64,000 bases of DNA from Escherichia phage vB_EcoM-P3322, in the sequence record PV191315.1, one strand, 5' to 3'. The notes beneath the pieces are model-generated. The model was given only the letters and a program-made list of their open reading frames with translations. It had not been told where the DNA came from and did not search any database. Shown one piece after another: positions 1 through 64,000 of this stretch. Positions within the stretch are counted from its first letter, which is position 1; every line of letters begins with the position of its first letter. Both the position numbers and the translations under genes were made by a program.

Positions 1-222
1 TGGTAAAAGCATGTGTTGCTCATATTCAGCAAAAGTGTTTTTGTTAATCTCAAGCAAAGCACCCATCATAACATCATACTGATAATCTTTATGACCAGGA
101 TTGTTTAAAATAACATCTTCAAAGATATTAAGAAGAATCTTAGTAACAAAAGCATTGTTTTCGGCACCTTCCATCTGACGGATTACCGTGATTACTTCTT
201 TTTCTTTAGTGTTTTGGCTCAT
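1..222 (-). CDS. hypothetical protein (3' end cut by window edge)
   Basis: ATG at rc 220-222, 74 sense codons with no stop to position 1; begins MSQNTKEKEVITVIRQ. Confidence 0.45.
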   Translation of the reverse strand, partial: MSQNTKEKEVITVIRQMEGAENNAFVTKILLNIFEDVILNNPGHKDYQYDVMMGALLEINKNTFAEYEQHMLLP

Positions 223-412
223 AGTGTTTCTCCTCTGATTCTATTTGGATATAACCTGTGGTTTTGCACGGGTTACACTCGTAAATTTGACCTACATCCG
301 CCATAACATATCCTGCACCACCACAATAGGGACAAGGCATAGGAGGACAAGGTATGGACGTAGTGATTGTTACGACATTATCAATTTCCAACATTTTCGC
401 CATTATTACCAT
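206..412 (-). CDS. hypothetical small Cys-rich protein
   Basis: 68-aa ORF; CPPMPCPYCGG and CNPC motifs suggest a zinc ribbon. Confidence 0.45.
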   Translation of the reverse strand: MVIMAKMLEIDNVVTITTSIPCPPMPCPYCGGAGYVMADVGQIYECNPCKTTGYIQIESEEKHYEPKH

Positions 413-624
413 TCCGCTATTAACGTCAAACCAAGTGCATCGTTAAAACGCTCAACATTTGAGTATAGGTATGGAGGGGTTATTTGCTCTAAAATTTGTG
501 CTGCTTCCACTTGGTGTTCTATGTTTTGAGAAGTTCGGGCATAAACTAAGACACCCATTTTATTCAAAATAAAAACAGAATCAGACCCATCCAGCTTATC
601 AACGGCTGCATACATTTTAGTCAT
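406..624 (-). CDS. hypothetical protein
   Basis: Start moved to internal ATG (rc 622-624) preceded by AGGAGA RBS; minus-strand array. Confidence 0.5.
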   Translation of the reverse strand: MTKMYAAVDKLDGSDSVFILNKMGVLVYARTSQNIEHQVEAAQILEQITPPYLYSNVERFNDALGLTLIAEW

Positions 625-637
625 ATTTTCTCCTGGA

Positions 638-853
638 TTACCACTCAGCAACAAGACTAGGATTCATAGCAAAAGCTTTGAAAGTTGTTATGTCATGACT
701 AACATTAAAACTAACACCTTTTACTTTCTCTAGTATTTGAACTTTCGTCTCTCCGTCCCACGGCAGGATGATAACACCATCTGCTGTGATCAACCACCAA
801 TGGTTCTCTCCATCTCGTGAATCTTTTGCTTTGTATAGAAAATTGGAACTCAT
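638..853 (-). CDS. hypothetical protein
   Basis: 71-aa ORF in minus-strand array; C-terminus ...VAEW resembles neighbour 406-624. Confidence 0.5.
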   Translation of the reverse strand: MSSNFLYKAKDSRDGENHWWLITADGVIILPWDGETKVQILEKVKGVSFNVSHDITTFKAFAMNPSLVAEW

Positions 854-1054
854 TCTTCCTCCTGTTCGGTATTATTCACCTGTGAGACACAATGTAACAC
901 AAGCTTTGTGAGTTTGTCAAGGATCTAATTACATTCTACAGAAGAAGAGGGTTAATAACTATAGGAATAGTCTTACTATAGGTGCAATACTAGTTAAGAG
1001 TTAGATTGATAGGTAAGATTTATCTTAAACGGATAATTGATAGGTGAGTCAGCA

Positions 1055-1112
1055 TTGACTTTTTCAAAAAAATATGGTACCCTAAACATATGTTTACGAG
1101 CGATAGCGAGTA
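1055..1112 (+). promoter_or_regulatory. conserved promoter-like element copy A (TTGACT-N17-TACCCT, short hairpin, CGAGCGATAGCGAGTA box)
   Basis: TTGACT 1055-1060, TACCCT 1078-1083, palindrome AAACATATGTTT, box 1098-1112; second copy at 36432-36489. Confidence 0.45.
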
Positions 1113-1213
1113 GTAGATTTCTATATAATAGTGTTTCATGTTACTCACGATAGTGAGGTATGAAACGTAAGTGAAGGTAGATAAACTATGATCATCTATC
1201 TACCATCTATTAA

Positions 1214-1423
1214 TCAGTATAGATCCAATGTTAGACTAACAGTTATCCAACAAACAATAACAGTCCATATAACAAGTAATGATCTACAAACTACATCCCA
1301 TTCAAATACATTGTATGTTAACCATTCTCCCATCACAACACAAGAACCTAACCAACATCCGACAATAACTATAATCCAATAAAAGAATCCTACAGTAGAG
1401 TATATAGCAAAAGCTTTTAACAT
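1214..1423 (-). CDS. small membrane protein
   Basis: 69 aa with two hydrophobic segments; GGAGGA RBS; ATG 4 nt after upstream stop. Confidence 0.5.
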   Translation of the reverse strand: MLKAFAIYSTVGFFYWIIVIVGCWLGSCVVMGEWLTYNVFEWDVVCRSLLVIWTVIVCWITVSLTLDLY

Positions 1424-1836
1424 CTTTCCTCCAGAAGTTGTTCAACAGTTTGACGAGTATGATTGTCCCAGTAAACCTTAGTGAAGTCAAGAGTTCCTTG
1501 TTCGTTTCTCTTAGTTTCGAAGAAGTATCCGCCTTCTCTTTCTACTCTGTCTCTAATGTGCTCTATGAGGTGCTTTTTACAAGATGCTGATAAACAATAG
1601 TCATACTCCCCACGAAGCAATGCTATAGCTGCAAGTCTGTTATCACCAACTTGAGATATTGTCCAAGAAAGCATACTACCTTTTATACCTAAAGGTGTTT
1701 GTTTAATTGAATATCCACCATACCGACTGATAGAAATTATGGCAAGTGGTTCTCCTGTTAGAGATCTTCCTAATGCACCTTCTGTTGGACTTCCTTCAAC
1801 AATACGTTTGAAAAAAGCTTTGATCTTACCTAACAT
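1417..1836 (-). CDS. hypothetical protein
   Basis: 139-aa ORF, minus-strand array, start/stop overlaps with neighbours. Confidence 0.55.
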   Translation of the reverse strand: MLGKIKAFFKRIVEGSPTEGALGRSLTGEPLAIISISRYGGYSIKQTPLGIKGSMLSWTISQVGDNRLAAIALLRGEYDYCLSASCKKHLIEHIRDRVEREGGYFFETKRNEQGTLDFTKVYWDNHTRQTVEQLLEERC

Positions 1837-1853
1837 AAGTCCCCCTTAAAAAT

Positions 1854-1988
1854 TTACTTGTTTAAAGTATCTCTTACTTGTTCTGCTTGACGTTTAGTAA
1901 TAAAAGTCCCAACCGAAACGTTAAACTCATTGACTACAGAGAACGATCCATCACGGTTCTCACGAATATTAAACAATTTCTTACTCAT
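1854..1988 (-). CDS. hypothetical small protein
   Basis: 44-aa ORF (MSKKLFNIREN...) with GGAGG RBS; below ORF-track size cutoff. Confidence 0.4.
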   Translation of the reverse strand: MSKKLFNIRENRDGSFSVVNEFNVSVGTFITKRQAEQVRDTLNK

Positions 1989-2184
1989 TTCTACCTCCTT
2001 CAATGCTTTGTGCCGTACCATCCCAAGCCATTAGAATGTTTTCCAATAGTTCACGAGGCTCTTTAAACCAAACTTCCATTTCATCAAGAATCTCGTCCGT
2101 GTCGTAAGTATAACCTGGAACACCAAGTTCACATTTCTTAAGATAGCTTTCTAACCAGCGGTGATAATTCTTAACCCCATTCAT
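1981..2184 (-). CDS. hypothetical protein
   Basis: 67-aa ORF in minus-strand array. Confidence 0.5.
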   Translation of the reverse strand: MNGVKNYHRWLESYLKKCELGVPGYTYDTDEILDEMEVWFKEPRELLENILMAWDGTAQSIEGGRNE

Positions 2185-2557
2185 ACTGTGCTACCTTTTC
2201 TTTTACCCAATCTACACGATCTTTATCATAATGTTGAGTGCCAAGGAAAAGACCATTGTGGAAACTTTCCTCACCGAAAGGATAAATTGGATCTAAACCA
2301 TCTTCTTCAAACAACATTTTTAATCTGTTTGATGTAGATTTCTTAGTTTCTGAATTGTAGTTTGTGGTTATAAGCCAATCTTCCAAACAACGACACAAGC
2401 CTTGACGAGAATCCCAAGGAAAAACACAATCTCCGACAGGAGCTTGTTCCGCCCATTTCAACCAACCTTTAAAAAAGTTATACAATATGTAGTCTTCAGT
2501 GTAATACATTAGCGCCTCCTTTACATATACAATAACACCCCGCAGAACGGGGTGCAA
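2171..2557 (-). CDS. hypothetical protein, paralog family A
   Basis: Shares GLC...YPF...R(V/I)xWVKxR motif set with 5 other ORFs in 2-15 kb. Confidence 0.55.
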   Translation of the reverse strand: MHPVLRGVIVYVKEALMYYTEDYILYNFFKGWLKWAEQAPVGDCVFPWDSRQGLCRCLEDWLITTNYNSETKKSTSNRLKMLFEEDGLDPIYPFGEESFHNGLFLGTQHYDKDRVDWVKEKVAQYEWG

Positions 2558-2560
2558 CTA

Positions 2561-3172
2561 TTATTTAATCTGTTTAAAAATTTCGTTTGGAACGGTACCG
2601 TTTAAAATACCTTCTACGATCTCTTGTGCAGATGTGTAAGAGAGTCCAAAAGAAGCTACGCCTAAAATTGCCTCCTTCAAAGGATCTGGCAGGGGTTCAA
2701 AATTACCTGCAACAAAGCCACCTGCACAAGCAGCGCCTTCATCATCCCAGAAAACAACTGCTACATCGTTACCATGCGAAGTTGTGCGATGTGCAATAAC
2801 TTCAACTTCGGTGCCTTCTTTAGGAATAGAATAAGAACTGTCCCAAGAATATCTTTCCAAATCAGGAACAAAGATAACCTTTACACCTACTGGCGGCAGT
2901 TCACAACGATAATACCAAGAATTTTTTTCGTTCATTGTTTTATTTTCCTCCACGTCTTCAAAAGTAACGATCCAATCGTAGCCGTAAGAAAACGGATATT
3001 TTAGATCTAAAGAATAAGTTTGACCCAGATCGTCCTCAACAAGAACCATCCTATCAAAGTTTGCGATGTTAGGATTATGTTTAATGACAGGATATGTTTC
3101 CCCTACAGTAAATTGTCCCAAATGGTAAAGTTCATCTCTCCAAGTAATTTGGATATGAGTGCATTGAATCAT
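2561..3172 (-). CDS. hypothetical protein
   Basis: 203-aa ORF, no recognised motif. Confidence 0.55.
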   Translation of the reverse strand: MIQCTHIQITWRDELYHLGQFTVGETYPVIKHNPNIANFDRMVLVEDDLGQTYSLDLKYPFSYGYDWIVTFEDVEENKTMNEKNSWYYRCELPPVGVKVIFVPDLERYSWDSSYSIPKEGTEVEVIAHRTTSHGNDVAVVFWDDEGAACAGGFVAGNFEPLPDPLKEAILGVASFGLSYTSAQEIVEGILNGTVPNEIFKQIK

Positions 3173-3176
3173 AAAA

Positions 3177-3449
3177 TCACCCCCAAGAAATATTTATATA
3201 TCTTACAATGTTTGCACTGTCTAAAGCCATGTTTGCACCACACCCACGCTCGCGCCAGTAACTAACAATACCTTCACAGATACTCTCTTGTATCTTCTTA
3301 TCACTTGGCATTTCTAGTATAAGACTTGGGTTGTGGATGTTTATGTTATAATATCCTTCCTCTGCGGCTTGAGCTACCAATTTACTTACTTTTTCAAAGT
3401 ACGGGGAATTAGTGGCATCTGCCATTGTTTTTAAGGTTTGTCTATCCAT
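3177..3449 (-). CDS. hypothetical protein
   Basis: 90-aa ORF in minus-strand array. Confidence 0.5.
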   Translation of the reverse strand: MDRQTLKTMADATNSPYFEKVSKLVAQAAEEGYYNINIHNPSLILEMPSDKKIQESICEGIVSYWRERGCGANMALDSANIVRYINISWG

Positions 3450-3814
3450 TATTCTGCCTCATCATAGAAGAAATCCAACTCTTGTTCCAGTTGTTTAACT
3501 CGATCCTTAACCCACTGTACACGTTTTTCATTAAACATGCAACGTTTTTCCTTACACTCTTGCTCAAAAGATTTTGCTGTGTTAAATGGGAAAGTTGTAT
3601 CTAAGCCAGCGTTTTCAAAACTGGCTAATTGCATACCATAAACAGAATATGCTAAAGAATGCTCGGCCCGAAATTCATCACTTATATACATACGTAGACC
3701 TCGGCATAAGCCAACATCAGCGTAACCACTTTCTCTTGGAAAGAGCCGGAGGTGTTCTAACCAATTATTATAGAAATCTAAAAGAATCCTCTTACACTTC
3801 AAATCGATTGTCAT
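3449..3814 (-). CDS. hypothetical protein, paralog family A
   Basis: Start at internal ATG (rc 3812-3814) with GAAGGAGA RBS; GLC / FPF / RVQWVKDR motifs. Confidence 0.55.
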   Translation of the reverse strand: MTIDLKCKRILLDFYNNWLEHLRLFPRESGYADVGLCRGLRMYISDEFRAEHSLAYSVYGMQLASFENAGLDTTFPFNTAKSFEQECKEKRCMFNEKRVQWVKDRVKQLEQELDFFYDEAE

Positions 3815-4214
3815 AAAAAGTTTCTCCTTCATCAAACAAGTTGGCAAGATTGTTCACGGCAATCTGGGTGGAAAGAAGACAACTGTTTGCAGACACATAA
3901 GCACGAGCTATTTTGTAAACATAGACTTTCGTATTACAATTATCTAGGATCGGAAGACTTTCGTCGATAGCATCTATAACACTAAACATCACATCTAAAA
4001 CTTTAATGGTGAGTGTTGTATTTGTATCTTCGTAACCTTTTTCAATCCGACCTGAATAGAAAGCATAGTCCTCAACAGTTCGTCGTTTAAACTGGCGCAT
4101 AAAATCGGAACCATCTGTAGCAGAATTGAACAAATTTTCAAAAAATACGTCCCATCCGGCAAAAAGGGCTGACAGCATGATTAAGTGATCTACAGATTCA
4201 TTTTCTTGTTTCAT
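3792..4214 (-). CDS. hypothetical protein
   Basis: 140-aa ORF in minus-strand array. Confidence 0.5.
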   Translation of the reverse strand: MKQENESVDHLIMLSALFAGWDVFFENLFNSATDGSDFMRQFKRRTVEDYAFYSGRIEKGYEDTNTTLTIKVLDVMFSVIDAIDESLPILDNCNTKVYVYKIARAYVSANSCLLSTQIAVNNLANLFDEGETFYDNRFEV

Positions 4215-4222
4215 ATCCTCTC

Positions 4223-4900
4223 CTATTTAATGTTCAGTCTGGCACACAAACGAGAAACAGTTTTAGCATCCCATTTACCACCACGTGCTGTTGCTATTTT
4301 CTTACTATTGAATTTTTCAGCAATAGTTTTGTAAGGGGTATTTAAATCTCTAAGGATCTCCAAGCGTTCACGGAATGTCTCTGCAAAAGCGTCTGCTTTA
4401 ACAGAATTGTATTCCATTTTTCCTTTTCTACGTGCAGCGGCAGTTTTAGGATTAGCACTGCCTAATAAAACACCTTTACTTTTTGCTACAGCAAGACCCT
4501 TTTTAATACGATCAGCAATACCTCTAACTTCTTGTTCAGCCAGAACAGACAGAAGCTGTATAACCATTTTATCTGCGTCTGGCATAATGGCTATCTTAAC
4601 ATCGATCATTTCTAGAAGAGTTGCTACGGAGGCGTTGTTACGACCCAAGCGGTCAACTTTAGCTACCAATAAAGTTGCTCCGGTAGCTTTACACATTTCA
4701 ACCGCTTTAACCAGTTCCTTACGTTGCTTCCAATCGCCCTTACCCGAATAGTATTCAGAAAATTGACCAATAACTTCCGCATCAGGCACAGAGTCTAAGA
4801 AGTAACGGATATCATTCTCTTGGCTCTCCATACCATATTGTGCCTCACCTTTTTTCTGTTTAGAAAGACGACTGTAAACAACAAACTTTTTCATAACCAC
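4223..4900 (-). CDS. small serine recombinase (resolvase/invertase family)
   Basis: N-terminal VYSRLSKQ catalytic-Ser region, LLVAKVDRLGRN signature, C-terminal basic HTH-like tail; own promoter. Confidence 0.8.
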   Translation of the reverse strand: MVMKKFVVYSRLSKQKKGEAQYGMESQENDIRYFLDSVPDAEVIGQFSEYYSGKGDWKQRKELVKAVEMCKATGATLLVAKVDRLGRNNASVATLLEMIDVKIAIMPDADKMVIQLLSVLAEQEVRGIADRIKKGLAVAKSKGVLLGSANPKTAAARRKGKMEYNSVKADAFAETFRERLEILRDLNTPYKTIAEKFNSKKIATARGGKWDAKTVSRLCARLNIK

Positions 4901-4923
4901 TCCTAAACTATTGCTGTATTCTC

Positions 4924-4952
4924 ACTTTACAAAACGAATAAACACTTGTCAA
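4924..4952 (-). promoter_or_regulatory. sigma70-like promoter of recombinase gene
   Basis: rc strand TTGACA (4947-4952), 17-nt spacer, TAAAGT (4924-4929); AGGAG RBS follows. Confidence 0.5.
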
Positions 4953-4964
4953 GGTATTTATTAT

Positions 4965-5177
4965 TTACAGCCATTCTACTCTTAAGCAGTATTCCTCGAC
5001 ATGTTGTTTACGCTTGTTTTTGTCTATGTAAGTGTATTCAACAAATGTCCCAAGATAGTCCTTGTCTACATTGTGTGGGCTATTGATTGGACATTTAGTA
5101 CGACAAACCCGTTGCCACTGACGAAGAATTACGGCTTTGTTTTTAGGATCAAAGGGATGAGGGTAATGTACCTTCAT
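4965..5177 (-). CDS. hypothetical protein
   Basis: 70-aa ORF. Confidence 0.45.
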   Translation of the reverse strand: MKVHYPHPFDPKNKAVILRQWQRVCRTKCPINSPHNVDKDYLGTFVEYTYIDKNKRKQHVEEYCLRVEWL

Positions 5178-5501
5178 TCACGCCTCCTGTTTTAGTCGAA
5201 AAATATTTTGAATAACTAGAGATGTATAGTTATCACCTAGTCCCATAAGTTCTACTTCCAAGTTTCGAATATCCTCCACCGTAGGAGGATATGTTGGTAA
5301 AAATGCTTGAGCATTACCAGATCCAACTTCATTGCTGTAAGCAGTTGTAAAATTGTAAGATACAAAACATGAAACACCTTTTTGTCGGTACCCGATTAAT
5401 CGACGAATACACCAGATAAGAGCCAAACCTATGAGAACACCTCCTAAACCAGCTAACAAGAAGGATAAGTTCATAATAGCTTCGTTAACAACTGCTTCCA
5501 T
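5178..5501 (-). CDS. membrane protein
   Basis: 107 aa; N-terminal hydrophobic helix LSFLLAGLGGVLIGLALIW. Confidence 0.5.
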   Translation of the reverse strand: MEAVVNEAIMNLSFLLAGLGGVLIGLALIWCIRRLIGYRQKGVSCFVSYNFTTAYSNEVGSGNAQAFLPTYPPTVEDIRNLEVELMGLGDNYTSLVIQNIFRLKQEA

Positions 5502-5511
5502 TCTTTTCTCC

Positions 5512-5811
5512 TTAGTTATGTAAACCCAAATGTGCTACAACTTCTCTACGATAAGACAACTGCATAGCGATTTTATAGCCAGGATGAAAACCATTTACAT
5601 CAATGTCATCAAACCAAATCTCAAACGAACCGTGCTTAAGAGTCATTAAGTTGATATACCATTCGATAATATAATGATCGTCAGCAATACCTTCGATGTA
5701 AAATTCTCGGCAACAGTGAGATAGGTCTTCACTCGTTTCACGTTTCCAGTCTTTGATAGCACCCTTCTCTTTGGCTTTATTCAGAATCTGGATCAGGTCT
5801 TCAACTTGCAT
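5512..5811 (-). CDS. hypothetical protein
   Basis: 99-aa ORF. Confidence 0.5.
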   Translation of the reverse strand: MQVEDLIQILNKAKEKGAIKDWKRETSEDLSHCCREFYIEGIADDHYIIEWYINLMTLKHGSFEIWFDDIDVNGFHPGYKIAMQLSYRREVVAHLGLHN

Positions 5812-5864
5812 TTTCTCTCCTTTTGTGGTTAATCTTTATATTTTAAATATTGCACCGTTTTCTG

Positions 5865-6278
5865 TCAAATAGCCTCTTTCTCTAAAACAACTCTTTGGAT
5901 CACAACATCTTCAATGTTTGCCAAACAATGACCCAAAGTCAATCCCGCCTTGAAAGGTGCTTGTAGCTTGGATTCGGCTTCTACGCGAACAGAATGTTCC
6001 GCTCCGCACATGGTGTAATCTACACGGTAAACGTTTAAACCTAAGAACATAGATTCTTCTTCTTCACAACAAGGATTGAGTTCAGCCCAGTCCCAAGCAT
6101 CTCCTTCTAAAGCAAATGGAGTGTTGTAATTGAAGAAAGTGCAGCGCGGATATTCCCCGTTGAAAGAATCTTTCAGCAGAATATATTTCTTACCGTTTGC
6201 ATGGAAGAGTTCTCCTTTGATAACCTTACCTACAAGGATATCACTGTTAGTGGAACGGGTGCAAATAAACTTTTTCAT
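5865..6278 (-). CDS. hypothetical protein
   Basis: 137-aa ORF. Confidence 0.55.
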   Translation of the reverse strand: MKKFICTRSTNSDILVGKVIKGELFHANGKKYILLKDSFNGEYPRCTFFNYNTPFALEGDAWDWAELNPCCEEEESMFLGLNVYRVDYTMCGAEHSVRVEAESKLQAPFKAGLTLGHCLANIEDVVIQRVVLEKEAI

Positions 6279-6332
6279 GATTTTCTCCTCTTTGTTTCGA
6301 TGAGATGATTATGACAAAGACAGATCCTTCTG

Positions 6333-6659
6333 TCAACTATTTATTTCTTCTGCTACACGTTCTTTTACCCAGTTCACACGATCCACATTCAAATGACAAC
6401 GGCTTTTTTCCGCTTCTAAGGTGTACTTTCCAAAATTACTGTTGAAAGGCAACACCATAACCAAATCTTTGTGGTAGAACTGCTCATGCATTTCATCCAG
6501 TACGGGTTCGTATCGTTCGCTTTCACCCATATCGTAAAAATCATAGAGGTTCGAGCACAAACCTGTGCAACGGGTGAACGGTTCGCCTTCAGGAGCACCA
6601 GCTTCCAACCATGCCAAATACGTGCGGTAAAATGTTAATAGTTCTTCGCTCATTTCCAC
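6333..6659 (-). CDS. hypothetical protein, paralog family A
   Basis: FYxxYLAWLEAGAP...GLC...LPF...RVNWVKER; closest to 7092-7418. Confidence 0.55.
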   Translation of the reverse strand: MEMSEELLTFYRTYLAWLEAGAPEGEPFTRCTGLCSNLYDFYDMGESERYEPVLDEMHEQFYHKDLVMVLPFNSNFGKYTLEAEKSRCHLNVDRVNWVKERVAEEINS

Positions 6660-6868
6660 TCTCCTTCATGATAGTAAACCTCAAAAGAATAGTAAGTGAA
6701 CATGCTCATTGTAACACCTGCCATTTCTGGATCAACGGAAGTGTTGTTATACATGTCAACTACTGCCTGACCCGCTGCTTTGGCATGTGCTGCCGAATCA
6801 CAAGCACAAACATCTTTCTCCCACGGAAACTTGCCATCATACTTAAGACGCACAATCCACATGATCAT
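6650..6868 (-). CDS. hypothetical protein
   Basis: 72-aa ORF. Confidence 0.45.
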   Translation of the reverse strand: MIMWIVRLKYDGKFPWEKDVCACDSAAHAKAAGQAVVDMYNNTSVDPEMAGVTMSMFTYYSFEVYYHEGEWK

Positions 6869-7092
6869 TCTTCCATCTCAAACCATTCAGGGAACACTTT
6901 GCGGAAGACCCGCGTGTTTTCTAAGAGAAATTCCAACTCTTTTTCCAAATCTGCGTTCCAACCGTTTATTTTAACACGGATTGCCAATGCACTTGCACGG
7001 CGACTCAATTCTTGACAGATTGGATCACGCAGAACTATTGAGTCATAAAACTGACAAACAGCCTCAAGTTCATACCAGTTATAATCCGACAT
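6865..7092 (-). CDS. hypothetical protein
   Basis: 75-aa ORF. Confidence 0.45.
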   Translation of the reverse strand: MSDYNWYELEAVCQFYDSIVLRDPICQELSRRASALAIRVKINGWNADLEKELEFLLENTRVFRKVFPEWFEMEE

Positions 7093-7418
7093 TATTCATC
7101 CTCCTCTGCAATACGATCTCTTACCCAATTAATCCTGTCCACATTCAGGTGACATACCTCTGCATCTGATTCTAAGACATATGCATCGTAGTTCTCATTG
7201 AAGGGTAATTCTTGACTCAACCCTTTGTGGTAAAACTGTGCGTGCATTTCATCTGCCAAGGTTGTTATAAGGGGATTGTAGCCATCCGCGTGCACATAGT
7301 CGAATAAGTTGGCACACAAACCGCAATCCCGCCGAAAAGGTTTACCATCAGGAGCACCAACATCAATCCATGCTAGATAAATTTTATAAAACTCCATCAA
7401 CCTTGCGCTTGTTTTCAT
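7092..7418 (-). CDS. hypothetical protein, paralog family A
   Basis: FYKIYLAWIDVGAP...GLC...LPF...RINWVRDR. Confidence 0.55.
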   Translation of the reverse strand: MKTSARLMEFYKIYLAWIDVGAPDGKPFRRDCGLCANLFDYVHADGYNPLITTLADEMHAQFYHKGLSQELPFNENYDAYVLESDAEVCHLNVDRINWVRDRIAEEDE

Positions 7419-7656
7419 TTAGCCACCTCGTTAGTTTTTCTTGCTCTTTGTTTGCGCGTTCTAAGCTTCTGAACTTTAAACAGAGGGAACGAGAATCCCT
7501 ACCCATGCACAAGCTTTCATCTAAGCTGTGCTCCCCAACCAACCAAAGAGAGTATGTTTGAACATCTAACCCATAGTTTCTGTCTTTCCATAATCTCACC
7601 CCAAGAACATCAAAAGGCGCTTCCGCGACTAAAGAAAGAAACCGATCTTTATTCAT
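7384..7656 (-). CDS. hypothetical protein
   Basis: 90-aa ORF; 3' end overlaps next gene start. Confidence 0.4.
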   Translation of the reverse strand: MNKDRFLSLVAEAPFDVLGVRLWKDRNYGLDVQTYSLWLVGEHSLDESLCMGRDSRSLCLKFRSLERANKEQEKLTRWLNENKRKVDGVL

Positions 7657-7714
7657 ATTACACCACCTTGCTCACGTTGATAATGTACACCATACATAAA
7701 ATAAATGTCAAGGC

Positions 7715-7933
7715 TTATCGACACAGATGGTTGTAACGATCTGCTTTATCCTCTGCTTCAGCAAAGTCAGCAATCAAGGAAGTTTTGAGTTCTTCCAACT
7801 CTTTCACCCAAGAGTCGTAATCGTTCTGTGTTTCTCCAATAGTTTGGAGAAAACAATCGTCGTAGCCAATAGACATGGCTAACTCGATAATACGTTCCAG
7901 TTTTTCTTCCATCACTTCTCTCCTTCTACACAC
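7715..7933 (-). CDS. hypothetical protein
   Basis: 72-aa acidic ORF. Confidence 0.45.
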   Translation of the reverse strand: MCRRREVMEEKLERIIELAMSIGYDDCFLQTIGETQNDYDSWVKELEELKTSLIADFAEAEDKADRYNHLCR

Positions 7934-8274
7934 TTCTGTTTAACATAGAAGTAAGCACCACGAGCAAGATACAAATCATGTTCAATATCGCTCACAGGAA
8001 AACCATCTGGATTTTTAAAGCCATCTTCTACAGCCAAAATGAGAGATCGTAAACTGATAGCTAACAACTCCATTTGATCTTGTAGTTTTCTATTTTCTGC
8101 GTAAAGGTTTTTGCATTTTTGTTCTGCATTTTTCCATTGTTCTAGTGCATGATCATAGCGGTGCATAAGAATAGCTTTTTCTTGTTCACGCTTAAAAGTT
8201 TCTTCACAAATGAAACCCGTGCCTAAACCAGTTTCTTCATCTTTAACAAATACTTCAACAAAATCTTTAGACAT
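7912..8274 (-). CDS. hypothetical protein
   Basis: Start moved to internal ATG (rc 8272-8274, MSKDFVEV...) with AGGAGA RBS. Confidence 0.5.
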   Translation of the reverse strand: MSKDFVEVFVKDEETGLGTGFICEETFKREQEKAILMHRYDHALEQWKNAEQKCKNLYAENRKLQDQMELLAISLRSLILAVEDGFKNPDGFPVSDIEHDLYLARGAYFYVKQKCVEGEK

Positions 8275-8275
8275 A

Positions 8276-8539
8276 TTATCTCCTATTTGCTTTTGGATAC
8301 TCCCAACCCTCTGGGAGATCTTCTTTACACATCCACTCAAAAGGCCAGCGACAATAACTGTGCCACTTTCCATCGAGATACAAGCAATCTTCATCTACTG
8401 GTCCACAAGGGTTGATAACTACAACACACCCTTTCGCTCGCCAATATTGAACTATTTCAGGGTAAAAACAAGAAACGTCGGTCCACTCCCAAATACGCTC
8501 ATCATTCAAACGGTATGCTGCTGGCAATGTTTCTTCCAT
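8276..8539 (-). CDS. hypothetical protein
   Basis: 87-aa Trp/Cys-rich ORF. Confidence 0.5.
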   Translation of the reverse strand: MEETLPAAYRLNDERIWEWTDVSCFYPEIVQYWRAKGCVVVINPCGPVDEDCLYLDGKWHSYCRWPFEWMCKEDLPEGWEYPKANRR

Positions 8540-8543
8540 ATTA

Positions 8544-8990
8544 TTAAACCTCTGTCAAAGAGAAACGCCAATCCTTACTACTACCTACACCAAGGAAGAT
8601 ATAGTTTCCGGTACTAACGGAATATCTCCAAGCGGGAATCCAATCAGGAATCTCTGGCTTATGGCTGTAGCCATAACGCTCGCCACTCGAATCTGTTGCA
8701 ATATAATTAACAAATTCAGGAACCTCTAAAGTTTCACCTTGATACTCTACACGCTTGAAGCCATCTTCCACTTCTTTCTCACCTTCTACCAGACAAGCAA
8801 GAAGTTTGATGTGAGGGCAAGTGAAATCTTGTCCTGGATAACGTGAACGGATATCGGTTAACAATGCGATCACAGCATCCGATAACTCTTTATAATCCTC
8901 ATATCTTACAAATGTGCCTTCTGTCGGATCATCAGGACACAAACGCCAAGCATCGTTGCAGTTTACAGCATAATGTCGCACTTTAGTCAT
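8544..8990 (-). CDS. hypothetical protein
   Basis: 148-aa ORF. Confidence 0.55.
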   Translation of the reverse strand: MTKVRHYAVNCNDAWRLCPDDPTEGTFVRYEDYKELSDAVIALLTDIRSRYPGQDFTCPHIKLLACLVEGEKEVEDGFKRVEYQGETLEVPEFVNYIATDSSGERYGYSHKPEIPDWIPAWRYSVSTGNYIFLGVGSSKDWRFSLTEV

Positions 8991-9000
8991 AAATACCCCC

Positions 9001-9399
9001 TTATCGTTGCGTACAATCAGCTTCTAGAGTAAGAACATTCGTTATTGTTTTATCATTTTTTAGAAATGCAAACCAAGCTAAAGTGTCTCGATACTCTGTG
9101 CGCATCATCACAACTTCAGTAGTGCCAATAAACTGTTGTGAACCATACATAGCACTACCATCTTTACTTTTTTCTCCTGTGTATTGCAGAATGCCACTCA
9201 TCAAAGCACCACCTGAATTTTTAAGGATAAAGGAGTTATCTTTATTAATGACAACAGAAGCCATTTTCTTAGGACCAGAAATCACTTCACCTTTCAGATT
9301 TTTAACAACCACATCTGACACACACTCATAAACTTGAGACGCATTTGCTGTTCCGAGTGATGCAATGAGTAACAATAAACCTACGATGATCTTTTTCAT
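9001..9399 (-). CDS. secreted/periplasmic protein
   Basis: N-terminal signal peptide MKKIIVGLLLLIASLGTANA. Confidence 0.6.
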   Translation of the reverse strand: MKKIIVGLLLLIASLGTANASQVYECVSDVVVKNLKGEVISGPKKMASVVINKDNSFILKNSGGALMSGILQYTGEKSKDGSAMYGSQQFIGTTEVVMMRTEYRDTLAWFAFLKNDKTITNVLTLEADCTQR

Positions 9400-9494
9400 A
9401 TAAACTCTCCTCTTTATTTACCCGACGCGCCCCTGTTGGGCGGAAAGGGTTGTACGCAAAATTTTTAGCTCCAATCGTCGGGTGTCCCGACTCC

Positions 9495-9701
9495 TTACGC
9501 TTTTAATGTTTTAACAGAATGACAAGCTTTGCAAACCATAACCGGAACAAGTTCGTCTCCACTGTCCGCATAAATCACTGTTTTCTTCATTCTGCTACCA
9601 CATGAACAATACTCTGTATGATCCGCTGGAATATTAAATATTCCGTAATCACTTTCATACTGTTTCTTACATATGGACACTGCTTTTGTAAAACGAGACA
9701 T
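9495..9701 (-). CDS. hypothetical Cys-rich protein
   Basis: 68 aa with CSCG...CKAC pairs (zinc-ribbon-like). Confidence 0.45.
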   Translation of the reverse strand: MSRFTKAVSICKKQYESDYGIFNIPADHTEYCSCGSRMKKTVIYADSGDELVPVMVCKACHSVKTLKA

Positions 9702-9703
9702 AC

Positions 9704-9925
9704 CTACTCCGCAAGAACATTCACTTCGTCAGAGAAAAATACGTAATCACAACCTTCCCAAACATCTTCTTCAAACCACTCCCATCCCTCAACTTTGGAC
9801 ATTTCTTCTATCGTAACAAAGAATGTTGTCATATCATCGCTAACAAGATGCGCTTCAACAACAAAAGGAATCTGAACATTCTCAAAACCAACATAACCCA
9901 ATACATCACAAACTCTAATTTTCAT
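9704..9925 (-). CDS. hypothetical protein, paralog family B
   Basis: Shares W(E/F)W...DYVFF motif with 13957-14187. Confidence 0.5.
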   Translation of the reverse strand: MKIRVCDVLGYVGFENVQIPFVVEAHLVSDDMTTFFVTIEEMSKVEGWEWFEEDVWEGCDYVFFSDEVNVLAE

Positions 9926-9926
9926 A

Positions 9927-10127
9927 TTATGCTCCTTTGTAGATTATGTTGGTGCGTTCACACTCTGCCACCAGCAAGCGATTAGCAATGTTGTCCATAG
10001 GAACATCAATCTCTACGCTCCAGGCATTGATATACACTTCTTCAATCTTTGCTCCAAGCATTTGTGCGATCAGAGCAACAGCCCCAGCATATTCAAGTTT
10101 AATCTCAATTACCATTTTGCACCTCAA
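9927..10127 (-). CDS. hypothetical protein
   Basis: 66-aa ORF. Confidence 0.45.
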   Translation of the reverse strand: MRCKMVIEIKLEYAGAVALIAQMLGAKIEEVYINAWSVEIDVPMDNIANRLLVAECERTNIIYKGA

Positions 10128-10129
10128 GG

Positions 10130-10330
10130 TTATTTATCTTGCTTGTATCTTACAAGGCGATCACACTCCAGGTCAAGAAATTTCTCCGCATTTCGTTCGT
10201 GTTTGAGCACAATACATTGTTCTTTCCAGTCTGTAGCTCTTTGCTGCGCTGCTCCTGGGTCAAAATCCCAAAGCCATGCCGCGAAAAGAACAACCATAAC
10301 AATTACTAAGAAACTAAACACTATTGGCAT
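10130..10330 (-). CDS. small membrane protein
   Basis: Start at internal ATG (rc 10328-10330) with AGGAGG RBS; TM helix IVFSFLVIVMVVLFAAWLW. Confidence 0.45.
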   Translation of the reverse strand: MPIVFSFLVIVMVVLFAAWLWDFDPGAAQQRATDWKEQCIVLKHERNAEKFLDLECDRLVRYKQDK

Positions 10331-10635
10331 TGCACATCCTCCTGTGTAGCATGGTCTTTTACCCATTTTATACGGGCAGCATTCAAATGCAATAGCCCGT
10401 TTCTTTGTGCAAAATCATATTTAAACCAGTCTCCGTCATCAAACGGGTATTCTTCAGACAATCCTGCCTCACGGAATTGCATTTGCATTTCATAATTTAG
10501 ATCATCATAACCTCCAGTCCAAAGGTAGAGGCAACTACATAATCCTTTATCATGCCAGAAAGGATTATTATCTGGAGCACCAGCTAATAGCCAATTATGA
10601 TATGCCTGATAAAATTCTTTAAGTTCCTCTGACAT
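10321..10635 (-). CDS. hypothetical protein, paralog family A
   Basis: FYQAYHNWLLAGAP...GLC...YPF...RIKWVKDH. Confidence 0.55.
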   Translation of the reverse strand: MSEELKEFYQAYHNWLLAGAPDNNPFWHDKGLCSCLYLWTGGYDDLNYEMQMQFREAGLSEEYPFDDGDWFKYDFAQRNGLLHLNAARIKWVKDHATQEDVQCQ

Positions 10636-10812
10636 TTAACCTCCTGTATATAGTGTTGAAAGATACACAGCAAAAGCATTCTCGGCTGTTTTCACCTCCT
10701 CTTCAAGATCTTCACGCTCTGCTGGCGTTAATGCATTCCGCACAGCAGCGTCTGCTTCTCGGATTTTTCTTACTAAACGTGAAACATCTTTCAGTTGTTG
10801 AAAAGTAGCCAT
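10636..10812 (-). CDS. hypothetical small protein
   Basis: 58-aa ORF (MATFQQLKDV...); stop overlaps next ATG (GGAGGTTAAATG). Confidence 0.4.
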   Translation of the reverse strand: MATFQQLKDVSRLVRKIREADAAVRNALTPAEREDLEEEVKTAENAFAVYLSTLYTGG

Positions 10813-10827
10813 AGTCTTTCTCCTGTT

Positions 10828-11187
10828 TTAGTGAGTGTCGCGCCATTCGGCAATCTCTTCGGCTAAACGATCACAAGAATCGAAAGCCACTTTACCTTCG
10901 CCAGGGTAGTTCCAGAAGACACCCCGTGAATCTGTAATGTTTATATGATACTTGTCCCACATCTCTTTTGCAAGTGGTCGATCAACATATCCTTCAAAAT
11001 ATACTTCAGTTTCTGCTGAATATGGAGTGTAATCGCTGGCAGCAAAAGCGTTCTGGAAGATCACCATCACATTACGTGTTGTGCTTGGATGCATCAATTG
11101 GTGAAATTTTAACAATCTTCCGTTGATCCTAACAACATCTCCTTCAAACAAGGAGATATCTTTTACTTTACGAAATTCTCCGCTCAT
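10828..11187 (-). CDS. hypothetical protein
   Basis: 119-aa ORF. Confidence 0.55.
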   Translation of the reverse strand: MSGEFRKVKDISLFEGDVVRINGRLLKFHQLMHPSTTRNVMVIFQNAFAASDYTPYSAETEVYFEGYVDRPLAKEMWDKYHINITDSRGVFWNYPGEGKVAFDSCDRLAEEIAEWRDTH

Positions 11188-11196
11188 TTTACCCCC

Positions 11197-11388
11197 TTAA
11201 TACACATCTCCTACAAACCAGATTTCTGGATCGCCATACTGATCCTTCTCGTAAGATTTATAGACACTACAGCAATATTTCAAAACACCATCGACAAGGA
11301 TTGTTGATCTTTCTTCTGGAATCTCTGTGATTTCACCTTTGCGGGTTTCGAAGATGGTATCACCCTTTTCAATCAGTCTGATTTTCAT
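11197..11388 (-). CDS. hypothetical protein
   Basis: 63-aa ORF. Confidence 0.45.
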   Translation of the reverse strand: MKIRLIEKGDTIFETRKGEITEIPEERSTILVDGVLKYCCSVYKSYEKDQYGDPEIWFVGDVY

Positions 11389-11587
11389 ATCGTACTTCCT
11401 TCAATGCGAGTAATGCATTTACCAGATTATCAACACCTTGATCATCCAGTGCGATAACATCGAAGTTAAACCCTGTGTCAGTTGGGACTTTACGTTTTAT
11501 GGTGTAATAGTCCCCTTCATGACGTTCAACATACACGTATGGGTAACTGCTGTTCGGATCATGTTTCACGCGAATAGATGTTTTCAT
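11369..11587 (-). CDS. hypothetical protein
   Basis: 72-aa ORF. Confidence 0.45.
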   Translation of the reverse strand: MKTSIRVKHDPNSSYPYVYVERHEGDYYTIKRKVPTDTGFNFDVIALDDQGVDNLVNALLALKEVRYENQTD

Positions 11588-11602
11588 GTTTTGTTCTCCT
11601 CT

Positions 11603-11854
11603 TTAGTCAAACCAGTTGTATTCAGAAGGGTAACGAGCGTAGTTTGGCTTATACCCCAGCCTTTTCATCTTGACAGACATACGAGTGAAGCCAAAAGTTG
11701 TTTTGCCCTTAGACATAAACTTCTTCCCACTCTTCATTGGCTTCTTAGGGTCTTTGATCGTCTGGTGTAACGCTCGCGCAAGCCACAAAGTGTATGCGCT
11801 CGGCACTTGATTAACTTTCATCTTGTTACCTTTCATCATTTTACCTCGGACCAA
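11603..11854 (-). CDS. small basic protein
   Basis: 83 aa, Lys/Arg-rich (possible nucleic-acid binding). Confidence 0.5.
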   Translation of the reverse strand: MVRGKMMKGNKMKVNQVPSAYTLWLARALHQTIKDPKKPMKSGKKFMSKGKTTFGFTRMSVKMKRLGYKPNYARYPSEYNWFD

Positions 11855-12135
11855 TCAATAGTGATCCACTCGTATGCCCCGTTCAGATCCATTTCTTTAT
11901 AAACAATAAGCCCACGCTCACGAAGAATTGCTACTGCTTCATCCATCCACTTCACCTGATTGTAGATCTGCTCTGGGTGGGTGGGAGAATTATTCAGACC
12001 AAAATCGGATGGCGTGAAATTTCTTGAAGAGTTTCCCGCTCGGGCTTCAGCAAAACATGTCTCGATCACTTCTTCAACAGGGAAATTGAAGGAAGCTTCT
12101 TTTGCAATACGGCGTAACTGTTCGGTCAGATTCAT
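11836..12135 (-). CDS. hypothetical protein
   Basis: 99-aa ORF. Confidence 0.5.
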   Translation of the reverse strand: MNLTEQLRRIAKEASFNFPVEEVIETCFAEARAGNSSRNFTPSDFGLNNSPTHPEQIYNQVKWMDEAVAILRERGLIVYKEMDLNGAYEWITIDWSEVK

Positions 12136-12162
12136 CTTATTCTCCTTTCGTTGTGCGAAACA

Positions 12163-12600
12163 TTATAACAGATCTAATGCTTTCAACTCTTCTTTCAATG
12201 ATTCAGGCAGGTCACATTCAATGTCAATCAGAGATAACAAGTGACCAACAATGCCTTCCAGATGTTGATACTCACTATAACTTATAAATTCAGAATTGTA
12301 AACAGAAACATCCTTAGTTTCTTTCACAACTTCCCCCGCAGACACGCACATAAAAAAGTTACGCTCTCCGCGAGCTAACAATATCTCCCAACTCCTGAAC
12401 GGATACTGTCCAGCTTCAATAATATCTCCACTGTCCAGTAAAGTCAATGAGCAAACAGACCCTGATTCACTAACATCTTCGACGCGGAAACAAGACCCTT
12501 CAATCAAAGCTGCCATTTTGAAATTTTCATCAGAGATCATAGAGAAAGCTTCACATGCAGCTTTACTTTTGAAACAATAAACAGCATTAACTTTAAACAT
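12163..12600 (-). CDS. hypothetical protein
   Basis: 145-aa ORF. Confidence 0.55.
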   Translation of the reverse strand: MFKVNAVYCFKSKAACEAFSMISDENFKMAALIEGSCFRVEDVSESGSVCSLTLLDSGDIIEAGQYPFRSWEILLARGERNFFMCVSAGEVVKETKDVSVYNSEFISYSEYQHLEGIVGHLLSLIDIECDLPESLKEELKALDLL

Positions 12601-12612
12601 AACATTCCCCTT

Positions 12613-13068
12613 TTAAACAAAAGATACGCCGATGGTAGCAACAACCAAACGTTTATAAACTTCAACCTCTTCTGTAGGATTAGCCATTTTATGCTCTGCT
12701 GCTTCTTTCAAAGCTTCTTCATAACTTTCAAATCCAGAAATACAGGTGTCATCAGTCATTACAACATACCACTCTTCTTTTGTTGTATCAACAGGTTCTT
12801 CTTGGGGTTTTCCACGACCACCGCGAATACCACCGTCAACAAAATAATCTATATGAGCAGAATTGATTATGTAACGATCCCCATCACTAGCAGTGATAAT
12901 ACCGTCTCTCCCTATCACAACAATTGACAAGATATTACCATTTGCATCAGTGCTCAACACCTCGAAAAAATTCTCTCCAATGATAGCAGCAATACTGTTA
13001 TCAAAGGTAGAATATAGTCGCATATAATCCTCATCCTGGAAACGGTAGACATGACCTTCTTTAAACAT
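12613..13068 (-). CDS. hypothetical protein
   Basis: Start moved to internal ATG (rc 13066-13068, MFKEGHVYRF) with AAGGAG RBS. Confidence 0.55.
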   Translation of the reverse strand: MFKEGHVYRFQDEDYMRLYSTFDNSIAAIIGENFFEVLSTDANGNILSIVVIGRDGIITASDGDRYIINSAHIDYFVDGGIRGGRGKPQEEPVDTTKEEWYVVMTDDTCISGFESYEEALKEAAEHKMANPTEEVEVYKRLVVATIGVSFV

Positions 13069-13246
13069 TGTATGCTCCTTCTTGTTCAAGAGTAAAAGGA
13101 ATGATCTCACCATAGCTGTATTGCATGGCATCCACTTCTGCTTCTGCACGTTGTGCTAGTTCTAATGTTGCACAGATCTTGTAAGGGACAGTGCTGCATT
13201 GGCTCCAGCCTGGGTATTCTTTGTTACTAAATATACAGTAGTTCCT

Positions 13247-13708
13247 TTATTCATAACTTTCTCCTCTTAGTTCATCATACCATTTCAAAGCGTCTTTTGG
13301 AAGCATACCAAAATCTTCTTTTAGTTCTTTTTCAATCTCTTCTTGCATTTCCATCAGCGTTTTCAGTTGACGGACTTTTTTGTGCATAGCCACATTCCTT
13401 TCATTAAGGTTTGTCACTACATTATTTGCACGACTTGGTGGAAATGACAAAGGTTTCACGGGAAGATAATCTTCGATATTATCTAGTGCGTTACGAAAAT
13501 TATGATCCAAGAAACGTACATCTACACGATTGTAATCGGCAGCTACAACAGTGAACACTTTAAACGGCACATTGGATAAAGTATGTTGCACATAGACAGT
13601 ACCCATATTGCCTTCAATTTTACTATTAACTTCCAGCAAACCTGTATGAGCACTAACATAATCGTGAACACATTGCACATAAGCTGCCAGTATAGTGAAT
13701 TGTCTCAT
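13247..13708 (-). CDS. hypothetical protein
   Basis: 153-aa ORF. Confidence 0.55.
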   Translation of the reverse strand: MRQFTILAAYVQCVHDYVSAHTGLLEVNSKIEGNMGTVYVQHTLSNVPFKVFTVVAADYNRVDVRFLDHNFRNALDNIEDYLPVKPLSFPPSRANNVVTNLNERNVAMHKKVRQLKTLMEMQEEIEKELKEDFGMLPKDALKWYDELRGESYE

Positions 13709-13953
13709 TTTCTACCTCCCCATAATGCTAACATTTTATTGAAAATGGAAACGCGTCGTGCGCGAGATGCCATATCATAATTCATTCTTTCCGTCTCTGC
13801 AAGAAATTGATCTACTGTAATCAACGCTTTTGTCTTCTCTTTCAGAGTTTGCATATTCATCCATTCACATTCAGAATACCAATTATCGAAATACAAACTA
13901 TCAAGAAGATCCATTGCTGCTTCGTTCTGCTGTGGTGTGATCATTGCACACAA
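13705..13953 (-). CDS. hypothetical protein
   Basis: 82-aa ORF. Confidence 0.45.
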   Translation of the reverse strand: MCAMITPQQNEAAMDLLDSLYFDNWYSECEWMNMQTLKEKTKALITVDQFLAETERMNYDMASRARRVSIFNKMLALWGGRK

Positions 13954-13956
13954 CCT

Positions 13957-14187
13957 TTAATAGACAATTTCATATTCGTGAGGAAAGAAAACATAATCTT
14001 CCCCTTCTCGTGCATCTATCTCGTCCCAAAACCATTCCTGCACTTCCATCATCTTCGAGAATCGCACATGAGCAAGCCCACTGTATTCCACCGTAGCTTC
14101 CAGCACAAGTGGAAATTTTGCATGTGCCAATCCTTTATAACCACCATCATTCTCAATACGAATTTTCATGCGTTTCATATTATGCAT
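13957..14187 (-). CDS. hypothetical protein, paralog family B
   Basis: EWFWDE...EDYVFF motif shared with 9704-9925. Confidence 0.5.
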   Translation of the reverse strand: MHNMKRMKIRIENDGGYKGLAHAKFPLVLEATVEYSGLAHVRFSKMMEVQEWFWDEIDAREGEDYVFFPHEYEIVY

Positions 14188-14389
14188 CCTTCAGACCCTT
14201 AATGAAATAACGACCAACCGGATTCCCTCGGAAGTATTCGTTAATGAAATCGATAACACACGTTTCACTACCTGTCACAACGGACGGTGCGAAGTTTCGG
14301 AACTGCACGAGTACACGACTTGCGTTAGCAAGGGTGTGCACACGATCAGTGTTAGCTAAATACAAGGATACAGTTTTCAAATTCTTCAT
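14180..14389 (-). CDS. hypothetical protein
   Basis: 69-aa ORF. Confidence 0.45.
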   Translation of the reverse strand: MKNLKTVSLYLANTDRVHTLANASRVLVQFRNFAPSVVTGSETCVIDFINEYFRGNPVGRYFIKGLKDA

Positions 14390-14438
14390 TTCATCTCCTC
14401 ATTGGCTATCTGTTATGTCATCCATTATACAAACATCT

Positions 14439-14813
14439 TTATTCAAAGCAAACATTATTTGCATCTTCAATTCTGTCTTTCACCCATTGAAGACGTAACG
14501 TGTTGGTATGACACGCCAAGTTTATACACTCTGAAAGGTAATCCATGCAATCTGCATTGAACGGAAGATTGTAGTCCAGCCCTGCACATGTAAACTGTTT
14601 CCTCATTTCGTATTTCAAACTATCCAACAAACGATCACGCCATCTTTTATCTTCTTCTCTGGTTGTCTCACCAACAAAATCATCTACATAATCTACCAGA
14701 CAACCACATAAGCCACTCGTTGTGCGATTCATTGCAGGATAGTTGGCAATCCATGCTTTATAGAAGCGAAGCAATGTTGCACTACTCAACGGAATATTTT
14801 TACTCTCTTGCAT
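14439..14813 (-). CDS. hypothetical protein, paralog family A
   Basis: FYKAWIANYP...GLC...LPF...RLQWVKDR. Confidence 0.55.
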   Translation of the reverse strand: MQESKNIPLSSATLLRFYKAWIANYPAMNRTTSGLCGCLVDYVDDFVGETTREEDKRWRDRLLDSLKYEMRKQFTCAGLDYNLPFNADCMDYLSECINLACHTNTLRLQWVKDRIEDANNVCFE

Positions 14814-14819
14814 GACAAT

Positions 14820-16391
14820 CTCCTCTCATCGTTAGCCATCTTTCATGGCAATCATCAATCACCAACATCATACGATCAATCTCAGGGAATTACAATCGAA
14901 TTATCATAGGGGATTCCTATCAATTATCCCATATATACCGATTATTTTTGACACCCCACTCTTGTATAAAAAGTAACCCAAAATATCTACGGGGAGAGAT
15001 TATTTCGGGACACCCTGTTTCATGGCAATCATGGCAAGAATATCTAATAGAATCAATATCATATGGCAAAAATCATGACGCATACGTAAGAAGTGCTTAA
15101 CGCGAATTTTCGGGCCGTCAGGTCCACGCAGCGACAATTCCCAAATATCATGAGAATGAGAATAATTATCATTCGTATTCAATGACTTATGCAAGGCTCA
15201 TGCCAACATAGCGACAAGGTGGGCCACTTGATTATAAATCACACAAACACTTATTTATCAATAGGTTGGCAACTTCATCATATGACGGAACATTGTCAAC
15301 TGATCCCGCTCATGACAAGCAGACTATTATTTATATGAGAATGATTATTATTTAAACGTTTATTAACATAAAAATTAAAATAAATCAAGAATTTTCTGAT
15401 TTTATTTACGTTTAAGAGAAGATGCTCAACATCCTACCGGATCGCCGTTGGCAATCCTCGGATATTTACGCCCCCATGATTAAGGTTTATCTCTTTTCTT
15501 AGTGCTCAACATTCCCGCCCGTGGCGGTAACATTTCGCCCCCAAAATTATTGCTTTTTATTCTATTATGTGCATAGTGTGCAATGTATCGGAATGATGAT
15601 AATCATCCTCCCATTGCCCCCATAATTATTGCCATGCTAATGATTTCATCTTGTAATTACCACAATGATTATTGTTATTGCGCTAATGTTATGATCTTGG
15701 TAATTACATATAATGCTAATAATAAGCCAGCGCAATAAGTGTAAGCGTCATTACGCTTGCAATTATTGCAAGCTACGCAGTAACAAGAAATAACCATCAC
15801 CGATGGTTATGATTGTTGGGGTGTAGTTGGCTTATTATTAGCTCGCTATGTGTCCGGCATAGCGTGCTAATGATGATCCTGGGAATGATTCGTTTTGTAA
15901 TGATTTCATTCAGTCACTATTATGGCAATAGTTATTATTTTAATGGTTTCGTTTGTTATTGTTCGTTAGTTGGTTGTTTTGTCGTGTTATCGTTATCTTG
16001 CTTAGTATTCATCATGGTTTGATTGTTTGTCGTTATCAATCATCTTGCTATTATTCCTTTGATTATGATTAGTTTGCTTATTGTTTTAGGTTGTTGGTTA
16101 GTTAGTTGTTGCGAACTATTATCAACATTATAGTTATGCACTTATATTGCATAGATAAACATGGATAGATGATAATGGTTATCATTGAACTAGAAAAGAG
16201 GTAAAAGGGTGTTTTTGATGGTTTGTTGTTGGTTGTTGATCGATTTTAACCGCTATAAATGGCTCTCTAACAGCCTGTTACCCTGGGAGGTATGGTTATT
16301 CGTTTAATGGTTGATTAGCTCGATACCGCGATTTATTCAATTTTGTTCTGTGTCGGTTTTTCATAGGCGAAAGCTATCAACATTGTTCGGG
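14820..16391. other. 1.6-kb non-coding AT-rich region with GATAAT/ATCATT palindromes and short repeats
   Basis: No credible ORF; palindromes GATGATAATCATC (~15596) and TGATAATGGTTATCA (~16166), AAGCGTCATTACGCTT, GCAATTATTGC; recurring GCTAATGAT and GAGAATGA motifs. Confidence 0.5.
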
Positions 16392-16428
16392 CAAAAAGAA
16401 AGGGCGCTTGGTGCGCCCCTTGTTTTGT
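16392..16428 (-). terminator. bidirectional intrinsic terminator-like hairpin
   Basis: GGGCGCTTGGTGCGCCC stem-loop flanked by A-run and T-run; just downstream of 16435-16854. Confidence 0.55.
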
Positions 16429-16434
16429 TGTCGC

Positions 16435-16854
16435 TTATAACGCTTCATAGATTGAGTAGATCCGGTTTGCCAGATCATTACGAAAGCGGAATTTTTCATC
16501 ACGTTTGATCATCAGATCCTTAAAACCGCATTCTTTCAGTGCTTCATTAACTTTATGGCGGCAAACGTTCATATTATCCTGCGCGTCACCAATAAACTTA
16601 TTGCTGTGATGCATTGCTTTGATCTCTTCCTCTAATACCAGGGCAACTACACGGATCGGATCAAGCTGATATGCGGTAACATCCATGCGGCATTGTAGAC
16701 GGCTTTTAACATCGTTTACCGGATATACTGCAACCTCTTCCCCGTCAACGTTCACAATAACCAATTTACCATCGATTTCGAAGCCTTTGGCGGCGCTACC
16801 GTGACAAAAAGCGTTATCGAAGGAGTAAGCTGGATTATTTGATTTAATGTTCAT
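16435..16854 (-). CDS. hypothetical protein
   Basis: Start at internal ATG (rc 16852-16854, MNIKSNNPAY); flanked by terminator hairpins. Confidence 0.5.
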   Translation of the reverse strand: MNIKSNNPAYSFDNAFCHGSAAKGFEIDGKLVIVNVDGEEVAVYPVNDVKSRLQCRMDVTAYQLDPIRVVALVLEEEIKAMHHSNKFIGDAQDNMNVCRHKVNEALKECGFKDLMIKRDEKFRFRNDLANRIYSIYEAL

Positions 16855-16949
16855 AGTGTTATCCTTTGTTTCGTTGTTTGCTGCCAGTGAATTAAATATA
16901 ATATAACGCCGATCCCCTGTCAATAGGGGATAGCGCATTATTTACATTT

Positions 16950-16980
16950 CTTTACGTTAAAGGGCGCTTAGTGCGCCCTT
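16950..16980 (-). terminator. terminator-like hairpin
   Basis: AAGGGCGCTTAGTGCGCCCTT inverted repeat after stop of 16989-17357; weak U-tract. Confidence 0.45.
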
Positions 16981-16988
16981 GTATAATC

Positions 16989-17357
16989 TTACTTTGTGCT
17001 GTTGTAAACGTTATCGCGTTCAACCATCACGGCAAGGCGGATCAGTTGATCAGTTGTATCGCGTAAATTGTCGGGCCATGTTTTACTGTTCCAGCTATCC
17101 AGGTTTGATTGTATATAGGTTTCAATGGCTTGATCCATATTATCAAACAAGTTTTCCTCCAGGCTCTCGGCTGTTTCACACTGGAAAGCATTAGCGACAC
17201 TATTAATCAATAAGCAAGCCAGTAAATCAGCATTACGCCAATTTTTACGGATAGTTTCATCTGTCAAATAACCAACGAGATTAACCTTTGCGCCAGTGGT
17301 TGACGTTGCGATCACTTCTTGTGCTTTTTCAAGTGCTTTAATTGCTGATTTGCTCAT
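16989..17357 (-). CDS. hypothetical protein
   Basis: 122-aa ORF. Confidence 0.5.
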   Translation of the reverse strand: MSKSAIKALEKAQEVIATSTTGAKVNLVGYLTDETIRKNWRNADLLACLLINSVANAFQCETAESLEENLFDNMDQAIETYIQSNLDSWNSKTWPDNLRDTTDQLIRLAVMVERDNVYNSTK

Positions 17358-17435
17358 CTTCTTTTCCTCTTTGTGGGCTTGCTGTATTGCTCGCCCTACG
17401 CAATAACTATAAGTTAACAGGAGAAATAAAGCAAG

Positions 17436-17669
17436 CTATTTTTTATAAAATTTTTCTGCTGTGATATTCTTCCCAGTAGGCTTAACCACTTGCAAGATCT
17501 TATCATGTGCCGAACGTCCAAAAGAGTAAGATCCGTACACGGTAAACCAATAATCCCCGTTCGGTTGAACGGTTACGGCGGCGTACGGTGTACCTCTTTC
17601 ATTATCCCCGATGAAGTGAGAAACATTACCGTTAACATTTGGTTTAGTGCTTTTAATTTGTTCGATCAT
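17436..17669 (-). CDS. hypothetical protein
   Basis: 77-aa ORF, AGGAG RBS, preceded by promoter-hairpin module. Confidence 0.5.
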   Translation of the reverse strand: MIEQIKSTKPNVNGNVSHFIGDNERGTPYAAVTVQPNGDYWFTVYGSYSFGRSAHDKILQVVKPTGKNITAEKFYKK

Positions 17670-17687
17670 GATATGACTCCTAAATCA

Positions 17688-17746
17688 GGCGGGAAACATT
17701 CCCGCCCTACGTGATAAATGATAATGTAAGCGTGATCCGGTGTCAA
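17688..17746 (-). promoter_or_regulatory. promoter + 5' GC-hairpin module
   Basis: rc: TTGACA (17741-17746), ~17-nt spacer, -10, then CACGTAGGGCGGGAATGTTTCCCGCC hairpin. Confidence 0.55.
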
Positions 17747-17880
17747 TAGGTAGGATTGTAAAGATTTGATAGTTTATCTCTTTGATGTTTTGTTGTTTGA
17801 TAGATGTTAGCTATCAATATATAGCGGGGTCGTCCGGTGATTATCTTCCCCTGCTCCCAGGTGCCGCCCGTTCAATAAGT

Positions 17881-17913
17881 ATAACAAAAAACAGGACAAA
17901 AACAAGCCCTGTT
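17881..17913 (-). terminator. terminator-like hairpin
   Basis: AACAGG...CCTGTT stem followed on minus strand by TTTTTGTTAT. Confidence 0.4.
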
Positions 17914-17921
17914 TATTTATC

Positions 17922-18056
17922 TTAAAACCAGTTGCCAACCGTTTCCAATAGGTCACTGACTACCAGGACAACATTAATCAGCACATATTCAACCAGGAAG
18001 GGAATAAGCGCCAGCGTTGCTACTACGATCCCCATTGTGATGATTACCTTTCTCAT
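17922..18056 (-). CDS. small hydrophobic peptide
   Basis: 44-aa ORF (MRKVIITMGIVVATLALIPFL...), single TM segment. Confidence 0.35.
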   Translation of the reverse strand: MRKVIITMGIVVATLALIPFLVEYVLINVVLVVSDLLETVGNWF

Positions 18057-18058
18057 GG

Positions 18059-18343
18059 TTAGCGGCTTACGTAAGCTTTACCGTTTACGGTCATCGGTAT
18101 GGCCTCAAGGTCTGGATCTTCCTTAAGGTCGCGTGCAAGCTCACCGCAGCGGATACCCTCGAATCCGTGGTATTCTGTCGCGCCGTCCTGGAAAGTTTTA
18201 GCGGCAAGGCATAGGCGATAATTAACACCGATCCGGTTTACCGCGTTGATATCGGTTAACGTGATGGATTCAGGCAAATCATTAGCCATTACAGGCGCGT
18301 TAATACCAACAACCAGGGCAACTACTGCGATCATCTTTTTCAT
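18059..18343 (-). CDS. secreted small protein
   Basis: Signal peptide MKKMIAVVALVVGINAPVMA. Confidence 0.55.
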   Translation of the reverse strand: MKKMIAVVALVVGINAPVMANDLPESITLTDINAVNRIGVNYRLCLAAKTFQDGATEYHGFEGIRCGELARDLKEDPDLEAIPMTVNGKAYVSR

Positions 18344-18398
18344 GTGTCTATCCTCTTCCTATTGCGTTTAATGGGGGCGTTACCGCCCTGCTTATGGT

Positions 18399-18635
18399 TT
18401 ATTGATTGATGTTATAATGAAAATTATTTTCTTCAATAGCTTTTAAAATAAAAGCCGTGATCGCTTTCGTGTCTACTTGTTCGAACGTATCAGAATAGCA
18501 CCAATAATAATCATCCCCTACTTTCGGCGGGTAAACCTGGACAAGGAGATCGCCACCTGGTTGATCTATAAGCTCAACATGCAAGCCGGATGATTCAGCG
18601 GTTTTAACGGCGGTTAATACTGTTGCAATACTCAT
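18399..18635 (-). CDS. hypothetical protein
   Basis: 78-aa ORF; GC hairpin 18651-18666 in 5' leader. Confidence 0.5.
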   Translation of the reverse strand: MSIATVLTAVKTAESSGLHVELIDQPGGDLLVQVYPPKVGDDYYWCYSDTFEQVDTKAITAFILKAIEENNFHYNINQ

Positions 18636-18679
18636 AATCTTTTCCTTTCTGATGTGGGGCGTTGCCGCCCCTTTGTTGA

Positions 18680-18979
18680 TTAGATCGCTGTTTCCAGTAG
18701 TTCGGCTAACGTCTTACCGCCTGATAGTTGGTCTAACGTTTGCTCTTCTGGCAAGAAATTAGCTGATATTAATCCGACTTGATTTCCTTTGTGCCAATTA
18801 GCTTGACGGATGATTCCATCCTTTAAAGATTTTACCGCCATTGTGCAACCGTCGCCAAATGATTCATTTTTATGATCCATCACTTCATAAGCGCCCAGCT
18901 TGCTACTGTTAGGCACCATTAACGCGAATACATCACCAACAACCAGTTTTTCTACGGTAATAATAGCGATAGTTTCCAT
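18680..18979 (-). CDS. hypothetical protein
   Basis: 99-aa ORF, GAGGA RBS, module upstream. Confidence 0.5.
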   Translation of the reverse strand: METIAIITVEKLVVGDVFALMVPNSSKLGAYEVMDHKNESFGDGCTMAVKSLKDGIIRQANWHKGNQVGLISANFLPEEQTLDQLSGGKTLAELLETAI

Positions 18980-19007
18980 TTTACTTTCCTCATTATCGGC
19001 GGCACCA

Positions 19008-19064
19008 TTGCCGCCCTACGTGGTAAATATTAGCACACTGGCGATCTGTGTCAATACTTTTTAT
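19008..19064 (-). promoter_or_regulatory. promoter + 5' GC-hairpin module
   Basis: rc: TTGACA, 17-nt spacer, TAATAT, CACGTAGGGCGGCAATGGTGCCGCC. Confidence 0.55.
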
Positions 19065-19447
19065 TCAATATAAATCAAATTATCTTCACCAATGTAAGCC
19101 GACACGTTCGGCATAAACTTAGCTGCATTGGTTAGGCGGTTGGCTGTGTTAGTGGTGTATATTTCAGGGCGATCCCAAAAGCCTACGCCGTGACCGTTAC
19201 GGGTAAAATGTAAATCATTCCCGATCTGGTTGGCTGTTGCGCCGTCGCTCATTGCCTCAGAGATAGCGGCAAGATTAGCATTAATAAAGGCTGTTACATC
19301 CTGGGCGATCCGTTGATCTGCGCTAGGAGAAAAATCATAATCGTCTAAGTTATCAATAAAATTACCTTCATGATCCCTTGCTGATTCAGCAAAAATAAAG
19401 GCTTCTTTATAGCCGTTGATGATTTCAATAATGATTTCTGTTTTCAT
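19061..19447 (-). CDS. hypothetical protein
   Basis: 128-aa ORF. Confidence 0.55.
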   Translation of the reverse strand: MKTEIIIEIINGYKEAFIFAESARDHEGNFIDNLDDYDFSPSADQRIAQDVTAFINANLAAISEAMSDGATANQIGNDLHFTRNGHGVGFWDRPEIYTTNTANRLTNAAKFMPNVSAYIGEDNLIYIE

Positions 19448-19668
19448 GCTGTACGCTCGACAATAATAATAGTTTGCGGGATCTCGTTTTCTACTACTAA
19501 CAAGGCTTTTTTCTGTGTGATAGATATTTTAACACGTTGTAAAGTAGCGGTAAAATCTTTCATTTCATTATGCGCGGATTTAGTACAATGCCAGATCTCA
19601 GGCTTACCAACTTGTAAGCCGCGTAAAAATTCCGTTTTGCCTGTTTTGTTCGTGATCATTTGTTTCAC
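19444..19668 (-). CDS. hypothetical protein
   Basis: 74-aa ORF. Confidence 0.5.
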   Translation of the reverse strand: MKQMITNKTGKTEFLRGLQVGKPEIWHCTKSAHNEMKDFTATLQRVKISITQKKALLVVENEIPQTIIIVERTA

Positions 19669-19669
19669 C

Positions 19670-19774
19670 TTAACCGATACCGTGGGAAGATAGGATCATA
19701 TTAGCCATAGTTGCAACTACTCCAACCGATAACGCCAGGCCAACCACTGCAACCGTGAAAATTTTCTCTAACAT
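19670..19774 (-). CDS. small hydrophobic peptide
   Basis: 34-aa ORF (MLEKIFTVAVVGLALSVGVV...) directly downstream of a module; track ORF extended through the promoter. Confidence 0.3.
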   Translation of the reverse strand: MLEKIFTVAVVGLALSVGVVATMANMILSSHGIG

Positions 19775-19793
19775 GATTCTACCCTCATTAATG

Positions 19794-19854
19794 GGCGTTG
19801 CACCATTGCCCCGCCCTACGTAATACACTTTACTAGATAACAAATTATTGTCAA
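19794..19854 (-). promoter_or_regulatory. promoter + 5' GC-hairpin module
   Basis: rc: TTGACA (19849-19854), -10, TACGTAGGGCGGGGCAATGGTGCAACGCCC. Confidence 0.5.
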
Positions 19855-19995
19855 GCTTTATTTTACTTCCCAAACGGAAAATTCGCTGCCTGTTGGGATC
19901 ATTTTTTTAATCTTGTTTGCTGCCGCTACCAGGTCAACGGCTTGTACTGTAATAATATAACCAATTGTCGAGGCTGTTGCGTTGAAAGTTTTCAT
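19816..19995 (-). CDS. hypothetical small protein
   Basis: 59-aa ORF (MKTFNATASTIGY...), AAGGG RBS; 3' end overlaps downstream module. Confidence 0.35.
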
Positions 19996-20014
19996 TATAT
20001 TGCCCTTTAATACA

Positions 20015-20037
20015 GGCGGGATTAATCCCGCCTTTTT
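20015..20037 (+). terminator. terminator-like hairpin (plus-strand orientation)
   Basis: GGCGGGATTAATCCCGCC followed by TTTTTG on plus strand, inside minus-strand block. Confidence 0.4.
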
Positions 20038-20039
20038 GA

Positions 20040-20210
20040 TTACTCTTCATTATCGCCGTTATAGTATTCAATGCCGTTTTCATCGGTTACGGTGATGTTA
20101 ACGCCACCGATAGCAACACGATCACGGGCAAACGTCATAGCTTCATTTAAATCTTCAGACCAAAAAATATTGTGACCTTTGCGCGATACATAAAACATAG
20201 TCGGGATCAT
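20040..20210 (-). CDS. hypothetical small protein
   Basis: Start at internal ATG (rc 20208-20210, MIPTMFYVSRKG); longer track ORF would run through the upstream module. Confidence 0.45.
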   Translation of the reverse strand: MIPTMFYVSRKGHNIFWSEDLNEAMTFARDRVAIGGVNITVTDENGIEYYNGDNEE

Positions 20211-20232
20211 GATTTGTTTCTCTTCTGTTATG

Positions 20233-20293
20233 AGCGGTGGACCATTCCGCCGCCCTATGTGGTAAACTTTACTACGTTGTTTGCCTGCTGTCA
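20233..20293 (-). promoter_or_regulatory. promoter + 5' GC-hairpin module
   Basis: rc: TTGACA (20288-20293), -10, CACATAGGGCGGCGGAATGGTCCACCGC. Confidence 0.5.
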
Positions 20294-20295
20294 AA

Positions 20296-20580
20296 CTATT
20301 TTTTAATGTTTTGCCCTACAAAATCGATCACTTCCTTAAGCTGTCTCTCTGTCATGATCGTACCTGGTAACTCTTCTTTAATTTCTTCCGGTAAATAGAT
20401 ATTACCGCGCCAGGTTAACAAACAACCGTTTTGATCTTCGCAGATAGAATAAGAAAACATCCACTCGCAATCATTTTCAAGCTCCCAAAAACACAAAAAG
20501 TCTTCTTTCCCTAAGTTTTCAACGGTTAAACATAATCCGCGACGTGCTGCATAATTAGTTAGGCTTTTTGTGATTTTCAT
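20296..20580 (-). CDS. hypothetical protein
   Basis: Start at internal ATG (rc 20578-20580, MKITKSLTNY). Confidence 0.5.
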   Translation of the reverse strand: MKITKSLTNYAARRGLCLTVENLGKEDFLCFWELENDCEWMFSYSICEDQNGCLLTWRGNIYLPEEIKEELPGTIMTERQLKEVIDFVGQNIKK

Positions 20581-20599
20581 GATTTTTCTCTCTTCTTGT

Positions 20600-20657
20600 G
20601 AGCGGCACCATTGCCGCCCTACAAGATACATATTACCAGATTAAGCGGACTTGTCAA
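20600..20657 (-). promoter_or_regulatory. promoter + 5' GC-hairpin module
   Basis: rc: TTGACA (20652-20657), TAATAT, TTGTAGGGCGGCAATGGTGCCGCTC. Confidence 0.55.
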
Positions 20658-20658
20658 A

Positions 20659-20769
20659 CTATTTTTTCTTTTTCTTTGCTTTCAATCGTCTAAGGTTACG
20701 GCTGGACTTATTGCGCAAGGCGCTTAGATCGTCGTACCCTTTCCATGCTTGCATATCTTTCGGATTCAT
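20659..20769 (-). CDS. small basic protein
   Basis: 36-aa ORF (MNPKDMQAWKGY...KAKKKKK) with AAGGGGA RBS. Confidence 0.35.
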   Translation of the reverse strand: MNPKDMQAWKGYDDLSALRNKSSRNLRRLKAKKKKK

Positions 20770-20778
20770 GTTATCCCC

Positions 20779-20940
20779 TTACTTGTTAGCCGGATCATAT
20801 ACCAGGACCGCGCCGCTTGCTTTCACGCTTTCCGCTTCATAGTTGCGCAGATCGTTTTCTGTAAGATTGAGCGCGATCACTTCCTCGATCTCAACGCCAG
20901 CGGCAAGGGCGATCTCTTTGATAATATCTGTTGTTTTCAT
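20779..20940 (-). CDS. hypothetical small protein
   Basis: Start at internal ATG (rc 20938-20940, MKTTDIIKEI). Confidence 0.4.
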   Translation of the reverse strand: MKTTDIIKEIALAAGVEIEEVIALNLTENDLRNYEAESVKASGAVLVYDPANK

Positions 20941-20950
20941 GGTGTGCACC

Positions 20951-21070
20951 TTATAAGATGATTGATAAGATAGTGACAACGAAAGCGATTATACTGATGG
21001 CAAATGTCATCTTTTTACCTTCGGATACTGCCGGATTTTCTACCGTGTATTCTACTGTGTACTTGCTCAT
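20951..21070 (-). CDS. small membrane peptide
   Basis: 39-aa ORF with C-terminal TM segment FAISIIAFVVTILSIIL. Confidence 0.35.
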   Translation of the reverse strand: MSKYTVEYTVENPAVSEGKKMTFAISIIAFVVTILSIIL

Positions 21071-21093
21071 CGTGTAATCCTCTCGTTTGCTTT

Positions 21094-21150
21094 GGGAACT
21101 ATTCCCGCCGCCCTATGAATTAAATATACACTATCTCAAAATGATTGCAA
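21094..21150 (-). promoter_or_regulatory. promoter + 5' GC-hairpin module (TTGCAA -35 variant)
   Basis: rc: TTGCAA, -10, TTCATAGGGCGGCGGGAATAGTTCCC. Confidence 0.5.
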
Positions 21151-21168
21151 GCCTTTTTCTAAATTATT

Positions 21169-21453
21169 TTATTCAGTAAACAAACCATCATTTACAACGG
21201 CGGCGATGATCTCCCGTGCCATTGATTCAGGGAAAGGGGCGCTATAGTCCTGGCTTGTCTCATCGGTATCGGTGATCCAATGATAAGCTAACGAGTAAAA
21301 GCCTTTACTAACTGTTTTCAGTGAGATGATGATCACTCGGTCAAGCTTATTGGTGAATGTTGCCGTTAATGTGTTACCCTCCTGCGTCATGTTGGACAAG
21401 TAAGCGAGATCATTAATCAGGGAAAACATTAGCACGGTGTTAGCTTTACTCAT
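21169..21453 (-). CDS. hypothetical protein
   Basis: Start at internal ATG (rc 21451-21453, MSKANTVLMF) with GAGGA RBS. Confidence 0.5.
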   Translation of the reverse strand: MSKANTVLMFSLINDLAYLSNMTQEGNTLTATFTNKLDRVIIISLKTVSKGFYSLAYHWITDTDETSQDYSAPFPESMAREIIAAVVNDGLFTE

Positions 21454-21471
21454 GATTGCATCCTCAAAGGG

Positions 21472-21530
21472 GCGCGGCACCATTGCCGCCCTACACGATA
21501 ACTATAACACAATGTAAAACAGGGTCAACC
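21472..21530 (-). promoter_or_regulatory. promoter + 5' GC-hairpin module
   Basis: rc: TTGACC, TATAGT, TATCGTGTAGGGCGGCAATGGTGCCGCGCC. Confidence 0.5.
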
Positions 21531-21731
21531 TTTATTTTTCCACGGTGTCAGCTTGTTAATCATTGGTGATAAATAGCGTTTACCAACGTAAAACAGTACG
21601 CCAACTGATGCAACGGCGGCGACCTCATGCATAGCCGACGGGAAACGGGTATCATAATAAGATCCAATAATAGCAATAGCGGCAACGGCTGCAACGTCGA
21701 TAATGATTTTCTCTTGTTTTGCGGTGATCAT
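21525..21731 (-). CDS. small membrane protein
   Basis: 68 aa with two hydrophobic segments. Confidence 0.5.
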   Translation of the reverse strand: MITAKQEKIIIDVAAVAAIAIIGSYYDTRFPSAMHEVAAVASVGVLFYVGKRYLSPMINKLTPWKNKG

Positions 21732-21752
21732 AGTATTTACCTTTTTGTATGG

Positions 21753-21810
21753 TGGGGAACTATTCCCCGCCTGATGTAATACAGTTTAACAGGTCCGGTT
21801 ATGGTGTCAA
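21753..21810 (-). promoter_or_regulatory. promoter + 5' GC-hairpin module
   Basis: rc: TTGACA (21805-21810), -10, ACATCAGGCGGGGAATAGTTCCCCACC. Confidence 0.5.
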
Positions 21811-21816
21811 CCACTT

Positions 21817-22002
21817 TTAAAGATATTTTATGCTAATGACGTTTTCAGGTTTTACCTTGTTATAATGTGCATCAACATAGATCAAACCATCGTCAGAAAA
21901 GCCCAGGATCACGCCCTGCGCGATAAAACCGTACTCGTCACGGTAACGCACGGCTATTTTTAATGTTGCGTTGTAGGCTGTTTTAAGCTCGTTTAAAGTC
22001 AT
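21817..22002 (-). CDS. hypothetical protein
   Basis: 61-aa ORF. Confidence 0.45.
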   Translation of the reverse strand: MTLNELKTAYNATLKIAVRYRDEYGFIAQGVILGFSDDGLIYVDAHYNKVKPENVISIKYL

Positions 22003-22021
22003 TTTTGTTTATCCTCTACAT

Positions 22022-22051
22022 GTAAAAAGAAAGGGCGCTTGATGCGCCCTT
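22022..22051 (-). terminator. intrinsic terminator
   Basis: AAGGGCGCATCAAGCGCCCTT hairpin followed on minus strand by TTCTTTTTAC. Confidence 0.6.
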
Positions 22052-22057
22052 GTTATG

Positions 22058-22204
22058 TTAATCCTCTAAATCCATCCAATTATATTTGTCACTCTTCCCG
22101 CGCTTTGTTTTATTACGCTTGTCACCTTTGCGGATCACTTCCTCGTTCCAGGCCTTGCGGATCTTGGAAGATTGAATTTTTTCTGCGCGATTAGATGTAT
22201 TCAT
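22058..22204 (-). CDS. small basic protein
   Basis: 48-aa ORF (MNTSNRAEKIQSSKIRK...) between module and terminator. Confidence 0.4.
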   Translation of the reverse strand: MNTSNRAEKIQSSKIRKAWNEEVIRKGDKRNKTKRGKSDKYNWMDLED

Positions 22205-22221
22205 TTTGTTTCCTCTTTATA

Positions 22222-22277
22222 TGAGCGGCACCATTGCCGCTATATTGTTAATTTAAACTGTTTTGTAAAATTGTCAA
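22222..22277 (-). promoter_or_regulatory. promoter + 5' GC-hairpin module
   Basis: rc: TTGACA (22272-22277), spacer, -10, TAGCGGCAATGGTGCCGCTC. Confidence 0.5.
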
Positions 22278-22283
22278 GGTTTA

Positions 22284-22637
22284 TCATTCATAAGAGCAAG
22301 CAAGGATCACGCCTGCAATATAAAGCCAATAATTTTCCCTTTCTCGTTGGATTTTATCATCGCTGCTATTCTCTTTAATGTATCCCCAGGATGTTAACAA
22401 GCGATCAATTTCCCAATATTCGAAAGCTATATTAATATCTGATGGCAAACCTTGTAACCATGATGCAAGTGCTTTAACAATACTATAATTAAAACGTGAT
22501 TGATTATCAGGGTACCAGTACTCGGAATTAAAACGGCGCATCAATTCCGCGATCTTCTCTTTTTCGGTTGTAATACCGTAATCATTAAAATCGATAGCGG
22601 CAAGGATGTACTCTTTAATTGCATTTTGTGCTTTCAT
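22284..22637 (-). CDS. hypothetical protein
   Basis: 117-aa ORF. Confidence 0.5.
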   Translation of the reverse strand: MKAQNAIKEYILAAIDFNDYGITTEKEKIAELMRRFNSEYWYPDNQSRFNYSIVKALASWLQGLPSDINIAFEYWEIDRLLTSWGYIKENSSDDKIQRERENYWLYIAGVILACSYE

Positions 22638-22654
22638 GGTCTTTCTCTCTTTTT

Positions 22655-22712
22655 AGCGGGAACTATTCCCGCCCTACGTGTAACAGTTTACTGAAAATTA
22701 AATCCGTGTCAA
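22655..22712 (-). promoter_or_regulatory. promoter + 5' GC-hairpin module
   Basis: rc: TTGACA (22707-22712), -10, CACGTAGGGCGGGAATAGTTCCCGCT. Confidence 0.55.
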
Positions 22713-22715
22713 GCT

Positions 22716-22937
22716 TTATTTTGTTACTACCATTTGGTACCCTGTTTCAATGTTAGTAAATACTGTTATCCCGTCCTGGCGTTCACTCATTAGCATACAA
22801 GGCGCTAACATCCTTTCTACTGCCTTGCACTCATTGTAAACGGCGGTTATGTCTCCTGCGGCCTTGTCTTCTGTGGTGAATGTATCGTTTATGTAAACTT
22901 GACTAGCGACAACGGCGACAATAGCGAAAGTGATCAT
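22716..22937 (-). CDS. hypothetical protein with hydrophobic N-terminus
   Basis: 73 aa; MITFAIVAVVASQVY signal/anchor-like start. Confidence 0.5.
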   Translation of the reverse strand: MITFAIVAVVASQVYINDTFTTEDKAAGDITAVYNECKAVERMLAPCMLMSERQDGITVFTNIETGYQMVVTK

Positions 22938-23010
22938 GATATTTTTCTCTTTATGTGTTTCTATTAGTTGATATTACAGCAATTCGCAGATTATTTTTTA
23001 GCAATTCGTG

Positions 23011-23229
23011 CTATTTACTCATAACAGTATCGAAAACAAATTTTTCTTTGTTGTCAAAGCTCACGTATCCGATTCTACCACGCAAGCCGCAAGTAGTGCC
23101 GTATTCGTAACCGTCAAGACCTTTAACCTTCCAATCCACGCCCATTAAAACCGCATTATATTTCTGACCAACTACAAACGCGCCACCAGTTGATTCAATG
23201 CAAACAACTTTAATTTTACGGATTGCCAT
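23011..23229 (-). CDS. hypothetical protein
   Basis: 72-aa ORF. Confidence 0.5.
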   Translation of the reverse strand: MAIRKIKVVCIESTGGAFVVGQKYNAVLMGVDWKVKGLDGYEYGTTCGLRGRIGYVSFDNKEKFVFDTVMSK

Positions 23230-23265
23230 TTTCTTTCTCTCTTTCTGGTGATTGGTTTCTCTTCT

Positions 23266-23305
23266 CTATAGCGCCCATTGTAAGGCGCTATAACGAAAAG
23301 TCAAC
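23266..23305 (-). promoter_or_regulatory. promoter with palindrome spanning the -10
   Basis: rc: GTTGAC -35, 16-nt spacer, TACAAT; 9-bp arms TATAGCGCC...GGCGCTATA (23266-23291) flank the -10. Confidence 0.45.
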
Positions 23306-23307
23306 GA

Positions 23308-23475
23308 TTATTTTTTAAGGCTTAAAGTACCTAACTTGTCAGCATGACGCAGACCAGGGAATATCCATTTGCCTGACTCATCTTTCACCGGGGCTTTAAG
23401 CGTAGCGCCCAGGTTGGCGGCGTTAACTTTACGTGCAACGTTGCGAGCGGCTTCACGGGTAGCGAAAGTGATCAT
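23308..23475 (-). CDS. hypothetical small protein
   Basis: 55-aa ORF (MITFATREAARNVARKV...). Confidence 0.4.
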   Translation of the reverse strand: MITFATREAARNVARKVNAANLGATLKAPVKDESGKWIFPGLRHADKLGTLSLKK

Positions 23476-23499
23476 GGTGTTTTCCTCTTCTCTTTGTTA

Positions 23500-23561
23500 G
23501 GCGGTGGACCATTCCGCCGCCTTGATGTAATACAGTTTACTTTATTTTATTAAGATTGCAA
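23500..23561 (-). promoter_or_regulatory. promoter + 5' GC-hairpin module (TTGCAA variant)
   Basis: rc: TTGCAA, -10, CATCAAGGCGGCGGAATGGTCCACCGCC. Confidence 0.5.
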
Positions 23562-23567
23562 GCGGTT

Positions 23568-23783
23568 TTATGAAATAATTGTCAAAGTAAAATCATAAGA
23601 CTGATTTAATTTATATTGTACTTTATTGCCGTAGTAGTCACCTTTACGTAAAGATCCGCGAATACCTATCACATCCTTTACATCTTTAAGATTTTTTACG
23701 CCTGTAATGTCTTTATTGAAATACTCGTCATCTGAAAATAAAACTTGACTTGCATTTTTTAACAGTGTACGGATATTAGCCAT
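23568..23783 (-). CDS. hypothetical protein
   Basis: 71-aa ORF. Confidence 0.45.
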   Translation of the reverse strand: MANIRTLLKNASQVLFSDDEYFNKDITGVKNLKDVKDVIGIRGSLRKGDYYGNKVQYKLNQSYDFTLTIIS

Positions 23784-23806
23784 CGTGATAATCTCTCTTC
23801 TGTTGT

Positions 23807-23864
23807 GAGCGGCACTATTGCCGCCCTACGTAATACAGTTTACTCTTTTTCTTTCCGGTGTCAA
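23807..23864 (-). promoter_or_regulatory. promoter + 5' GC-hairpin module
   Basis: rc: TTGACA (23859-23864), -10, TACGTAGGGCGGCAATAGTGCCGCTC. Confidence 0.55.
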
Positions 23865-23873
23865 CAATCTTTT

Positions 23874-24101
23874 TCAGATTAATTCATCCAGGCATAACAG
23901 GCGATCAACGTTGAGATCGGTTAGGCTGATGGTTGGCACCTGGTAGGATTCGATGTACTCGACGCTTGCATATTCCCCAAAATTAGCAACAGCCCACTTA
24001 TTCAAGATCTCACATACATCATTAATCTTTTTGTTTGTTACAACTGCAATGACCTGGGAAGTGCCAACGGTGCCGGATACGCGAACAATATTGATAGCCA
24101 T
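23874..24101 (-). CDS. hypothetical protein
   Basis: 75-aa ORF. Confidence 0.45.
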   Translation of the reverse strand: MAINIVRVSGTVGTSQVIAVVTNKKINDVCEILNKWAVANFGEYASVEYIESYQVPTISLTDLNVDRLLCLDELI

Positions 24102-24122
24102 AATCTTTAATCTCTCTGTTTT

Positions 24123-24182
24123 GGCGGGAAACCACTTCCCGCCCTATGTGATACATCTTACACTAATTTTAAACGTTGTCAA
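24123..24182 (-). promoter_or_regulatory. promoter + 5' GC-hairpin module
   Basis: rc: TTGACA (24177-24182), TAAGAT-type -10, CACATAGGGCGGGAAGTGGTTTCCCGCC. Confidence 0.55.
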
Positions 24183-24191
24183 CTGTTTTTA

Positions 24192-24431
24192 TTACATTCC
24201 AACCATCGCGGCACGGATCGCAGTAGTGCTATATTTGAAACCGTCTGGCGTTTTATCTTGTCCAGTTTGTTCCAGAAAAAGCATCATATCCCGCGCCGCA
24301 TCATTACGATTAGCATTAGCGTTAATAAAATCTTGGGCCAACCGGTATAACGATTCATCGTTATTAATCCAAAGGCTTACATTCCAATGAGTTTTGTTTT
24401 TGTGACCGTTGTACATTTTAGATTTAGCCAT
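24192..24431 (-). CDS. hypothetical protein
   Basis: 79-aa ORF. Confidence 0.45.
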   Translation of the reverse strand: MAKSKMYNGHKNKTHWNVSLWINNDESLYRLAQDFINANANRNDAARDMMLFLEQTGQDKTPDGFKYSTTAIRAAMVGM

Positions 24432-24465
24432 GATTTTTCTCTCTTTTTCAGTGAGGCGGGAAGTG

Positions 24466-24514
24466 TTCCCGCTCTCTATGTAATACAGTTTACTCTTTTT
24501 ATTCGTGCTGTCAA
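24466..24514 (-). promoter_or_regulatory. promoter + 5' GC-hairpin module
   Basis: rc: TTGACA (24509-24514), -10, CATAGAGAGCGGGAACACTTCCCGCC. Confidence 0.5.
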
Positions 24515-24520
24515 TGCTTT

Positions 24521-24886
24521 TTATAAATCTTTTTTACGTTTTACATCGCTCGCATGACTGTATACAGTGATCCCATTGTCACGGCAAAAACGGGAAAGAT
24601 ACGCGCCGCGTGAAAACTCTTTACCTTCCATATTAATAACCTTGCTAAATTCTTCTAGGGCAACGGTATCAAAATGATCCCCATAGCCATATTGAAACGG
24701 AACGTTAACTACTTCGATCAGTTTACCGCCGATCTCAACATCAACCATCAAAGAGAAATAAGTATTACCATAAGACTTTTGAAACCAGCGACGGGCGCTA
24801 ATATGTACCGCTTCAATGCTGGATAGTTCAATTTTAGCAGTGTTAGCCAGGGTAGCATAAGCAGAAACATTGATATTTTTAGCCAT
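24521..24886 (-). CDS. hypothetical protein
   Basis: 121-aa ORF; degenerate module upstream (24890-24975). Confidence 0.5.
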   Translation of the reverse strand: MAKNINVSAYATLANTAKIELSSIEAVHISARRWFQKSYGNTYFSLMVDVEIGGKLIEVVNVPFQYGYGDHFDTVALEEFSKVINMEGKEFSRGAYLSRFCRDNGITVYSHASDVKRKKDL

Positions 24887-24981
24887 AGTCTTTAATCTCT
24901 TTTGATTAGTTAGGAGTATTCCCGATAAAAGTTATTATGCTTATACTATCACTCATTGTCAATAGTATAAGACTAAAACTT

Positions 24982-25161
24982 TTAACGATAATCGTTATAG
25001 GCTTTATTGACCTGGCGAATGTAACATTCGAAAGCAAGATCAATGTATTCGTATTCACGCACATAATCACCATAGGTCACTACATACATTTTTAAAGTTT
25101 CCTCATAAGCCAGGAGGATCGAATCTAAACCTATAATCTCAGTTTTTGCAATGATAGCCAT
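24982..25161 (-). CDS. hypothetical small protein
   Basis: 59-aa ORF (MAIIAKTEIIGLD...). Confidence 0.4.
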   Translation of the reverse strand: MAIIAKTEIIGLDSILLAYEETLKMYVVTYGDYVREYEYIDLAFECYIRQVNKAYNDYR

Positions 25162-25181
25162 GATGTTAACCTTTTATTGTT

Positions 25182-25238
25182 GGCGGCACCATTGCCGCCC
25201 TACGTGATAAACTATACCAGAATTTTAAACAGTGTCAA
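25182..25238 (-). promoter_or_regulatory. promoter + 5' GC-hairpin module
   Basis: rc: TTGACA (25233-25238), 16-nt spacer, TATAGT, CACGTAGGGCGGCAATGGTGCCGCC. Confidence 0.6.
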
Positions 25239-25244
25239 CCGTTT

Positions 25245-25607
25245 TTATTCGTAAATTTTACCGCTTTCGGCCCATACCATAACGCGGCGCATACTATCCC
25301 AAGTGTTTTGATCCAAGTTTAAGCCGTGCAACTCTTCGGTACTTCCCAGACCAGGTACCGCTTTGTTGTAAGTTGCATATAAGCGCCCTTGATACTCATA
25401 CGCCAGAGTAAGATCCGTTTGAATCATCTTTTTAAGCATAGCATTAAGCATCATATTAGCGGCATGTTGATCACGTTTTAGCGGTAACATATCAATAAGG
25501 GCGCGATAAGCTGAAACATGAATATCAACCGTTTCACGTGGTAAATTTTTCATATCATCACGGAAAGATACCAGATTAAACATGATAGTATTGATTTGCT
25601 TGCTCAT
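25245..25607 (-). CDS. hypothetical protein
   Basis: 120-aa ORF. Confidence 0.5.
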   Translation of the reverse strand: MSKQINTIMFNLVSFRDDMKNLPRETVDIHVSAYRALIDMLPLKRDQHAANMMLNAMLKKMIQTDLTLAYEYQGRLYATYNKAVPGLGSTEELHGLNLDQNTWDSMRRVMVWAESGKIYE

Positions 25608-25628
25608 TGTGTTACCCTTTTTTGTTTT

Positions 25629-25689
25629 GGCGGGGAAGTATTCCGCCGCCCTATGTGATACATCTTACCAGATTAAAAAACGTTGTCAA
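25629..25689 (-). promoter_or_regulatory. promoter + 5' GC-hairpin module
   Basis: rc: TTGACA (25684-25689), 16-nt spacer, TAAGAT (25662-25667), CACATAGGGCGGCGGAATACTTCCCCGCC. Confidence 0.6.
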
Positions 25690-25698
25690 GAATATTTT

Positions 25699-25794
25699 TT
25701 AGAAAATAATAACCGCTACTACAACCCAAAATGGAACGGCTAGAATGATAGCGTTAATCGTTCCAACCGTCAAGCTATTTTCTTTATTAATCAT
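25699..25794 (-). CDS. small membrane peptide
   Basis: 31-aa ORF (MINKENSLTVGTINAIILAVPFWVVVAVIIF). Confidence 0.3.
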   Translation of the reverse strand: MINKENSLTVGTINAIILAVPFWVVVAVIIF

Positions 25795-25822
25795 TGTAAG
25801 CCTCTTGCATAATTTCACTATT

Positions 25823-25880
25823 AGCGGCACCATTGCCGCCCTACGTGGTAAATATTATGCCAGTGGCGGCGATATGTCAA
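25823..25880 (-). promoter_or_regulatory. promoter + 5' GC-hairpin module
   Basis: rc: TTGACA (25875-25880), 17-nt spacer, TAATAT, CACGTAGGGCGGCAATGGTGCCGC. Confidence 0.6.
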
Positions 25881-26443
25881 AGACTATTTTCAAAGTTTTC
25901 TAGTGCGATCCTTTTTTCTTCCTCTGTTGGCTGATAATCAGGAAAAGCATCAACACACAACAACGGCGGGATCTCTTCGTACTCTTCCTCTTCCGTTGTC
26001 TCCTCGTCTTCCTCCTGGGCTATGGCTGCAATTTTGGCTAATTTTCTTTCAGCTTGAATCAATTTACCATCAAGTACGTTTTTTGCCATGTTGTAAGCGG
26101 TCCAGGTGATGCGCTTACTTTCCAATGCTTCATCAAGCGCCGCTATCTTGCTGGGGTATTCATCCAGGACACGAAAAGCCGGATCAATTTTGTACAAAGG
26201 ATTATCTTTCGCGCCGTCGCTCGCATCTTCCGCACTGGATAAATCAGCGTTACCATTTGCCAGCCAGCCAGGGCGCACATAACGCGCTTTTACGTTGCCG
26301 TTACTACGTGCTAATCTGTTACCTATTTGCTCACCGCTATATCCCGTGGATTCATCGATAAGATGATCGGGAATGATGCGCGGATCATCTGCTTCATGTT
26401 TTACCCAAGACTGGATCACATATTCGCGGCCCATATTAACCAC
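25877..26443 (-). CDS. hypothetical protein with acidic C-terminal stretch
   Basis: 188 aa; EEDEETTEEEEYEE acidic segment. Confidence 0.55.
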   Translation of the reverse strand: MVNMGREYVIQSWVKHEADDPRIIPDHLIDESTGYSGEQIGNRLARSNGNVKARYVRPGWLANGNADLSSAEDASDGAKDNPLYKIDPAFRVLDEYPSKIAALDEALESKRITWTAYNMAKNVLDGKLIQAERKLAKIAAIAQEEDEETTEEEEYEEIPPLLCVDAFPDYQPTEEEKRIALENFENSL

Positions 26444-26693
26444 CTTTTTTCAACAATTGGCATACTTTAAAAAGACTTGCTGAATCCTTGCAAGGGTAGA
26501 AAGATGTACGATAATCACGTACGCCAACCTTGCGGATCTCGATGTTTTCGCATGTTGTTTGATCAAAGATATTTATTTCATCACGCCCCCTTATATAAAC
26601 ATAGTGGGGATGTATTAACGCATATTTTGCTAATCTGTAAAAAGCGTTATCTTTGAACGCGATCACGTGACCTTTTAATTTGATGTAAAACAT
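26436..26693 (-). CDS. hypothetical protein
   Basis: 85-aa ORF. Confidence 0.45.
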   Translation of the reverse strand: MFYIKLKGHVIAFKDNAFYRLAKYALIHPHYVYIRGRDEINIFDQTTCENIEIRKVGVRDYRTSFYPCKDSASLFKVCQLLKKGG

Positions 26694-26710
26694 TCTACCA
26701 CCTTACAAAT

Positions 26711-26766
26711 AGCGGGAACTATTCCCGCTTTATGTAACATATTAACAAATTATTCGTTAATGTCAA
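26711..26766 (-). promoter_or_regulatory. promoter + 5' GC-hairpin module
   Basis: rc: TTGACA (26761-26766), -10, CATAAAGCGGGAATAGTTCCCGCT. Confidence 0.55.
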
Positions 26767-26769
26767 GCC

Positions 26770-27042
26770 TTAAAGCAAAAACGCTACATCTTGCGCTTTT
26801 AGTGTAGTATCAACCATTTTCGGGCTTTTATAATCAACAAAGCGCGCGGTTTTTTCAATAGCGAAACCGAGATAATCTTGCTTGTTGAAATTACATTCTT
26901 TCTTAAATGTTTCCCGTGCAATGGCAATCGCTGCGTCCAGGGATAAACGCCCGTCAATATTGATATTAGCGAAAGATCCGCCACCGCTCATAGGTTTACC
27001 AGTGGTGCCAGCTACGATCATTGTTGCGCTATATGATGCCAT
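26770..27042 (-). CDS. hypothetical protein
   Basis: 90-aa ORF. Confidence 0.5.
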   Translation of the reverse strand: MASYSATMIVAGTTGKPMSGGGSFANINIDGRLSLDAAIAIARETFKKECNFNKQDYLGFAIEKTARFVDYKSPKMVDTTLKAQDVAFLL

Positions 27043-27067
27043 GATGATAATCTCTCTTCTGTTACGA

Positions 27068-27126
27068 GCGGGAAACCACTTCCCGCCCTATGTGATACAT
27101 CTTATCAGGTTGTTGTTTGTTGTCAA
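27068..27126 (-). promoter_or_regulatory. promoter + 5' GC-hairpin module
   Basis: rc: TTGACA (27121-27126), TAAGAT-type -10, CACATAGGGCGGGAAGTGGTTTCCCGC. Confidence 0.55.
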
Positions 27127-27132
27127 TACTTT

Positions 27133-27330
27133 TTATTCTATCCCTGCAATTTGATTAACGCGCTTGCATTTTGTAGCGTGCTGGTCTTCTGTAATGACTC
27201 CCATTTCTAACAGGGAATCAATGAAAGATAAAACCGTTTCATGATCATCCTGGGGATGACTGAACTCAGTAAAACCGTTTACTATTACGTTGATTTGTCC
27301 AGCTTTCGCCACAATATGCAATGTTGCCAT
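27133..27330 (-). CDS. hypothetical protein
   Basis: 65-aa ORF; unusually long GC-rich 5' leader. Confidence 0.45.
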   Translation of the reverse strand: MATLHIVAKAGQINVIVNGFTEFSHPQDDHETVLSFIDSLLEMGVITEDQHATKCKRVNQIAGIE

Positions 27331-27603
27331 GATCTTAACTCCAGGTGATGAATGATGTTTTTTGTTGGTGGACGGTGGATTATGGAGATCCTCACCTTTG
27401 CCCGTCCTGCATTGCGCCCTCCTGTTGTTTATTGTCGTTGTGCCGCGCCCCCCTCGACAAGATGAATACTACGCTACCAGGCGAGGAACGTCAACCACTT
27501 TTTCAATCTTTTTTATTTTCTTTTTGCTTGCTATATATAAAGGAAAGGGCTATCATCTTTCTACCGCGCCAACCAGGGCGCACAACAAAGAAAGGGCGAC
27601 ACC

Positions 27604-27870
27604 ATGACAAATACTACATTACACCTTATGCACTCATTGGGCTGGCAAGGCGGCACGGTGCACCAGGTAGCAAGCGCAACGGGCTTAAAGGTTGAAACAG
27701 TTCTCAACCTGGGCGATCATAAGGTGGAAGAGATAGACCATTTTGATCCGTTCGCTGATGGTTATTTATGGGCTTGCAGTGGCGGCGGGGAAAGCAAGAT
27801 CCCACCAGGGGCGCGGGGCGATATGCATTTTTGGTTAGGTGTCCTTTCCTGGCAAGAAAACAAAAAATAA
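27604..27870 (+). CDS. hypothetical protein in GC-rich island (uncertain)
   Basis: 88-aa plus-strand ORF with AAGGG RBS and upstream TTGCTA-N17-TATCAT; GC content clearly above surroundings. Confidence 0.3.
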   Translation: MTNTTLHLMHSLGWQGGTVHQVASATGLKVETVLNLGDHKVEEIDHFDPFADGYLWACSGGGESKIPPGARGDMHFWLGVLSWQENKK

Positions 27871-27872
27871 TC

Positions 27873-27901
27873 TTGACAAGCCCAGGGATCGGGCTTATAC
27901 T
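27873..27901 (+). promoter_or_regulatory. strong sigma70-like promoter with operator-like palindrome in spacer
   Basis: TTGACA (27873-27878), 17-nt spacer AGCCCAGGGATCGGGCT, TATACT (27896-27901); GC-rich structured sequence follows, no convincing ORF. Confidence 0.5.
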
Positions 27902-28130
27902 GTTTTACATACAGAAGAGGAAGCGCCACCCCACGGCGTAAAGGCGGGGCTAACATACCAGGGCGCTGGTTGGAAGGTTGATCGCCGGTAGGCTGGGCGC
28001 TATATATTTGTAAAGAAATGTAAAGATAAAATAATCGCTTGCTTTCCTGGCTGGATCTGTTATTCTTATTACATGGCGAGGGGACACGGGAGCGCGAGAC
28101 AAACACCGCCCCTGCGCGTCATTCTCTAAA

Positions 28131-28202
28131 TGAGAATGATTATCATTTACCTTATCAAATAAGAATCAATCTCATTTATAAACCTAAATGCGAATCATTA
28201 TC
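28131..28202. promoter_or_regulatory. pair of Fur-box-like sites
   Basis: GAGAATGATTATCATTTAC and GCGAATCATTATCATTTGC match about 14-15 of 19 positions of GATAATGATAATCATTATC. Confidence 0.35.
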
Positions 28203-28253
28203 ATTTGCATTTCCATATGAGAACTCTTCTCATTCCCATCTGCATAAATTTTT

Positions 28254-28434
28254 GTAAACTTTAAATTTTGCTTTTGTACTTTCATTTTTGTAAAAGCAAA
28301 AAAACTTTAAATACTGTGGGCGCGCAAAATTTTTAAAATTTTCCTTGACTTTTGAGTTTTGTTTTGTATCTAACATTTTAAGATAATTTTCCTAAACTTT
28401 AAATTTTGGTTTTCAACTTTCACTTTTGTAAATT
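28254..28434. repeat. degenerate tandem direct repeat (~138-bp period), iteron-like
   Basis: TAAACTTTAAATTTTGCTTTTGTACTTTCATTTTTGTAAAAGC (28254-28296) vs TAAACTTTAAATTTTGGTTTTCAACTTTCACTTTTGTAAATTC (28392-28434); ATTTGAGATAAC repeated twice nearby. Confidence 0.6.
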
Positions 28435-28674
28435 CTTAAAAAGTTTAAATAATTTGAGGAATTTTTGAGATAACAAGTAGGGGTAATTTGAGATAACCTT
28501 TAATCTTATTGGCAGACCTTCAGGAACCCACCTAGATCGAATCCTAATGATGCAAACTGAAAAAGATAAGTGTTTGTATAGGACAAAATAATAGGCTCTC
28601 TACAGTGTTGTAGGAGCCTTATTTCTGTGCTACAAAGTGACACCTTTGTTCTAAAAATGAAAAAAGTTAAAATA

Positions 28675-29217
28675 TCACAAATATCGTCTTTGCGGTATTT
28701 TGTCTGGGAAAAGTATTTCGATCAGTTTGTTATGATATTTGCCTAAAAGATTCTGCCCTTTCCAGGTGGCAGGGTTTAGCACCCCTGGTTCATACATCCC
28801 CATTCCAATTCCGTAAACCTTATCGTAGGGGCTTGCTTCAACAAACGTTTTGTATTGGTAAAGGTGTAAGTCTGCATACAAATCTGGATTCTGTACATAT
28901 TTCAAGCATAAACCTCGCATAACAATACGCTCACGGTTCTCTTCCCATACGTTGTTATCAAAATCCGACACTGCCCTACCCATACGTTTGTAATAAGCTT
29001 GGATCTTCTCATCTTTCCGTATCAAACTATGAGTCAGAATAGCCTGTGCAGTGTTGTGGTCATTAAAAAGCAAAGCTTTACGCCACATCATGTATTGTTC
29101 GACACAATTAAATGTCTGATTGTAACCTGGTTCGGTTTCTGTAAAGGGTGCAATATACCAATTACTAAAAACATCTTTATGTGAAAAGAAGAATACATAT
29201 TCGTCAGTTATTCTCAT
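28675..29217 (-). CDS. NADAR-domain protein (YbiA-like, DUF1768)
   Basis: FSNWY...P, EQYMMWRKALLF, ILTHS, MGRAV, NVWEENRERIVMRGLCLKYVQNPDL, GIGMG...GQNLLGKYHNKLIE follow the NADAR motif order. Confidence 0.75.
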   Translation of the reverse strand: MRITDEYVFFFSHKDVFSNWYIAPFTETEPGYNQTFNCVEQYMMWRKALLFNDHNTAQAILTHSLIRKDEKIQAYYKRMGRAVSDFDNNVWEENRERIVMRGLCLKYVQNPDLYADLHLYQYKTFVEASPYDKVYGIGMGMYEPGVLNPATWKGQNLLGKYHNKLIEILFPDKIPQRRYL

Positions 29218-29429
29218 TTTTTCATACCTTCTAAGACTTTAGCTTGCCCGTCTTGAAAAGCTTTCATCAGAACTATCTTAAGATTGACTTCCAAGCGTTC
29301 TTCATCCTCTTTATAACAATCCAACACTGCTTTAAGTTCATCATAGTGGTTCAGAATAGGTTTAAAGATTTCATGATCTGCTAAACGTGCCATAGTTTCT
29401 CCTTTGTTAATCCATCCACCAGTAGCCAT
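29214..29429 (-). CDS. hypothetical protein
   Basis: 71-aa ORF, start/stop overlap with neighbours. Confidence 0.45.
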   Translation of the reverse strand: MATGGWINKGETMARLADHEIFKPILNHYDELKAVLDCYKEDEERLEVNLKIVLMKAFQDGQAKVLEGMKK

Positions 29430-29772
29430 AAACTGCGTCTGCGTCGATTAGTTTGTGTTTGTTGTTCCGCATGTAGTCTAAGATAAGTAGGCGTTTATTG
29501 TATCTGGAGAGATTATGACCCTCTTTTCCGCCATAGTCAAAATATTTTGCAAGATCTTTGCACTCAAACAAAATTAGTTCGGGAGTTTCTTCACACTGGT
29601 CTGTCTGGTACACTTGACGAATGATCATGTATACATCGTCGTCTTCCGCTAAATGCTCTACTGGTCCACATCCAGCAGGAACAAATTCATAGTCCCATCT
29701 GATCAGATGTTTCTCTACTGCTTCAAAGAAGTCCATTCTTTCGTTGCGCATAATTTGAACGTCAACTAACAT
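29407..29772 (-). CDS. hypothetical protein
   Basis: 121-aa ORF. Confidence 0.5.
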   Translation of the reverse strand: MLVDVQIMRNERMDFFEAVEKHLIRWDYEFVPAGCGPVEHLAEDDDVYMIIRQVYQTDQCEETPELILFECKDLAKYFDYGGKEGHNLSRYNKRLLILDYMRNNKHKLIDADAVYGYWWMD

Positions 29773-30764
29773 GTTTCCTCCTGTAATGTTCCACCATAAA
29801 GTTTATAAATGTTTTGTATTGAGGCCATGCAAGATAACTCTACTGTTTCTGTGTAGCCATCTGGCATAGAATATTTGCTCACTGCTTCCGTGTGAAGGAC
29901 ACGCTTACAACGCTTTTCTGCATCTTTGCATTGCTTCACAGTAGGGAAGTGCCACACTTGGCTCTGTTTCATAGTAAACACATTATGACTATTTTGTTCT
30001 TTGATACGGCGATCACTACTATTGGCAATACCAAACTTCAAAGCACAGAGAAGATTTTGTTCATCGTAGATATAGTTGATGTATGCCTGTTGTTGTGTAT
30101 GCCCTTTACACTTCGGACAACCACGCCCCTTATGTAATAAGTGGTCAGCATTCCCTATTTGCTCCCCGTGATCCTTACATCCATATTTAAACTCTCCTGT
30201 TGAGGAAGGTTTACTAATCCACTCTATCCAGATATATCCTTTACTTTCTAAACCTTTTCTCACCTTGTAAGTGATCTGATCTTTTGTATAACGGTAAACT
30301 CTAGTACAACGACAAGGGATAATCCCTTTTTTAAGATCGTTCCCTGCAATGTAAAATTTACCATCACACACTCCTGCTTGTACGTATTCATCATGAGAAC
30401 AAACAGGACATTCAACCATCCAGAGAATATGACTCCCTTTACGTTTGCCTGTATTGGTGAAAATGGTACCAGGTTTAAACTTTCCTGTGTTAATGAAATC
30501 TTTTATGTGCTGATCGTCTGTCTTACCTCCTTTCCCAAATCCTTTCCCAATTGCACAGACAGGACAACCAGCACGACCAGTTTTAAAGTTTTTAAATGTT
30601 GTAGTGTTCCATTCATGAGCATACTGACAACGATTGATCATTTTCGTGTGTTGTCCTGTAAACGGCTCAACAATTCCAATAATCTCAATCCCTTTAGCAG
30701 CAGCAATAGGTTGACACTCTTCAATATATTGTTCAATACTCTTCTTTACTGGCATATCTAACAA
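29766..30764 (-). CDS. Cys-rich protein with repeated zinc-ribbon/HNH-like modules
   Basis: Three repeats of C-x2-H ... G-x-G-C-P-x-C (CQYAHEW...GCPVCA; CPVCSHD...PCRC; CKDHGEQIGNADHLLHKGRGCPKCKG). Confidence 0.6.
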   Translation of the reverse strand: MLDMPVKKSIEQYIEECQPIAAAKGIEIIGIVEPFTGQHTKMINRCQYAHEWNTTTFKNFKTGRAGCPVCAIGKGFGKGGKTDDQHIKDFINTGKFKPGTIFTNTGKRKGSHILWMVECPVCSHDEYVQAGVCDGKFYIAGNDLKKGIIPCRCTRVYRYTKDQITYKVRKGLESKGYIWIEWISKPSSTGEFKYGCKDHGEQIGNADHLLHKGRGCPKCKGHTQQQAYINYIYDEQNLLCALKFGIANSSDRRIKEQNSHNVFTMKQSQVWHFPTVKQCKDAEKRCKRVLHTEAVSKYSMPDGYTETVELSCMASIQNIYKLYGGTLQEETC

Positions 30765-30792
30765 TTATCTCCCTGTTAAACTGAAATCAATA

Positions 30793-30817
30793 TAACAAAA
30801 CCCGCCGAAGCGGGTTT
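30793..30817 (-). terminator. bidirectional intrinsic terminator
   Basis: AAACCCGCCGAAGCGGGTTT hairpin; on minus strand followed by TTTTGTTATA; 17 nt after ATPase stop. Confidence 0.6.
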
Positions 30818-30833
30818 AGCTATTTGTGCTGTA

Positions 30834-31973
30834 TCAGAATACGCTACCCAGGGTAGTGGAACGTTGTGTTACAGGCTCCAGCACCACTCGCAGAGTGTTT
30901 CCTGGTGTAGTGCTCATAACCAGAATCTTACCACCTTCAATCAGATCACAAGTTAGACCATCAGCCGTTGCACATAGATCAATATGTGGATCACCATCTT
31001 CATCCAGGATAACATAACTGTTGGTTTCCATTGCTTCCACTTCATCATCTTTCAAACTTTGTAGATAGATGTTCAGGGAACAAGCACCCGACAAAAACTT
31101 AGTAGGGGTGAAGTCGTGCCAGTTATTGATCCAATTCACCTTCAGCGTTTTGCCATTAGCTACGATAGAAGCCACATTCCATTTAGCATCGTTGCCTAAA
31201 GAAATACCCATCATTTCAAGACATTCTTTAAAAGTCATTTTTGGATAGAAATTCAATTCTTCTACAATACCTTGAATAACATCGAAAGACAACTCTGTGC
31301 TAACATCCCATAAACGTTGGAAGTTATCTACGTGTTTTTTATTTACCAAGTTCTTATCCAAGTAATCTAACATAGTTTCACTAGACAGTTTATCGTAATT
31401 GAAACTGTAATAGATACGACTAGGACGGTTTACAAAATATTCCGAGATATAACCACTATTTTTAGTTAGGATGTAAAGTTTATTCCCACTTCCTGTTCCA
31501 TCCAACAAGGTCAACAGTGCTTCCTGATCTTCTTTCTTAGCGTACACTTTATCAAATTCGTCAAATAAAACAACAGCACGATCTGTAATTTTACTCATAA
31601 ATTCTAAGAAGCCAGCATCTGTGTAAGGCTGTGTAACCAAAATGGTTGGAATACCTAAACCTTCTGTGGACATTAGGGACATGCTAATTAGTTTAGCTAA
31701 CATCGTCTTACCACTGCCTTTTGTGCCTGTCAGTAACACCCCAGTATTTTTACCTTCTTTACTACGACGAGCAAATGTTTTAATAACATGTGCGGCGCGG
31801 TCTTTAGTTTCCCCATAAAGAGTGTTCGGAAGAGAGAAACTTTCGCCACGCACTAAAGAGTAGTTACCGTGCGGATCGCAGTTGACAACCCAAACTCCAG
31901 CAGGAAGTTTATTAGCTTCAACACCATATTCCTTATTTACAACAGCCACATCTCCAAAAATAGTGTATTTCAT
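30834..31973 (-). CDS. AAA-family ATPase
   Basis: Walker A LLTGTKGSGKT, Walker B VVLFDEFDK, sensor-1 LYILTKN, arginine-finger-like FVNRPSRIYYSF. Confidence 0.75.
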   Translation of the reverse strand: MKYTIFGDVAVVNKEYGVEANKLPAGVWVVNCDPHGNYSLVRGESFSLPNTLYGETKDRAAHVIKTFARRSKEGKNTGVLLTGTKGSGKTMLAKLISMSLMSTEGLGIPTILVTQPYTDAGFLEFMSKITDRAVVLFDEFDKVYAKKEDQEALLTLLDGTGSGNKLYILTKNSGYISEYFVNRPSRIYYSFNYDKLSSETMLDYLDKNLVNKKHVDNFQRLWDVSTELSFDVIQGIVEELNFYPKMTFKECLEMMGISLGNDAKWNVASIVANGKTLKVNWINNWHDFTPTKFLSGACSLNIYLQSLKDDEVEAMETNSYVILDEDGDPHIDLCATADGLTCDLIEGGKILVMSTTPGNTLRVVLEPVTQRSTTLGSVF

Positions 31974-32329
31974 TAGAACGTTTCTCCTTTTAAAATAATT
32001 ACTGTAAACTTTGCAGTTTTTTCACTCTTAATATTCTTGACTAATAAGTATTCTCCTCCAGGGGCATCTTTATACTGTTTAATAGCTACTATTTCATTTT
32101 TGCAAGTGGCTATAATCGAATAAAAAGGACGTTCCGTGTTATCTTCTTTTCCTGTATATGCCTCAACATCTTTACACTCTTCTAGAACACCATTTCCAGG
32201 TGTATAGTAAAACTTGTTGCCTGTGATCACAACATCTTTACCAATATCTGTTTTAACTGCTACAAATTTTTGAGCGTAAGTGGTGAAGCTTACGGTAGCC
32301 AGCAATGTGGCTAAGATTAATTTTTTCAT
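31973..32329 (-). CDS. secreted protein
   Basis: Start at internal ATG (rc 32327-32329) with GAGGGA RBS; signal peptide MKKLILATLLATVSFTTYA. Confidence 0.55.
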   Translation of the reverse strand: MKKLILATLLATVSFTTYAQKFVAVKTDIGKDVVITGNKFYYTPGNGVLEECKDVEAYTGKEDNTERPFYSIIATCKNEIVAIKQYKDAPGGEYLLVKNIKSEKTAKFTVIILKGETF

Positions 32330-32340
32330 AAACTTCCCTC

Positions 32341-32505
32341 CTATTCCCACAACATACAAATCGCAGCGACAAACATATTAGCAATAGCCGCACCAAGAAC
32401 TATAAACATCGCCAGTTCAGAACAATATTCACCAACCAGAGGGGATACTATTGCACAAAGTAGTCCCAATGTCAAACACAAGTTGATGATGAAGTTTAAA
32501 ATCAT
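32341..32505 (-). CDS. small membrane peptide
   Basis: 54-aa hydrophobic ORF with AAGGAGAG RBS. Confidence 0.35.
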   Translation of the reverse strand: MILNFIINLCLTLGLLCAIVSPLVGEYCSELAMFIVLGAAIANMFVAAICMLWE

Positions 32506-32514
32506 ATTCTCTCC

Positions 32515-32706
32515 TTACAACCAACCCTTTGCCTGGTAGCCTTTAGAAAATCCATCTTCCCATTCTTCGAATTCCTTTTTGTGTGTCTTTGGACAATATG
32601 GATTTACTTTATTAAACATACCAAACTTGAACCCTGCGGTATACCCCTTCTTAAAAGCTATTGATTCTAAAGAGATCATATTCTTTCTCCTCTTAGAATT
32701 CGACAA
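32515..32706 (-). CDS. hypothetical protein
   Basis: 63-aa ORF. Confidence 0.45.
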   Translation of the reverse strand: MSNSKRRKNMISLESIAFKKGYTAGFKFGMFNKVNPYCPKTHKKEFEEWEDGFSKGYQAKGWL

Positions 32707-32944
32707 TGATTTTGTCTAAGTGTTCTGCTTCAACTTGGGATAATGTTAACACCTGCACCAAACCTCTGTCAATGCCTAATTTGATCACTTGCAAATAATC
32801 ACCGAAAAGATCAGAGATTTCAATCTGGTGTTCAGTAACCACCACGACCTCGTTACCCTTGGTATACTCTCTCCAGATTCGTCCACACTTGTAAATGAAA
32901 TCTTTCTGGTCTTCACTGATCATCTTAGGCTTAACGCTTAACAT
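32693..32944 (-). CDS. hypothetical protein
   Basis: 83-aa ORF. Confidence 0.45.
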   Translation of the reverse strand: MLSVKPKMISEDQKDFIYKCGRIWREYTKGNEVVVVTEHQIEISDLFGDYLQVIKLGIDRGLVQVLTLSQVEAEHLDKIIVEF

Positions 32945-33300
32945 TACATACTCCCGTATTCTGGTTCAATATTATGTTTACGACAAATGGTATCCCAACG
33001 TTCATTACCAAAACTTCTTCCATGTAGAGCGTTAAATGCGAAATGCTCTGCCAACCACAATACTACATCATCAGGATCTGTGTCAAGAGGAATTCTAAAC
33101 TCTCGATCATAACGCATACGCAGAATAAAATCCTTATCATCTTCAAGGAGATACATGTGACTTTTAGCCCGTGATGCCAAATCAAAGAAAGGAGACTCAT
33201 CTTTCCAAACGTGACGCTCAACTTCAACACCATGATCAACTACCAGAGTAGCGATTACCTCTCTCATTTCTTTACTAAACATATTACCTCCATTAACCAA
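32944..33300 (-). CDS. hypothetical protein
   Basis: 118-aa ORF. Confidence 0.5.
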   Translation of the reverse strand: MVNGGNMFSKEMREVIATLVVDHGVEVERHVWKDESPFFDLASRAKSHMYLLEDDKDFILRMRYDREFRIPLDTDPDDVVLWLAEHFAFNALHGRSFGNERWDTICRKHNIEPEYGSM

Positions 33301-33481
33301 TTAGTTCAACCGATTTGCAAATGTAAATCCAAACTGGAGTGAGCATAAGAGCTGTACCGAATACACAATTCCACTTAATTCCCATTTCCTCTATTAGAGA
33401 CATGATTAAGCCAACAGCACTAATAATCAGATAGATCCCTAAGAAAGCCATTGTGAAGAATTCAGACATATTTAGCTCCAA
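33293..33481 (-). CDS. small membrane protein
   Basis: 62 aa, two hydrophobic segments. Confidence 0.45.
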   Translation of the reverse strand: MELNMSEFFTMAFLGIYLIISAVGLIMSLIEEMGIKWNCVFGTALMLTPVWIYICKSVELIG

Positions 33482-33828
33482 AGATTATCAAAATAACTAG
33501 CGAATAAAAGACGGCCCTCTAATCGTGCCTTCCTTTGATCTTCAGCATACACGATTTCTGGATTACCACTATCAATAAAAGCATTCTCCATCTTTTCTAA
33601 AATATTTAACCACTCTCTTCTACCTGTCTCCTCTTCTTCATCTGTATACGGCGCACTTCTATTTGGATACAAAACACGCATCAGTTTAGTGGGGATCATG
33701 ACAAACGTGCTATTGTTTGCCTTCTCACGGAAGGCTTTAATTCCTGCATAGATTACCTTCCCCAAAGCTGCATCCAAATCCATCAGGTCACTTTCTTCTA
33801 TTTGAATTTCATCGTGTACAATTTTCAT
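33472..33828 (-). CDS. hypothetical protein
   Basis: 118-aa ORF. Confidence 0.5.
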   Translation of the reverse strand: MKIVHDEIQIEESDLMDLDAALGKVIYAGIKAFREKANNSTFVMIPTKLMRVLYPNRSAPYTDEEEETGRREWLNILEKMENAFIDSGNPEIVYAEDQRKARLEGRLLFASYFDNLWS

Positions 33829-34112
33829 CGTGCCTTCTCCCGATCTGCATCTAATTTCAACAAGAAAGCTGTATACTCTTCCGAACCTTGGTGTAAAAAC
33901 ATGTGATAAGAGCTTACCAGTTTCTTCGTTGTCGTATAACGTTCCATTTCCCCAACAACACCTCCACCTAGTGTGTAGAGCACAATACCTTCAACTCCAA
34001 CATAGGTTACTACTTCAACCAAATCTGTGTTATCCCAATAGTAGTTAGGTGACACAATAAGATCGCCCACTGCCAGTTTAATGTTTGCTACTTCATCTTG
34101 TGAATAATACAT
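33825..34112 (-). CDS. hypothetical protein
   Basis: Start at internal ATG (rc 34110-34112) with GAGAGGAGAA RBS. Confidence 0.45.
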   Translation of the reverse strand: MYYSQDEVANIKLAVGDLIVSPNYYWDNTDLVEVVTYVGVEGIVLYTLGGGVVGEMERYTTTKKLVSSYHMFLHQGSEEYTAFLLKLDADREKAR

Positions 34113-34149
34113 TTGGTTCTCCTCTCTTAATTGATGGAAATAGTATACC

Positions 34150-34641
34150 TTACCACATAATCTCGCGCAACTCTTTTTCTTCTTTAAAATTACGCAAGTT
34201 TTCCAGTGCACGGTTTAGGTCTTCTTCCGTCTCTGCTTTCTGGACTTTTTCCATCATTTTCGCAACAATATTTTTCTTAACTTGCAAATCTGGAACAGGC
34301 ATACGTTTTTCCATTTCATAAACTTCTCGTTTATGACGTTCCTCCATCTCTGCTTTTTCTTTTACCCAATCCGCCTCGTCCATTGCACCTTTGCAGACAC
34401 AAGTGTAACCTTTAATAGTATAATCACCATGTTCAATACCAGGTTGAAGAGCTAAGGCTTCATTACCACAATACGCGCACAACGGACGACCCGGCATTTT
34501 CAAAGTTTTGGTAGCCTTAGCGCCACATTGACTATCCCAGCTTGTTTTATAACTGGAACCATCATCTCCGTGAGAACGACCGACTAAGAAGTTACGGAAG
34601 AAGCCAGTAGCACGTTCGTCGATGTAGTCAGGGTAAGCCAT
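34150..34641 (-). CDS. hypothetical Cys-containing protein
   Basis: 163 aa; CAYCGN...CVCKG cysteine pairs. Confidence 0.55.
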   Translation of the reverse strand: MAYPDYIDERATGFFRNFLVGRSHGDDGSSYKTSWDSQCGAKATKTLKMPGRPLCAYCGNEALALQPGIEHGDYTIKGYTCVCKGAMDEADWVKEKAEMEERHKREVYEMEKRMPVPDLQVKKNIVAKMMEKVQKAETEEDLNRALENLRNFKEEKELREIMW

Positions 34642-34654
34642 TGTATTTCTCCTT

Positions 34655-34948
34655 TCACATTAAGACACGTTTTGTGTCGATGGGTGCATTATCAAACATG
34701 TTAAGAACATTGTCAAGCAGTTTTACTAATTCGTTTGTAATTTGTTCCTTTGAACGGGAGGAAGTGAGCACTTTGCTTTCACCAACAATATGCATAACTT
34801 TTATAGGAGCGTCTAAAATGATGTTGTGCTGACGATCCTCTTCAAAAGAAGCCAACCATTTCTCATTGTTACCGTGCAAGGCTACAATCACACCAAAACC
34901 GTTAATTGTTTCAGAAATATTCTTAGTTGCTAAAGTAATGTTCATCAT
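34655..34948 (-). CDS. hypothetical protein (first gene of minus-strand arm)
   Basis: 97-aa ORF next to divergent promoter region. Confidence 0.5.
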   Translation of the reverse strand: MMNITLATKNISETINGFGVIVALHGNNEKWLASFEEDRQHNIILDAPIKVMHIVGESKVLTSSRSKEQITNELVKLLDNVLNMFDNAPIDTKRVLM

Positions 34949-34980
34949 CTACCTCTCTTGTTAATGTTCATACATGATAC

Positions 34981-34996
34981 CTGAAAATAATTTCAG
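34981..34996. promoter_or_regulatory. perfect palindrome (operator-like) in divergent promoter region
   Basis: CTGAAA-ATAA-TTTCAG, 6-bp arms, between the minus- and plus-arm promoters. Confidence 0.4.
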
Positions 34997-35004
34997 ATCA
35001 AGTA

Positions 35005-35032
35005 TTGACATACTTTTTAATCTTGTTAAGAT
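35005..35032 (+). promoter_or_regulatory. sigma70-like promoter of plus-strand arm
   Basis: TTGACA (35005-35010), 16-nt spacer, TAAGAT (35027-35032); RBS AAAAGGAGAAAA and ATG 35063 follow. Confidence 0.6.
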
Positions 35033-35062
35033 CAACTCCTACCAAACAAAAGGAGAAAACAA

Positions 35063-35506
35063 ATGCAAAACATCCAAAACATCAAACTGACTTGGCCCGA
35101 AGCTAAAGAAGCAATGAAGGAAGGTAGACGTGTTGAGCACCGCCATTTTTGTGGTGGCGAATGGTTTGAGATGCGAGATGGTGTTATTCTCGACGAACAA
35201 GGTTATAACATGGAAACTTGGTTCAGAGGGGAAGCTTGGCAGGAAGAGGGTTGGTCTGTAATTGAAAAAGAAGACAGTAAGGAAGAAGGCGTGTTGTCTA
35301 ATGTAGAACGCGAGATGAGGGAAACAAAGATACCTGCTTTGGATTTTGTATACCTGGAAGAACTTGTGGCAGCATCTTTTGTAGCAGGAAACCTTTGGAA
35401 TACACCTGTTAGCCGACTGGAGAACCTAAATAACCCGTCTGCTCGTAATCACAAGCTTTATAAGGGTAAAGGTCACAACAAATTAAAGAAAGGAAAGAAG
35501 AAATGA
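35063..35506 (+). CDS. hypothetical protein, possible DUF2829-like N-terminus
   Basis: 147 aa; N-terminal LTWPEAKEAMKEGRRVEHRHF...W pattern; Lys-rich C-terminal tail. Confidence 0.5.
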   Translation: MQNIQNIKLTWPEAKEAMKEGRRVEHRHFCGGEWFEMRDGVILDEQGYNMETWFRGEAWQEEGWSVIEKEDSKEEGVLSNVEREMRETKIPALDFVYLEELVAASFVAGNLWNTPVSRLENLNNPSARNHKLYKGKGHNKLKKGKKK

Positions 35507-35652
35507 TCTACAAAAACAAGTTCACTGGTTGTCTCCGTAAATTTATCAATAAGAAAGGGTATGTTTCTCTTGACAAGGGTGTTACGTGGGTGCAAAATGG
35601 CACTTCAGAACAACTGATCAAGGCTTTACCTTACTATGAGGAGGTTTTATGA
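35503..35652 (+). CDS. hypothetical small protein
   Basis: 49-aa ORF; ATGA start/stop overlap on both sides. Confidence 0.35.
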   Translation: MIYKNKFTGCLRKFINKKGYVSLDKGVTWVQNGTSEQLIKALPYYEEVL

Positions 35653-35909
35653 CACTTTATCACGTAACTACAGAAGGCGACTGTGAAGGCCGCACTACAA
35701 AAGATTTGGGGTATGTTGAAGCAGATTCACCTGAACATGCTATCAAATACCTGCATTCCATCGGGAAGTATGCGGGTTATGAGTATACTATCTACGAGGT
35801 TGAAATTATTAACCTTATACAAGTGGCAACTCCTATGGCAGAGTTGAAACATCTTAAGGCAAAAGTAAGACCTGGTATAGTGTCCGATTACAAAGGGGAA
35901 GTAAAGTGA
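35649..35909 (+). CDS. hypothetical protein
   Basis: 86-aa ORF with GAGGAGG RBS. Confidence 0.5.
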   Translation: MTLYHVTTEGDCEGRTTKDLGYVEADSPEHAIKYLHSIGKYAGYEYTIYEVEIINLIQVATPMAELKHLKAKVRPGIVSDYKGEVK

Positions 35910-36118
35910 GTGGATGGATTAAAGTATCTGGTACCGAGGATGTTCCTATCGGAGAGTGGCTTGTAATCATGGCAAACGGCAAGAAGGGATTCTGTGAAGT
36001 TAACAAAACACGCAATGGCACGATAGCTGTTATCAATGGTCATTTTTATTTTGACTTGGCACCTGTGATCGCATACCATGCACTACCAACATATGAAGAG
36101 GAGATTAACAATGGCTAA
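35906..36118 (+). CDS. hypothetical protein
   Basis: 70-aa ORF. Confidence 0.45.
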   Translation: MSGWIKVSGTEDVPIGEWLVIMANGKKGFCEVNKTRNGTIAVINGHFYFDLAPVIAYHALPTYEEEINNG

Positions 36119-36428
36119 CAAAGAACCACATGTATATACTGCACTGGTAAAGCACTTGAACAAAGAACGTAACAGGATCATTGCAGATTATCGTAAATTT
36201 AAACGTAATAGTCTAAATCGTAAATACATGCCACATGCAGCTTTTGACGCTACACGTGCAGTATTTCGTGCAAAGATTGCGGAAATGGATAATCTGCTTA
36301 AGCTTGCACGATTATCTATTCATGCATCCAAAGTAACAGGAGTCACTCACTTCTTTGACTTCGATACTAAAGCACTATATGCACCAGAAGCAGGTGAACA
36401 ATTGATTTATCTACTTACCAAAAAATAA
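36111..36428 (+). CDS. hypothetical protein
   Basis: Start at ATG 36111 (MANKEPHVY) after GAGGAG RBS. Confidence 0.5.
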   Translation: MANKEPHVYTALVKHLNKERNRIIADYRKFKRNSLNRKYMPHAAFDATRAVFRAKIAEMDNLLKLARLSIHASKVTGVTHFFDFDTKALYAPEAGEQLIYLLTKK

Positions 36429-36431
36429 GTG

Positions 36432-36489
36432 TTGACTTTTTTCAAAAAATATGCTACCCTAACCCCGAAGGGTCGAGCGATAGCGAGTA
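36432..36489 (+). promoter_or_regulatory. conserved promoter-like element copy B
   Basis: TTGACT (36432-36437), 17-nt spacer, TACCCT (36455-36460), hairpin ACCCCGAAGGGT, box CGAGCGATAGCGAGTA. Confidence 0.5.
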
Positions 36490-36604
36490 TAGATTATGTA
36501 ATAGATTAATCTCTATCGTTAGATGTTCGAAGAACAGAGATTTAAGTACTTGTTCTTATCGGTAGATGATCGTAAGATCAAGAACAATAATAGGAGAGTG
36601 TGTT

Positions 36605-36802
36605 ATGTTAGTCAGTGAAATACTACCTGACTCTAATGGTAATCAGATCACTGTTGATTGGTTTCCTGGTACTGGTACACTAGATCTAACTGCTGAATGG
36701 TCTGGTGATATTTATGGAGAAGGTGTATTATCATTGTCTACAGAACAAATGATCATCCTTCGTGACTTCTTAATTAGTTTAGATCTAGGAGAAAACAAAT
36801 GA
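36605..36802 (+). CDS. hypothetical protein
   Basis: Start at ATG 36605 (MLVSEILPDS) after AGGAGA RBS. Confidence 0.45.
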   Translation: MLVSEILPDSNGNQITVDWFPGTGTLDLTAEWSGDIYGEGVLSLSTEQMIILRDFLISLDLGENK

Positions 36803-37068
36803 GTAAAACTTCTGTTGAGTTTATCGAGAAATCCCCTGTTCCAAAGTTATACCGTTTATCTGAAATTGAACCTATGTCTGTTTTCTACTACTACGATTCA
36901 GAAGTAAGTGAACAAGAACGGGACTACTACTTAGCTACAGATACAGGTGCAGTGTGCTTAACAGGTTCTCGTGCAGGAGAATACATTGTGACTAGTCGTT
37001 TTAATGAAGCAGATTACTGTTGGGCTAAGGTTGAAACTAAGATTGTCATCAACATCACTAATCATTAA
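36799..37068 (+). CDS. hypothetical protein
   Basis: 89-aa ORF. Confidence 0.5.
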   Translation: MSKTSVEFIEKSPVPKLYRLSEIEPMSVFYYYDSEVSEQERDYYLATDTGAVCLTGSRAGEYIVTSRFNEADYCWAKVETKIVINITNH

Positions 37069-37090
37069 GACTAATCTGACAAAGAGTTAC

Positions 37091-37120
37091 TTGACATGTG
37101 CAAAGCTCTTTGTGTAGAAT
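37091..37120 (+). promoter_or_regulatory. sigma70-like promoter
   Basis: TTGACA (37091-37096), 18-nt spacer, TAGAAT (37115-37120). Confidence 0.5.
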
Positions 37121-37150
37121 AAAGATTCACTTACTAAGGAGATTTTATAA

Positions 37151-37348
37151 ATGGCTACAAAGAAACAGAAAATGAAATGTCTTACTCTCACTGAACTGGG
37201 TCAAGCTTCCAACTGCGTTACTGTTGGTAAGATTTATTCTACAGTTCTTGATAAAGACAACAACAGTTTTACTTTCAAAGATGATAACGGAAACCCTCAA
37301 GTTGGAATCTACCCTTCCTGTGCTTTTGGTACTTGGGAAAAAGTGTAA
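37151..37348 (+). CDS. hypothetical protein
   Basis: 65-aa ORF with AAGGAG RBS. Confidence 0.45.
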   Translation: MATKKQKMKCLTLTELGQASNCVTVGKIYSTVLDKDNNSFTFKDDNGNPQVGIYPSCAFGTWEKV

Positions 37349-37391
37349 CTAATTAGAGGGTATACTTGTAAACAAGATTAAGGAGGCATTT

Positions 37392-37565
37392 ATGGGAGAT
37401 AAACAAAGTAACATCCGTTACGCGCTTTATGGAAGAATGGGTGCAGATTGTGAATGGATGCTTCTGTCGCAACGTATACCCTCTTACAAAGAGGCTCTTG
37501 AAAAAAGAGACTATTACAAACAAACATGGCGTTTTGTCATTTGTAAACACTATTTGGAGGCGTGA
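37392..37565 (+). CDS. hypothetical small protein
   Basis: 57-aa ORF (MGDKQSNIRYALYGRMG...) with AAGGAGG RBS. Confidence 0.35.
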   Translation: MGDKQSNIRYALYGRMGADCEWMLLSQRIPSYKEALEKRDYYKQTWRFVICKHYLEA

Positions 37566-37873
37566 TGAGTACATTATCATTAGCAGTTACGGTGCACCAG
37601 TATTACGAAGAAGCTGTAAAAGATTCAGAAAATCCATCTACATTAGTATTTGAAGATCGGACTGGTCTTAAGTGGGTAGAATCTTGTGGTGAACTTTACT
37701 TTTGGTATCCACAAGGTTGCACAAGTAATTCTAATTTGTATAGTTATGAATTGGAGTATCGTGCGCCTGTAGACGAAGATGATAATTACATCATGTATTA
37801 TGTTAATAATGGTTGCGGTGAAACGTTTAATGTAGTATTCTCTAAAGCCTTGAAGTCCGACGAGGAAATGTAA
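37565..37873 (+). CDS. hypothetical protein, tandem paralog 1
   Basis: TLSLAVTVHQYYEEAVKD...YRAPVDEDDNYIMYYVNNG; paralog of next gene. Confidence 0.5.
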   Translation: MSTLSLAVTVHQYYEEAVKDSENPSTLVFEDRTGLKWVESCGELYFWYPQGCTSNSNLYSYELEYRAPVDEDDNYIMYYVNNGCGETFNVVFSKALKSDEEM

Positions 37874-38178
37874 TGCGGCACAATACGACTTTAAGTTTGG
37901 CAGTTGCAGCCCACATGCTGTACAATGATTCTGTGAAGGATGAGTTGTCGCCTGTGAGTTTAGCTTTCCATCTGATAGACAGGGATTGGATGTTCTCTGG
38001 TGAGGATGAAATCTACTACGTAAATTCACGCGGTTTTATTGAAAGTTTTGAACTTGAACATCGCGCACCAACAGCAGAAGATGATCGTTTTATTATGTTC
38101 TGTGTAAATGATGGTTACGGAGAGGTATATGACGTAGTATTCTTCAAAAACCGACAGAAGACTGAAGAGGAATTCTAA
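37873..38178 (+). CDS. hypothetical protein, tandem paralog 2
   Basis: TLSLAVAAHMLYNDSVKD...HRAPTAEDDRFIMFCVNDG. Confidence 0.5.
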   Translation: MRHNTTLSLAVAAHMLYNDSVKDELSPVSLAFHLIDRDWMFSGEDEIYYVNSRGFIESFELEHRAPTAEDDRFIMFCVNDGYGEVYDVVFFKNRQKTEEEF

Positions 38179-38541
38179 ATGAAAAGGCTACTTTGTGTCC
38201 TGATGTTGATGATTGCCACCAATGCTACAGCCGCCCGTGATGGTTTCAAGATTGGGGTGGAAGGTAGCCAATTCTTCACTTGGTATGGTGGTGAAGCTGT
38301 CTACCAGGTGGATGATAAAAAGTATAACTGTAAGTTTGATCGTATAGATCGTGGAGTGGATAATTGGGGTGACGCTTACAAAGCCACAGGTTTCTATTGC
38401 ACAAAAGATTTATATATTACAGTCAAAGAACCACAAGACAACAGAAAGGTGTTGTTCATTGTGGTAAACCCTGCTAAATTTGAAGAACGTAAAGCTTACT
38501 ATGCAGATATGTTCATTGAATACAAAAAGGAGGAAAAATGA
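38179..38541 (+). CDS. secreted protein
   Basis: Signal peptide MKRLLCVLMLMIATNATAA. Confidence 0.55.
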   Translation: MKRLLCVLMLMIATNATAARDGFKIGVEGSQFFTWYGGEAVYQVDDKKYNCKFDRIDRGVDNWGDAYKATGFYCTKDLYITVKEPQDNRKVLFIVVNPAKFEERKAYYADMFIEYKKEEK

Positions 38542-38900
38542 GAGAAACAATCGTAGATGTTGTTATTAATGGTCAACGTTATGTGCCTGTTGTAGAGAAA
38601 GCTGAACCAGATGCTTTAGATGTTGTTTTTGAAGACGATGATCTTGGCACTGTTACTGTGCGTGAATATTTCAGACGACTGCTCTCTACGCTTTGGGAAG
38701 AAGAAGATAGTTTCAGTGGAAAACGCCCTTTCGGTAACTCTTGCTGGCAGTTCGATTTGATTATTGGTTTGATCGATGCTGGGTACCTGGAAGGTAAAGT
38801 TTATCGTGACGAAGATGGTGGTATAGAAGATACCGACTATGATCGGGAAGAAGCAGATAAACTCATCCAGGGTCTGATCGCACGTATGTGTTTAGGTTAA
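38538..38900 (+). CDS. hypothetical protein
   Basis: 120-aa acidic ORF. Confidence 0.5.
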   Translation: MRETIVDVVINGQRYVPVVEKAEPDALDVVFEDDDLGTVTVREYFRRLLSTLWEEEDSFSGKRPFGNSCWQFDLIIGLIDAGYLEGKVYRDEDGGIEDTDYDREEADKLIQGLIARMCLG

Positions 38901-38901
38901 T

Positions 38902-39270
38902 ATGAAGGTATTAAACTTTTACCATTTAGGCAAAACAATCCCAGAGGGTGCTGTTTATATTGGTAGAGCAATGCCACATATGGGACTAAAAGCCTCTAAG
39001 TTTGCAAATCCTTTTAAGTTAAAAGATGATGAACCACGAGGATCAACCATACAAAGGTATAAAGAGTGGTTGTGGGAGCAAATTCGTTGTGGTAAGATCA
39101 CTCTTGAAGATTTATTAGAGTTAGAAGCGAAAGATTTAGTTTGCTTCTGCTCACCTCAACCTTGTCATGGAGATGTATTGGTAGCAGCCGTAGCTTGGGC
39201 TAGAAAAGAGTGGGACAAAAGGCATCCTACTTATGTAGACAATTATTGGATTTGGGAGGAGAATTTTTGA
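38902..39270 (+). CDS. hypothetical protein, possible DUF4326-like
   Basis: GRAMPHMGL...FANPF...YKEWLW...CFCSPQPCHGDVL pattern. Confidence 0.45.
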   Translation: MKVLNFYHLGKTIPEGAVYIGRAMPHMGLKASKFANPFKLKDDEPRGSTIQRYKEWLWEQIRCGKITLEDLLELEAKDLVCFCSPQPCHGDVLVAAVAWARKEWDKRHPTYVDNYWIWEENF

Positions 39271-39620
39271 AAAATATTATTGATGTAGATGTGTTTGGTA
39301 TCACAACACTACAAGACAAACAAGCAACACTGTATTATCATAAAAAAGAGGACCAAGCTTACATCTACATCGGGGCAGAAAAGTTTGGTGTTGGAGATAT
39401 GGTTTTAAATGTTGAAGGAGATCTTCCTTTAGAACAAAAGTTGAAAGTTTTTCGTTTCACAGGAGATGTTAAACTAGACGGCGTTATCGCAATCCTACAA
39501 GAAGACCATTATTACATGGTAACTTTCGTTACTCCTGCTTTCTCTGGCCTTAATGGAGAAGAAGCTCTTAATGATGTTATTATCTTAAAGATTGGTAATG
39601 CTCTAAACGATGTAAACTAA
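39267..39620 (+). CDS. hypothetical protein
   Basis: Probable TTG start at 39267 after GGAGGAGAA RBS. Confidence 0.45.
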   Translation: MKNIIDVDVFGITTLQDKQATLYYHKKEDQAYIYIGAEKFGVGDMVLNVEGDLPLEQKLKVFRFTGDVKLDGVIAILQEDHYYMVTFVTPAFSGLNGEEALNDVIILKIGNALNDVN

Positions 39621-39633
39621 AGGAGGAGTGAGT

Positions 39634-40143
39634 ATGTTCTTTGATGCAAATTCTCTTTTTGTATCTACAGCAGGGCAATCTGCTGTTAATGCAGAATTTG
39701 AGGAAAGAGAAGAATGGATTGATAATCACAACTACGATCCAAGTAATTTAAACTGGTGCAGTTTGGATGTTGGTAATCTTAGTAGAGATAATGCACTTAG
39801 AGCATACTACTCTGTATATACTGTTGACAATCTTTATCAATACTACGTGTTTCGTAGTCTTATTGTTAATCTTAATTTAGCTGGACGTTTAAAGAACAAT
39901 AAGGCATTCACATTGGGACATTATATTCCCTTCCGTAAAGGTGGTGTGCATTTTCCATGCAATTGGATTATTCAAACACGAAAAGAAAACAGTTTAGCAG
40001 GAGACACCATGCCAAGATTTAAAGATAAGTGGACATGGGAAAAACAAATGGGGTACATTAATGCACATTTGCCACCTAATCTAAAAGAACCTTACGCCAG
40101 CAGAGCTAAGGAAATGATGAGGATTGTCAAGAGTTTTTATTAA
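39634..40143 (+). CDS. putative HNH-type nuclease
   Basis: GHYIPFRKGGVHFPCNWIIQTRKENSLAG resembles the His-Me finger H-x-IP...GG...N...N motif. Confidence 0.45.
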   Translation: MFFDANSLFVSTAGQSAVNAEFEEREEWIDNHNYDPSNLNWCSLDVGNLSRDNALRAYYSVYTVDNLYQYYVFRSLIVNLNLAGRLKNNKAFTLGHYIPFRKGGVHFPCNWIIQTRKENSLAGDTMPRFKDKWTWEKQMGYINAHLPPNLKEPYASRAKEMMRIVKSFY

Positions 40144-40157
40144 GAGAGGAGAAATAC

Positions 40158-41750
40158 GTGTCTACACAATTGAGTTTTACACCTACTGATGAACAATACG
40201 CTATTGAAAGCGGGTATAAAGAAAATCGTTTCGTTACAATTCAAGCTAAATCTGGATCAGGTAAAACGTCAACACTGTATATGTTGGCTAATGGCACAAA
40301 TGATAGTATTCTATATTTGGCATTTAACAAAAGTATGGCAGAGGAAGCTCGACGTAAAATGCCGCCCAATGTTATGTGCCGAACGCTACATTCTATTTGT
40401 TACCAGCGTCTTCCACAAAACCTTCGACACAAATTATCTCGTCCAGAAGGTCAATATGTTAACGTAGCTGGAACTGGTAGTGAGATTGCCAAGAAATTCA
40501 AGATTCAGAACTTGATCGATAAGAATGGTAAAGTGCTACTGACTCGTGCAATGATCGGGTTAATGGTAAAACAAACTTTAGCTAAATATGAGTTTTCTGA
40601 CGATGAACATATCGGACATAAACATTTTCCTAAAGTGCACATGTCAGACCTAAAACGTAAAAACATCAACGAACAAAAACTTATTAACGAAGTTGTTAAA
40701 TATGCGAAGCAACTTTGGCGTGAGCGTATTGATCCTAAATCAGAAACCATTATGACTCATGACACCTATGTGAAACTCTTTGAATTGAGCAAAGAAGATT
40801 TAGGATACGATATTATTTTTGGAGATGAATTCCAGGATGTTAACCCTGCATTCCTGTCTATCCTTCGTAATGCTAAATCGGCTAAACGTATTGTTGTTGT
40901 GGGTGATGAATTTCAGAGTATTTATCAGTTCCGTGGAAGCCAGAACATGATGAAGCAAACGGCTACATATGGGGTTGAGTTGCCTCTGACAGCTTGTTTT
41001 CGCTTTGGTTCTAAAGTTGCGGACATTGCTAATGCGATCCTTTCTGATCGTTCACCTCTGAAGCATCCGCTGGTAGGCAAAGGTTATGATACTGTCACTG
41101 GAAGTTTTCATTCTGATGTGGTAGATTATAGTAAACCTTACACCATTATTTTCCGTAAGAATTTGACTCTGTTGCTCGAAGCTATGGACCGAATCGCTAA
41201 CGGAGAAGAGATTATTATTAACGTAGATACCAAAGATTTCATTTCTATGGTTGATAGTGTTAATGCTTTACGTAGAGGTGATTTGGACAAAGTTAAACAT
41301 GAGACAGTTCTCCCTTACACTTCTTGGGAAGAATTTGTAGAGTGTGCAGAATCAGATCCTGATGCAAAACGACTTTTAAACATTGTTGTTTCTGGTAAAG
41401 CTAATAATATTGCATATACTTTACGTATGCACCGTAACTCTCCAACGGCTAAAGTTACTTTAACTACAGCCCACAAATCAAAAGGTTTGGAGTGGGATCA
41501 GGTTATTGTTGCAAATGACTTCCCTTCCAATTATGATAAGAAGGGTGAGTGGGTAGGTCTTGAAGAATCAGAACGAAATCTTCTGTATGTTGCACATACA
41601 CGTTGTATTAAATGTCTGCAATGGAACCGAACTGTTCAAGAGATTTTAGACATGCATCGTTTAGGTAAGAGCACGGCTCCTGTATCTGAAGAAGATAAGC
41701 TTATAGCTGCCCTTGCTCGTAAGATTAATCAAATCAGAGAGGATCGTTAA
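40158..41750 (+). CDS. UvrD/PcrA-like SF1 DNA helicase
   Basis: GTG start; Walker A AKSGSGKT, Ia LAFNKSMAEEAR, II FGDEFQDVNP, III VVVGDEFQSIYQFRGS, C-terminal TAHKSKGLEWDQVIV. Confidence 0.85.
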   Translation: MSTQLSFTPTDEQYAIESGYKENRFVTIQAKSGSGKTSTLYMLANGTNDSILYLAFNKSMAEEARRKMPPNVMCRTLHSICYQRLPQNLRHKLSRPEGQYVNVAGTGSEIAKKFKIQNLIDKNGKVLLTRAMIGLMVKQTLAKYEFSDDEHIGHKHFPKVHMSDLKRKNINEQKLINEVVKYAKQLWRERIDPKSETIMTHDTYVKLFELSKEDLGYDIIFGDEFQDVNPAFLSILRNAKSAKRIVVVGDEFQSIYQFRGSQNMMKQTATYGVELPLTACFRFGSKVADIANAILSDRSPLKHPLVGKGYDTVTGSFHSDVVDYSKPYTIIFRKNLTLLLEAMDRIANGEEIIINVDTKDFISMVDSVNALRRGDLDKVKHETVLPYTSWEEFVECAESDPDAKRLLNIVVSGKANNIAYTLRMHRNSPTAKVTLTTAHKSKGLEWDQVIVANDFPSNYDKKGEWVGLEESERNLLYVAHTRCIKCLQWNRTVQEILDMHRLGKSTAPVSEEDKLIAALARKINQIREDR

Positions 41751-42002
41751 ATGGCAGGGTATCACATAACAGACATTAAGAAACAATCTTACGGAAGCAT
41801 AGAAAAGATTAAAGAGGAAGTGGAAGAACTTTTCGATGCTGTTGAACAGGATTGCAAAATAATGCAACTTGTTGAACTATCTGATATTATAGGTGCTGTC
41901 GAGGGAGTGTTAGAACAACAGTTCCCAGGTACGACTTTACAAGATTTGATCATTATGTCAAACATTACTAAACGTGCGTTTCGCACAGGAGGAAGGTCAT
42001 GA
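41751..42002 (+). CDS. hypothetical protein, possible MazG-like pyrophosphatase
   Basis: 83 aa; IEKIKEEVEELFDAV...LVELSDIIGAVEGV helical EExxE/D pattern. Confidence 0.4.
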   Translation: MAGYHITDIKKQSYGSIEKIKEEVEELFDAVEQDCKIMQLVELSDIIGAVEGVLEQQFPGTTLQDLIIMSNITKRAFRTGGRS

Positions 42003-42556
42003 ACACAGGTGTGATTGCCGAAGCCATCCAGAGTTATGGACGCTTTGCTGAAATGTTAGATGTTCCTTATTTAGTAGATGCAGATATTTTGGCATTCACA
42101 CTGCCACCTGGCAAAGAAGATGCTCCTTTGGGGCATCCTAATGGGAAGTTTTATGTTGCCAGTGCCGAGCAATCATTCTTGCAAATGGAAAAGGATGGCT
42201 ACGAGTTTATCGCTGGTCATCCCTACATGGCCCTGACACCATGTTACCGCACAGAGGAAGTGTTGGATGATTCTCACTTCAACATCTTCTTGAAGCTGGA
42301 GTTGATTGAGTTCTATCCCAGCTTTGGTGAAGTGAAAGAGTATGCCGAAGAAATGCGATACTTCTTCTGGACCTACTACAAAGTCCAAACAAGAATTGTA
42401 GAAACAGAAATAGGGCTTGACGTGGAAGACATGAATGGTTTAGAATTAGGGTCATTCGGAACAAGATTGTCCCCACAAGGTCATCCATATATTTATGCAA
42501 CAGCCATAGCCGAACCTCGTGCATCTATGGCAATTAACAGGAGGAATCATGATTAA
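41999..42556 (+). CDS. hypothetical protein
   Basis: 185-aa ORF. Confidence 0.5.
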   Translation: MNTGVIAEAIQSYGRFAEMLDVPYLVDADILAFTLPPGKEDAPLGHPNGKFYVASAEQSFLQMEKDGYEFIAGHPYMALTPCYRTEEVLDDSHFNIFLKLELIEFYPSFGEVKEYAEEMRYFFWTYYKVQTRIVETEIGLDVEDMNGLELGSFGTRLSPQGHPYIYATAIAEPRASMAINRRNHD

Positions 42557-43937
42557 TAAATTTGCCCGTAAACAGGAAGTTGCTGAAGCAGCACGTCGCG
42601 CTGGTGTGTATGACAAATTGTGTGAAGGTATTGTGAAGGTGTATGGCTGGGAGGGAGAAGATGATCCAACCTGTTCAGGTGATTTTGCAATGAACGATAT
42701 GACCTTCCCATATATTTCCTACAATGCCTCCACTGGTGAAATAAACGGTGTAACCAGCACCAGTGTTGATCGTTATCCAGACGCAGAACAAACCACAGGA
42801 GGTTACATGTTAGATCTGATTCTTAAGAAATCAGGGTTATTGGGAATCGAAGACGTTTTCGTAGATGCAGATAGTTTATCATTAAGAGATGTTGTTAAAC
42901 TACTGGTAGACTTTAGATTTGCAACAGGTAAAAGCTTCTGGAAGCCAGAAGATGCTGAACGTTTGAAGACAATCGACCCAAGTATGTATGAACTGCCACA
43001 ATATAAAGATAAACAATTCCGCAAGGTTATCTTCTTTGATCGTCAAGCAGGCTTAGATGCAATGCATATTGAAGTTGGGGATTTACCACGCCCACACTCT
43101 GCTGCTACTGGTGATCGCGGCCTTGTAGAAGTCACGGCCCAAGAATTTAAAAATATGTTTGCTGCGAAATACGATGAAGCTGCGCCTGTGCCAAGTATTG
43201 AGGAGCAAGAGGAAGAACAGTTTGTAGCGGAAGATACTGCATTTGAATATCTGCCGAACACAGGTGTTATGCCTTCAGAAGATTTCGTGCAGGTTCGCTT
43301 CAACAATGGTCAAACAGATGTTGCTAAGGGAACAGTATTCACTTGGAATATCGACAATCTGGAAGAGTGGGCGATTAAAGAATACTTCATTCTCCCGCGC
43401 ACGGCAAAATACAACTATAATAATGGTGGACACCGCCCTTGTGGTGGTCACGTAGAAGTTCTCTTTCGTGACGGAACTACGGATAGTGGATCGGCTACGC
43501 ATTTCACTTGGGGTCATGTTGGATATGATCGGGATATTGTTGGTTGGCTTCCAACTAACAACCCTAAACCACGTTACCGTAAGCCTCGTAAGAAGCCGCC
43601 AGTAGGTAAGAAGAGTGTCGTTCGTGTCCTTTACACTACACAGCAGACATACACATTTAAAAATGTGGTAGACGTGCAAGTGACCGAGGAGCGAGTTTAT
43701 ATCCAATATGATCGTGAAGTTACAGAGGGTATTAAAGAATCGGTTACTACCGAAATTGAAAATAAGCTTGTTATGGCAATCATTGTTGAAGAAAGTAAAG
43801 TAGAGAACGGTAAAGCCTACACTGTTCGTGATAGCTTCTTGCGTAACATTGATGGAACTTGGGATTATAATGGACACGATGGGACCGCTGTAAAGAACGG
43901 TAAGATCATGGGAAGACAATTCCTCTCCAAACGATAA
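42549..43937 (+). CDS. hypothetical protein with internal repeats
   Basis: Start at ATG 42549 after AGGAGG RBS; repeated ...G(Q/T)TD...(T/S)xFTW... segments. Confidence 0.55.
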   Translation: MINKFARKQEVAEAARRAGVYDKLCEGIVKVYGWEGEDDPTCSGDFAMNDMTFPYISYNASTGEINGVTSTSVDRYPDAEQTTGGYMLDLILKKSGLLGIEDVFVDADSLSLRDVVKLLVDFRFATGKSFWKPEDAERLKTIDPSMYELPQYKDKQFRKVIFFDRQAGLDAMHIEVGDLPRPHSAATGDRGLVEVTAQEFKNMFAAKYDEAAPVPSIEEQEEEQFVAEDTAFEYLPNTGVMPSEDFVQVRFNNGQTDVAKGTVFTWNIDNLEEWAIKEYFILPRTAKYNYNNGGHRPCGGHVEVLFRDGTTDSGSATHFTWGHVGYDRDIVGWLPTNNPKPRYRKPRKKPPVGKKSVVRVLYTTQQTYTFKNVVDVQVTEERVYIQYDREVTEGIKESVTTEIENKLVMAIIVEESKVENGKAYTVRDSFLRNIDGTWDYNGHDGTAVKNGKIMGRQFLSKR

Positions 43938-43943
43938 AACTTA

Positions 43944-43967
43944 AAGGCGCACTTTGCGCCTTTTTTG
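43944..43967 (+). terminator. intrinsic terminator
   Basis: AAGGCGCACTTTGCGCCTT hairpin followed by TTTTTTG. Confidence 0.7.
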
Positions 43968-44037
43968 ATTTTCCTCAAAGCTTTTTTCGGTTGGAAGAGG
44001 TAGAATAATAGTTCTACTCACAAAATAAGGATTAATA

Positions 44038-45864
44038 ATGAAAGATTTGTACCAAGATGTTTTTTCTTTTTTAGATCGCACTTCAGAAACATACACTAGA
44101 GAGAATGCAAACAAACCTTCCCACCTCGTTAACACGCATAGGGATCTCTTGGCGGGGATTTTAAGCAAACATATGGCAATGACACAGATACTGCCAAAAA
44201 ACTTGTCAGAATGGCATACAGAAGGTTTTGGACATATTCACGACTTGGATTATCTGCTCTCTCCTCTTACAAACTGTTGTCTTGTTAATTATCAAGATAT
44301 GTTAGAAAATGGTTTTAAGATCGGTGCTGCACAGATAGAAAAACCAAAATCTATTGGAGTAGCTACCACAGTGCTAACTCAAATCATCCAAGCTGTAGCA
44401 TCGAGCCAGTATGGTGGACAGACTTGTGCGCATATTGACGAGGGATTAAAACAATACGTAGAAAAAAGCTACAACAAAATCTTTAATAATCTCAGCAAAA
44501 ATTATCGTGGTCCTAATACAGAGGACTTAGAGAAAAGGGCGATGGAAGTGGTGGACAGTCTTGTTTATGACGCAATGCAAACACTTCTGTATCAAGTTAA
44601 TACCTTGATGAGTGTGAATGGTCAATCACCATTCATCACTATCAGCCTCGGCTTGGACACCTCTGTTTTTGGACGAATGATCACTAAGAACTATTTAAAG
44701 GTTCATACAGGAGGTCTTGGGAAGGATCGCGTGACCCCAGTATTCCCGAAAGTCGTGTTCTTCCTGAAAGACGGGGTGAATATGAAACCGGGTGACCCGA
44801 ATTACGATCTCAAGCAACTGGCAATGGAATGTTGTGCAGAAAGGATTTACCCTGATTTCATCTCTGTTCCACTGAACATGGAAGTCACAGGATCTTCAGA
44901 TGGCAAGGTTACAAGCATGGGTTGCAGAAGCTTCCTTTCTCACTATGCCACCGAACAAGGAGAAAAATACGATGGACGATTCAACCTTGGAGTAGTTTCT
45001 ATCAACTTACCTCTGATCGCTGCGGAAGCGAGAAGTAAAGGAGAATCTTTCACCGATCTTCTTAATAAACATATGGAGATAGCCTACGATGCTCACATGC
45101 TACGTGTAAACCGTATCAGACATACCAAAGCATCTGAAAACCCTATTCTTTTCATGGAAGGGGCTTTAGCTCGTTTAAATGCCAACGATGAAATTGGTGT
45201 TTTGTTTGAAGGTGGTTATGCTTCTATTAGTATTGGTTATGTAGGTCTTGCCGAAGCTTTGGAAATCCTTTATCCAGAAGAAAAAGATAAAAAGGAACTT
45301 GGTAAAAACATTCTGCAACATATGAAAGATGTGTGTGCTGTGTTTAAAGAACGATCTAATTTGGCGTTTAGTCTCTATGGAACTCCAGCAGAATCTTTGT
45401 GCTATAAGTTTGCAACAGCTTTAAATGAAAAATACCCAGGTTTGGTAGAAAGAGACTATCTTACTAACTCTTTTCATCAACCTGTGTGGTTGGTAACAAA
45501 CCCTTTTGAAAAATGGGATTATGAAGCAGGTTTTGCACAGATTAGTAATGGTGGTAACATAAGTTATGTCGAAACACCAAACTTAAAGAATAACTTAGAA
45601 GCTTTGGAAACTTTAGTAGACTACGCTTATGAACATATTCACTATTTTGGTATTAATCAGCCCGTGGATCAATGCTTTAAGTGTGGTTTTCATGGGGAAT
45701 TTAAGGCAACGGCTAAAGGGTTTGAGTGTCCTGATTGTGGCAACCATGAAGAAGAAACTATTTCTGTAGTTAGACGTGTATCAGGGTATCTTTCTGCCCC
45801 TAATTCACGGCCTTATAACAAAGGTAAAATGCAGGAAGTTTTGCAAAGGGAGAAACATTTTTGA
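44038..45864 (+). CDS. nrdD: anaerobic ribonucleoside-triphosphate reductase (class III)
   Basis: 608 aa; C-terminal glycyl-radical RVSGYL and Zn site CFKCG...CPDCG; followed by activase gene; no intron. Confidence 0.9.
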   Translation: MKDLYQDVFSFLDRTSETYTRENANKPSHLVNTHRDLLAGILSKHMAMTQILPKNLSEWHTEGFGHIHDLDYLLSPLTNCCLVNYQDMLENGFKIGAAQIEKPKSIGVATTVLTQIIQAVASSQYGGQTCAHIDEGLKQYVEKSYNKIFNNLSKNYRGPNTEDLEKRAMEVVDSLVYDAMQTLLYQVNTLMSVNGQSPFITISLGLDTSVFGRMITKNYLKVHTGGLGKDRVTPVFPKVVFFLKDGVNMKPGDPNYDLKQLAMECCAERIYPDFISVPLNMEVTGSSDGKVTSMGCRSFLSHYATEQGEKYDGRFNLGVVSINLPLIAAEARSKGESFTDLLNKHMEIAYDAHMLRVNRIRHTKASENPILFMEGALARLNANDEIGVLFEGGYASISIGYVGLAEALEILYPEEKDKKELGKNILQHMKDVCAVFKERSNLAFSLYGTPAESLCYKFATALNEKYPGLVERDYLTNSFHQPVWLVTNPFEKWDYEAGFAQISNGGNISYVETPNLKNNLEALETLVDYAYEHIHYFGINQPVDQCFKCGFHGEFKATAKGFECPDCGNHEEETISVVRRVSGYLSAPNSRPYNKGKMQEVLQREKHF

Positions 45865-46331
45865 ATTTTGCAGGATACGAACCTGTAGATCTTATTAATG
45901 GTGAGGGAGTTAGGTGCTCCCTCTGGGTTAGTGGTTGTAGCCACGGTTGTCGTGGCTGTTTTAACCAAAAAGCCTGGTCTTATTCTTATGGGAAACCGTT
46001 TACTCACGAAAATGTAGAGCAAGTTTTAAAAGATTTGTCAAGACCGTTTGTAAAAGGTTTAACAATTTTAGGAGGAGAGCCATTAGATCCACAGAATATT
46101 TACAATGTTAAAAACCTTATAGAAAAGGTTAGAGACGTTTATGGGTCAAGCAAAGATATAATGGTGTATACAGGGTATACTTTTGAGGAAGTGCCTTTGT
46201 ATATTAAAAATCTTGTTGACATTATTGTAGACGGAAAGTATGAAATAAACAATCCAACTGCAAAACCTTTCAGAGGGTCAGATAATCAAAGATTATGGAC
46301 CAAAACGGCAAGTGGTTGGCAATCAGATTAA
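45861..46331 (+). CDS. nrdG: anaerobic RNR activating protein (radical SAM)
   Basis: TTG start overlapping nrdD stop; CSHGCRGCFN radical-SAM cluster motif; GLTILGGEPL. Confidence 0.85.
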   Translation: MNFAGYEPVDLINGEGVRCSLWVSGCSHGCRGCFNQKAWSYSYGKPFTHENVEQVLKDLSRPFVKGLTILGGEPLDPQNIYNVKNLIEKVRDVYGSSKDIMVYTGYTFEEVPLYIKNLVDIIVDGKYEINNPTAKPFRGSDNQRLWTKTASGWQSD

Positions 46332-46344
46332 CTTAGGAGGTTTC

Positions 46345-46536
46345 ATGGTTACATATTTTGCTGTAGGAGATAGAGTAGGGACGGCGGGAGAACTTTTGAA
46401 GAACAGTGATCGGGACGTTAAGGACATTCTTGCAACCCTTGTGGATATTTTACAAAGAAAAGAGTTGCTTTCTGATCGAGATGTTGCTAAATTACTTGAT
46501 ATCGGAGGAGATGAACTTCAAAGACTTCCATTTTAA
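46345..46536 (+). CDS. hypothetical small protein
   Basis: Start at ATG 46345 after AGGAGG RBS. Confidence 0.4.
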   Translation: MVTYFAVGDRVGTAGELLKNSDRDVKDILATLVDILQRKELLSDRDVAKLLDIGGDELQRLPF

Positions 46537-46551
46537 GTGAGGAGATAAGTA

Positions 46552-47157
46552 ATGCAACATAGTGTAGTAGTCAACATGCCGAATAGTGGGGATAAATCTT
46601 TTGGTGTCCCTGCTAAAAAAGTGTGGAAAGCCCATTTTCATCTTACTTTATCTAATGTTAGTTCTGAAGAGTTGATGAAAGCAGCTAAGATTATTGGTGC
46701 CAAATGCACAACAATTGATTTACATCGGGATACAAAGTCTCAACGTGATCGTATGTTAACAAAGTATCAAAGCGATCTCGACACTACTTTAATGTTGCAG
46801 TGTGTAGAAAAACTTGAGAATGCAGGTTTCAATGTTGTTCGTTACAAACTGGAACGAATGTTTAAACATGTTGCCTGTGTTCTTTTCATGGATCTAAGTA
46901 AAGAAAATTACGGAGAAGTTCACATTAAGACTTCAGCAAGTGATCCCGAAGTAGAAACAAACTTCTTCCGTATTTCTTCTAATGCTGAAGAAGTTGATTA
47001 CCGATTTTATAATGCTCGCTTATATTCCGCAGAAGATAAGTTGCGTTTCAATGAAGCGTATGATATGCTCTTGAACAGTGGGATACAGATAAAAGGCTAC
47101 CACATAGAACAAGTGGTAGTGGACAGTAATCTTAACTTAGACGCATGGTGGGCTTAA
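46552..47157 (+). CDS. hypothetical protein
   Basis: 201 aa; single HxTx-like HFHLTL motif only. Confidence 0.5.
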   Translation: MQHSVVVNMPNSGDKSFGVPAKKVWKAHFHLTLSNVSSEELMKAAKIIGAKCTTIDLHRDTKSQRDRMLTKYQSDLDTTLMLQCVEKLENAGFNVVRYKLERMFKHVACVLFMDLSKENYGEVHIKTSASDPEVETNFFRISSNAEEVDYRFYNARLYSAEDKLRFNEAYDMLLNSGIQIKGYHIEQVVVDSNLNLDAWWA

Positions 47158-47158
47158 T

Positions 47159-47815
47159 ATGACTATTAAACATATCTCTTTTGATGTATGGAACACACTG
47201 ATCACAGCAAACTCCAATTACGCAGACATGCGAGCCTGGACTATCGCAAAATATGGAGATATTACGGAAGTGGAAGCAAGAGCAGCTTATAAAAAGATCA
47301 AAAAGGAACTGGATAATGCAGCACTTCAAGGCAAAGCCGAGTGTGCAGCATATGCTTGGGAAAGACTTGGTTCTGAACTTGGGATAACGCCTTGGAAGTC
47401 TGCAAAGCTTCGTTTCGAGTGTGAACAGTGGTTCCTTAAGTTTCCACCACACGTAGCCGTGGATCTGCCGATGTACTTGCTGTATCTTTCGGGGCGTTAT
47501 GATTTGAGTATTAAGAGCAATACCAACTTCATATCAGGGGATATCCTGCGTCGTGCTTGTAAGTTTGATAGTTGGAATTGTTTTGAGTTCACCCATTTCT
47601 CGGATGAAGCTTTACTTTGTAAACCAGATCCGCGATTCTTTGCTCGCACGCTCACGTATTCTCCGATCCCTCTGTTAGGGCACGAAGTGTTGCACGTAGG
47701 CGATAGTGAAGAATATGATGGAAAATGTGTTGACTTAGGATTTAACTTCTGTCATATTAAGAACCCTAACGACTTACTAGAGAAACTTAAAAGAGGAGAA
47801 ATTGTAAATGCGTAA
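47159..47815 (+). CDS. HAD-like hydrolase
   Basis: Motif I FDVWNTL, II LSIKSNTN, III KPDPRFF, IV VGDSEEYD. Confidence 0.7.
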   Translation: MTIKHISFDVWNTLITANSNYADMRAWTIAKYGDITEVEARAAYKKIKKELDNAALQGKAECAAYAWERLGSELGITPWKSAKLRFECEQWFLKFPPHVAVDLPMYLLYLSGRYDLSIKSNTNFISGDILRRACKFDSWNCFEFTHFSDEALLCKPDPRFFARTLTYSPIPLLGHEVLHVGDSEEYDGKCVDLGFNFCHIKNPNDLLEKLKRGEIVNA

Positions 47816-48635
47816 TCAAACTCAAATTTTTGCAAATAAATTTGATGACCTGGAAACTGCTACTTTTGATATCCAAGATTATTCAAAATTGAAATTTGGT
47901 AGTAACCAAGCTGCGCGTCGTATGGGTAAAGAATTGGCACTTCAGTTTTTTGCTCAAGTGGCAATGAAACATATTGGGGAACAATTTGTTATCATTCCTT
48001 CTCCTTATAACCATGTGCATAATGCTGCAACAATGATGACAGATCATTTTATTAATTACTTTAATATGTTGCAATCACAATATGATCAAGGTCGTTCAGC
48101 AGAACTGGACATTATTCATCGTAAAGTTAGCTATATCAACGATTATGGTTTCTTGGATAAAGCTAGTCGTAAGAAACTTATTGATGGGGATACATTCTAC
48201 TGCAACAAAGAATTCTGGGGTGATAAGAAGCTTGTATTCATTGATGATGTAAATATCACTGGAACGCATGAAGACAAACTGATTGAGATCCTTGATGAAA
48301 ATCAAGTTAAAAATGATGTTTACTTCCTGTATTTTGCAAAATACGAAGGTAATCAAGCAGATACCGAAGCTAAACTGAATTTTAACTACATTAATACACC
48401 AGAAGCGTTTGTTAAAATGATTAATGAAGAACGTGATGCACAGTGTCTTGTTCGTCCTATTAAGTATCTTATGGGCCAAAATCATGAAGACTTCAAAATC
48501 ATTCTTAGCCAATTGCCACATTACTATGTAGAGCAACTTTTCTTTGGATGCTTGGGAGAAGGTTACAACCGAATTTCAAAGTATGCTGAAAACTTTGAAT
48601 TCTTGGATCGTTACACAAAACAACACATTCTGTAA
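47808..48635 (+). CDS. phosphoribosyltransferase (type I PRTase)-like protein
   Basis: PRPP-binding-loop-like KKLVFIDDVNITGTHE; 8-nt overlap with HAD gene. Confidence 0.55.
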   Translation: MRNQTQIFANKFDDLETATFDIQDYSKLKFGSNQAARRMGKELALQFFAQVAMKHIGEQFVIIPSPYNHVHNAATMMTDHFINYFNMLQSQYDQGRSAELDIIHRKVSYINDYGFLDKASRKKLIDGDTFYCNKEFWGDKKLVFIDDVNITGTHEDKLIEILDENQVKNDVYFLYFAKYEGNQADTEAKLNFNYINTPEAFVKMINEERDAQCLVRPIKYLMGQNHEDFKIILSQLPHYYVEQLFFGCLGEGYNRISKYAENFEFLDRYTKQHIL

Positions 48636-48648
48636 TAAGGAGCTAAAA

Positions 48649-49122
48649 ATGCTTAAAATTAAAACAGGTAATCTTATTGATGCCGCTAAAGCAGGTGAAG
48701 TAACTGTTATTGCTCATTGTTGCAACTGTATGTGTAATATGGGGGCAGGTATTGCCCCACAAATCAAACGAGCATTTCCTTACGCATATGCAGCAGACTT
48801 AGACACAATGGCTGGTGATCAAAGTAAACTAGGTTGTTTTAGTTTAGGGGTGCCAGACGAACAATCCGACCCTTTGGTATATAATCTATACGGGCAATAC
48901 CGTTACGGATACAATGCTAAAGGTCGTCAGTTGGACTATGATGCACTTTACGATGCACTAATAGCTATGGCTAACGATTTGCTTCTCCGTGACCAAAAAT
49001 GTAAGATCGGCTTACCTATGATTGGCGCTGGATATGCTGGAGGTAATTGGGCTATCATCCAAGTGATGATTGAAGAAACTTTAGTAAAAACAGGTCACGA
49101 TGTGACTATTTATAAACTTTAA
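48649..49122 (+). CDS. macro-domain-like protein
   Basis: Start at ATG 48649 after AAGGAG; GNLIDAAKAGEVTVIAHCCNCMCNMGAGIAPQIKRAFP and GLPMIGAGYAGGNWAII resemble macro-domain loops. Confidence 0.55.
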   Translation: MLKIKTGNLIDAAKAGEVTVIAHCCNCMCNMGAGIAPQIKRAFPYAYAADLDTMAGDQSKLGCFSLGVPDEQSDPLVYNLYGQYRYGYNAKGRQLDYDALYDALIAMANDLLLRDQKCKIGLPMIGAGYAGGNWAIIQVMIEETLVKTGHDVTIYKL

Positions 49123-49134
49123 GAGGAGATTAGT

Positions 49135-49356
49135 ATGGGTGTTTTTGCAGGTATTGTTGCAGTGGTAAGCTTTTTTGTTATTGCTTTTATGCTTAGTTTG
49201 ATTCCAGCTTGGTTACTGTTGCTGGCTTACAACTATGTTGCTGAAGTTATGGGTCATGCAGATATCACTGTCCCAGTAACCTTCTGGACCGTGGTTTGTG
49301 TTTCGTTTATTCTGGCTGTATTACGAGGAATCTTTTCCTCTCATTCAACAAAATAA
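49135..49356 (+). CDS. small membrane protein
   Basis: 73 aa, two TM helices. Confidence 0.5.
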   Translation: MGVFAGIVAVVSFFVIAFMLSLIPAWLLLLAYNYVAEVMGHADITVPVTFWTVVCVSFILAVLRGIFSSHSTK

Positions 49357-49359
49357 GTG

Positions 49360-49418
49360 TTGACATAGTTCTTAAAAAGAGTAAGATGTATCACATGAAG
49401 CGGGGAATAGTTCCCCGC
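49360..49418 (+). promoter_or_regulatory. promoter + 5' GC-hairpin module upstream of terC
   Basis: TTGACA (49360-49365), 16-nt spacer, TAAGAT (49382-49387), GTATCACAT, hairpin GCGGGGAATAGTTCCCCGC; same class as the minus-strand modules. Confidence 0.6.
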
Positions 49419-49435
49419 AAAGAGAGGAGAAAAGA

Positions 49436-50410
49436 ATGCAACTTGGTTTCCCAATTATTGATGTAGTTGTTTTAGTTGGTATTTTAGCATTGTCTATTGG
49501 TATTGATTTCTTTGGTCACAAAGAAAATAAAGAAATTTCATTCAAATCCGCAGTTGGTTGGTCGATCTTTTGGATTGGTGTATCATTAGCTTATTATGGT
49601 TTTGTATACTTCCAACATGGTGCCGATTTTGCTAACTTGTTTTTAAGTGGATATGTGTTGGAAAAATCTTTGTCGGTAGATAACTTGGTAGTATTTGTAG
49701 CAGTATTCGCAAGTTTTGGTATTAAAAGCACACACTTGCAGCACAAGATTCTACTTTGGGGTATTGCAGGTGCGATTGTCTTCCGAGGTGTGTTTGTAGC
49801 AGTAGGCACTTACTTGTTAAGTTTGGGCTGGTATGTTAATATCTTCTTCGGTGCGGTCATCCTTTTCTGTGCAGCTAAAATGGTATTTGCTGGAGATAAT
49901 GACGCAGAAGTTGATTACTCTAAACACTGGGCTACCCGTATTGTTCGTAAACTGTTCCCTGTATCTAATAAAATGGATGGGGAGAAGTTCTTCACAATCG
50001 AAAATGGTGTTCGTGTAGCAACTCCAGCTTTGGTTTGCGTATTCGTGATGGAAATGGTGGATGTAATCTTTGCAGTAGATTCGGTTCCAGCGGTGATCGC
50101 AGTGACACAAGAACCCCTGCTTGTATTCTCTTCGATGTTATGTGCAATCTTAGGTCTACGTGCTCTGTTCTTTGTTCTTAGTGTCGCACTGAAGTATCTG
50201 GTTCACTTGGAGAAAGCAGTTATTGTGGTTCTGGTGTTTGTAGGCGTTAAACTGATGTATCACCCGTTTGCAGAAACATTGCATGAGAAAATGAGTTTCC
50301 TGCCAGCACATATTGATCCAACTATTAGTATGTATATCGTGCTTGGTACTTTGGCCCTTGGTGTTATTGCAAGCTTTATCTTCCCTGAAAAAGAAGAAGC
50401 TACTGTTTAA
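49436..50410 (+). CDS. terC: TerC/Alx-family integral membrane protein
   Basis: Multi-pass membrane protein with YVLEKSLSVDN and FAVDSVPAV...ILGLRALFF signatures. Confidence 0.85.
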   Translation: MQLGFPIIDVVVLVGILALSIGIDFFGHKENKEISFKSAVGWSIFWIGVSLAYYGFVYFQHGADFANLFLSGYVLEKSLSVDNLVVFVAVFASFGIKSTHLQHKILLWGIAGAIVFRGVFVAVGTYLLSLGWYVNIFFGAVILFCAAKMVFAGDNDAEVDYSKHWATRIVRKLFPVSNKMDGEKFFTIENGVRVATPALVCVFVMEMVDVIFAVDSVPAVIAVTQEPLLVFSSMLCAILGLRALFFVLSVALKYLVHLEKAVIVVLVFVGVKLMYHPFAETLHEKMSFLPAHIDPTISMYIVLGTLALGVIASFIFPEKEEATV

Positions 50411-50416
50411 TAAATG

Positions 50417-50440
50417 AGCCTCCTTCGGGAGGCTATTTTA
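50417..50440 (+). terminator. intrinsic terminator
   Basis: AGCCTCCTTCGGGAGGCT hairpin followed by ATTTTAT. Confidence 0.65.
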
Positions 50441-50452
50441 TAGGAGAGACTT

Positions 50453-50803
50453 ATGAGTAATTTTGATGAAATTCAAGAACTTGTTTGGGATTTATCTGGT
50501 GATGTGGATTACATTTCAGATTATCTTTCAAAAGTTTACCCTGGGGTAAGCGTTATGATTGTGACCAAAGATCCAATTAATTTGCCTCCTAACGTGGTAG
50601 CTTGTTGTGGAAGTGGTTCAGGAGAAGTAGAGCCTGTATCTCGTTGGGAATTAACTAAAGCTGTTTCAAAACGAAATGGTGAAGTTTTGAATATTGATAT
50701 CGAACAAATATGGACTTCTCCAGCAGCCAAATGGAATGATCCTAATGGTTGGGATTTGTTCTTCTGGGATAATGAAACTGATGATGAGGTATTTTTAAAA
50801 TGA
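50453..50803 (+). CDS. hypothetical protein
   Basis: 116-aa acidic ORF. Confidence 0.5.
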   Translation: MSNFDEIQELVWDLSGDVDYISDYLSKVYPGVSVMIVTKDPINLPPNVVACCGSGSGEVEPVSRWELTKAVSKRNGEVLNIDIEQIWTSPAAKWNDPNGWDLFFWDNETDDEVFLK

Positions 50804-51045
50804 AATACTTGTTGGTTGTGTTTGAAAATATTTGTTTTGCAATAGGGTTGTTTGTTGTAATTTTTGTATTGACAAGCGTAATCAACGGCAGTAAAGTGAG
50901 TTTATACCGAGATGGAGAGCAACTCTATTGCTTCTCTGGAGATTTCAAACACAGATGTATTAATAGTCAAAATGAGGAAAGCAAATATGAAAAAACTAGC
51001 CCTGATTTTAATTGGTTGTATCTTTTTAACAGCTTGCGAGGATGA
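50800..51045 (+). CDS. hypothetical membrane protein (uncertain)
   Basis: ATGA overlap with upstream stop; N-terminal TM helix; 3' end overlaps lipoprotein gene. Confidence 0.35.
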   Translation: MKYLLVVFENICFAIGLFVVIFVLTSVINGSKVSLYRDGEQLYCFSGDFKHRCINSQNEESKYEKTSPDFNWLYLFNSLRG

Positions 51046-51424
51046 AACAAATCCTGCACAATACCAACAACCTCCTCAACAATACACTCAACAAGGATCT
51101 GACGGAGATACAACTATTATCAACAATGGTGGCGGTTCTAGTAGTAGTGGTGTTGGTGAGTTTGCTACAGGTATGTTGTTAGGGCATATGATGAGTGGCA
51201 GTAGTAATCGTAGCAGTGGTGATTATAACGATAACAGAACGATTATTAATAAGCATTATAATACACCTAAACCGAAAACTAATTTTTATGGTAAGCCTAA
51301 ACAAGAGATAAAAACTTATGAAAAGCCGAGACAAACTTTTAAAACAAATAGTAGCTATACAACTCGTAAATCTTACAATAGCCCTTTAAGTAAAAAGAGT
51401 TCATCTCGTAGCAAGCGACGTTAA
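50987..51424 (+). CDS. putative lipoprotein
   Basis: Start at ATG 50987; lipobox MKKLALILIGCIFLTAC; Gly/Ser/Asn-rich middle, basic C-terminus. Confidence 0.5.
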   Translation: MKKLALILIGCIFLTACEDETNPAQYQQPPQQYTQQGSDGDTTIINNGGGSSSSGVGEFATGMLLGHMMSGSSNRSSGDYNDNRTIINKHYNTPKPKTNFYGKPKQEIKTYEKPRQTFKTNSSYTTRKSYNSPLSKKSSSRSKRR

Positions 51425-51438
51425 TAAGGAGAAAAACA

Positions 51439-52032
51439 ATGACAATTTCTATTCGTACTTCCATCGTAGGTGTTAAAAGGTTGCCTAATGCTTTGCAAAT
51501 CACACGCGCTTTGAGGGATACATTCTCTGCTGTGGACGAGCATAAGATGCTTGATAATCTTTCAAATTGGCCCTATTTCCATTATTTTAAAAATGAAGAT
51601 GACGAGTTTATAGACGCTGTTTCTTATGGTTATGATTTCGGTAAGGAGGTTTCTGCTGAAGAATTTGTAGCTATGGTGTTCCCAAACGGTTTGCCTACTC
51701 GCAGTAAACGTAAAAAAGGACCAAAAAACAAGAAACGTGCTACTAATAAAGCTACCATTTTCTTTACTGATGGCACACAATATACGATTAAAGATTTTGA
51801 AGAGGTATCTTATACAGCAGGTGGGAATCTTTCTTTCTACACCATCAAAAAACAAAACTCTACGTTCAGCCATGTTTCTAACATGATTGAAATGTTAGTA
51901 GAAGATATTGAAAGCGTGGCTGTGTTAGGTATGCATAAAAGCTTTTTAATTACAAATATTTCAGATTTCAGTGCAAGTTTATCTGGCCCTGATTTTGAAG
52001 CCACGACCACGCATTTCGCTTTTAAGGTGTAA
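51439..52032 (+). CDS. hypothetical protein
   Basis: 197-aa ORF. Confidence 0.5.
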   Translation: MTISIRTSIVGVKRLPNALQITRALRDTFSAVDEHKMLDNLSNWPYFHYFKNEDDEFIDAVSYGYDFGKEVSAEEFVAMVFPNGLPTRSKRKKGPKNKKRATNKATIFFTDGTQYTIKDFEEVSYTAGGNLSFYTIKKQNSTFSHVSNMIEMLVEDIESVAVLGMHKSFLITNISDFSASLSGPDFEATTTHFAFKV

Positions 52033-52035
52033 GTT

Positions 52036-52626
52036 ATGCATACCGAGAGAGACTTGCAACTCTTGTGGTGGGAAGTGATGCAGGAAATAAAAGAAGATTT
52101 TCCTGCTTACTACAACATGTTACGTGAAGCAGGATATAAAGCTTGTGTTAGAAACAAAGTGAATAACTCTTTCGGTTGGTGCAACTACCGAGATAAAATT
52201 GTTGTTGTAAATTGGCACTTGCATAAGAACTCCACAAGAGATATGATCGTGGATACAATGAAGCACGAAATTGCTCATGCTATTGATGGTTGTATGGGTA
52301 AGTTTAGTAGGCACGGTGCTCATTGGCAAAAACTGGCAGCAGAATTAGGGGCTAATCCTAAAGCCACTTCCAAAGAGCCGTTGAACCACGAATATAAATA
52401 TGTTCTTGTTCTGGTAGATAGGTTTGCGACAAGATGTGTTAGAGGTTATAATCGTAAACCTAATCGCATGTACCCAGGTAAGCAACCTAATATGTGGTTG
52501 AAATCAGATAAAGAAGGGACCGAAGGAAAATTATGGTTGTATAAATGGGACGATTGGGTTAAAGTAGCTAAAGAGTACGGTGTTTCACCATATATAAGAG
52601 ATGCAGAAGAGGAGAATGAAGAATGA
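52036..52626 (+). CDS. SprT-like zinc metalloprotease-domain protein
   Basis: HEIAHAIDG (HExxH) followed by HGAHWQ. Confidence 0.6.
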   Translation: MHTERDLQLLWWEVMQEIKEDFPAYYNMLREAGYKACVRNKVNNSFGWCNYRDKIVVVNWHLHKNSTRDMIVDTMKHEIAHAIDGCMGKFSRHGAHWQKLAAELGANPKATSKEPLNHEYKYVLVLVDRFATRCVRGYNRKPNRMYPGKQPNMWLKSDKEGTEGKLWLYKWDDWVKVAKEYGVSPYIRDAEEENEE

Positions 52627-53735
52627 CAAGTCCATTTTTAAAAGCAGCTACTGGTGGTCAGAAGAAGCCTGAAATGAGCGTATTTGCTGCAACAACAGAT
52701 GCAAGTAAATCTGTATTCGCTCCAAGCGTGTTAGATGCCAGTCCTGTTTATGCACCAGCGGCACCGCAAGAAGTTCCAGTTTTGCCTTCTATGACCCGAC
52801 AAGAGATCGAAGAGATTGGGGCAGAGGCAGGAACAACCTTGCGTTCCTTGAATGCCGAGGTATTAAAACATCAACGTAGTAATCAAGGCGATCAGATGAG
52901 TGAACGACTCACAGCTTTGATTAAACAGGCAAAACAACTTGATCCAAACTCTATTAAACAAAGCAAGGGTATTACTAAACTCATTAAAAAAGTTATGGGT
53001 ATGAAAGAAGATCTGTTTGGGGAGTTTGATAATGTTAATAACCGTATTGAAGAGTTGGTAAAGAACCTTCAAATGGATATTCGCAAAGAAGAAGATTCCT
53101 TGGTATATCTTGAAAAGCTACATCAAGCTATTGGACAATATGCTGCAAGTTTGAACCGAGATATGCAGCTTCTAACAGCAACCTATGAAAAAGAAGAACA
53201 AGCTTTGGCTGCTCTTCCAGAAGATGCAGTAGAACAGCGACAAGTGATCCGAGATACTTTGGATCTTCTGGAGATTCGTATTGCAGATTTAAAAGCATTG
53301 CGCCTACTGTGTGTCCAAATGGGACCGCGTGTACAAGGTATGCAAAAAGTTTCTGCAAGCTTAATGCGATCTGCGCGTAACATAGTAAATAATGTTATTC
53401 CTGCTTACTCTGCTAACTTCTCAATGTATATCGAGAGCTTACGTCAAATGAAAGCAGCAGAGACGCAGAATAACGTTCTTGATGAATTTAACCTGGCAAT
53501 TAAACTGGGTAGCGATCTTGCCACACAGAATCAGATCGAAGCAGCAGCACTGGCTAACCGTCAAGTGTTGGATATTGAAACTCTGCGTCACGATCAGGAA
53601 AACTTGGTTAAGATGTTGGAAGAAACTAACCGCATCAATACGGAAGCCCGTGCTGCTCGTGTTGATTATATTAATGAAGTTCAATCTCTGGAAGACGGGA
53701 TGGTAGCTGCTGTGAAACGAGGGCTTGGTAAATGA
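52623..53735 (+). CDS. hypothetical helical protein, possibly TelA-like
   Basis: 370 aa, Gln/Glu/Leu-rich helical composition; size and Ter context fit TelA; no motif verified. Confidence 0.5.
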   Translation: MTSPFLKAATGGQKKPEMSVFAATTDASKSVFAPSVLDASPVYAPAAPQEVPVLPSMTRQEIEEIGAEAGTTLRSLNAEVLKHQRSNQGDQMSERLTALIKQAKQLDPNSIKQSKGITKLIKKVMGMKEDLFGEFDNVNNRIEELVKNLQMDIRKEEDSLVYLEKLHQAIGQYAASLNRDMQLLTATYEKEEQALAALPEDAVEQRQVIRDTLDLLEIRIADLKALRLLCVQMGPRVQGMQKVSASLMRSARNIVNNVIPAYSANFSMYIESLRQMKAAETQNNVLDEFNLAIKLGSDLATQNQIEAAALANRQVLDIETLRHDQENLVKMLEETNRINTEARAARVDYINEVQSLEDGMVAAVKRGLGK

Positions 53736-53929
53736 GAATCCGTATCTATATAATTGATGAAGACATTGGTGTCCGTTATGATGACGAAAAACGATTCGCA
53801 CCGATGGGAGGTATATATCCCCCAAGTGTTCTAGCAGTTTGTCGTGATTGTTATATTTATGAAGGTTGTCGTAACTTCCGTAAATTCGAACTCCTTGCAG
53901 ATATTGACTTCAATGAGGAGGAGGAGTAA
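53732..53929 (+). CDS. hypothetical protein
   Basis: 65-aa ORF. Confidence 0.45.
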   Translation: MRIRIYIIDEDIGVRYDDEKRFAPMGGIYPPSVLAVCRDCYIYEGCRNFRKFELLADIDFNEEEE

Positions 53930-54102
53930 TGAAAATATTACGAGTGAATATTGAAACTGCTTGGTGTGGATGCAATGAGGTTGTGGATATCGAAATTGAA
54001 GATGATATGTCTCAAGAGGATATAGAAGATCTTGCGCACGAAACCTTTCAGGATTATTGTAATTACGGGTTCCATATTTTAGAGGAGGAAGAAGATGTTT
54101 AA
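53929..54102 (+). CDS. hypothetical small acidic protein
   Basis: 57-aa ORF with GAGGAGGAGG RBS. Confidence 0.35.
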   Translation: MKILRVNIETAWCGCNEVVDIEIEDDMSQEDIEDLAHETFQDYCNYGFHILEEEEDV

Positions 54103-54298
54103 CTACGATAACGATCCTAATATTATCCAGTTAACCCGACAAGAACTGATCACAATCATTGAAGATGCTTTTATTGATGGCTGGAATACACAAGATAATG
54201 ACTGGGGTGGACCCGAAGCTTTTCTGGAACATCATAAAACTTATGGAGACTCTTGTGAAACCACTGTAGCTCTTGATAATCTGAAGGAGGGTTTGTAA
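54095..54298 (+). CDS. hypothetical protein
   Basis: 67-aa ORF. Confidence 0.45.
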   Translation: MFNYDNDPNIIQLTRQELITIIEDAFIDGWNTQDNDWGGPEAFLEHHKTYGDSCETTVALDNLKEGL

Positions 54299-54861
54299 TG
54301 GGTTGTTTTAGCTTTTTGTGCAAAGAATCGGGCAAAGCTGCCCTTTCTACTTCTTTCGACGGATCACCTTGCTACCTCTTTCTTTTGAAGGACGGTGTTG
54401 TTATTGAAGAGATGTATGGCAACTATGATAGTTATGGTTGTGTTTTCTCTGGAAAGGAGGATGAAAACGGCGTTCGTGAACGGTTCGAATGGGCTATGGA
54501 TTGGGGTAAGGTTTGTGATTTGATGCATTCCTCAAATCCAAGGGACGGTATCGCTATGGTGCTGGAAGAGTACTTTACAGGTGAAATCCCTACAGAACAA
54601 TCTGACGGAGATCCTAACCAAGGTTGGGGTGATGGTGAAGAAGATCCAGATTGTTTTTTCAGCACAGAAAAGAATAAGTTTAAACGTGTTGACAACCCTT
54701 ATCACAAAGTGCATAATACTCTCATTGAAACAGAAGATGACAAGATGGAAATTGAAGAAGATGATCCTCTTGTAACACTTCCTATAAGTGAGTTACAAAA
54801 GATCACTAAGGAAGCTTACGATTTGGGCTTCAAAATTGGTAGAGGAGGTATGCGTGTTTAG
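54298..54861 (+). CDS. hypothetical acidic protein
   Basis: 187-aa ORF. Confidence 0.5.
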   Translation: MGCFSFLCKESGKAALSTSFDGSPCYLFLLKDGVVIEEMYGNYDSYGCVFSGKEDENGVRERFEWAMDWGKVCDLMHSSNPRDGIAMVLEEYFTGEIPTEQSDGDPNQGWGDGEEDPDCFFSTEKNKFKRVDNPYHKVHNTLIETEDDKMEIEEDDPLVTLPISELQKITKEAYDLGFKIGRGGMRV

Positions 54862-55132
54862 ATTCAATATTCAAGAAGAAAAAAGTCAGGATTTACCTAT
54901 TGCTTTCGAAGATCTTGACGTAGGGGCCACATTCATGTATTATGATGCCTATGAAGACGCAGGGTTGGATACCTACCGTAACTTGGTGTTCATTAAAAAT
55001 TCCACAAACAGTGCGATTTGTATTAATGGATCACTAGCACAACGAGGCTATACTCATTGCATCCCACCAGATACAAATATGGTGGAAGTAGATTTAGAAG
55101 TTACCAATATTACACTTAAGAAGGAGAAATAA
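54854..55132 (+). CDS. hypothetical protein, Ter-associated small paralog 1
   Basis: GTG start after AGAGGAGG; (D/E)DLDVGATFMYYDAYEDAGLD...VTNITLKK parallels 56154-56423. Confidence 0.45.
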   Translation: MFRFNIQEEKSQDLPIAFEDLDVGATFMYYDAYEDAGLDTYRNLVFIKNSTNSAICINGSLAQRGYTHCIPPDTNMVEVDLEVTNITLKKEK

Positions 55133-55133
55133 T

Positions 55134-55928
55134 ATGTCCGAGAAAATCAGCCTGAAAAAACGTCAAGAAAACCTTGCTTTCTCTCTGAAAAAGAATAAGA
55201 ACCTGAACGAAGGTAAGATTGTTCTTCGTGTAGCATGTGCTCTAGATATTTCTGGTAGTATGCATGGTCTATATTCTAGTGGGGTAGTGAGTGATTTTGT
55301 AGGTAAACTGCTTCCTTTTGGTATGCTGTTCGACGATAATCAACAAATTGATATGTGGGCCTTCAATACGAGTTCCCAAGAGCTTACTCCAGCAACAGCA
55401 GATGTTTACGATGACTATGTTGGTAAATGTATGCGTAATGTTCGTATCGGAGGTGGAACAAATTACGCCCCTGTAATGGCGGATATCTACGATGAGTATT
55501 TTGGCACTGTTACTAAATATATTACCACTAAACAAGTGGTACAAGAGGAGGCTCCAAAGAAAGGTTTCTTTAATCGTCTACTTGGTAAAACTGAAACAGT
55601 ATCTGTAGAGCGTGAAAAGGTCGTAGCTGTATCTGAACCAGGTGCTGACGTTACCCCTGGTGTTGTATTCTTCCAAACGGATGGTGAGAATGGTGATCCT
55701 AGTGCTGTTCGTCGTCTTATCGAAGAGAATAAGAATAAACCTATTTATTGGTTCATGGTTGGCGTTGGTAATGAGAAGTTTGGCTTCCTGAAAGAACTGG
55801 CAAATGCTTATGATAATGTTGGTTTTATTGGTATTAAAGATTTAGACTTGACAGATTCAGAGCTTTATGACAAACTCTTATCTGAAGAGTTCGGAGAGTG
55901 GGTTGTTAAAGTAGGTGCTAAAAAATGA
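55134..55928 (+). CDS. von Willebrand factor A domain protein (TerY-like)
   Basis: MIDAS DISGSM...GGGTNY...FQTDGENGD; N-terminal MSEKISLKK like TerD N-terminus. Confidence 0.75.
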   Translation: MSEKISLKKRQENLAFSLKKNKNLNEGKIVLRVACALDISGSMHGLYSSGVVSDFVGKLLPFGMLFDDNQQIDMWAFNTSSQELTPATADVYDDYVGKCMRNVRIGGGTNYAPVMADIYDEYFGTVTKYITTKQVVQEEAPKKGFFNRLLGKTETVSVEREKVVAVSEPGADVTPGVVFFQTDGENGDPSAVRRLIEENKNKPIYWFMVGVGNEKFGFLKELANAYDNVGFIGIKDLDLTDSELYDKLLSEEFGEWVVKVGAKK

Positions 55929-56173
55929 TCGACGAGCTTGCCTCTCAAGTCATAGAAAATTATTGGCGCGAGAGAGAAGCTTTCATTATGCGCAGTCTCA
56001 AAGAGTATTTCATTGGGACTGTGCGAATGGAAGATATTGTAAGTAGAGTAGAGATTCATGTATGGCCTGATTATGAAGAATGGGTTGACAAAGAAAATGA
56101 AAATGCTATAATTCTTCGTATATACAAACCGGAGATAACATTAGGAGGAAGAAGTGTTAAACTTCGAAATTGA
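55925..56173 (+). CDS. hypothetical protein
   Basis: 82-aa ORF. Confidence 0.45.
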   Translation: MIDELASQVIENYWREREAFIMRSLKEYFIGTVRMEDIVSRVEIHVWPDYEEWVDKENENAIILRIYKPEITLGGRSVKLRN

Positions 56174-56423
56174 TGAGCAAAAAGTAAATAAACGATGCCT
56201 TACCATTAAAGATTTGGATGTAGGAGATACTTTCGTCTATGAAAATGCATTTGACGAAAATGGTTTAGACCTTAGTGAAATCATTGTTTATTTAAAAGTA
56301 GATGATGGGGAAAACGATTATTCTGCTGTAGAACTAAACCATCATGCACAATTAGTATCAATCCAAAACACATCTAAGCTTTTGGAAGTAGAATTGACTG
56401 TAACTGGTATTACACTTAAATAA
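56154..56423 (+). CDS. hypothetical protein, Ter-associated small paralog 2
   Basis: GTG start after GGAGGAAG; KDLDVGDTFVYENAFDENGLD...VTGITLK. Confidence 0.45.
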   Translation: MLNFEIDEQKVNKRCLTIKDLDVGDTFVYENAFDENGLDLSEIIVYLKVDDGENDYSAVELNHHAQLVSIQNTSKLLEVELTVTGITLK

Positions 56424-56438
56424 TAGAGGAGACAAAAG

Positions 56439-57041
56439 ATGACTGATAAAATTTCCCTGAAAAAAGGCTCTAGCGAAAAAATTTCCCTGAAGAAAGTTGC
56501 TCCGGCTCTGAAAGAACTGCGCCTGGAATTCTCTTGGAAATCTGATTCTAAACTGGATCTGGATGTAAGTGCACTGGTTTGTCGTCATAATGCCGCTGGC
56601 AATCCTGAAATGTTGTCTGCACGTCATCTGGTTTGCTATGCTAACAAGTTTGATCCTGAACGTTCTACCTTCGCTGGTGACGATGTTCGTGATGGAACTG
56701 GTAGCATGGAGCAGATTGATATTACTCTGGCTAAAATCTCTCCTGATGCACAAGAGATTGCCTTTGTTCTGACCATTGATGATGATACAGGTCTGAAACG
56801 TTTTGGTCATGCTTCTGAAGGTATGCTTAAAATCTTCGACTCCGAGCGCAATGTGGAAATTCTGGATTTTGACTTCCTGGCTCCTGAAGTAGCTGGCAAC
56901 ACAATCTGCCACGTGGCTTCCTTGGTTCGTGAAGATGGGGAATGGAAGCTGAAAGCATATGGTGTAGGTAAAGCTGGTCTGGATATTTGTGATGTGGTGA
57001 TGGCCTTCGGTGGTAAAAAAGAATGGTATGAATGTCCATAA
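56439..57041 (+). CDS. terD: TerD-family protein
   Basis: KISLKKG...LEFSWKS...DLDVSALV...GDDVRDGTG...EQIDITLAKI...IAFVLTIDD...GEWKLKAYGVG follows TerD strand pattern. Confidence 0.85.
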   Translation: MTDKISLKKGSSEKISLKKVAPALKELRLEFSWKSDSKLDLDVSALVCRHNAAGNPEMLSARHLVCYANKFDPERSTFAGDDVRDGTGSMEQIDITLAKISPDAQEIAFVLTIDDDTGLKRFGHASEGMLKIFDSERNVEILDFDFLAPEVAGNTICHVASLVREDGEWKLKAYGVGKAGLDICDVVMAFGGKKEWYECP

Positions 57042-57059
57042 TAATTAACAAATGATTTT

Positions 57060-57081
57060 GAGGGGGAGAAATCCCCCTCTT
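57060..57081 (+). terminator. terminator-like hairpin
   Basis: GAGGGGGAGAAATCCCCCTC followed by TTG (weak U-tract). Confidence 0.4.
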
Positions 57082-57140
57082 GCAATAAAGCCTCTATCGT
57101 GTTATACTAGAAATTCGTTAACTTAAAAAGGAGGCAAAAT

Positions 57141-57662
57141 TTGCTGATAAAAAACTTTGTAACAGTTGCGTTACTATCCTTAACTGCTTTTACATTTACA
57201 CCTGTTGTGGCGAAAGCCGAAGCTGCAAACGTAAAAACCGCTAAAGTAGTTCACAAATGTACAAAGCAATATAATGATAAAATTCTATTAGCTTGTGCAA
57301 TTTACGCAGAAGGTCGCGGTCTGGGTAAAAAAGGAATGAATGCCGTTGGGAATGTGGTAATCAACAGAAGAAATGATACATACTTCCCTAACACAGTCAG
57401 AGGAGTCTTGTTCCAGAAAGGGCAATTCTCATATGCGAAAACTTTTAACGTAACAGAGAAAGATAAGTGGCAGGAAGCAAAAGCAATAGCGGAGCGTTTA
57501 CTTTATTTAGAGAAACATTTTCCTGAATTGCGGTCTGTTTTAGATGTTACTAAAGGTGCTCTATACTTCAAGAAACGGAATATAAGAACACACTGGGAAC
57601 GTGATATGCGTCTTGTTTATCGAGATAAAGTGCATGGTTTCTATCTACCAAAGGGGAGTTAA
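57141..57662 (+). CDS. SleB/CwlJ-like cell-wall hydrolase with signal peptide
   Basis: TTG start after AAAGGAGG; signal LLSLTAFTFTPVVAKA; LLACAIYAEGRG...AVGNVVINRRN...FPNTVRGVLFQKGQFS. Confidence 0.7.
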   Translation: MLIKNFVTVALLSLTAFTFTPVVAKAEAANVKTAKVVHKCTKQYNDKILLACAIYAEGRGLGKKGMNAVGNVVINRRNDTYFPNTVRGVLFQKGQFSYAKTFNVTEKDKWQEAKAIAERLLYLEKHFPELRSVLDVTKGALYFKKRNIRTHWERDMRLVYRDKVHGFYLPKGS

Positions 57663-57663
57663 A

Positions 57664-57948
57664 ATGCAAGAAGATAATACTGTTGTTGTAGCAAGTTACC
57701 TGGTTGTCGGTCTTACTGAAGAGGATGTATACTACACCCGTAAGCATTTAGAAGCATACGCTACTTTGTTTATGGAAGATGAAAAGGATGTAGATAAATA
57801 TAGCATTGACATGATCAACGACAGTATTTATCCTTGTATGGTTCTTAAAGTAGATGCTGTGTTGTGGGAGCGTTTTGCAAGGACTCATGATGCTGTAGAA
57901 TGCTCCGCAGTAATGTCTCAAAACAACATTTTAGGGGAGATTCATTGA
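57664..57948 (+). CDS. hypothetical protein
   Basis: Start at ATG 57664 after AGGGGAG. Confidence 0.45.
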   Translation: MQEDNTVVVASYLVVGLTEEDVYYTRKHLEAYATLFMEDEKDVDKYSIDMINDSIYPCMVLKVDAVLWERFARTHDAVECSAVMSQNNILGEIH

Positions 57949-58178
57949 TGGGAGAAGTCATTGAAGTCAATTTTCGCACTAAACAGAAAGTGCAAAAATA
58001 TGTCGTTATTAAAAACATTTGCGTTGTCTGCTTCAATACGGTAATATACGACTCACGACGCGGAGAAAACGAAAATGAACCTTACATTGAAATTTCTAAG
58101 AACAAAGGTCAATGTATTTGTAAGAACTGTGCAGTAGCTATTAAGGAGGTTGTAAATGAAAACGCTTGGGACCAATGA
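57948..58178 (+). CDS. hypothetical zinc-ribbon protein
   Basis: Start at ATG 57948 (TGATG overlap); CVVC...CICKNC. Confidence 0.45.
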   Translation: MGEVIEVNFRTKQKVQKYVVIKNICVVCFNTVIYDSRRGENENEPYIEISKNKGQCICKNCAVAIKEVVNENAWDQ

Positions 58179-58347
58179 AACTGGCGAGATCTCTCTTCAA
58201 GAAGTGACAAACGACAAACTGATTAAACTACGGGACGTAGCCCGTGACCATCTCCAAGAATCTTTTAAAGAATATATGGAAGCACGAGATCGTGTGATCC
58301 AAATCCAACAAGAAATGATTAAACGTGGGATTGTAGCTGACAGTTAA
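58156..58347 (+). CDS. hypothetical protein
   Basis: 63-aa ORF. Confidence 0.4.
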   Translation: MKTLGTNETGEISLQEVTNDKLIKLRDVARDHLQESFKEYMEARDRVIQIQQEMIKRGIVADS

Positions 58348-58363
58348 TATAACGGAGGGGAGA

Positions 58364-58927
58364 ATGATTTATTATATTACTCCCTATCTGACAGGAAATA
58401 TCGGCAAGGCTATCAATGAAGCCATTGCCGTTCTTCCAGATGATAGTTGGGTGTGTTTAAGAGATACCGATACAATGTTCCTCCTACCTGATCAACCGTC
58501 TATGCTTGAAGAGCTTGTTATGTCAAACCCGCCTTTTGATGTAATAGGTGCAACTTGTAACAGGTTAGGCAGTGGTTATCAACTTTTCTCTAACCAAATT
58601 AACGATGATCCAGATATTCTAAACCATATAGAATATGCTAAGATTGCAAGAGAATATCATAAAGTGAGTGTTGAAGAAGTTCCTTTCGGAACACCTCTGG
58701 CAGGTTTCTTTTTGCTTTTTAGAAAATCATTGTGGAATGAAATTCCTTTCGAAGAAAAATCTATCCAATTCGACTTAATTTTCTCTCGCACTTTACATGA
58801 AAAAGGAAAGAGGTTAGGATTGATGCGGGGAATGTATCTGTTTCACATTTACAGATTAGGTCAAACAAATCCTCAACGGTCTATACATCATTTATTACAC
58901 TGTCATGATCACAGTAAAACTATTTAG
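58364..58927 (+). CDS. putative glycosyltransferase (GT-A-like)
   Basis: N-terminal IYYITPY...GNIGKAINEAIAVLPDDSWVCLRDTDTMF (DxD-like DTD). Confidence 0.4.
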   Translation: MIYYITPYLTGNIGKAINEAIAVLPDDSWVCLRDTDTMFLLPDQPSMLEELVMSNPPFDVIGATCNRLGSGYQLFSNQINDDPDILNHIEYAKIAREYHKVSVEEVPFGTPLAGFFLLFRKSLWNEIPFEEKSIQFDLIFSRTLHEKGKRLGLMRGMYLFHIYRLGQTNPQRSIHHLLHCHDHSKTI

Positions 58928-58935
58928 GAGAGAAA

Positions 58936-59619
58936 ATGGAAAATATTAAAATCGGAGTGGGTGTTATCACTGTAGGTGTCCGTCCACTTAAAGACTACCT
59001 TGTAACAGATCCACGTGCAGATTTTCGAGTATTCAACGATCCAGATCGTAAAGGTGTAGCTTATGCCAGGAATGAACTTATGCACCAGTTTTATGAAGAA
59101 GGTTATGATTATTGGTTTATTTTTGACGATGATTGCTACCCAGTCATGGAGGGATGGGAAACATACTTTGTAGATCAAGCTGTCTCTGGAGGATGGGATT
59201 TCTTTGGTATGCCGGAGTATTTCAAAGATAAAGTTGTTGGAAGCAAAGGAGAAGTTATTCTCTGGGAACTTGCAATGTGTCAATTTGCAATGTATTCTCG
59301 TGCCGTTGTTGAGAAGATGGGTTATTTCCGTCCTTACACTCACGGTTATGGTTTTGAAGATGCTGAATGGGGACACCGTTTGCAAGCTGCTGGTTTGAAT
59401 CATGGTATTCAGGCAACACCTTGTCCACTTCGTATCATGGCTTATATCCACCCAGACGATGTTTTTGGAAACAATCCTATGCCTTTTGCTAACCTGACAA
59501 AAGAAGAGAAAGAGGCTGCTATTGGGATTAACTGGGAAGAATATAAAGCATCTTTAGAGGATATTAAAAATGGGAAAATCCGAATTTCCTATGAGGAGGC
59601 ACTAGCACATGTCAAATAA
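58936..59619 (+). CDS. glycosyltransferase family 2-like protein
   Basis: GVGVITVGVRP...KGVAYARNE...YWFIFDDDCYP (DxD)...GYGFEDAEWGHRL. Confidence 0.6.
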   Translation: MENIKIGVGVITVGVRPLKDYLVTDPRADFRVFNDPDRKGVAYARNELMHQFYEEGYDYWFIFDDDCYPVMEGWETYFVDQAVSGGWDFFGMPEYFKDKVVGSKGEVILWELAMCQFAMYSRAVVEKMGYFRPYTHGYGFEDAEWGHRLQAAGLNHGIQATPCPLRIMAYIHPDDVFGNNPMPFANLTKEEKEAAIGINWEEYKASLEDIKNGKIRISYEEALAHVK

Positions 59620-60559
59620 AAAATGGTCTAAACTAAAAATTGATGCAAAACCTCACAGCGGTTGTGACTATCATCGTATTGTTATACCATTTAACAACAA
59701 CAATAATATTCAACCTAAGAAAGATGTTGTTGTGTTTAACCGTATCCACTCTAAAGGTGCAGAATACGTTTTATCTTTGAAACGTCAAGGTGTTAAGGTT
59801 GTTGTAGACTTAGATGATTTTTACCAACTTAATCCAGAACATTATTTAGCAAGTCTATACGAGTCAAACACTCATGCTATTGTAGCTATGGTTAAGCTTG
59901 CTGATGTGGTTATTGTGACTACGGAATATTTGGCATATAAGATCCGTCACTTAAATAGGAATGTTGTTGTGATCCGAAATGCACTTCCTTTTGATAGCGG
60001 ACAATTCACTTTGTCAAATGATCGTTCATCCGGTACCCCTGTTGTATGGGCTGGCGGTGCTAGTCACGAACCAGACTTACGACTAGTCTCTAATACTTTC
60101 GATGATGAACTTCTTACTATTGCGGGATATGAAGCATCACAAAGCATCACGGGACAAGAGTGGATTAAGATTCGCAGAAATTTACCAAATGCCAAATATA
60201 AAGCCGCTGTAAAAGATTTAGATAATTACATGAGTGTTTACGAAAGTCATGCTATTGCTATAGCTCCTTTGGTAGATAATGATTTTAATAATTGTAAAAG
60301 TAATCTCAAAATCCTGGAAGCTGGAGCAAAAGGTATTCCAATTGTTTGTTCTAAGGTATTACCTTATTTTAACCCTGTAGATGCTCGCGCTGTTGCTTAC
60401 GCAGAGAATAAAGCAGAATGGCATTACGAAATTGTTAAGCTTCTTCGCAATCCAAACTATCGGGAAGATCGTGGCTTGTTCTTGGCTGAACATGTTCGAA
60501 CACATTATAATCTGGCAGATGCAAACGAGTTGCGACGCCAGGTTATTGAAAGTTTGTAG
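59609..60559 (+). CDS. putative glycosyltransferase-like protein, tandem paralog 1
   Basis: 316 aa; VVVFNRIHSKG...VVDLDDF...ADVVIVTTEYLAYKI...NVVVIRNALPFD; paralog of 60567-61511. Confidence 0.45.
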   Translation: MSNKKWSKLKIDAKPHSGCDYHRIVIPFNNNNNIQPKKDVVVFNRIHSKGAEYVLSLKRQGVKVVVDLDDFYQLNPEHYLASLYESNTHAIVAMVKLADVVIVTTEYLAYKIRHLNRNVVVIRNALPFDSGQFTLSNDRSSGTPVVWAGGASHEPDLRLVSNTFDDELLTIAGYEASQSITGQEWIKIRRNLPNAKYKAAVKDLDNYMSVYESHAIAIAPLVDNDFNNCKSNLKILEAGAKGIPIVCSKVLPYFNPVDARAVAYAENKAEWHYEIVKLLRNPNYREDRGLFLAEHVRTHYNLADANELRRQVIESL

Positions 60560-60566
60560 GTGAAGT

Positions 60567-61511
60567 ATGGGACAAATAATTCTTGACAATCGTAACGGAA
60601 TCAATTATAGTGTCTGCGATTTCCATAGGGTAGTGCTGCCTTACTCAAGGCAGTTCTCTTCACAACCTAAACACAACGTTTTCGTTTTTAACGGGGTGCC
60701 AACAAAAGGTAAAGAGGGCTTTTTAGCCCTTAAAAACCTAGGCTTTAAAATGGTTATGGATTTGGATGACTCTTTAGTTATTCCAAAAGGACACATGTTA
60801 GAAGGTATTTTTGAATCAGGTATTCGTGAACATTTAAAATGGTTTTTAGAGCACAGCGATCTCGTTACAACTACGACACCTGCTTTGCAAGTTGAACTTT
60901 CACAATACAATGATAATGTGCACATAATCCCTAATGGACTTCCTTACGATGAAGGTCAATTTGTGTTGACCCGTGATCGCTACTCCAAAACTCCATTAGT
61001 CTGGGCTGGAAGTGAAACACATAAACAAGACTTGGCTATCTTGCCCGATTTTGGTAAAGATCTTACAATATGTGGTTTTCGTAGGGATTCTGAAGTTTTA
61101 AGTAGTCGTGAATGGTCTGTGATCAGAGAAAATGTAGCACCAACTTGTGTTTATGAAGGTGTAAGACCATATGCCAACTACATGGAATCTTACGATGGTC
61201 ATCAAATCAGTCTTGCGCCATTGATTGATAACGTGTTTAATAATGCAAAAAGCAATCTTAAAATTCTTGAGGCAGGTGCTAAGGGTTTACCTTTGATCTG
61301 TTCTCCTCGTGAGAATTATCATACACAAGAGTTTAAAGATTTGTTATTCTTTGCTGAAACACCTTCCGAGTGGAAAGATATTACGGAATACTTATTAAGT
61401 GCTCCCGATGTTTGCATGGAGAAAGGATTAGCATTAGCTAAGTATGTCAGGACTCATTATCACATTGATGTGTTGAATGAGCGTCGTAGACTTTTATTTG
61501 AGGAGCTATAA
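60567..61511 (+). CDS. putative glycosyltransferase-like protein, tandem paralog 2
   Basis: 314 aa; VFVFNGVPTKG...VMDLDDS...SDLVTTTTPALQVEL...NVHIIPNGLPYD. Confidence 0.45.
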   Translation: MGQIILDNRNGINYSVCDFHRVVLPYSRQFSSQPKHNVFVFNGVPTKGKEGFLALKNLGFKMVMDLDDSLVIPKGHMLEGIFESGIREHLKWFLEHSDLVTTTTPALQVELSQYNDNVHIIPNGLPYDEGQFVLTRDRYSKTPLVWAGSETHKQDLAILPDFGKDLTICGFRRDSEVLSSREWSVIRENVAPTCVYEGVRPYANYMESYDGHQISLAPLIDNVFNNAKSNLKILEAGAKGLPLICSPRENYHTQEFKDLLFFAETPSEWKDITEYLLSAPDVCMEKGLALAKYVRTHYHIDVLNERRRLLFEEL

Positions 61512-61789
61512 TGATTAACACTTTTGATTTTGAATACACCACTCGTAACGGGAAAGCTTTAGTCGTGGAGGTGGATTACTATTATGAAGAGCCTAACCCG
61601 CTTTCTCGTGAAAGTGATTGGGATTACCACGGAGGGCTTTTAATTGACGGTATTCGTTTTTATGAAGGCTCTACAGAAGTTTTTGAAAAAGATTTAAATG
61701 TAACTGTAGCAGAAATTGCTTTCCAATTTAGAAAGCATATGGAAGAACTAGAAGCAGAATATATGATGGAGACTAACGAACCATTTTAA
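61511..61789 (+). CDS. hypothetical protein
   Basis: 92-aa ORF, ATGA overlap. Confidence 0.45.
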   Translation: MINTFDFEYTTRNGKALVVEVDYYYEEPNPLSRESDWDYHGGLLIDGIRFYEGSTEVFEKDLNVTVAEIAFQFRKHMEELEAEYMMETNEPF

Positions 61790-61801
61790 CAGGAGAACAA
61801 A

Positions 61802-63580
61802 GTGTCGCACATTATAACTAAATATGGATTTGATGTTGATCTTAGCAAGGAAGGACATACAGGTTGTCCGCGCTGCATGAAAAATGGCAAGGATCGCTCT
61901 CGTAATAACCTGATGGTTTATGGATTAGATTCTAATGGAGAGCATAAAGGTGCTAAGTGCTTTGCGTGTGAATACACTATTCCTAGCGTAGAATGGTTAC
62001 GAGAAAATGGTGAAGTTTTAGAAGAAGAGGAGGAGATTGTGGGTTCGGAATTTAATAAACAGATTCATCGTAAAATTGTTCAAGAAACATCAACCAACCC
62101 ACGTGGTTATCGAGGCATTAAAGAAAAAGTTTCATCTTTCTATGGTGTTCGTTATGAATACCGCCAGGAAGGGGATCAGATGGTAGTAGAAAGTTGTTTA
62201 TATCCAACTACTATCGGTAAAGAATTAGTTGGTTTTAAGCGTCGTATTCATCCTAAAGATTTCAGTAAACCTATTGGTCAAGTAGGTAAAGATGTAGATC
62301 TTTTTGGACAAATTCGTTTTGCAGACCGTTCTCATACTGTGGTAATTACAGGTGGTGAACACGATGCTCTGGCAGCTTATCAAATGCTGTCTGAAAACTT
62401 GGACAACAAATATGAACTTCCAGCAGTAGTTAGTGGCACAACTGGTGAAACCAGTATGTATAAACAAGTTCAGGCACAATATCCTTTCTTTGAAAAATTT
62501 AAGAAGATTATTGTTTGCATGGATAATGACAAAGCAGGTAATGAGGCATTTGAAAATATTGTTAAGGTGTTGCCTCGTAACAAAGTCTACCGTATGCAGA
62601 TGGATCTTAAGGATGCCAATCAGTATCTGGAAGAAGGTCGTGCAAAAGATTTCGTAAAAGCTTTTTGGAGTGCTCGTCTATACACCCCAGCAGGTGTTTA
62701 TGCTTCTAATGTCTTGTATGAAGCTGCATTAGAATGCTTGGAATCCAAGATGATTACCTTGCCTCCTTTTATGCGTGTTGCTGCAAATATGCTGGGTGGT
62801 GGTTTAGTAGAGGAAGAGATTACAGTTATCCTGGCGAAGACCAGTATCGGTAAAACTTTGATGGTGAACGAGATCACCAAACATATTATTGTTGCGCACC
62901 CAGAACATACCCTAGGTATTCTGTCCTTGGAAGCAACTTATAAGAAATATTCTCGTAACCTGTTGTCCTCGTTCCTGCATATTCCTCTACACAGGAAAAC
63001 ACCGGAAGAGAAATTTCAAATCTTGGAAGAGAATAAAGAAAAAATCCTAGATTTTTACGAAAGAGAAGATGGATCACCACGTTTTTATGTGTGTGATGAT
63101 CGTGGAGCAGATGTGGAGTCTATCAAAGAAAAAGTTTTGGAGATGATCATCTATTTTGGAGTAACAATTCTTGTTATCGACCCTTATTCTGATTTGCTTT
63201 CTGGTATGGATGTTCAAGCCCAGGAAGAGTTAGCAACATGGTTGAAGCGCATCATGAAAGAGTATGCTATAACTATTATTGTCATCTCACACGTTAAGAA
63301 ATCGGCTAATGGTGGCAATGAACACTTAACAGAGGACGATGCAATGGGTAGTAGTTTCTTGGCTAAAGGTGCTGGTATTACCTTGGCTTTGGAACGAGAT
63401 AAAGCCGCTGAAGACCCTGTAGAACGCAATACGACTCATTGCTTTATCCTAAAAAACCGTGAGTTCTCAGAAACTGGTCCGGCAGGGCAGTTTTACTATG
63501 ACATTAGAACTGCAACTCTGCATGACAAAGAGCAGTATTTCAACAATCCTGCTAATTTGCCTACGGATAGCAACTATTAA
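61802..63580 (+). CDS. bifunctional DNA primase/helicase (T7 gp4-like)
   Basis: GTG start; Zn ribbon CPRC...CFAC; TOPRIM VVITGGEHDALAAY and IVCMDNDKAGNEA; DnaB-like Walker A AKTSIGKT, Walker B ILVIDPYSDL. Confidence 0.85.
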   Translation: MSHIITKYGFDVDLSKEGHTGCPRCMKNGKDRSRNNLMVYGLDSNGEHKGAKCFACEYTIPSVEWLRENGEVLEEEEEIVGSEFNKQIHRKIVQETSTNPRGYRGIKEKVSSFYGVRYEYRQEGDQMVVESCLYPTTIGKELVGFKRRIHPKDFSKPIGQVGKDVDLFGQIRFADRSHTVVITGGEHDALAAYQMLSENLDNKYELPAVVSGTTGETSMYKQVQAQYPFFEKFKKIIVCMDNDKAGNEAFENIVKVLPRNKVYRMQMDLKDANQYLEEGRAKDFVKAFWSARLYTPAGVYASNVLYEAALECLESKMITLPPFMRVAANMLGGGLVEEEITVILAKTSIGKTLMVNEITKHIIVAHPEHTLGILSLEATYKKYSRNLLSSFLHIPLHRKTPEEKFQILEENKEKILDFYEREDGSPRFYVCDDRGADVESIKEKVLEMIIYFGVTILVIDPYSDLLSGMDVQAQEELATWLKRIMKEYAITIIVISHVKKSANGGNEHLTEDDAMGSSFLAKGAGITLALERDKAAEDPVERNTTHCFILKNREFSETGPAGQFYYDIRTATLHDKEQYFNNPANLPTDSNY

Positions 63581-63598
63581 GGGCTTCGGCCCTTTTAT
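63581..63598 (+). terminator. intrinsic terminator
   Basis: GGGCTTCGGCCC hairpin followed by TTTTATT. Confidence 0.65.
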
Positions 63599-63610
63599 TA
63601 AAAATACCTG

Positions 63611-63639
63611 TTGACAACTTTACGGAAGAGACTTATACT
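63611..63639 (+). promoter_or_regulatory. sigma70-like promoter
   Basis: TTGACA (63611-63616), 17-nt spacer, TATACT (63634-63639); RBS AAGAGGAGAAG and ATG 63673 follow. Confidence 0.6.
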
Positions 63640-63672
63640 TGTCTCATCAACCAAACAAGAGGAGAAGTAAAA

Positions 63673-64000
63673 ATGCGTATGACAATCGATCTGAATGCAA
63701 AAGTTAAAGCTGCTGGTGCTCTGGGTGCTGGTGTTATTAAACACAAACAAGCGTTGGCATTTGCCATCCCACATATGATTGTTGAGGATCATCCTGAAGA
63801 GTTTGCTGTAAAAGTTGTTGAGAACAATGTCTCTGTTATTGAACATCTTCCAACTGGACGTTCTTACCGTGTTGTTTCTTCTAAAGGTTTCCGTTTCGAT
63901 GTAAGCCCTTCTTTCACAAAAGGTGCTGGTCGTAGTAAAGTGGGTATTCTTTCTTACAAATATTATATCGATAAAGTTGCAGATGGTGTCGCATTCTGTC
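63673..64000 (+). CDS. hypothetical protein, 3' end cut by window edge
   Basis: Strong RBS; MRMTIDLNAKVKAAGALGAG...; open to window end. Confidence 0.5.
   Translation, partial: MRMTIDLNAKVKAAGALGAGVIKHKQALAFAIPHMIVEDHPEEFAVKVVENNVSVIEHLPTGRSYRVVSSKGFRFDVSPSFTKGAGRSKVGILSYKYYIDKVADGVAFC

Follow-up and report, generated by a model that had tools for sequence, protein, structure and literature searches.

We find that the Ter cluster of a phAPEC8-like coliphage (Phapecoctavirus) contains two small coding paralogs, A and B, one directly in front of a vWA gene and the other directly in front of a TerD gene. We give a probability of roughly 40 % to the reading that both serve the phage Ter module as lineage-specific, protein-binding accessories that are co-expressed with it; we infer the function, and a role in Ter is suggested by the position of the genes. 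Only the small gene was duplicated. The window, meaning the whole 64,000-nt stretch of DNA that was analysed, carries the following features at this locus:

47159..53735, plus strand: rest of the phage Ter cluster, by domain matches a HAD-like hydrolase, PRTase_3, Macro domain, TerC, small ORFs, SprT-like peptidase and TelA
54689..54717, plus strand: sigma-70-like promoter by consensus match, TTGACA-17-CATAAT, 11/12, inside a 187-aa ORF and 137 nt before A
54854..55132, plus strand: small paralog A, 92 aa, GTG start, acidic, predicted SH3-like beta-barrel, phrog_11278
55134..55928, plus strand: vWA-TerF-like protein, 264 aa, N-terminal ISLKK...FSLKK motif, MIDAS residues, long beta-hairpin insert
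55925..56173, plus strand: 82-aa ORF, phrog_22387, between vWA and B, with the B-TerD promoter within its coding sequence
56085..56112, plus strand: perfect extended -10 sigma-70 promoter by consensus match, TTGACA-16-(TG)TATAAT, 41 nt before the start codon of B
56154..56423, plus strand: small paralog B, 89 aa, GTG start, acidic, phrog_11278
56439..57041, plus strand: TerD-domain protein, 200 aa, classical ISLKK-x5-ISLKK N-terminus, strongly codon-optimised
57060..57079, plus strand: GC-rich hairpin 3' of TerD, 8 bp stem, GAAA loop, possible end of the transcription unit

The Ter block and its two large genes

The Ter genes of the window lie on a single strand and span 47159-57041, where TerC, TelA, TerD and vWA are co-located with PRTase and HAD-type metabolite-synthesis genes (PRTase_3 match of 2.2e-41; the HAD-like match is weak). 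This block is a Ter-type module, with a proposed role in membrane stress and superinfection, and has the small gene family embedded in its vWA-TerF/TerD segment. PADLOC models, for example TerY-P, gave no match for A, B, vWA, TerD, TelA or TerC.

The vWA protein matches PF10138 at 1.6e-37, with 130 bits against a Pfam gathering cutoff of 29.4, and has the predicted vWA fold and the MIDAS signature DxSxS...T...D. All 35 vWA-TerF-like homologues share the MIDAS residues D38, S42, T109 and D183, and S40 is conserved in at least 90 % of them. Its AF2 model (pLDDT 92) finds copine/RGLG/integrin-type vWA domains in Foldseek.

The TerD protein matches PF02342 over residues 5-179 (3.2e-28) and aligns from residue 5 to the solved TerD structures 2KXT (Klebsiella; 1.5e-15) and 3IBZ, its N-terminus AGDDVRDGTGSMEQ aligning to GDNRTGEGDGDDE in the comparison with PDB TerD. 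This full-length profile match takes in the N-terminal hSLxK-x-hSLxK segment and the acidic GD(D/N)-rich, putative metal-binding region. Codon usage in TerD is strongly skewed, with CTG for 84 % of Leu and CGY for 100 % of Arg; recent horizontal transfer from the host was rejected as the source of this bias, the protein being only distantly related to enterobacterial TerD.

A and B are real coding paralogs

The two small proteins align end to end with 34 % identity and 54 % positives (E=2e-14), and both match the phrog_11278 profile of 92 positions over their full length (A, residues 1-92, 4.2e-51; B, residues 1-89, 7e-45), which bears out the paralogy of the original prediction. The motifs quoted there as shared are present, except that A reads AGLD and not NGLD. 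As also predicted, both genes start with GTG after GGAGG, at a spacing of 5 nt in each case. The start positions are confirmed by orthologues, some of which have ATG at the same aligned position, and a Shine-Dalgarno site precedes the small gene in every orthologue examined. With dN/dS of 0.19-0.35 for both, A and B are coding genes.

Gene junctions at the locus are tight or overlapping, and each small gene does sit directly upstream of its larger neighbour: the stop of A ends at 55132 with the vWA ATG at 55134, and the stop of B ends at 56423 with the TerD ATG at 56439. The codons AGGAGAAATAA for the C-terminal KEK* tail of A double as the Shine-Dalgarno site of the vWA gene. Compared with the related locus L009, identity is 51 % for the small proteins, 83 % for vWA and 90 % for TerD, so that the small proteins evolve much faster. 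With GTG starts and unbiased codons beside a heavily codon-optimised TerD, A and B probably reach lower protein levels than vWA and TerD do.

Only the small gene was duplicated

The original prediction explained the locus by duplication of an ancestral cassette of small gene plus Ter protein, after which the downstream genes diverged into vWA and TerD and kept their common N-terminus as a remnant. The parallel layout of the two halves, each with a promoter-like site, a GTG-start small gene and a large gene starting (S/T)(E/D)KISLKK, speaks for this scenario. We nevertheless consider it highly improbable, as vWA and TerD are different Pfam families with different folds. The large genes of the two units are thus unrelated, and BLASTP similarity between them is confined to the first ~20-29 residues. 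Of the two genes in the supposed duplicated unit only the small one has a homologue in the other unit, and the two units are not contiguous, with the unrelated 82-aa ORF between vWA and B. A segmental duplication of vWA plus small gene followed by loss of one vWA copy may still have yielded A.

The shared N-terminus itself is real, and in a six-frame translation of the 64 kb the ISLKK dyad occurs in these two proteins only. The hxLxK dyad of the phage proteins aligns to 'VSLSKGG-NVSLSK' of Klebsiella TerD 2KXT, and in the 35 vWA-TerF-like proteins, which include a bacterial Neobacillus protein, L7, K9, L18 and K20 are at least 90 % conserved. The dyad is an old hallmark of each family separately, present in bacterial TerD, in bacterial vWA-TerF and in TerD-vWA fusions, and hence older than the phage in both. 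It is predicted to be helical in vWA (residues 7-20 of the AF2 model), while in the solved TerD structures it is part of the beta-sandwich domain. The SEKISLKK stretches of the two genes differ in 5 of 8 codons, all synonymously, and a recent gene conversion between the two N-termini is therefore rejected.

Gene order in relatives gives a further argument against duplication of a cassette. The order is S-vWA-TerD in phi92 and 05F01 (S being the small gene), which have copy A only and no B, vWA-S-TerD in L005 and L008, S-TerD in L007, vWA-S-S-TerD with two small genes in tandem in L011 and L013, and S-vWA-orf82-S-TerD in the window, L004 (phiWec190) and L009. Relatives with a single small gene thus already carry both vWA and TerD, and since one, two tandem or no small genes can stand beside both large genes, it is the small gene alone that varies in number and position. 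In a neighbor-joining tree, weak because it is built on ~90 columns, the A and B clades are sisters and the between-gene copies are outgroups. The small gene probably sat between vWA and TerD originally. Of the two copies in Phapecoctavirus, B has stayed in front of TerD, and A lies in front of vWA.

A narrow family that stays beside vWA and TerD

A profile search of 5.8 billion proteins yielded 22 clusters of the small family. Among 1.84 billion representatives there were 20 matches, of which 19 are genuine, all full-length and 87-93 aa long; the 1191-aa match P0034 was rejected as an FN3-repeat protein in which identical repeats sum weak scores. The range of the family is restricted to phi92/phAPEC8-like myoviruses and their uncultured relatives, and the same 1.84 billion representatives contained no detectable homologue in bacterial Ter operons. 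In every record examined the annotation is 'hypothetical protein', and the known members phi92 gp174 and phAPEC8 K7QLS7 belong with A and B to phrog_11278. Several ORFs were compared as candidate remote members and rejected, namely the slot ORFs of L014-L016, the 187-aa ORF, a 193-aa ORF of L005 and phi92 gp171. The 82-aa ORF was likewise rejected as a third diverged copy (hhalign probability 0.2 %); it has a dN/dS of 0.22-0.38, and phi92 and 05F01 lack it.

All members whose gene neighbourhood was inspected, down to ~23 % identity, adjoin vWA and/or TerD, so that the small family does occur next to Ter genes in other genomes. The loci all belong to a single collinear lineage of phages, and the adjacency may therefore be inherited synteny with no functional link. 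In L014-L016, more distantly related phages that share the TelA-vWA-TerD-Hydrolase_2 synteny, the family is missing.

It is a realistic, if still doubtful, possibility that A and B are passengers, fast-evolving accessory genes for host takeover or anti-defence, for example, that occupy a permissive slot and have a job unrelated to Ter. Different unrelated small ORFs fill the vWA-TerD junction in different phages (the 82-aa ORF here, 116 aa in L015, 46 aa in L016, none in L014). The high amino-acid divergence of the small proteins, their generic predicted fold and the absence of the family from distant phages with a Ter block and from bacterial Ter operons fit this explanation as well. A second small family (110 aa in L014, 116 aa in L015) also switches sides of vWA. 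Against a mere passenger, the gene was always found beside vWA or TerD, also where it has moved or been duplicated, two copies have been retained in two separate lineages, and B appears to be built into the transcription unit of TerD.

Predicted promoters place B in a unit with TerD

The last point is based on promoter predictions. The site before B is the sole 12/12 match in the 64 kb window, where 0.06 would be expected, and it is 12/12 also in L001, L004, L009 and L010 despite heavy synonymous divergence of the surrounding ORF (dS 0.9-1.4). The 11/12 site before A is conserved in ESCO13 (L001), phiWec190 (L004) and phi92 (L002), and in other lineages promoter-like sites are found before the slot gene or TerD. 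Downstream of TerD the hairpin has a folding energy of -17.2 kcal/mol (z = -2.7) with no clear T-run, and it was not called in a terminator scan. With these predicted promoters the locus reads as two units, P(54689)-A-vWA-orf82 and P(56085)-B-TerD-hairpin. Because B lies between a conserved perfect promoter and TerD, it would be an integral part of the TerD transcription unit.

The suggestion that the small proteins are Ter accessory subunits therefore stands in part. Their genes adjoin vWA and TerD, and B and TerD follow the same predicted promoter as one unit. The synteny, however, is that of a single collinear lineage, and distant phages have the Ter block without the family.

Predicted fold and possible mode of action

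Members of the family are predicted to be SH3-like barrels. The AF2 model of the small protein has a pLDDT of 84.6 and a pTM of 0.75, and the BFVD model of phAPEC8 K7QLS7 superposes at TM 0.80-0.83. Such a predicted fold is generic and common to many small uncharacterised phage proteins; Pfam and NCBIfam gave no match for the small proteins, and a sequence-profile search of the PDB returned noise only (E >= 0.18).

The best structural neighbours of the model are ribosomal protein L2, KOW, EF-P domain I and Tudor domains, and each small gene is immediately upstream of a gene that it could control. One could hence imagine nucleic-acid-binding regulators of the KOW/Tudor/L2 type that act on translation or transcription of the downstream gene. 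We find this very unlikely given that the whole family is acidic (pI 4.3-5.5, net charge -2 to -11), that its alignment shows no conserved basic patch and that the small proteins have no Pfam or NCBIfam match. The first 30 residues carry a net +5 in vWA and a net +4 in TerD, and taken together the charges would favour a protein binder over a nucleic-acid binder.

As protein-binding accessory factors, A and B may act as adaptors or assembly factors for the co-expressed Ter proteins. The duplication would then have been followed by a division of labour, with A dedicated to the vWA protein and B to TerD. Both partners carry a basic hSLxK segment at the N-terminus, and this segment is a speculative candidate for what the small proteins bind. 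In its most specific form, where the small acidic SH3-like proteins are dedicated adaptors for the hSLxK-dyad N-terminus of TerD and vWA-TerF, with A serving vWA and B serving TerD, we regard the hypothesis as unlikely.

If binding to vWA or TerD is true, a small protein built into the vWA-TerD unit would be a tractable experimental partner and could help show how TerD and TerF-type vWA proteins assemble or are controlled. Should the adaptor hypothesis hold as well, the small proteins would form a new accessory class in Ter systems and the conserved N-terminal motif would be their docking peptide, which would offer a biochemical handle on how Ter assemblies form. If A and B are passengers only, an attractive but wrong evolutionary story is still corrected, the shared N-terminus being a family hallmark and not the trace of a duplication.

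Comparison with known systems

Ter systems occur widely, in bacteria, on plasmids and in large phages, and connections to resistance against tellurite, colicins and phages have been made. Phage-encoded Ter systems were reportedly described by Anantharaman, Iyer and Aravind in 2012.

Among small SH3-like proteins that work with a partner, FeoA (with FeoB), HspQ (with Lon) and the DUF4176 chaperones of LXG toxins offer a comparison for A and B. For phage-encoded Ter systems a role in superinfection exclusion or membrane stress has been proposed (Iyer et al. 2021, PMC7824862). The gene set of the window is that of the systems covered there: PRTase and HAD-type enzymes, TerC, TelA, a vWA-TerF-like protein and TerD, here too carried by a large virulent phage. 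A small SH3-like component is absent from the phage Ter descriptions consulted, whereas the window has copies of one wedged against vWA and TerD. TerF-type TerD-vWA fusions, such as P0095 and P0098, contain the same vWA module with the same hxLxK repeats just before the vWA domain. What is fused in TerF-type proteins is thus encoded in the phage by separate genes, with the small genes between or beside them.

Two small paralogs precede vWA and TerD

The two small ORFs, A and B, form a real paralog pair. They align over their full length (34 % identity, 54 % positives, E=2e-14) and both match end to end the PHROG family phrog_11278, described there as 'unknown function' (4e-51 for A, 7e-45 for B). 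The pairwise and profile alignments thus bear out the original prediction of two ~90-aa paralogs each directly upstream of a larger gene: the vWA ATG lies one base after the end of A, and the TerD gene begins 15 bases after the end of B.

Features of the locus (window positions)
54689-54717: 11/12 sigma-70-like site preceding A
54854-55132: small ORF A, 92 aa
55134-55928: vWA, 264-aa vWA-TerF-like protein (PF10138, 1.6e-37)
55925-56173: orf82, 82 aa (phrog_22387), between vWA and B
56085-56112, + strand: perfect sigma-70 consensus, TTGACA-16-TATAAT with TG extension (extended -10)
56154-56423: small ORF B, 89 aa
56439-57041: TerD, 200 aa (PF02342, 3.2e-28)

As predicted, both small ORFs use GTG starts, located exactly 5 nt past GGAGG. 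These sites are fixed because orthologues from phiWec190, 05F01 and metagenomic relatives begin with ATG in the corresponding alignment column and all those compared carry a Shine-Dalgarno site. With dN/dS of 0.19-0.35, both A and B are under purifying selection. The conserved C-terminal '(K/E)EK' tail of the A clade is translated from AGGAGAAATAA, which doubles as the ribosome-binding site for vWA (window 55118-55133 and the equivalent junctions in phi92, phiWec190 and two further relatives, L003 and L009); the overlapping signal, and not protein function, therefore probably accounts for the tail. Because orf82 separates vWA from B, the two units are not contiguous. It is unrelated to the A/B family (hhalign probability 0.2 %).

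Only the small gene was duplicated

Gene order in the window and its relatives (S, small-family gene)
Window, phiWec190 and metagenomic Phapecoctavirus-like contigs: S-vWA-orf-S-TerD
phi92 (Justusliebigvirus) and Klebsiella phage 05F01: S-vWA-TerD, without second copy or orf82
L005 and L008, more distant contigs: vWA-S-TerD
L007: S-TerD
L011 and L013: vWA-S-S-TerD, tandem copies 35 % identical to each other

In a neighbour-joining tree, the A and B clades are sisters and the copies located between vWA and TerD fall outside. Tentatively, this tree of ~90 alignment columns fits an order of events in which the ancestral small gene would have resided just upstream of TerD, would have been duplicated in an ancestor shared by the phi92, phAPEC8 and 05F01 groups, and B would later have been lost in phi92 and 05F01. 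Copy A could possibly also have come from a segmental duplication of vWA plus the small gene followed by loss of one vWA copy. Since vWA and TerD already stand beside a single small gene in every scenario, the proposal that an ancestral cassette was duplicated and its downstream partners diverged is rejected: the duplication involved the small gene only, the sole element that varies, and vWA and TerD predate it. The initial observation stands; its evolutionary interpretation was wrong. In phi92, an extra 200-aa gene, gp171 (L002 7788-8390), lies between TerD and the cell-wall hydrolase; it is absent from the window and unrelated to the small family.

A hallmark N-terminus in both families

The predicted MSEKISLKK-type N-terminus common to vWA and TerD is present, and translating the 64 kb window in all six frames reveals ISLKK-x(5-7)-(I/F)SLKK nowhere else. 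By BLASTP the two proteins have no similarity past the first ~29 residues. Five of the eight SEKISLKK codons differ, each synonymously, and this rules out a recent conversion between the two genes. The start of TerD lines up, residue by residue, with 3IBZ and with the 'VSLSKGG-NVSLSK' stretch of the Klebsiella TerD structure 2KXT. Among 35 vWA-TerF-like proteins, including a bacterial one from Neobacillus vireti, conservation of L7, K9, L18 and K20 is 90 % or more, and in two TerD-vWA fusion proteins (P0095, P0098) the linker immediately before the vWA domain contains two to four hxLxK units. Residues 7-20 of vWA are modelled as an alpha-helix preceding a copine/RGLG-like vWA domain (AF2, pLDDT 92); in solved TerD structures the equivalent sequence is part of the beta-sandwich domain. 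The common N-terminus is a hallmark of each of the two families and not a trace of duplication.

Promoters and expression

The site at 56085-56112 is the sole perfect sigma-70 consensus in the window (0.06 expected by chance). It lies inside the orf82 coding sequence, 41 nt ahead of the B start codon, and is kept at 12/12 in ESCO13, phiWec190 and two metagenomic relatives; the surrounding ORF shows heavy synonymous divergence (dS 0.9-1.4). The site preceding A is conserved in phi92 and phiWec190, and other lineages also have promoter-like sites ahead of the slot gene or TerD. Downstream of TerD is a stable hairpin, and B is apparently co-transcribed with TerD.

Codon usage is strongly E. coli-optimal in TerD (CTG for 16/19 Leu, CGY for 8/8 Arg), intermediate in vWA and unoptimised in A and B. 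Because the window TerD is only distantly related to enterobacterial TerD, very high expression is a more likely cause than recent transfer. Unoptimised codons and GTG starts suggest lower production of A and B than of the neighbouring proteins.

Distribution and possible role of the small proteins

In a profile search across 5.8 billion proteins the family was represented by 22 clusters. When 1.84 billion representatives were searched exhaustively with an HMM, 20 matched, 19 of them genuine (the other is a spurious FN3-repeat protein), with all full-length members at 87-93 aa. Every member with readable context adjoins vWA and/or TerD within one phage lineage, in a shared collinear block (TelA ... 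vWA ... TerD-Hydrolase_2-glycosyltransferases). We detected no member in three more distant phages with the same block (L014-L016; vWA 45-51 % identical to the window's), where the slot contains either nothing or an unrelated ORF of 46 or 116 aa, and found no bacterial homologue. A second, unrelated small family occurs at L014 4653-4985 (110 aa) and L015 5744-6094 (116 aa), starting MKFLIIYENVPETT and MSKNVILIWENIPEST; its position relative to vWA is upstream in one phage and downstream in the other, mirroring the position switching of the A/B family.

The small protein is modelled as a five-stranded small barrel plus one helix (AF2, pLDDT 84.6, pTM 0.75), with zero matches in Pfam, NCBIfam, PADLOC and PDB-sequence searches. 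Conserved positions are chiefly core hydrophobics plus G24, T26, F27, Y33 and G37-L38-D39, a pattern with nothing suggestive of catalysis. All members are acidic (pI 4.3-5.5), which argues against the nucleic-acid-binding roles known for many SH3-like barrels. In vWA and TerD, both acidic as a whole, the N-terminal 30 residues are basic (+5 and +4). The vWA model further contains a 45-residue beta-hairpin arm (residues 125-169, window 55506-55640) whose tip carries a GFFxxLxGK motif conserved across the family; this tip might be a membrane- or partner-binding element.

The strict adjacency to vWA and TerD makes the proposed role as Ter accessory subunits plausible, while the absence from distant phages with the same block counts against it. 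We hypothesize, with a probability of roughly 40 %, that the small proteins bind other proteins and serve the phage Ter module as accessory or assembly factors, one copy having taken on vWA and the other TerD after duplication. The main alternative, nearly as likely in our estimation, is that A and B are passenger genes that evolve fast and occupy a permissive slot. It draws on that same absence, on the unrelated genes that fill the slot elsewhere and on quick divergence, the small proteins being 51 % identical where TerD keeps 90 %.

The surrounding Ter cluster

Across 54298-57041 the sequence shares 99.6 % identity with Dompiswa phage TSP7_1 and ~99 % with dozens of phAPEC8-like coliphages (Stephanstirmvirinae, genus Phapecoctavirus, genomes ~150 kb), in whose records the A and B orthologues are annotated only as hypothetical proteins. 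Some ~99 % identical phage database records are named Campylobacter phage B15, Acinetobacter phage vB_AbaM_ABPW7 and Klebsiella phage ZCKP1, which suggests mislabelled hosts or contaminating coliphages. Upstream of A on the same strand lie genes for a HAD-like hydrolase, PRTase_3, a Macro-domain protein, TerC, an SprT-like peptidase and TelA.

Further features of the cluster (window positions)
48544-49122: weak Macro-domain ORF, after PRTase_3
50912-51424: ORF with lipoprotein-type signal and lipobox (MKKLALILIGCIFLTAC), then a Q/P/S-rich low-complexity region
52036-52626: SprT-like metallopeptidase
52623-53735: TelA, overlapping the preceding gene by 4 nt at its start

The Macro-domain ORF and the metallopeptidase are possible extra Ter-linked components, and the ORF at 50912-51424 may encode a phage lipoprotein. 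Publications on ZCKP1 and phiKp34 mention the Ter genes and not the small ORFs. The gene set of this locus corresponds to the phage Ter system called 'relatively complete' by Iyer et al. (PMC7824862), for which they proposed a role in superinfection exclusion or stress tolerance; what is added here to this known phage cluster is a component specific to the lineage.

Follow-up and report, generated by a model that had tools for sequence, protein, structure and literature searches.

A four-gene glycosyltransferase cassette of Escherichia phage vB_EcoM-P3322 that may build an oligosaccharide on a non-DNA acceptor

What is glycosylated by the products of four clustered genes that precede the primase-helicase gene of Escherichia phage vB_EcoM-P3322 is the question raised by this locus. 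An earlier note, made from the sequence of a 64,000-nt stretch of record PV191315.1 (hereafter the window), described the cluster as four putative glycosyltransferases (GTs), including a tandem paralogue pair. It considered a role in DNA hypermodification plausible and named alteration of host surface polysaccharide as an alternative. The features discussed below are collected in Table 1.

Table 1. Features of the GT locus and its surroundings, in positions of the window
Feature	Position	Strand	Size (aa)	Remarks
ORF1	58364-58927	+	187	GT
ORF2	58936-59619	+	227	GT
ORF3	59609-60559	+	316	GT
ORF4	60567-61511	+	314	GT
ORF5	61511-61789	+	92	Very acidic; function unassigned; PHROG 4240
Primase-helicase	61802-63580			Toprim + DnaB_C; preceded by ORF5
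nrdD/nrdG	44038-46331			

All four reading frames, ORF1 to ORF4, lie exactly where the earlier note had placed them. They are packed in an operon-like manner, with an 8-nt gap between ORF1 and ORF2, an 11-nt overlap between ORF2 and ORF3, and a 7-nt gap between ORF3 and ORF4, and ORF4 in turn overlaps ORF5 by 1 nt. A promoter and terminator scan, which gave no usable transcription boundaries, revealed no terminator-like site on the + strand inside the cluster. The four ORFs are conserved in >130 phage genomes, and comparison of the cassette with its phi92-like orthologues gave pN values of 0.16-0.24, far below the pS values of 0.68-0.81, at which synonymous sites are saturated. On both counts these ORFs are genes rather than chance ORFs, and the cassette is, by its substitution pattern, under purifying selection; the primase-helicase gene shows the same regime. 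Pfam, PHROGs, BLASTP and family-wide profile matches support the reading of all four as GTs, which are already annotated as such in databases and are real and selectively maintained. The maximum Kyte-Doolittle hydropathy over 19 residues was 0.76-1.65 for the four proteins, indicating that they are soluble and have no transmembrane segment.

ORF1 is predicted to be a minimal soluble GT-A-fold glycosyltransferase, and ORF2 a soluble GT-A-fold enzyme that resembles members of GT2 and GT7. A single Rossmann-like alpha/beta/alpha GT-A fold was found in the predicted structures of both proteins, which bears out the GT-A-like character attributed to ORF1. In ORF1, an invariant DxD motif (D34-T-D36) follows strand 29-33, and in ORF2 the invariant D64-D65-D66 stands at the end of strand 59-64. 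The ARN (A44-R45-N46), DDD and GFED (G139-F-E141-D142) motifs previously read in ORF2 are present; across 16 homologues N46, DDD, G139, E141 and D142 are invariant, with an invariant block at Y138-G-x-E-D142. ORF1 gave no match to the Pfam GT2 family (PF00535), and ORF2 scored 13.3 bits, short of the cut-off of 23.3, with weak matches in 8 of the 16 family members, so both enzymes are GT-A by fold yet fall outside the Pfam GT2 sequence family. The family of ORF1 has no Pfam model and is a sizeable GT-A family of about a thousand 50%-identity clusters. The components of the cassette look like chain-building enzymes, and ORF1-like domains recur in fusions with further GT domains and with a TylF-type sugar O-methyltransferase. 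Searches of PDB sequences with each protein and family profile gave chance matches only, a search of NCBIfam with the proteins found nothing, and Foldseek against viral structures returned generic GT-A proteins that were uninformative on the acceptor.

ORF3 is by sequence family a GT4-like GT-B-type glycosyltransferase, and ORF4 is its GT-B-type paralogue. Their paralogy was confirmed by BLASTP (41% identity over 303 aa, E = 5e-79). ORF3 belongs to PHROG 7162 (E = 3.2e-149) and by itself falls below threshold for both PF13692 and PF13524; ORF4 is borderline on PF13524 (25.2 bits against a cut-off of 25) and matches PF13439 over residues 82-125 (E = 1.3e-3). Among 24 members of the joint family, PF13524 was matched by 18, PF13692 by 15, PF13439 by 8 and PF00534 by 2. 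Residues invariant in 24 homologues, in ORF4 numbering, are H20, R21, D65, D67, D68, H76 and the block K228-S-N-L-K-x-L-E235. The DLDD motif noted earlier in both proteins is therefore present and conserved (D65, D67 and D68), but it falls within the first half of a GT-B-type protein and is not the classical metal-binding DxD of GT-A enzymes. An E-x7-E motif is a feature of retaining GT4 enzymes. In this family the sole invariant glutamate is the first, E235, with no conserved column near position 243, where ORF4 has leucine; the motif being incomplete, the stereochemistry of the reaction is not inferable from it. Compared with PDB sequences, the family profile matched only the trehalose synthase TreT, weakly and C-terminally (E = 0.18). 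Single-copy homologues are 51% (Serratia prophage), 40% (small phage L009) and 46% (L012) identical to ORF3, and 39, 36 and 38% identical, respectively, to ORF4. ORF3 is the ancestral copy of the pair, and only Stephanstirmvirinae-like lineages have the duplication.

The phage is a common, phAPEC8-like coliphage, and its cassette is present throughout Phapecoctavirus and Justusliebigvirus. The same four genes occur in the phi92-like phages Bas60 PaulScherrer and EmilieFrey, and synteny is identical in L010, a relative at roughly 50% identity; in L012 a gene for a nucleotide-sugar epimerase/dehydratase lies inside the cassette. Homologues adjoin packaging or head genes in all four small-phage contexts examined. 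In a Serratia prophage, a colinear ORF1-ORF2-ORF3 triad stands between lysis genes and HNH/TerS/TerL/capsid genes, and in L009 the homologues lie between the TerL and portal genes. In L011 they are found ∼1.4 kb downstream of TerS, with four small ORFs intervening, and the GT-B homologue clusters with a GT2, a GT_PLOD-type GT and a DegT sugar aminotransferase. Cellulophaga phi12:3 carries a GT fusion with an ORF1-like domain, together with a Methyltransf_24 gene, between the genes for a minor capsid protein and the prohead protease/major capsid protein.

In the phage studied here, the genes directly upstream of the GTs encode a SleB-like hydrolase with a signal-like N terminus and TerC/TelA/TerD. 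The earlier note had set the GTs beside replication and nucleotide genes, which holds for the primase-helicase close downstream but not for nrdD/nrdG, from which they are separated by an 11-kb Ter-type cluster and the SleB-like hydrolase. A split nrdD was considered and rejected, NrdD being complete at 44038-45864, and no Rfam family was found anywhere in the window. ORF5, with 7 K+R and 21 D+E residues, invariably separates the GT cassette from the primase-helicase gene and has homologues at the same position in L010, L012 and PaulScherrer; nothing comparable follows the Serratia prophage cassette, and whether ORF5 belongs to the GT system is uncertain.

Elsewhere in the genome, outside the window, the phage carries an rmlBACD operon for dTDP-L-rhamnose. 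The records that contain rmlC (Escherichia 105, Klebsiella 8-10, Phapecoctavirus 3 and Justusliebigvirus 3) are essentially those that contain the cassette, a co-occurrence within one phage lineage and so phylogenetically non-independent. The natural isolate ESCO37 has neither rmlA nor rmlB and has kept the GTs.

These observations can be accommodated, tentatively, by a model in which the four-GT operon builds a short oligosaccharide on a non-DNA acceptor, most likely one or more phage virion proteins. Four soluble cytoplasmic Leloir (nucleotide-sugar-dependent) enzymes from one operon, two of GT-A type with a DxD motif and two paralogous GT4-like enzymes of GT-B type, would act in sequence, one attaching the first sugar and the others extending the chain. 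We infer that dTDP-L-rhamnose made by the phage's own rmlBACD would be at least part of the sugar supply; the ORF4 duplicate may add a further or alternative linkage, and modification of virion proteins would yield glycosylated particles. A virion-related role is pointed to by the packaging and head genes that adjoin the small-phage homologues and by the homology of ORF2 to a GT operon of mycobacteriophage Wee (cluster F1). The ORF2 family aligned with the N-terminal domain of Wee gp104, the first GT of that right-end operon (hhalign 99.2%, E = 2.6e-19), and the last gene of the operon encodes gp108, which is 86% identical to Che8 gp110, a protein described as essential for capsid glycosylation (PMC12363180). 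The link to a proven virion-glycosylation system is at one remove, since none of the four ORFs has a detectable relationship to Che8 gp108, gp109 or gp110 by BLASTP or hhalign; a tblastn match to Che8 gp108 (E = 0.003) was lost on profile comparison.

Counting against a virion role is the position of the cassette in the replication/early region of this phage and not in the structural module, and the sites occupied in small phages could be 'moron' sites instead. Freeman et al. are said to have found in 2023 that Ser/Thr-rich C-terminal tails carry the glycans of mycobacteriophages. No such tail was present in the last 30 residues of eleven structural proteins (including major capsid, decoration, tube, sheath and neck) of tuntematon, a near-identical phage used for this check, and the sole notably Ser/Thr-rich 25-aa window in the set (0.48) was the N terminus of gp147. 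Literature searches found nothing relevant on glycosylation in Stephanstirmvirinae or on phi92 virion glycans. Tuntematon gp161, labelled 'DNA methyltransferase' in the head module, was considered as a glycan methyltransferase like Cellulophaga gp39 and rejected, as it is an XkdF-type prohead protease. The more specific proposal that Stephanstirmvirinae (phAPEC8- and phi92-like coliphages) attach a rhamnose-containing oligosaccharide to virion proteins of their own, by combining phage-made dTDP-rhamnose with a four-GT operon whose portable ORF1-ORF2-ORF3 module is shared with small temperate phages, is doubtful as a whole.

Host surface polysaccharide, the alternative acceptor of the earlier note, is a live rival. 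The soluble GTs would here work at the inner membrane face and remodel lipid-linked or lipid A-core intermediates of LPS, ECA, NGR glycan, O-antigen or colanic acid, so that the surface of the infected cell changes and superinfection, or re-adsorption of progeny to debris, is blocked, which we consider rather unlikely. Envelope remodelling was proposed for an identical cassette in the ZCKP1 paper (PMC6141743), and all four families are placed by PHROGs in the category 'moron, auxiliary metabolic gene and host takeover'. It is also favoured by the use of surface glycans (ECA/NGR) as receptors by these phages, the envelope-related character of the upstream hydrolase and Ter genes, and the location of the Serratia prophage cassette after lysis genes, where cargo genes are commonly found. 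GT-B enzymes of GT4-like type and GT2-like enzymes are, moreover, standard in LPS and O-antigen synthesis. However, no Gtr-type flippase, polytopic GT or polyprenol-phosphate GT is annotated near the cassette, and the four GTs themselves span no membrane. Most carriers are strictly virulent with short infection cycles, for which eight genes (the four GTs and rmlBACD) devoted to a transient surface change are harder to justify. Classical seroconversion genes adjoin the integrase or attachment site, whereas the Serratia prophage cassette is co-directional between lysis and packaging genes.

A different non-DNA acceptor, such as a small molecule (for instance a predicted nucleoside-like metabolite of Ter/PRTase/HAD clusters), a free oligosaccharide or glycolipid, a host protein (by EarP-like rhamnosylation) or RNA, for example phage tRNA, is unlikely. 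The data leave the choice of acceptor unconstrained; in both this phage and L010 a HAD/PRTase_3/Macro/TerC/TelA/vWA-TerF/TerD cluster precedes the cassette, 10-13 tRNAs are encoded by the phage (PMC6563267), and the BASEL annotators labelled the GT-B pair 'putative disaccharide synthase'. Against this, L012 and the small-phage contexts L008, L009 and L011 lack the Ter linkage whereas the ORF1-ORF2-ORF3 triad persists, and a functional connection of the GTs with the Ter cluster was downgraded accordingly. Searches of Pfam, NCBIfam and PDB sequences revealed no specific similarity to EarP, LpxB or tRNA-glycosylating enzymes.

That the GTs transfer rhamnose or another sugar to a modified base of the phage DNA, globally or at particular motifs, to evade restriction is highly improbable; DNA hypermodification was the role that the earlier note had considered plausible. 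Olsen et al. 2020 (PMC7552041) had already published this idea as a speculation, prompted by the location of the rml operon among nucleotide-metabolism genes, and the cassette lies directly upstream of genes for the primase-helicase, a Dam methylase and DNA polymerase. Consistent with it are also weak matches of ORF2 to PHROG 842 (beta-glucosyl-HMC-alpha-glucosyltransferase) and of 15 of 16 ORF2-family members to TAGT, the TET-associated DNA glycosyltransferase (PF20691), an Nmad5 'nucleotide modification associated' domain protein encoded ∼6 kb from the cassette in L009, and an atypical 332-aa ThyX homologue and a MazG-like pyrophosphatase in the genome. The TAGT matches are, however, all sub-threshold and restricted to the DxD region; ORF2 itself reached 19.5 bits where 27.5 are required, its alignment spanning profile positions 53-90 of 205 (∼38 positions). 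No dCMP/dUMP hydroxymethylase, TET/JBP oxygenase, DNA kinase, DpdA-type or other base-activating enzyme was found in the annotations of near-identical complete genomes or in targeted Pfam scans, those of ten candidate genes detecting just the divergent ThyX, an NT5C-like nucleotidase and the MazG-like protein; no TET/JBP domain was found next to a Dcm-like gene. Nor was a base-modification pathway present in the loci examined of triad-bearing small temperate phages, and four GTs whose relatives are fused to other GTs or sugar methyltransferases fit the assembly of an oligosaccharide better than glycosylation of a base. Published restriction data contradict DNA modification and make it unlikely: the cassette-bearing PaulScherrer and EmilieFrey are exceptionally sensitive to restriction-modification (Maffei et al., PMC8594841), and in a study of HincII typing that covered sequenced Phapecoctavirus and phi92-like isolates only ESCO10, ESCO47 and ESCO58 were resistant (PMC10269720). 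ESCO47 and ESCO58 are named there as Tevenvirinae, and ESCO10 is presumably the third of that study's three Tevenvirinae genomes. An unproductive line of work is thereby spared.

The preferred acceptor, a virion protein, would matter in practice, as phages of the phAPEC8- and phi92-like groups rank among the broad-host-range coliphages isolated most often and are components of therapeutic cocktails, and about 7 kb (the four GTs and rmlBACD) is devoted to the glycosylation function. If virions are the target, consequences would be likely for antibody recognition, serum stability or adsorption, and the immunogenicity and pharmacokinetics of therapeutic phages, possibly also their host range, would be affected. 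Phage virion glycosylation would be extended beyond actinobacteriophages, and this would be, to our knowledge, its first description in phages of Gram-negative bacteria. If instead the host envelope is the target, the cassette would give virulent phages a new means of excluding superinfection.

Glycosylated particles are also found among chloroviruses and mimiviruses. The capsid and fibril machinery of giant viruses (PBCV-1 A064R and Mimivirus R655/R699) resembles the coliphage enzymes at the level of fold only (7-17% identity), serves eukaryotic hosts and uses UDP- or GDP-linked donors, and shared ancestry is not evidenced beyond the GT-A superfamily. The DNA GTs of T-even phages and TAGT are likewise phage-encoded among replication genes and are weakly matched by ORF2, but this phage has no hydroxymethylase or TET partner, and the DNA of its relatives is restriction-sensitive. 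Gtr systems share phage-encoded glycosylation, and they alter surface glycans and phage adsorption; unlike the soluble GTs of these mostly virulent carriers, they consist of a membrane flippase (GtrA), a bactoprenol GT (GtrB) and a polytopic Gtr-type GT, and act in lysogens.

Virion glycosylation has been described for mycobacteriophages Che8 (gp108-110), Corndog (gp38) and Myrna (Freeman et al. 2023, as cited in PMC11256854 and PMC12363180). The coliphage cassette differs from these operons in having two GT-B enzymes, which they do not contain, and no homologue of the GT25-type Che8 gp110 (nothing significant by BLASTP of ORF1 and ORF2 or by tblastn of the four ORFs against the Che8 locus). 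It also has a Gram-negative host, a dedicated dTDP-rhamnose pathway and capsid and tube proteins without Ser/Thr-rich tails. In common with the mycobacteriophage operons, it clusters several phage-encoded soluble GTs of GT-A type without membrane components, includes in ORF2 a clear homologue of the first GT of Wee, and has relatives that, like theirs, are accompanied by TylF-type sugar methyltransferases.

The four open reading frames (ORF1-ORF4) that the earlier note had described as a cluster of putative glycosyltransferases (GTs) were recovered at exactly the coordinates it assigned to them, all on the + strand, with operon-like spacing (an 8-nt gap, an 11-nt overlap, and a 7-nt gap). A promoter/terminator scan found no terminator-like sites on the + strand within the cluster. 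Positions 58000-62000 were 99.8% identical to Escherichia phage vB_EcoM_ASO2A and 98-99.5% identical to ∼sixty further phAPEC8-like phages (Phapecoctavirus, Stephanstirmvirinae). GenBank records named as Campylobacter, Acinetobacter, and Pseudomonas phages were 98-99% identical to the E. coli phapecoctaviruses over this region and are probably host mislabels or contaminants. All four genes already carry the label "glycosyltransferase" in RefSeq, e.g. NC_052660 (tuntematon) and NC_020079 (phAPEC8), and match dedicated PHROGs families (14179, 2456, and 7162 twice; E 1e-78 to 1e-149); hence, their GT identities are not new. Comparison with the phi92-like orthologues of phage PaulScherrer gave pS values of 0.68-0.81, which are saturated, and pN values of 0.16-0.24, the same regime as the adjoining primase-helicase. 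Judged by this substitution pattern, ORF1-ORF4 are functional genes under purifying selection.

Features of the GT cassette and its surroundings
Feature	Coordinates	Strand	Remarks
NrdD/NrdG	44038-46331		upstream of cassette, beyond Ter-type cluster
HAD hydrolase	47159-47815		Ter-type cluster
PRTase_3 ComF-like	47808-48635		Ter-type cluster
Macro domain	48544-49122		Ter-type cluster
TerC	49436-50410		Ter-type cluster
TelA	52623-53735		Ter-type cluster
vWA-TerF	55134-55928		Ter-type cluster
Perfect sigma-70 consensus promoter	56085-56112	+	TTGACA, 16-nt spacer with TG, TATAAT
TerD	56439-57041		Ter-type cluster
SleB-like cell-wall hydrolase	57141-57662		PF07486, E = 1.9e-17; hydrophobic, signal-peptide-like N-terminus
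ORF1	58364-58927	+	GT-A fold
ORF2	58936-59619	+	GT-A fold
ORF3	59609-60559	+	GT-B type
ORF4	60567-61511	+	GT-B type
ORF5	61511-61789		92 aa; 7 K+R vs 21 D+E; PHROG 4240, unknown function
Toprim/DnaB primase-helicase	61802-63580		3' of ORF5

The sequence motifs named in the earlier note are present and conserved across homologues. Alignment revealed an invariant D34-x-D36 in ORF1 (n = 22 sequences), invariant N46, D64-D65-D66, G139, E141, and D142 in ORF2 (n = 16), and invariant H20-R21, D65-x-D67-D68, H76, and a K-S-N-L-K-x-L-E block in ORF3/4 (n = 24). The DLDD of ORF3/4 that the earlier note pointed out is conserved, but it is not a classical metal-binding DxD, since its place in these GT-B proteins is the N-terminal half, on the acceptor side. 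The paralogy of ORF3 and ORF4 was borne out (41% identity, E = 5e-79); no relationship between ORF1 and ORF2 was found at the sequence level. Among 24 members of the ORF3/4 family, PF13524 was matched by 18, PF13692 by 15, the N-terminal PF13439 by 8, and PF00534 by 2, with ORF4 barely reaching the PF13524 cut-off. On these matches, ORF3 and ORF4 are members of a GT4-like GT-B family. By fold and family, all four proteins are ordinary Leloir glycosyltransferases, and none of the four contains a transmembrane segment.

On its 5' side, the cassette is preceded in order by NrdD/NrdG, an 11-kb Ter-type cluster, and the SleB-like hydrolase. Further upstream is a 472-aa ORF (42519-43937) without Pfam matches, which the annotation of phage SKA64 calls "class III ribonucleotide reductase"; a split nrdD was rejected because the true NrdD (44038-45864) is complete. 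Positions 47159-57041 hold, in a virulent phage, a Ter-type stress-response or "nucleoside-like metabolite" cluster; the distantly related L010, with a locus that starts inside TerC, shows the TerC-to-TerD synteny too. The promoter lies directly 5' of a small ORF at 56154 and the TerD gene. RefSeq names the SleB-like hydrolase "endolysin"; near-identical genomes have a T4-type lysozyme gene as well, at another location. The strongly acidic ORF5 product is always encoded between the cassette and the primase-helicase (also in L010, the 135-kb myovirus L012, and PaulScherrer) and could be a DNA mimic or replication accessory protein. Near-identical genomes extend this order past the end of the window, with Dam methylase and DNA polymerase I 3' of the primase-helicase. 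An rmlBACD operon is absent from the 64-kb window; the whole operon (rmlB-A-C-D) is found elsewhere in the genome, adjoining nrdAB and thyX. The tuntematon "ThyX" (gp249; L004:1403-2401, outside the window) is unusually long (332 aa), matches the Thy1 model weakly and partially (33 bits), is preceded by an NT5C-like deoxynucleotidase, and may not be a canonical thymidylate synthase. Also in tuntematon, the "DNA methyltransferase" label of gp161 (L003:29604-30083) appears wrong, as the protein matches the XkdF prohead protease family. No Rfam families were found across the whole window.

Both genera of the subfamily carry the cassette; the phi92-like versions, among them those of the BASEL phages PaulScherrer and EmilieFrey, show 66-77% amino acid identity. 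The set of records with rmlC is essentially the set with the cassette. One natural isolate, ESCO37, has no rmlA/B yet retains the GTs. In L010 (∼50% identical), the Ter-SleB-4GT-primase synteny is entirely kept. In L012, the same place 5' of the primase-helicase is occupied by an ORF1-like gene, a nucleotide-sugar epimerase/dehydratase, an ORF2-like gene, and one ORF3-like gene. A Serratia sp. M24T3 prophage contains colinear ORF1-, ORF2-, and ORF3-like genes (41, 36, and 51% identity), flanked by lysis genes and HNH/terminase/capsid genes. In L009, a 46-kb phage contig, TerL and portal flank a pair of ORF3- and ORF2-like genes, and in contig L011 a GT-B homologue is grouped with a GT2, a GT_PLOD-type GT, and a DegT aminotransferase, ∼1.4 kb 3' of TerS. 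The core of the cassette is therefore mobile. Within the structural region of L009 there is, in addition, a gene for a full-length protein of the Nmad5 type ("nucleotide modification associated domain 5") (16754-17359, − strand; E = 1.8e-41). Single-copy GT-B homologues were nearer to ORF3 than to ORF4 in every case, which marks ORF4 as the derived copy.

Of the 1.84 billion cluster representatives in the library searched, 980 belong to the ORF1 family, either as standalone proteins (∼180 aa) or as C-terminal fusions to TOD1/MUCI70 or GT2 domains, one of which additionally carries a TylF-type sugar O-methyltransferase. In Cellulophaga phage phi12:3, the minor capsid protein on one side and the prohead protease/major capsid protein on the other flank an ORF1-type GT fusion that has a Methyltransf_24 gene ahead of it. 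The gp39 of this phage (L007:3868-4335), a "DNA methylase" in the database, appears to be a Methyltransf_24 protein (TylF-like, a small-molecule or sugar O-methyltransferase). ORF2 has a homologue in the cluster F1 mycobacteriophage Wee, where the match (hhalign 99.2%, E = 2.6e-19) falls on the N-terminal domain of gp104. The operon of gp104 ends with gp108, which shares 86% identity with Che8 gp110, a protein described as essential for capsid glycosylation (PMC12363180).

The operon encodes four soluble Leloir transferases, each different; GT content varies between lineages; nucleotide-sugar-modifying genes lie inside or co-occur with the cassette; and family members are fused to other GTs or to sugar methyltransferases. 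Together these features form the signature of a probable oligosaccharide-assembly pathway. Virion proteins are the tentatively favoured acceptor. Homologues adjoin packaging or head genes in all four small-phage contexts examined, and the closest outside relatives of ORF2 belong to a type of mycobacteriophage operon for which capsid glycosylation has been shown. Furthermore, most carriers are strictly virulent, and a product leaving with the progeny would best justify an eight-gene investment. To make capsid or fibril glycans, chloroviruses and mimiviruses pair rhamnose synthesis of their own with several GTs in the cytoplasm, a combination that is here in line with the virion as acceptor. Counting against this acceptor, neither Ser/Thr-rich tails on the capsid and tube proteins nor a homologue of the GT25 enzyme Che8 gp110 was found, and the cassette lies in the replication region of this phage. 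That virions of a major therapeutic coliphage group carry rhamnose-containing glycans is conceivable but doubtful.

The main rival, remodelling of host envelope glycans, was proposed for phage ZCKP1 (PMC6141743) and fits both the envelope-related neighbour genes and the glycan receptors of these phages, but the cassette has no membrane component and its carriers are virulent; this reading is considered unlikely. Other acceptors, such as a host protein, an RNA, or some small molecule connected with the Ter cluster, are quite improbable even taken jointly.

The DNA hypermodification role put forward in the earlier note is not a new idea, Olsen et al. (2020; PMC7552041) having speculated about rhamnosylation of hydroxymethylated nucleotides by these phages, and it is contradicted by published restriction data. 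Maffei et al. (2021; PMC8594841) found Vequintavirinae and phi92-like relatives, which they credited with a "putative dTDP glycosylation machinery," to be "exceptionally susceptible" to RM systems, and the phi92-like phages tested carry the cassette. HincII resistance was confined to three phages (ESCO10, ESCO47, and ESCO58) in a typed set that included sequenced Phapecoctavirus and phi92-like isolates; two of the three are named as Tevenvirinae (PMC10269720), and we infer that the third is also. Nor was a base-activating enzyme found: the annotations of complete near-identical genomes and Pfam searches of ten candidate genes gave no hydroxymethylase, no TET/JBP oxygenase, and nothing similar. 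The TAGT match of ORF2 was below threshold and confined to the DxD region. As sparse or motif-specific modification is compatible with these in silico results, DNA glycosylation by the cassette keeps a very small residual probability.

The four-GT cassette is a real observation. It is not a T-even/TAGT DNA-glycosylation system, the defining features of which were looked for and not found, and it is not a member of the Gtr-type seroconversion systems. The mycobacteriophage virion-glycosylation operons are loosely linked to it, through ORF2 only.
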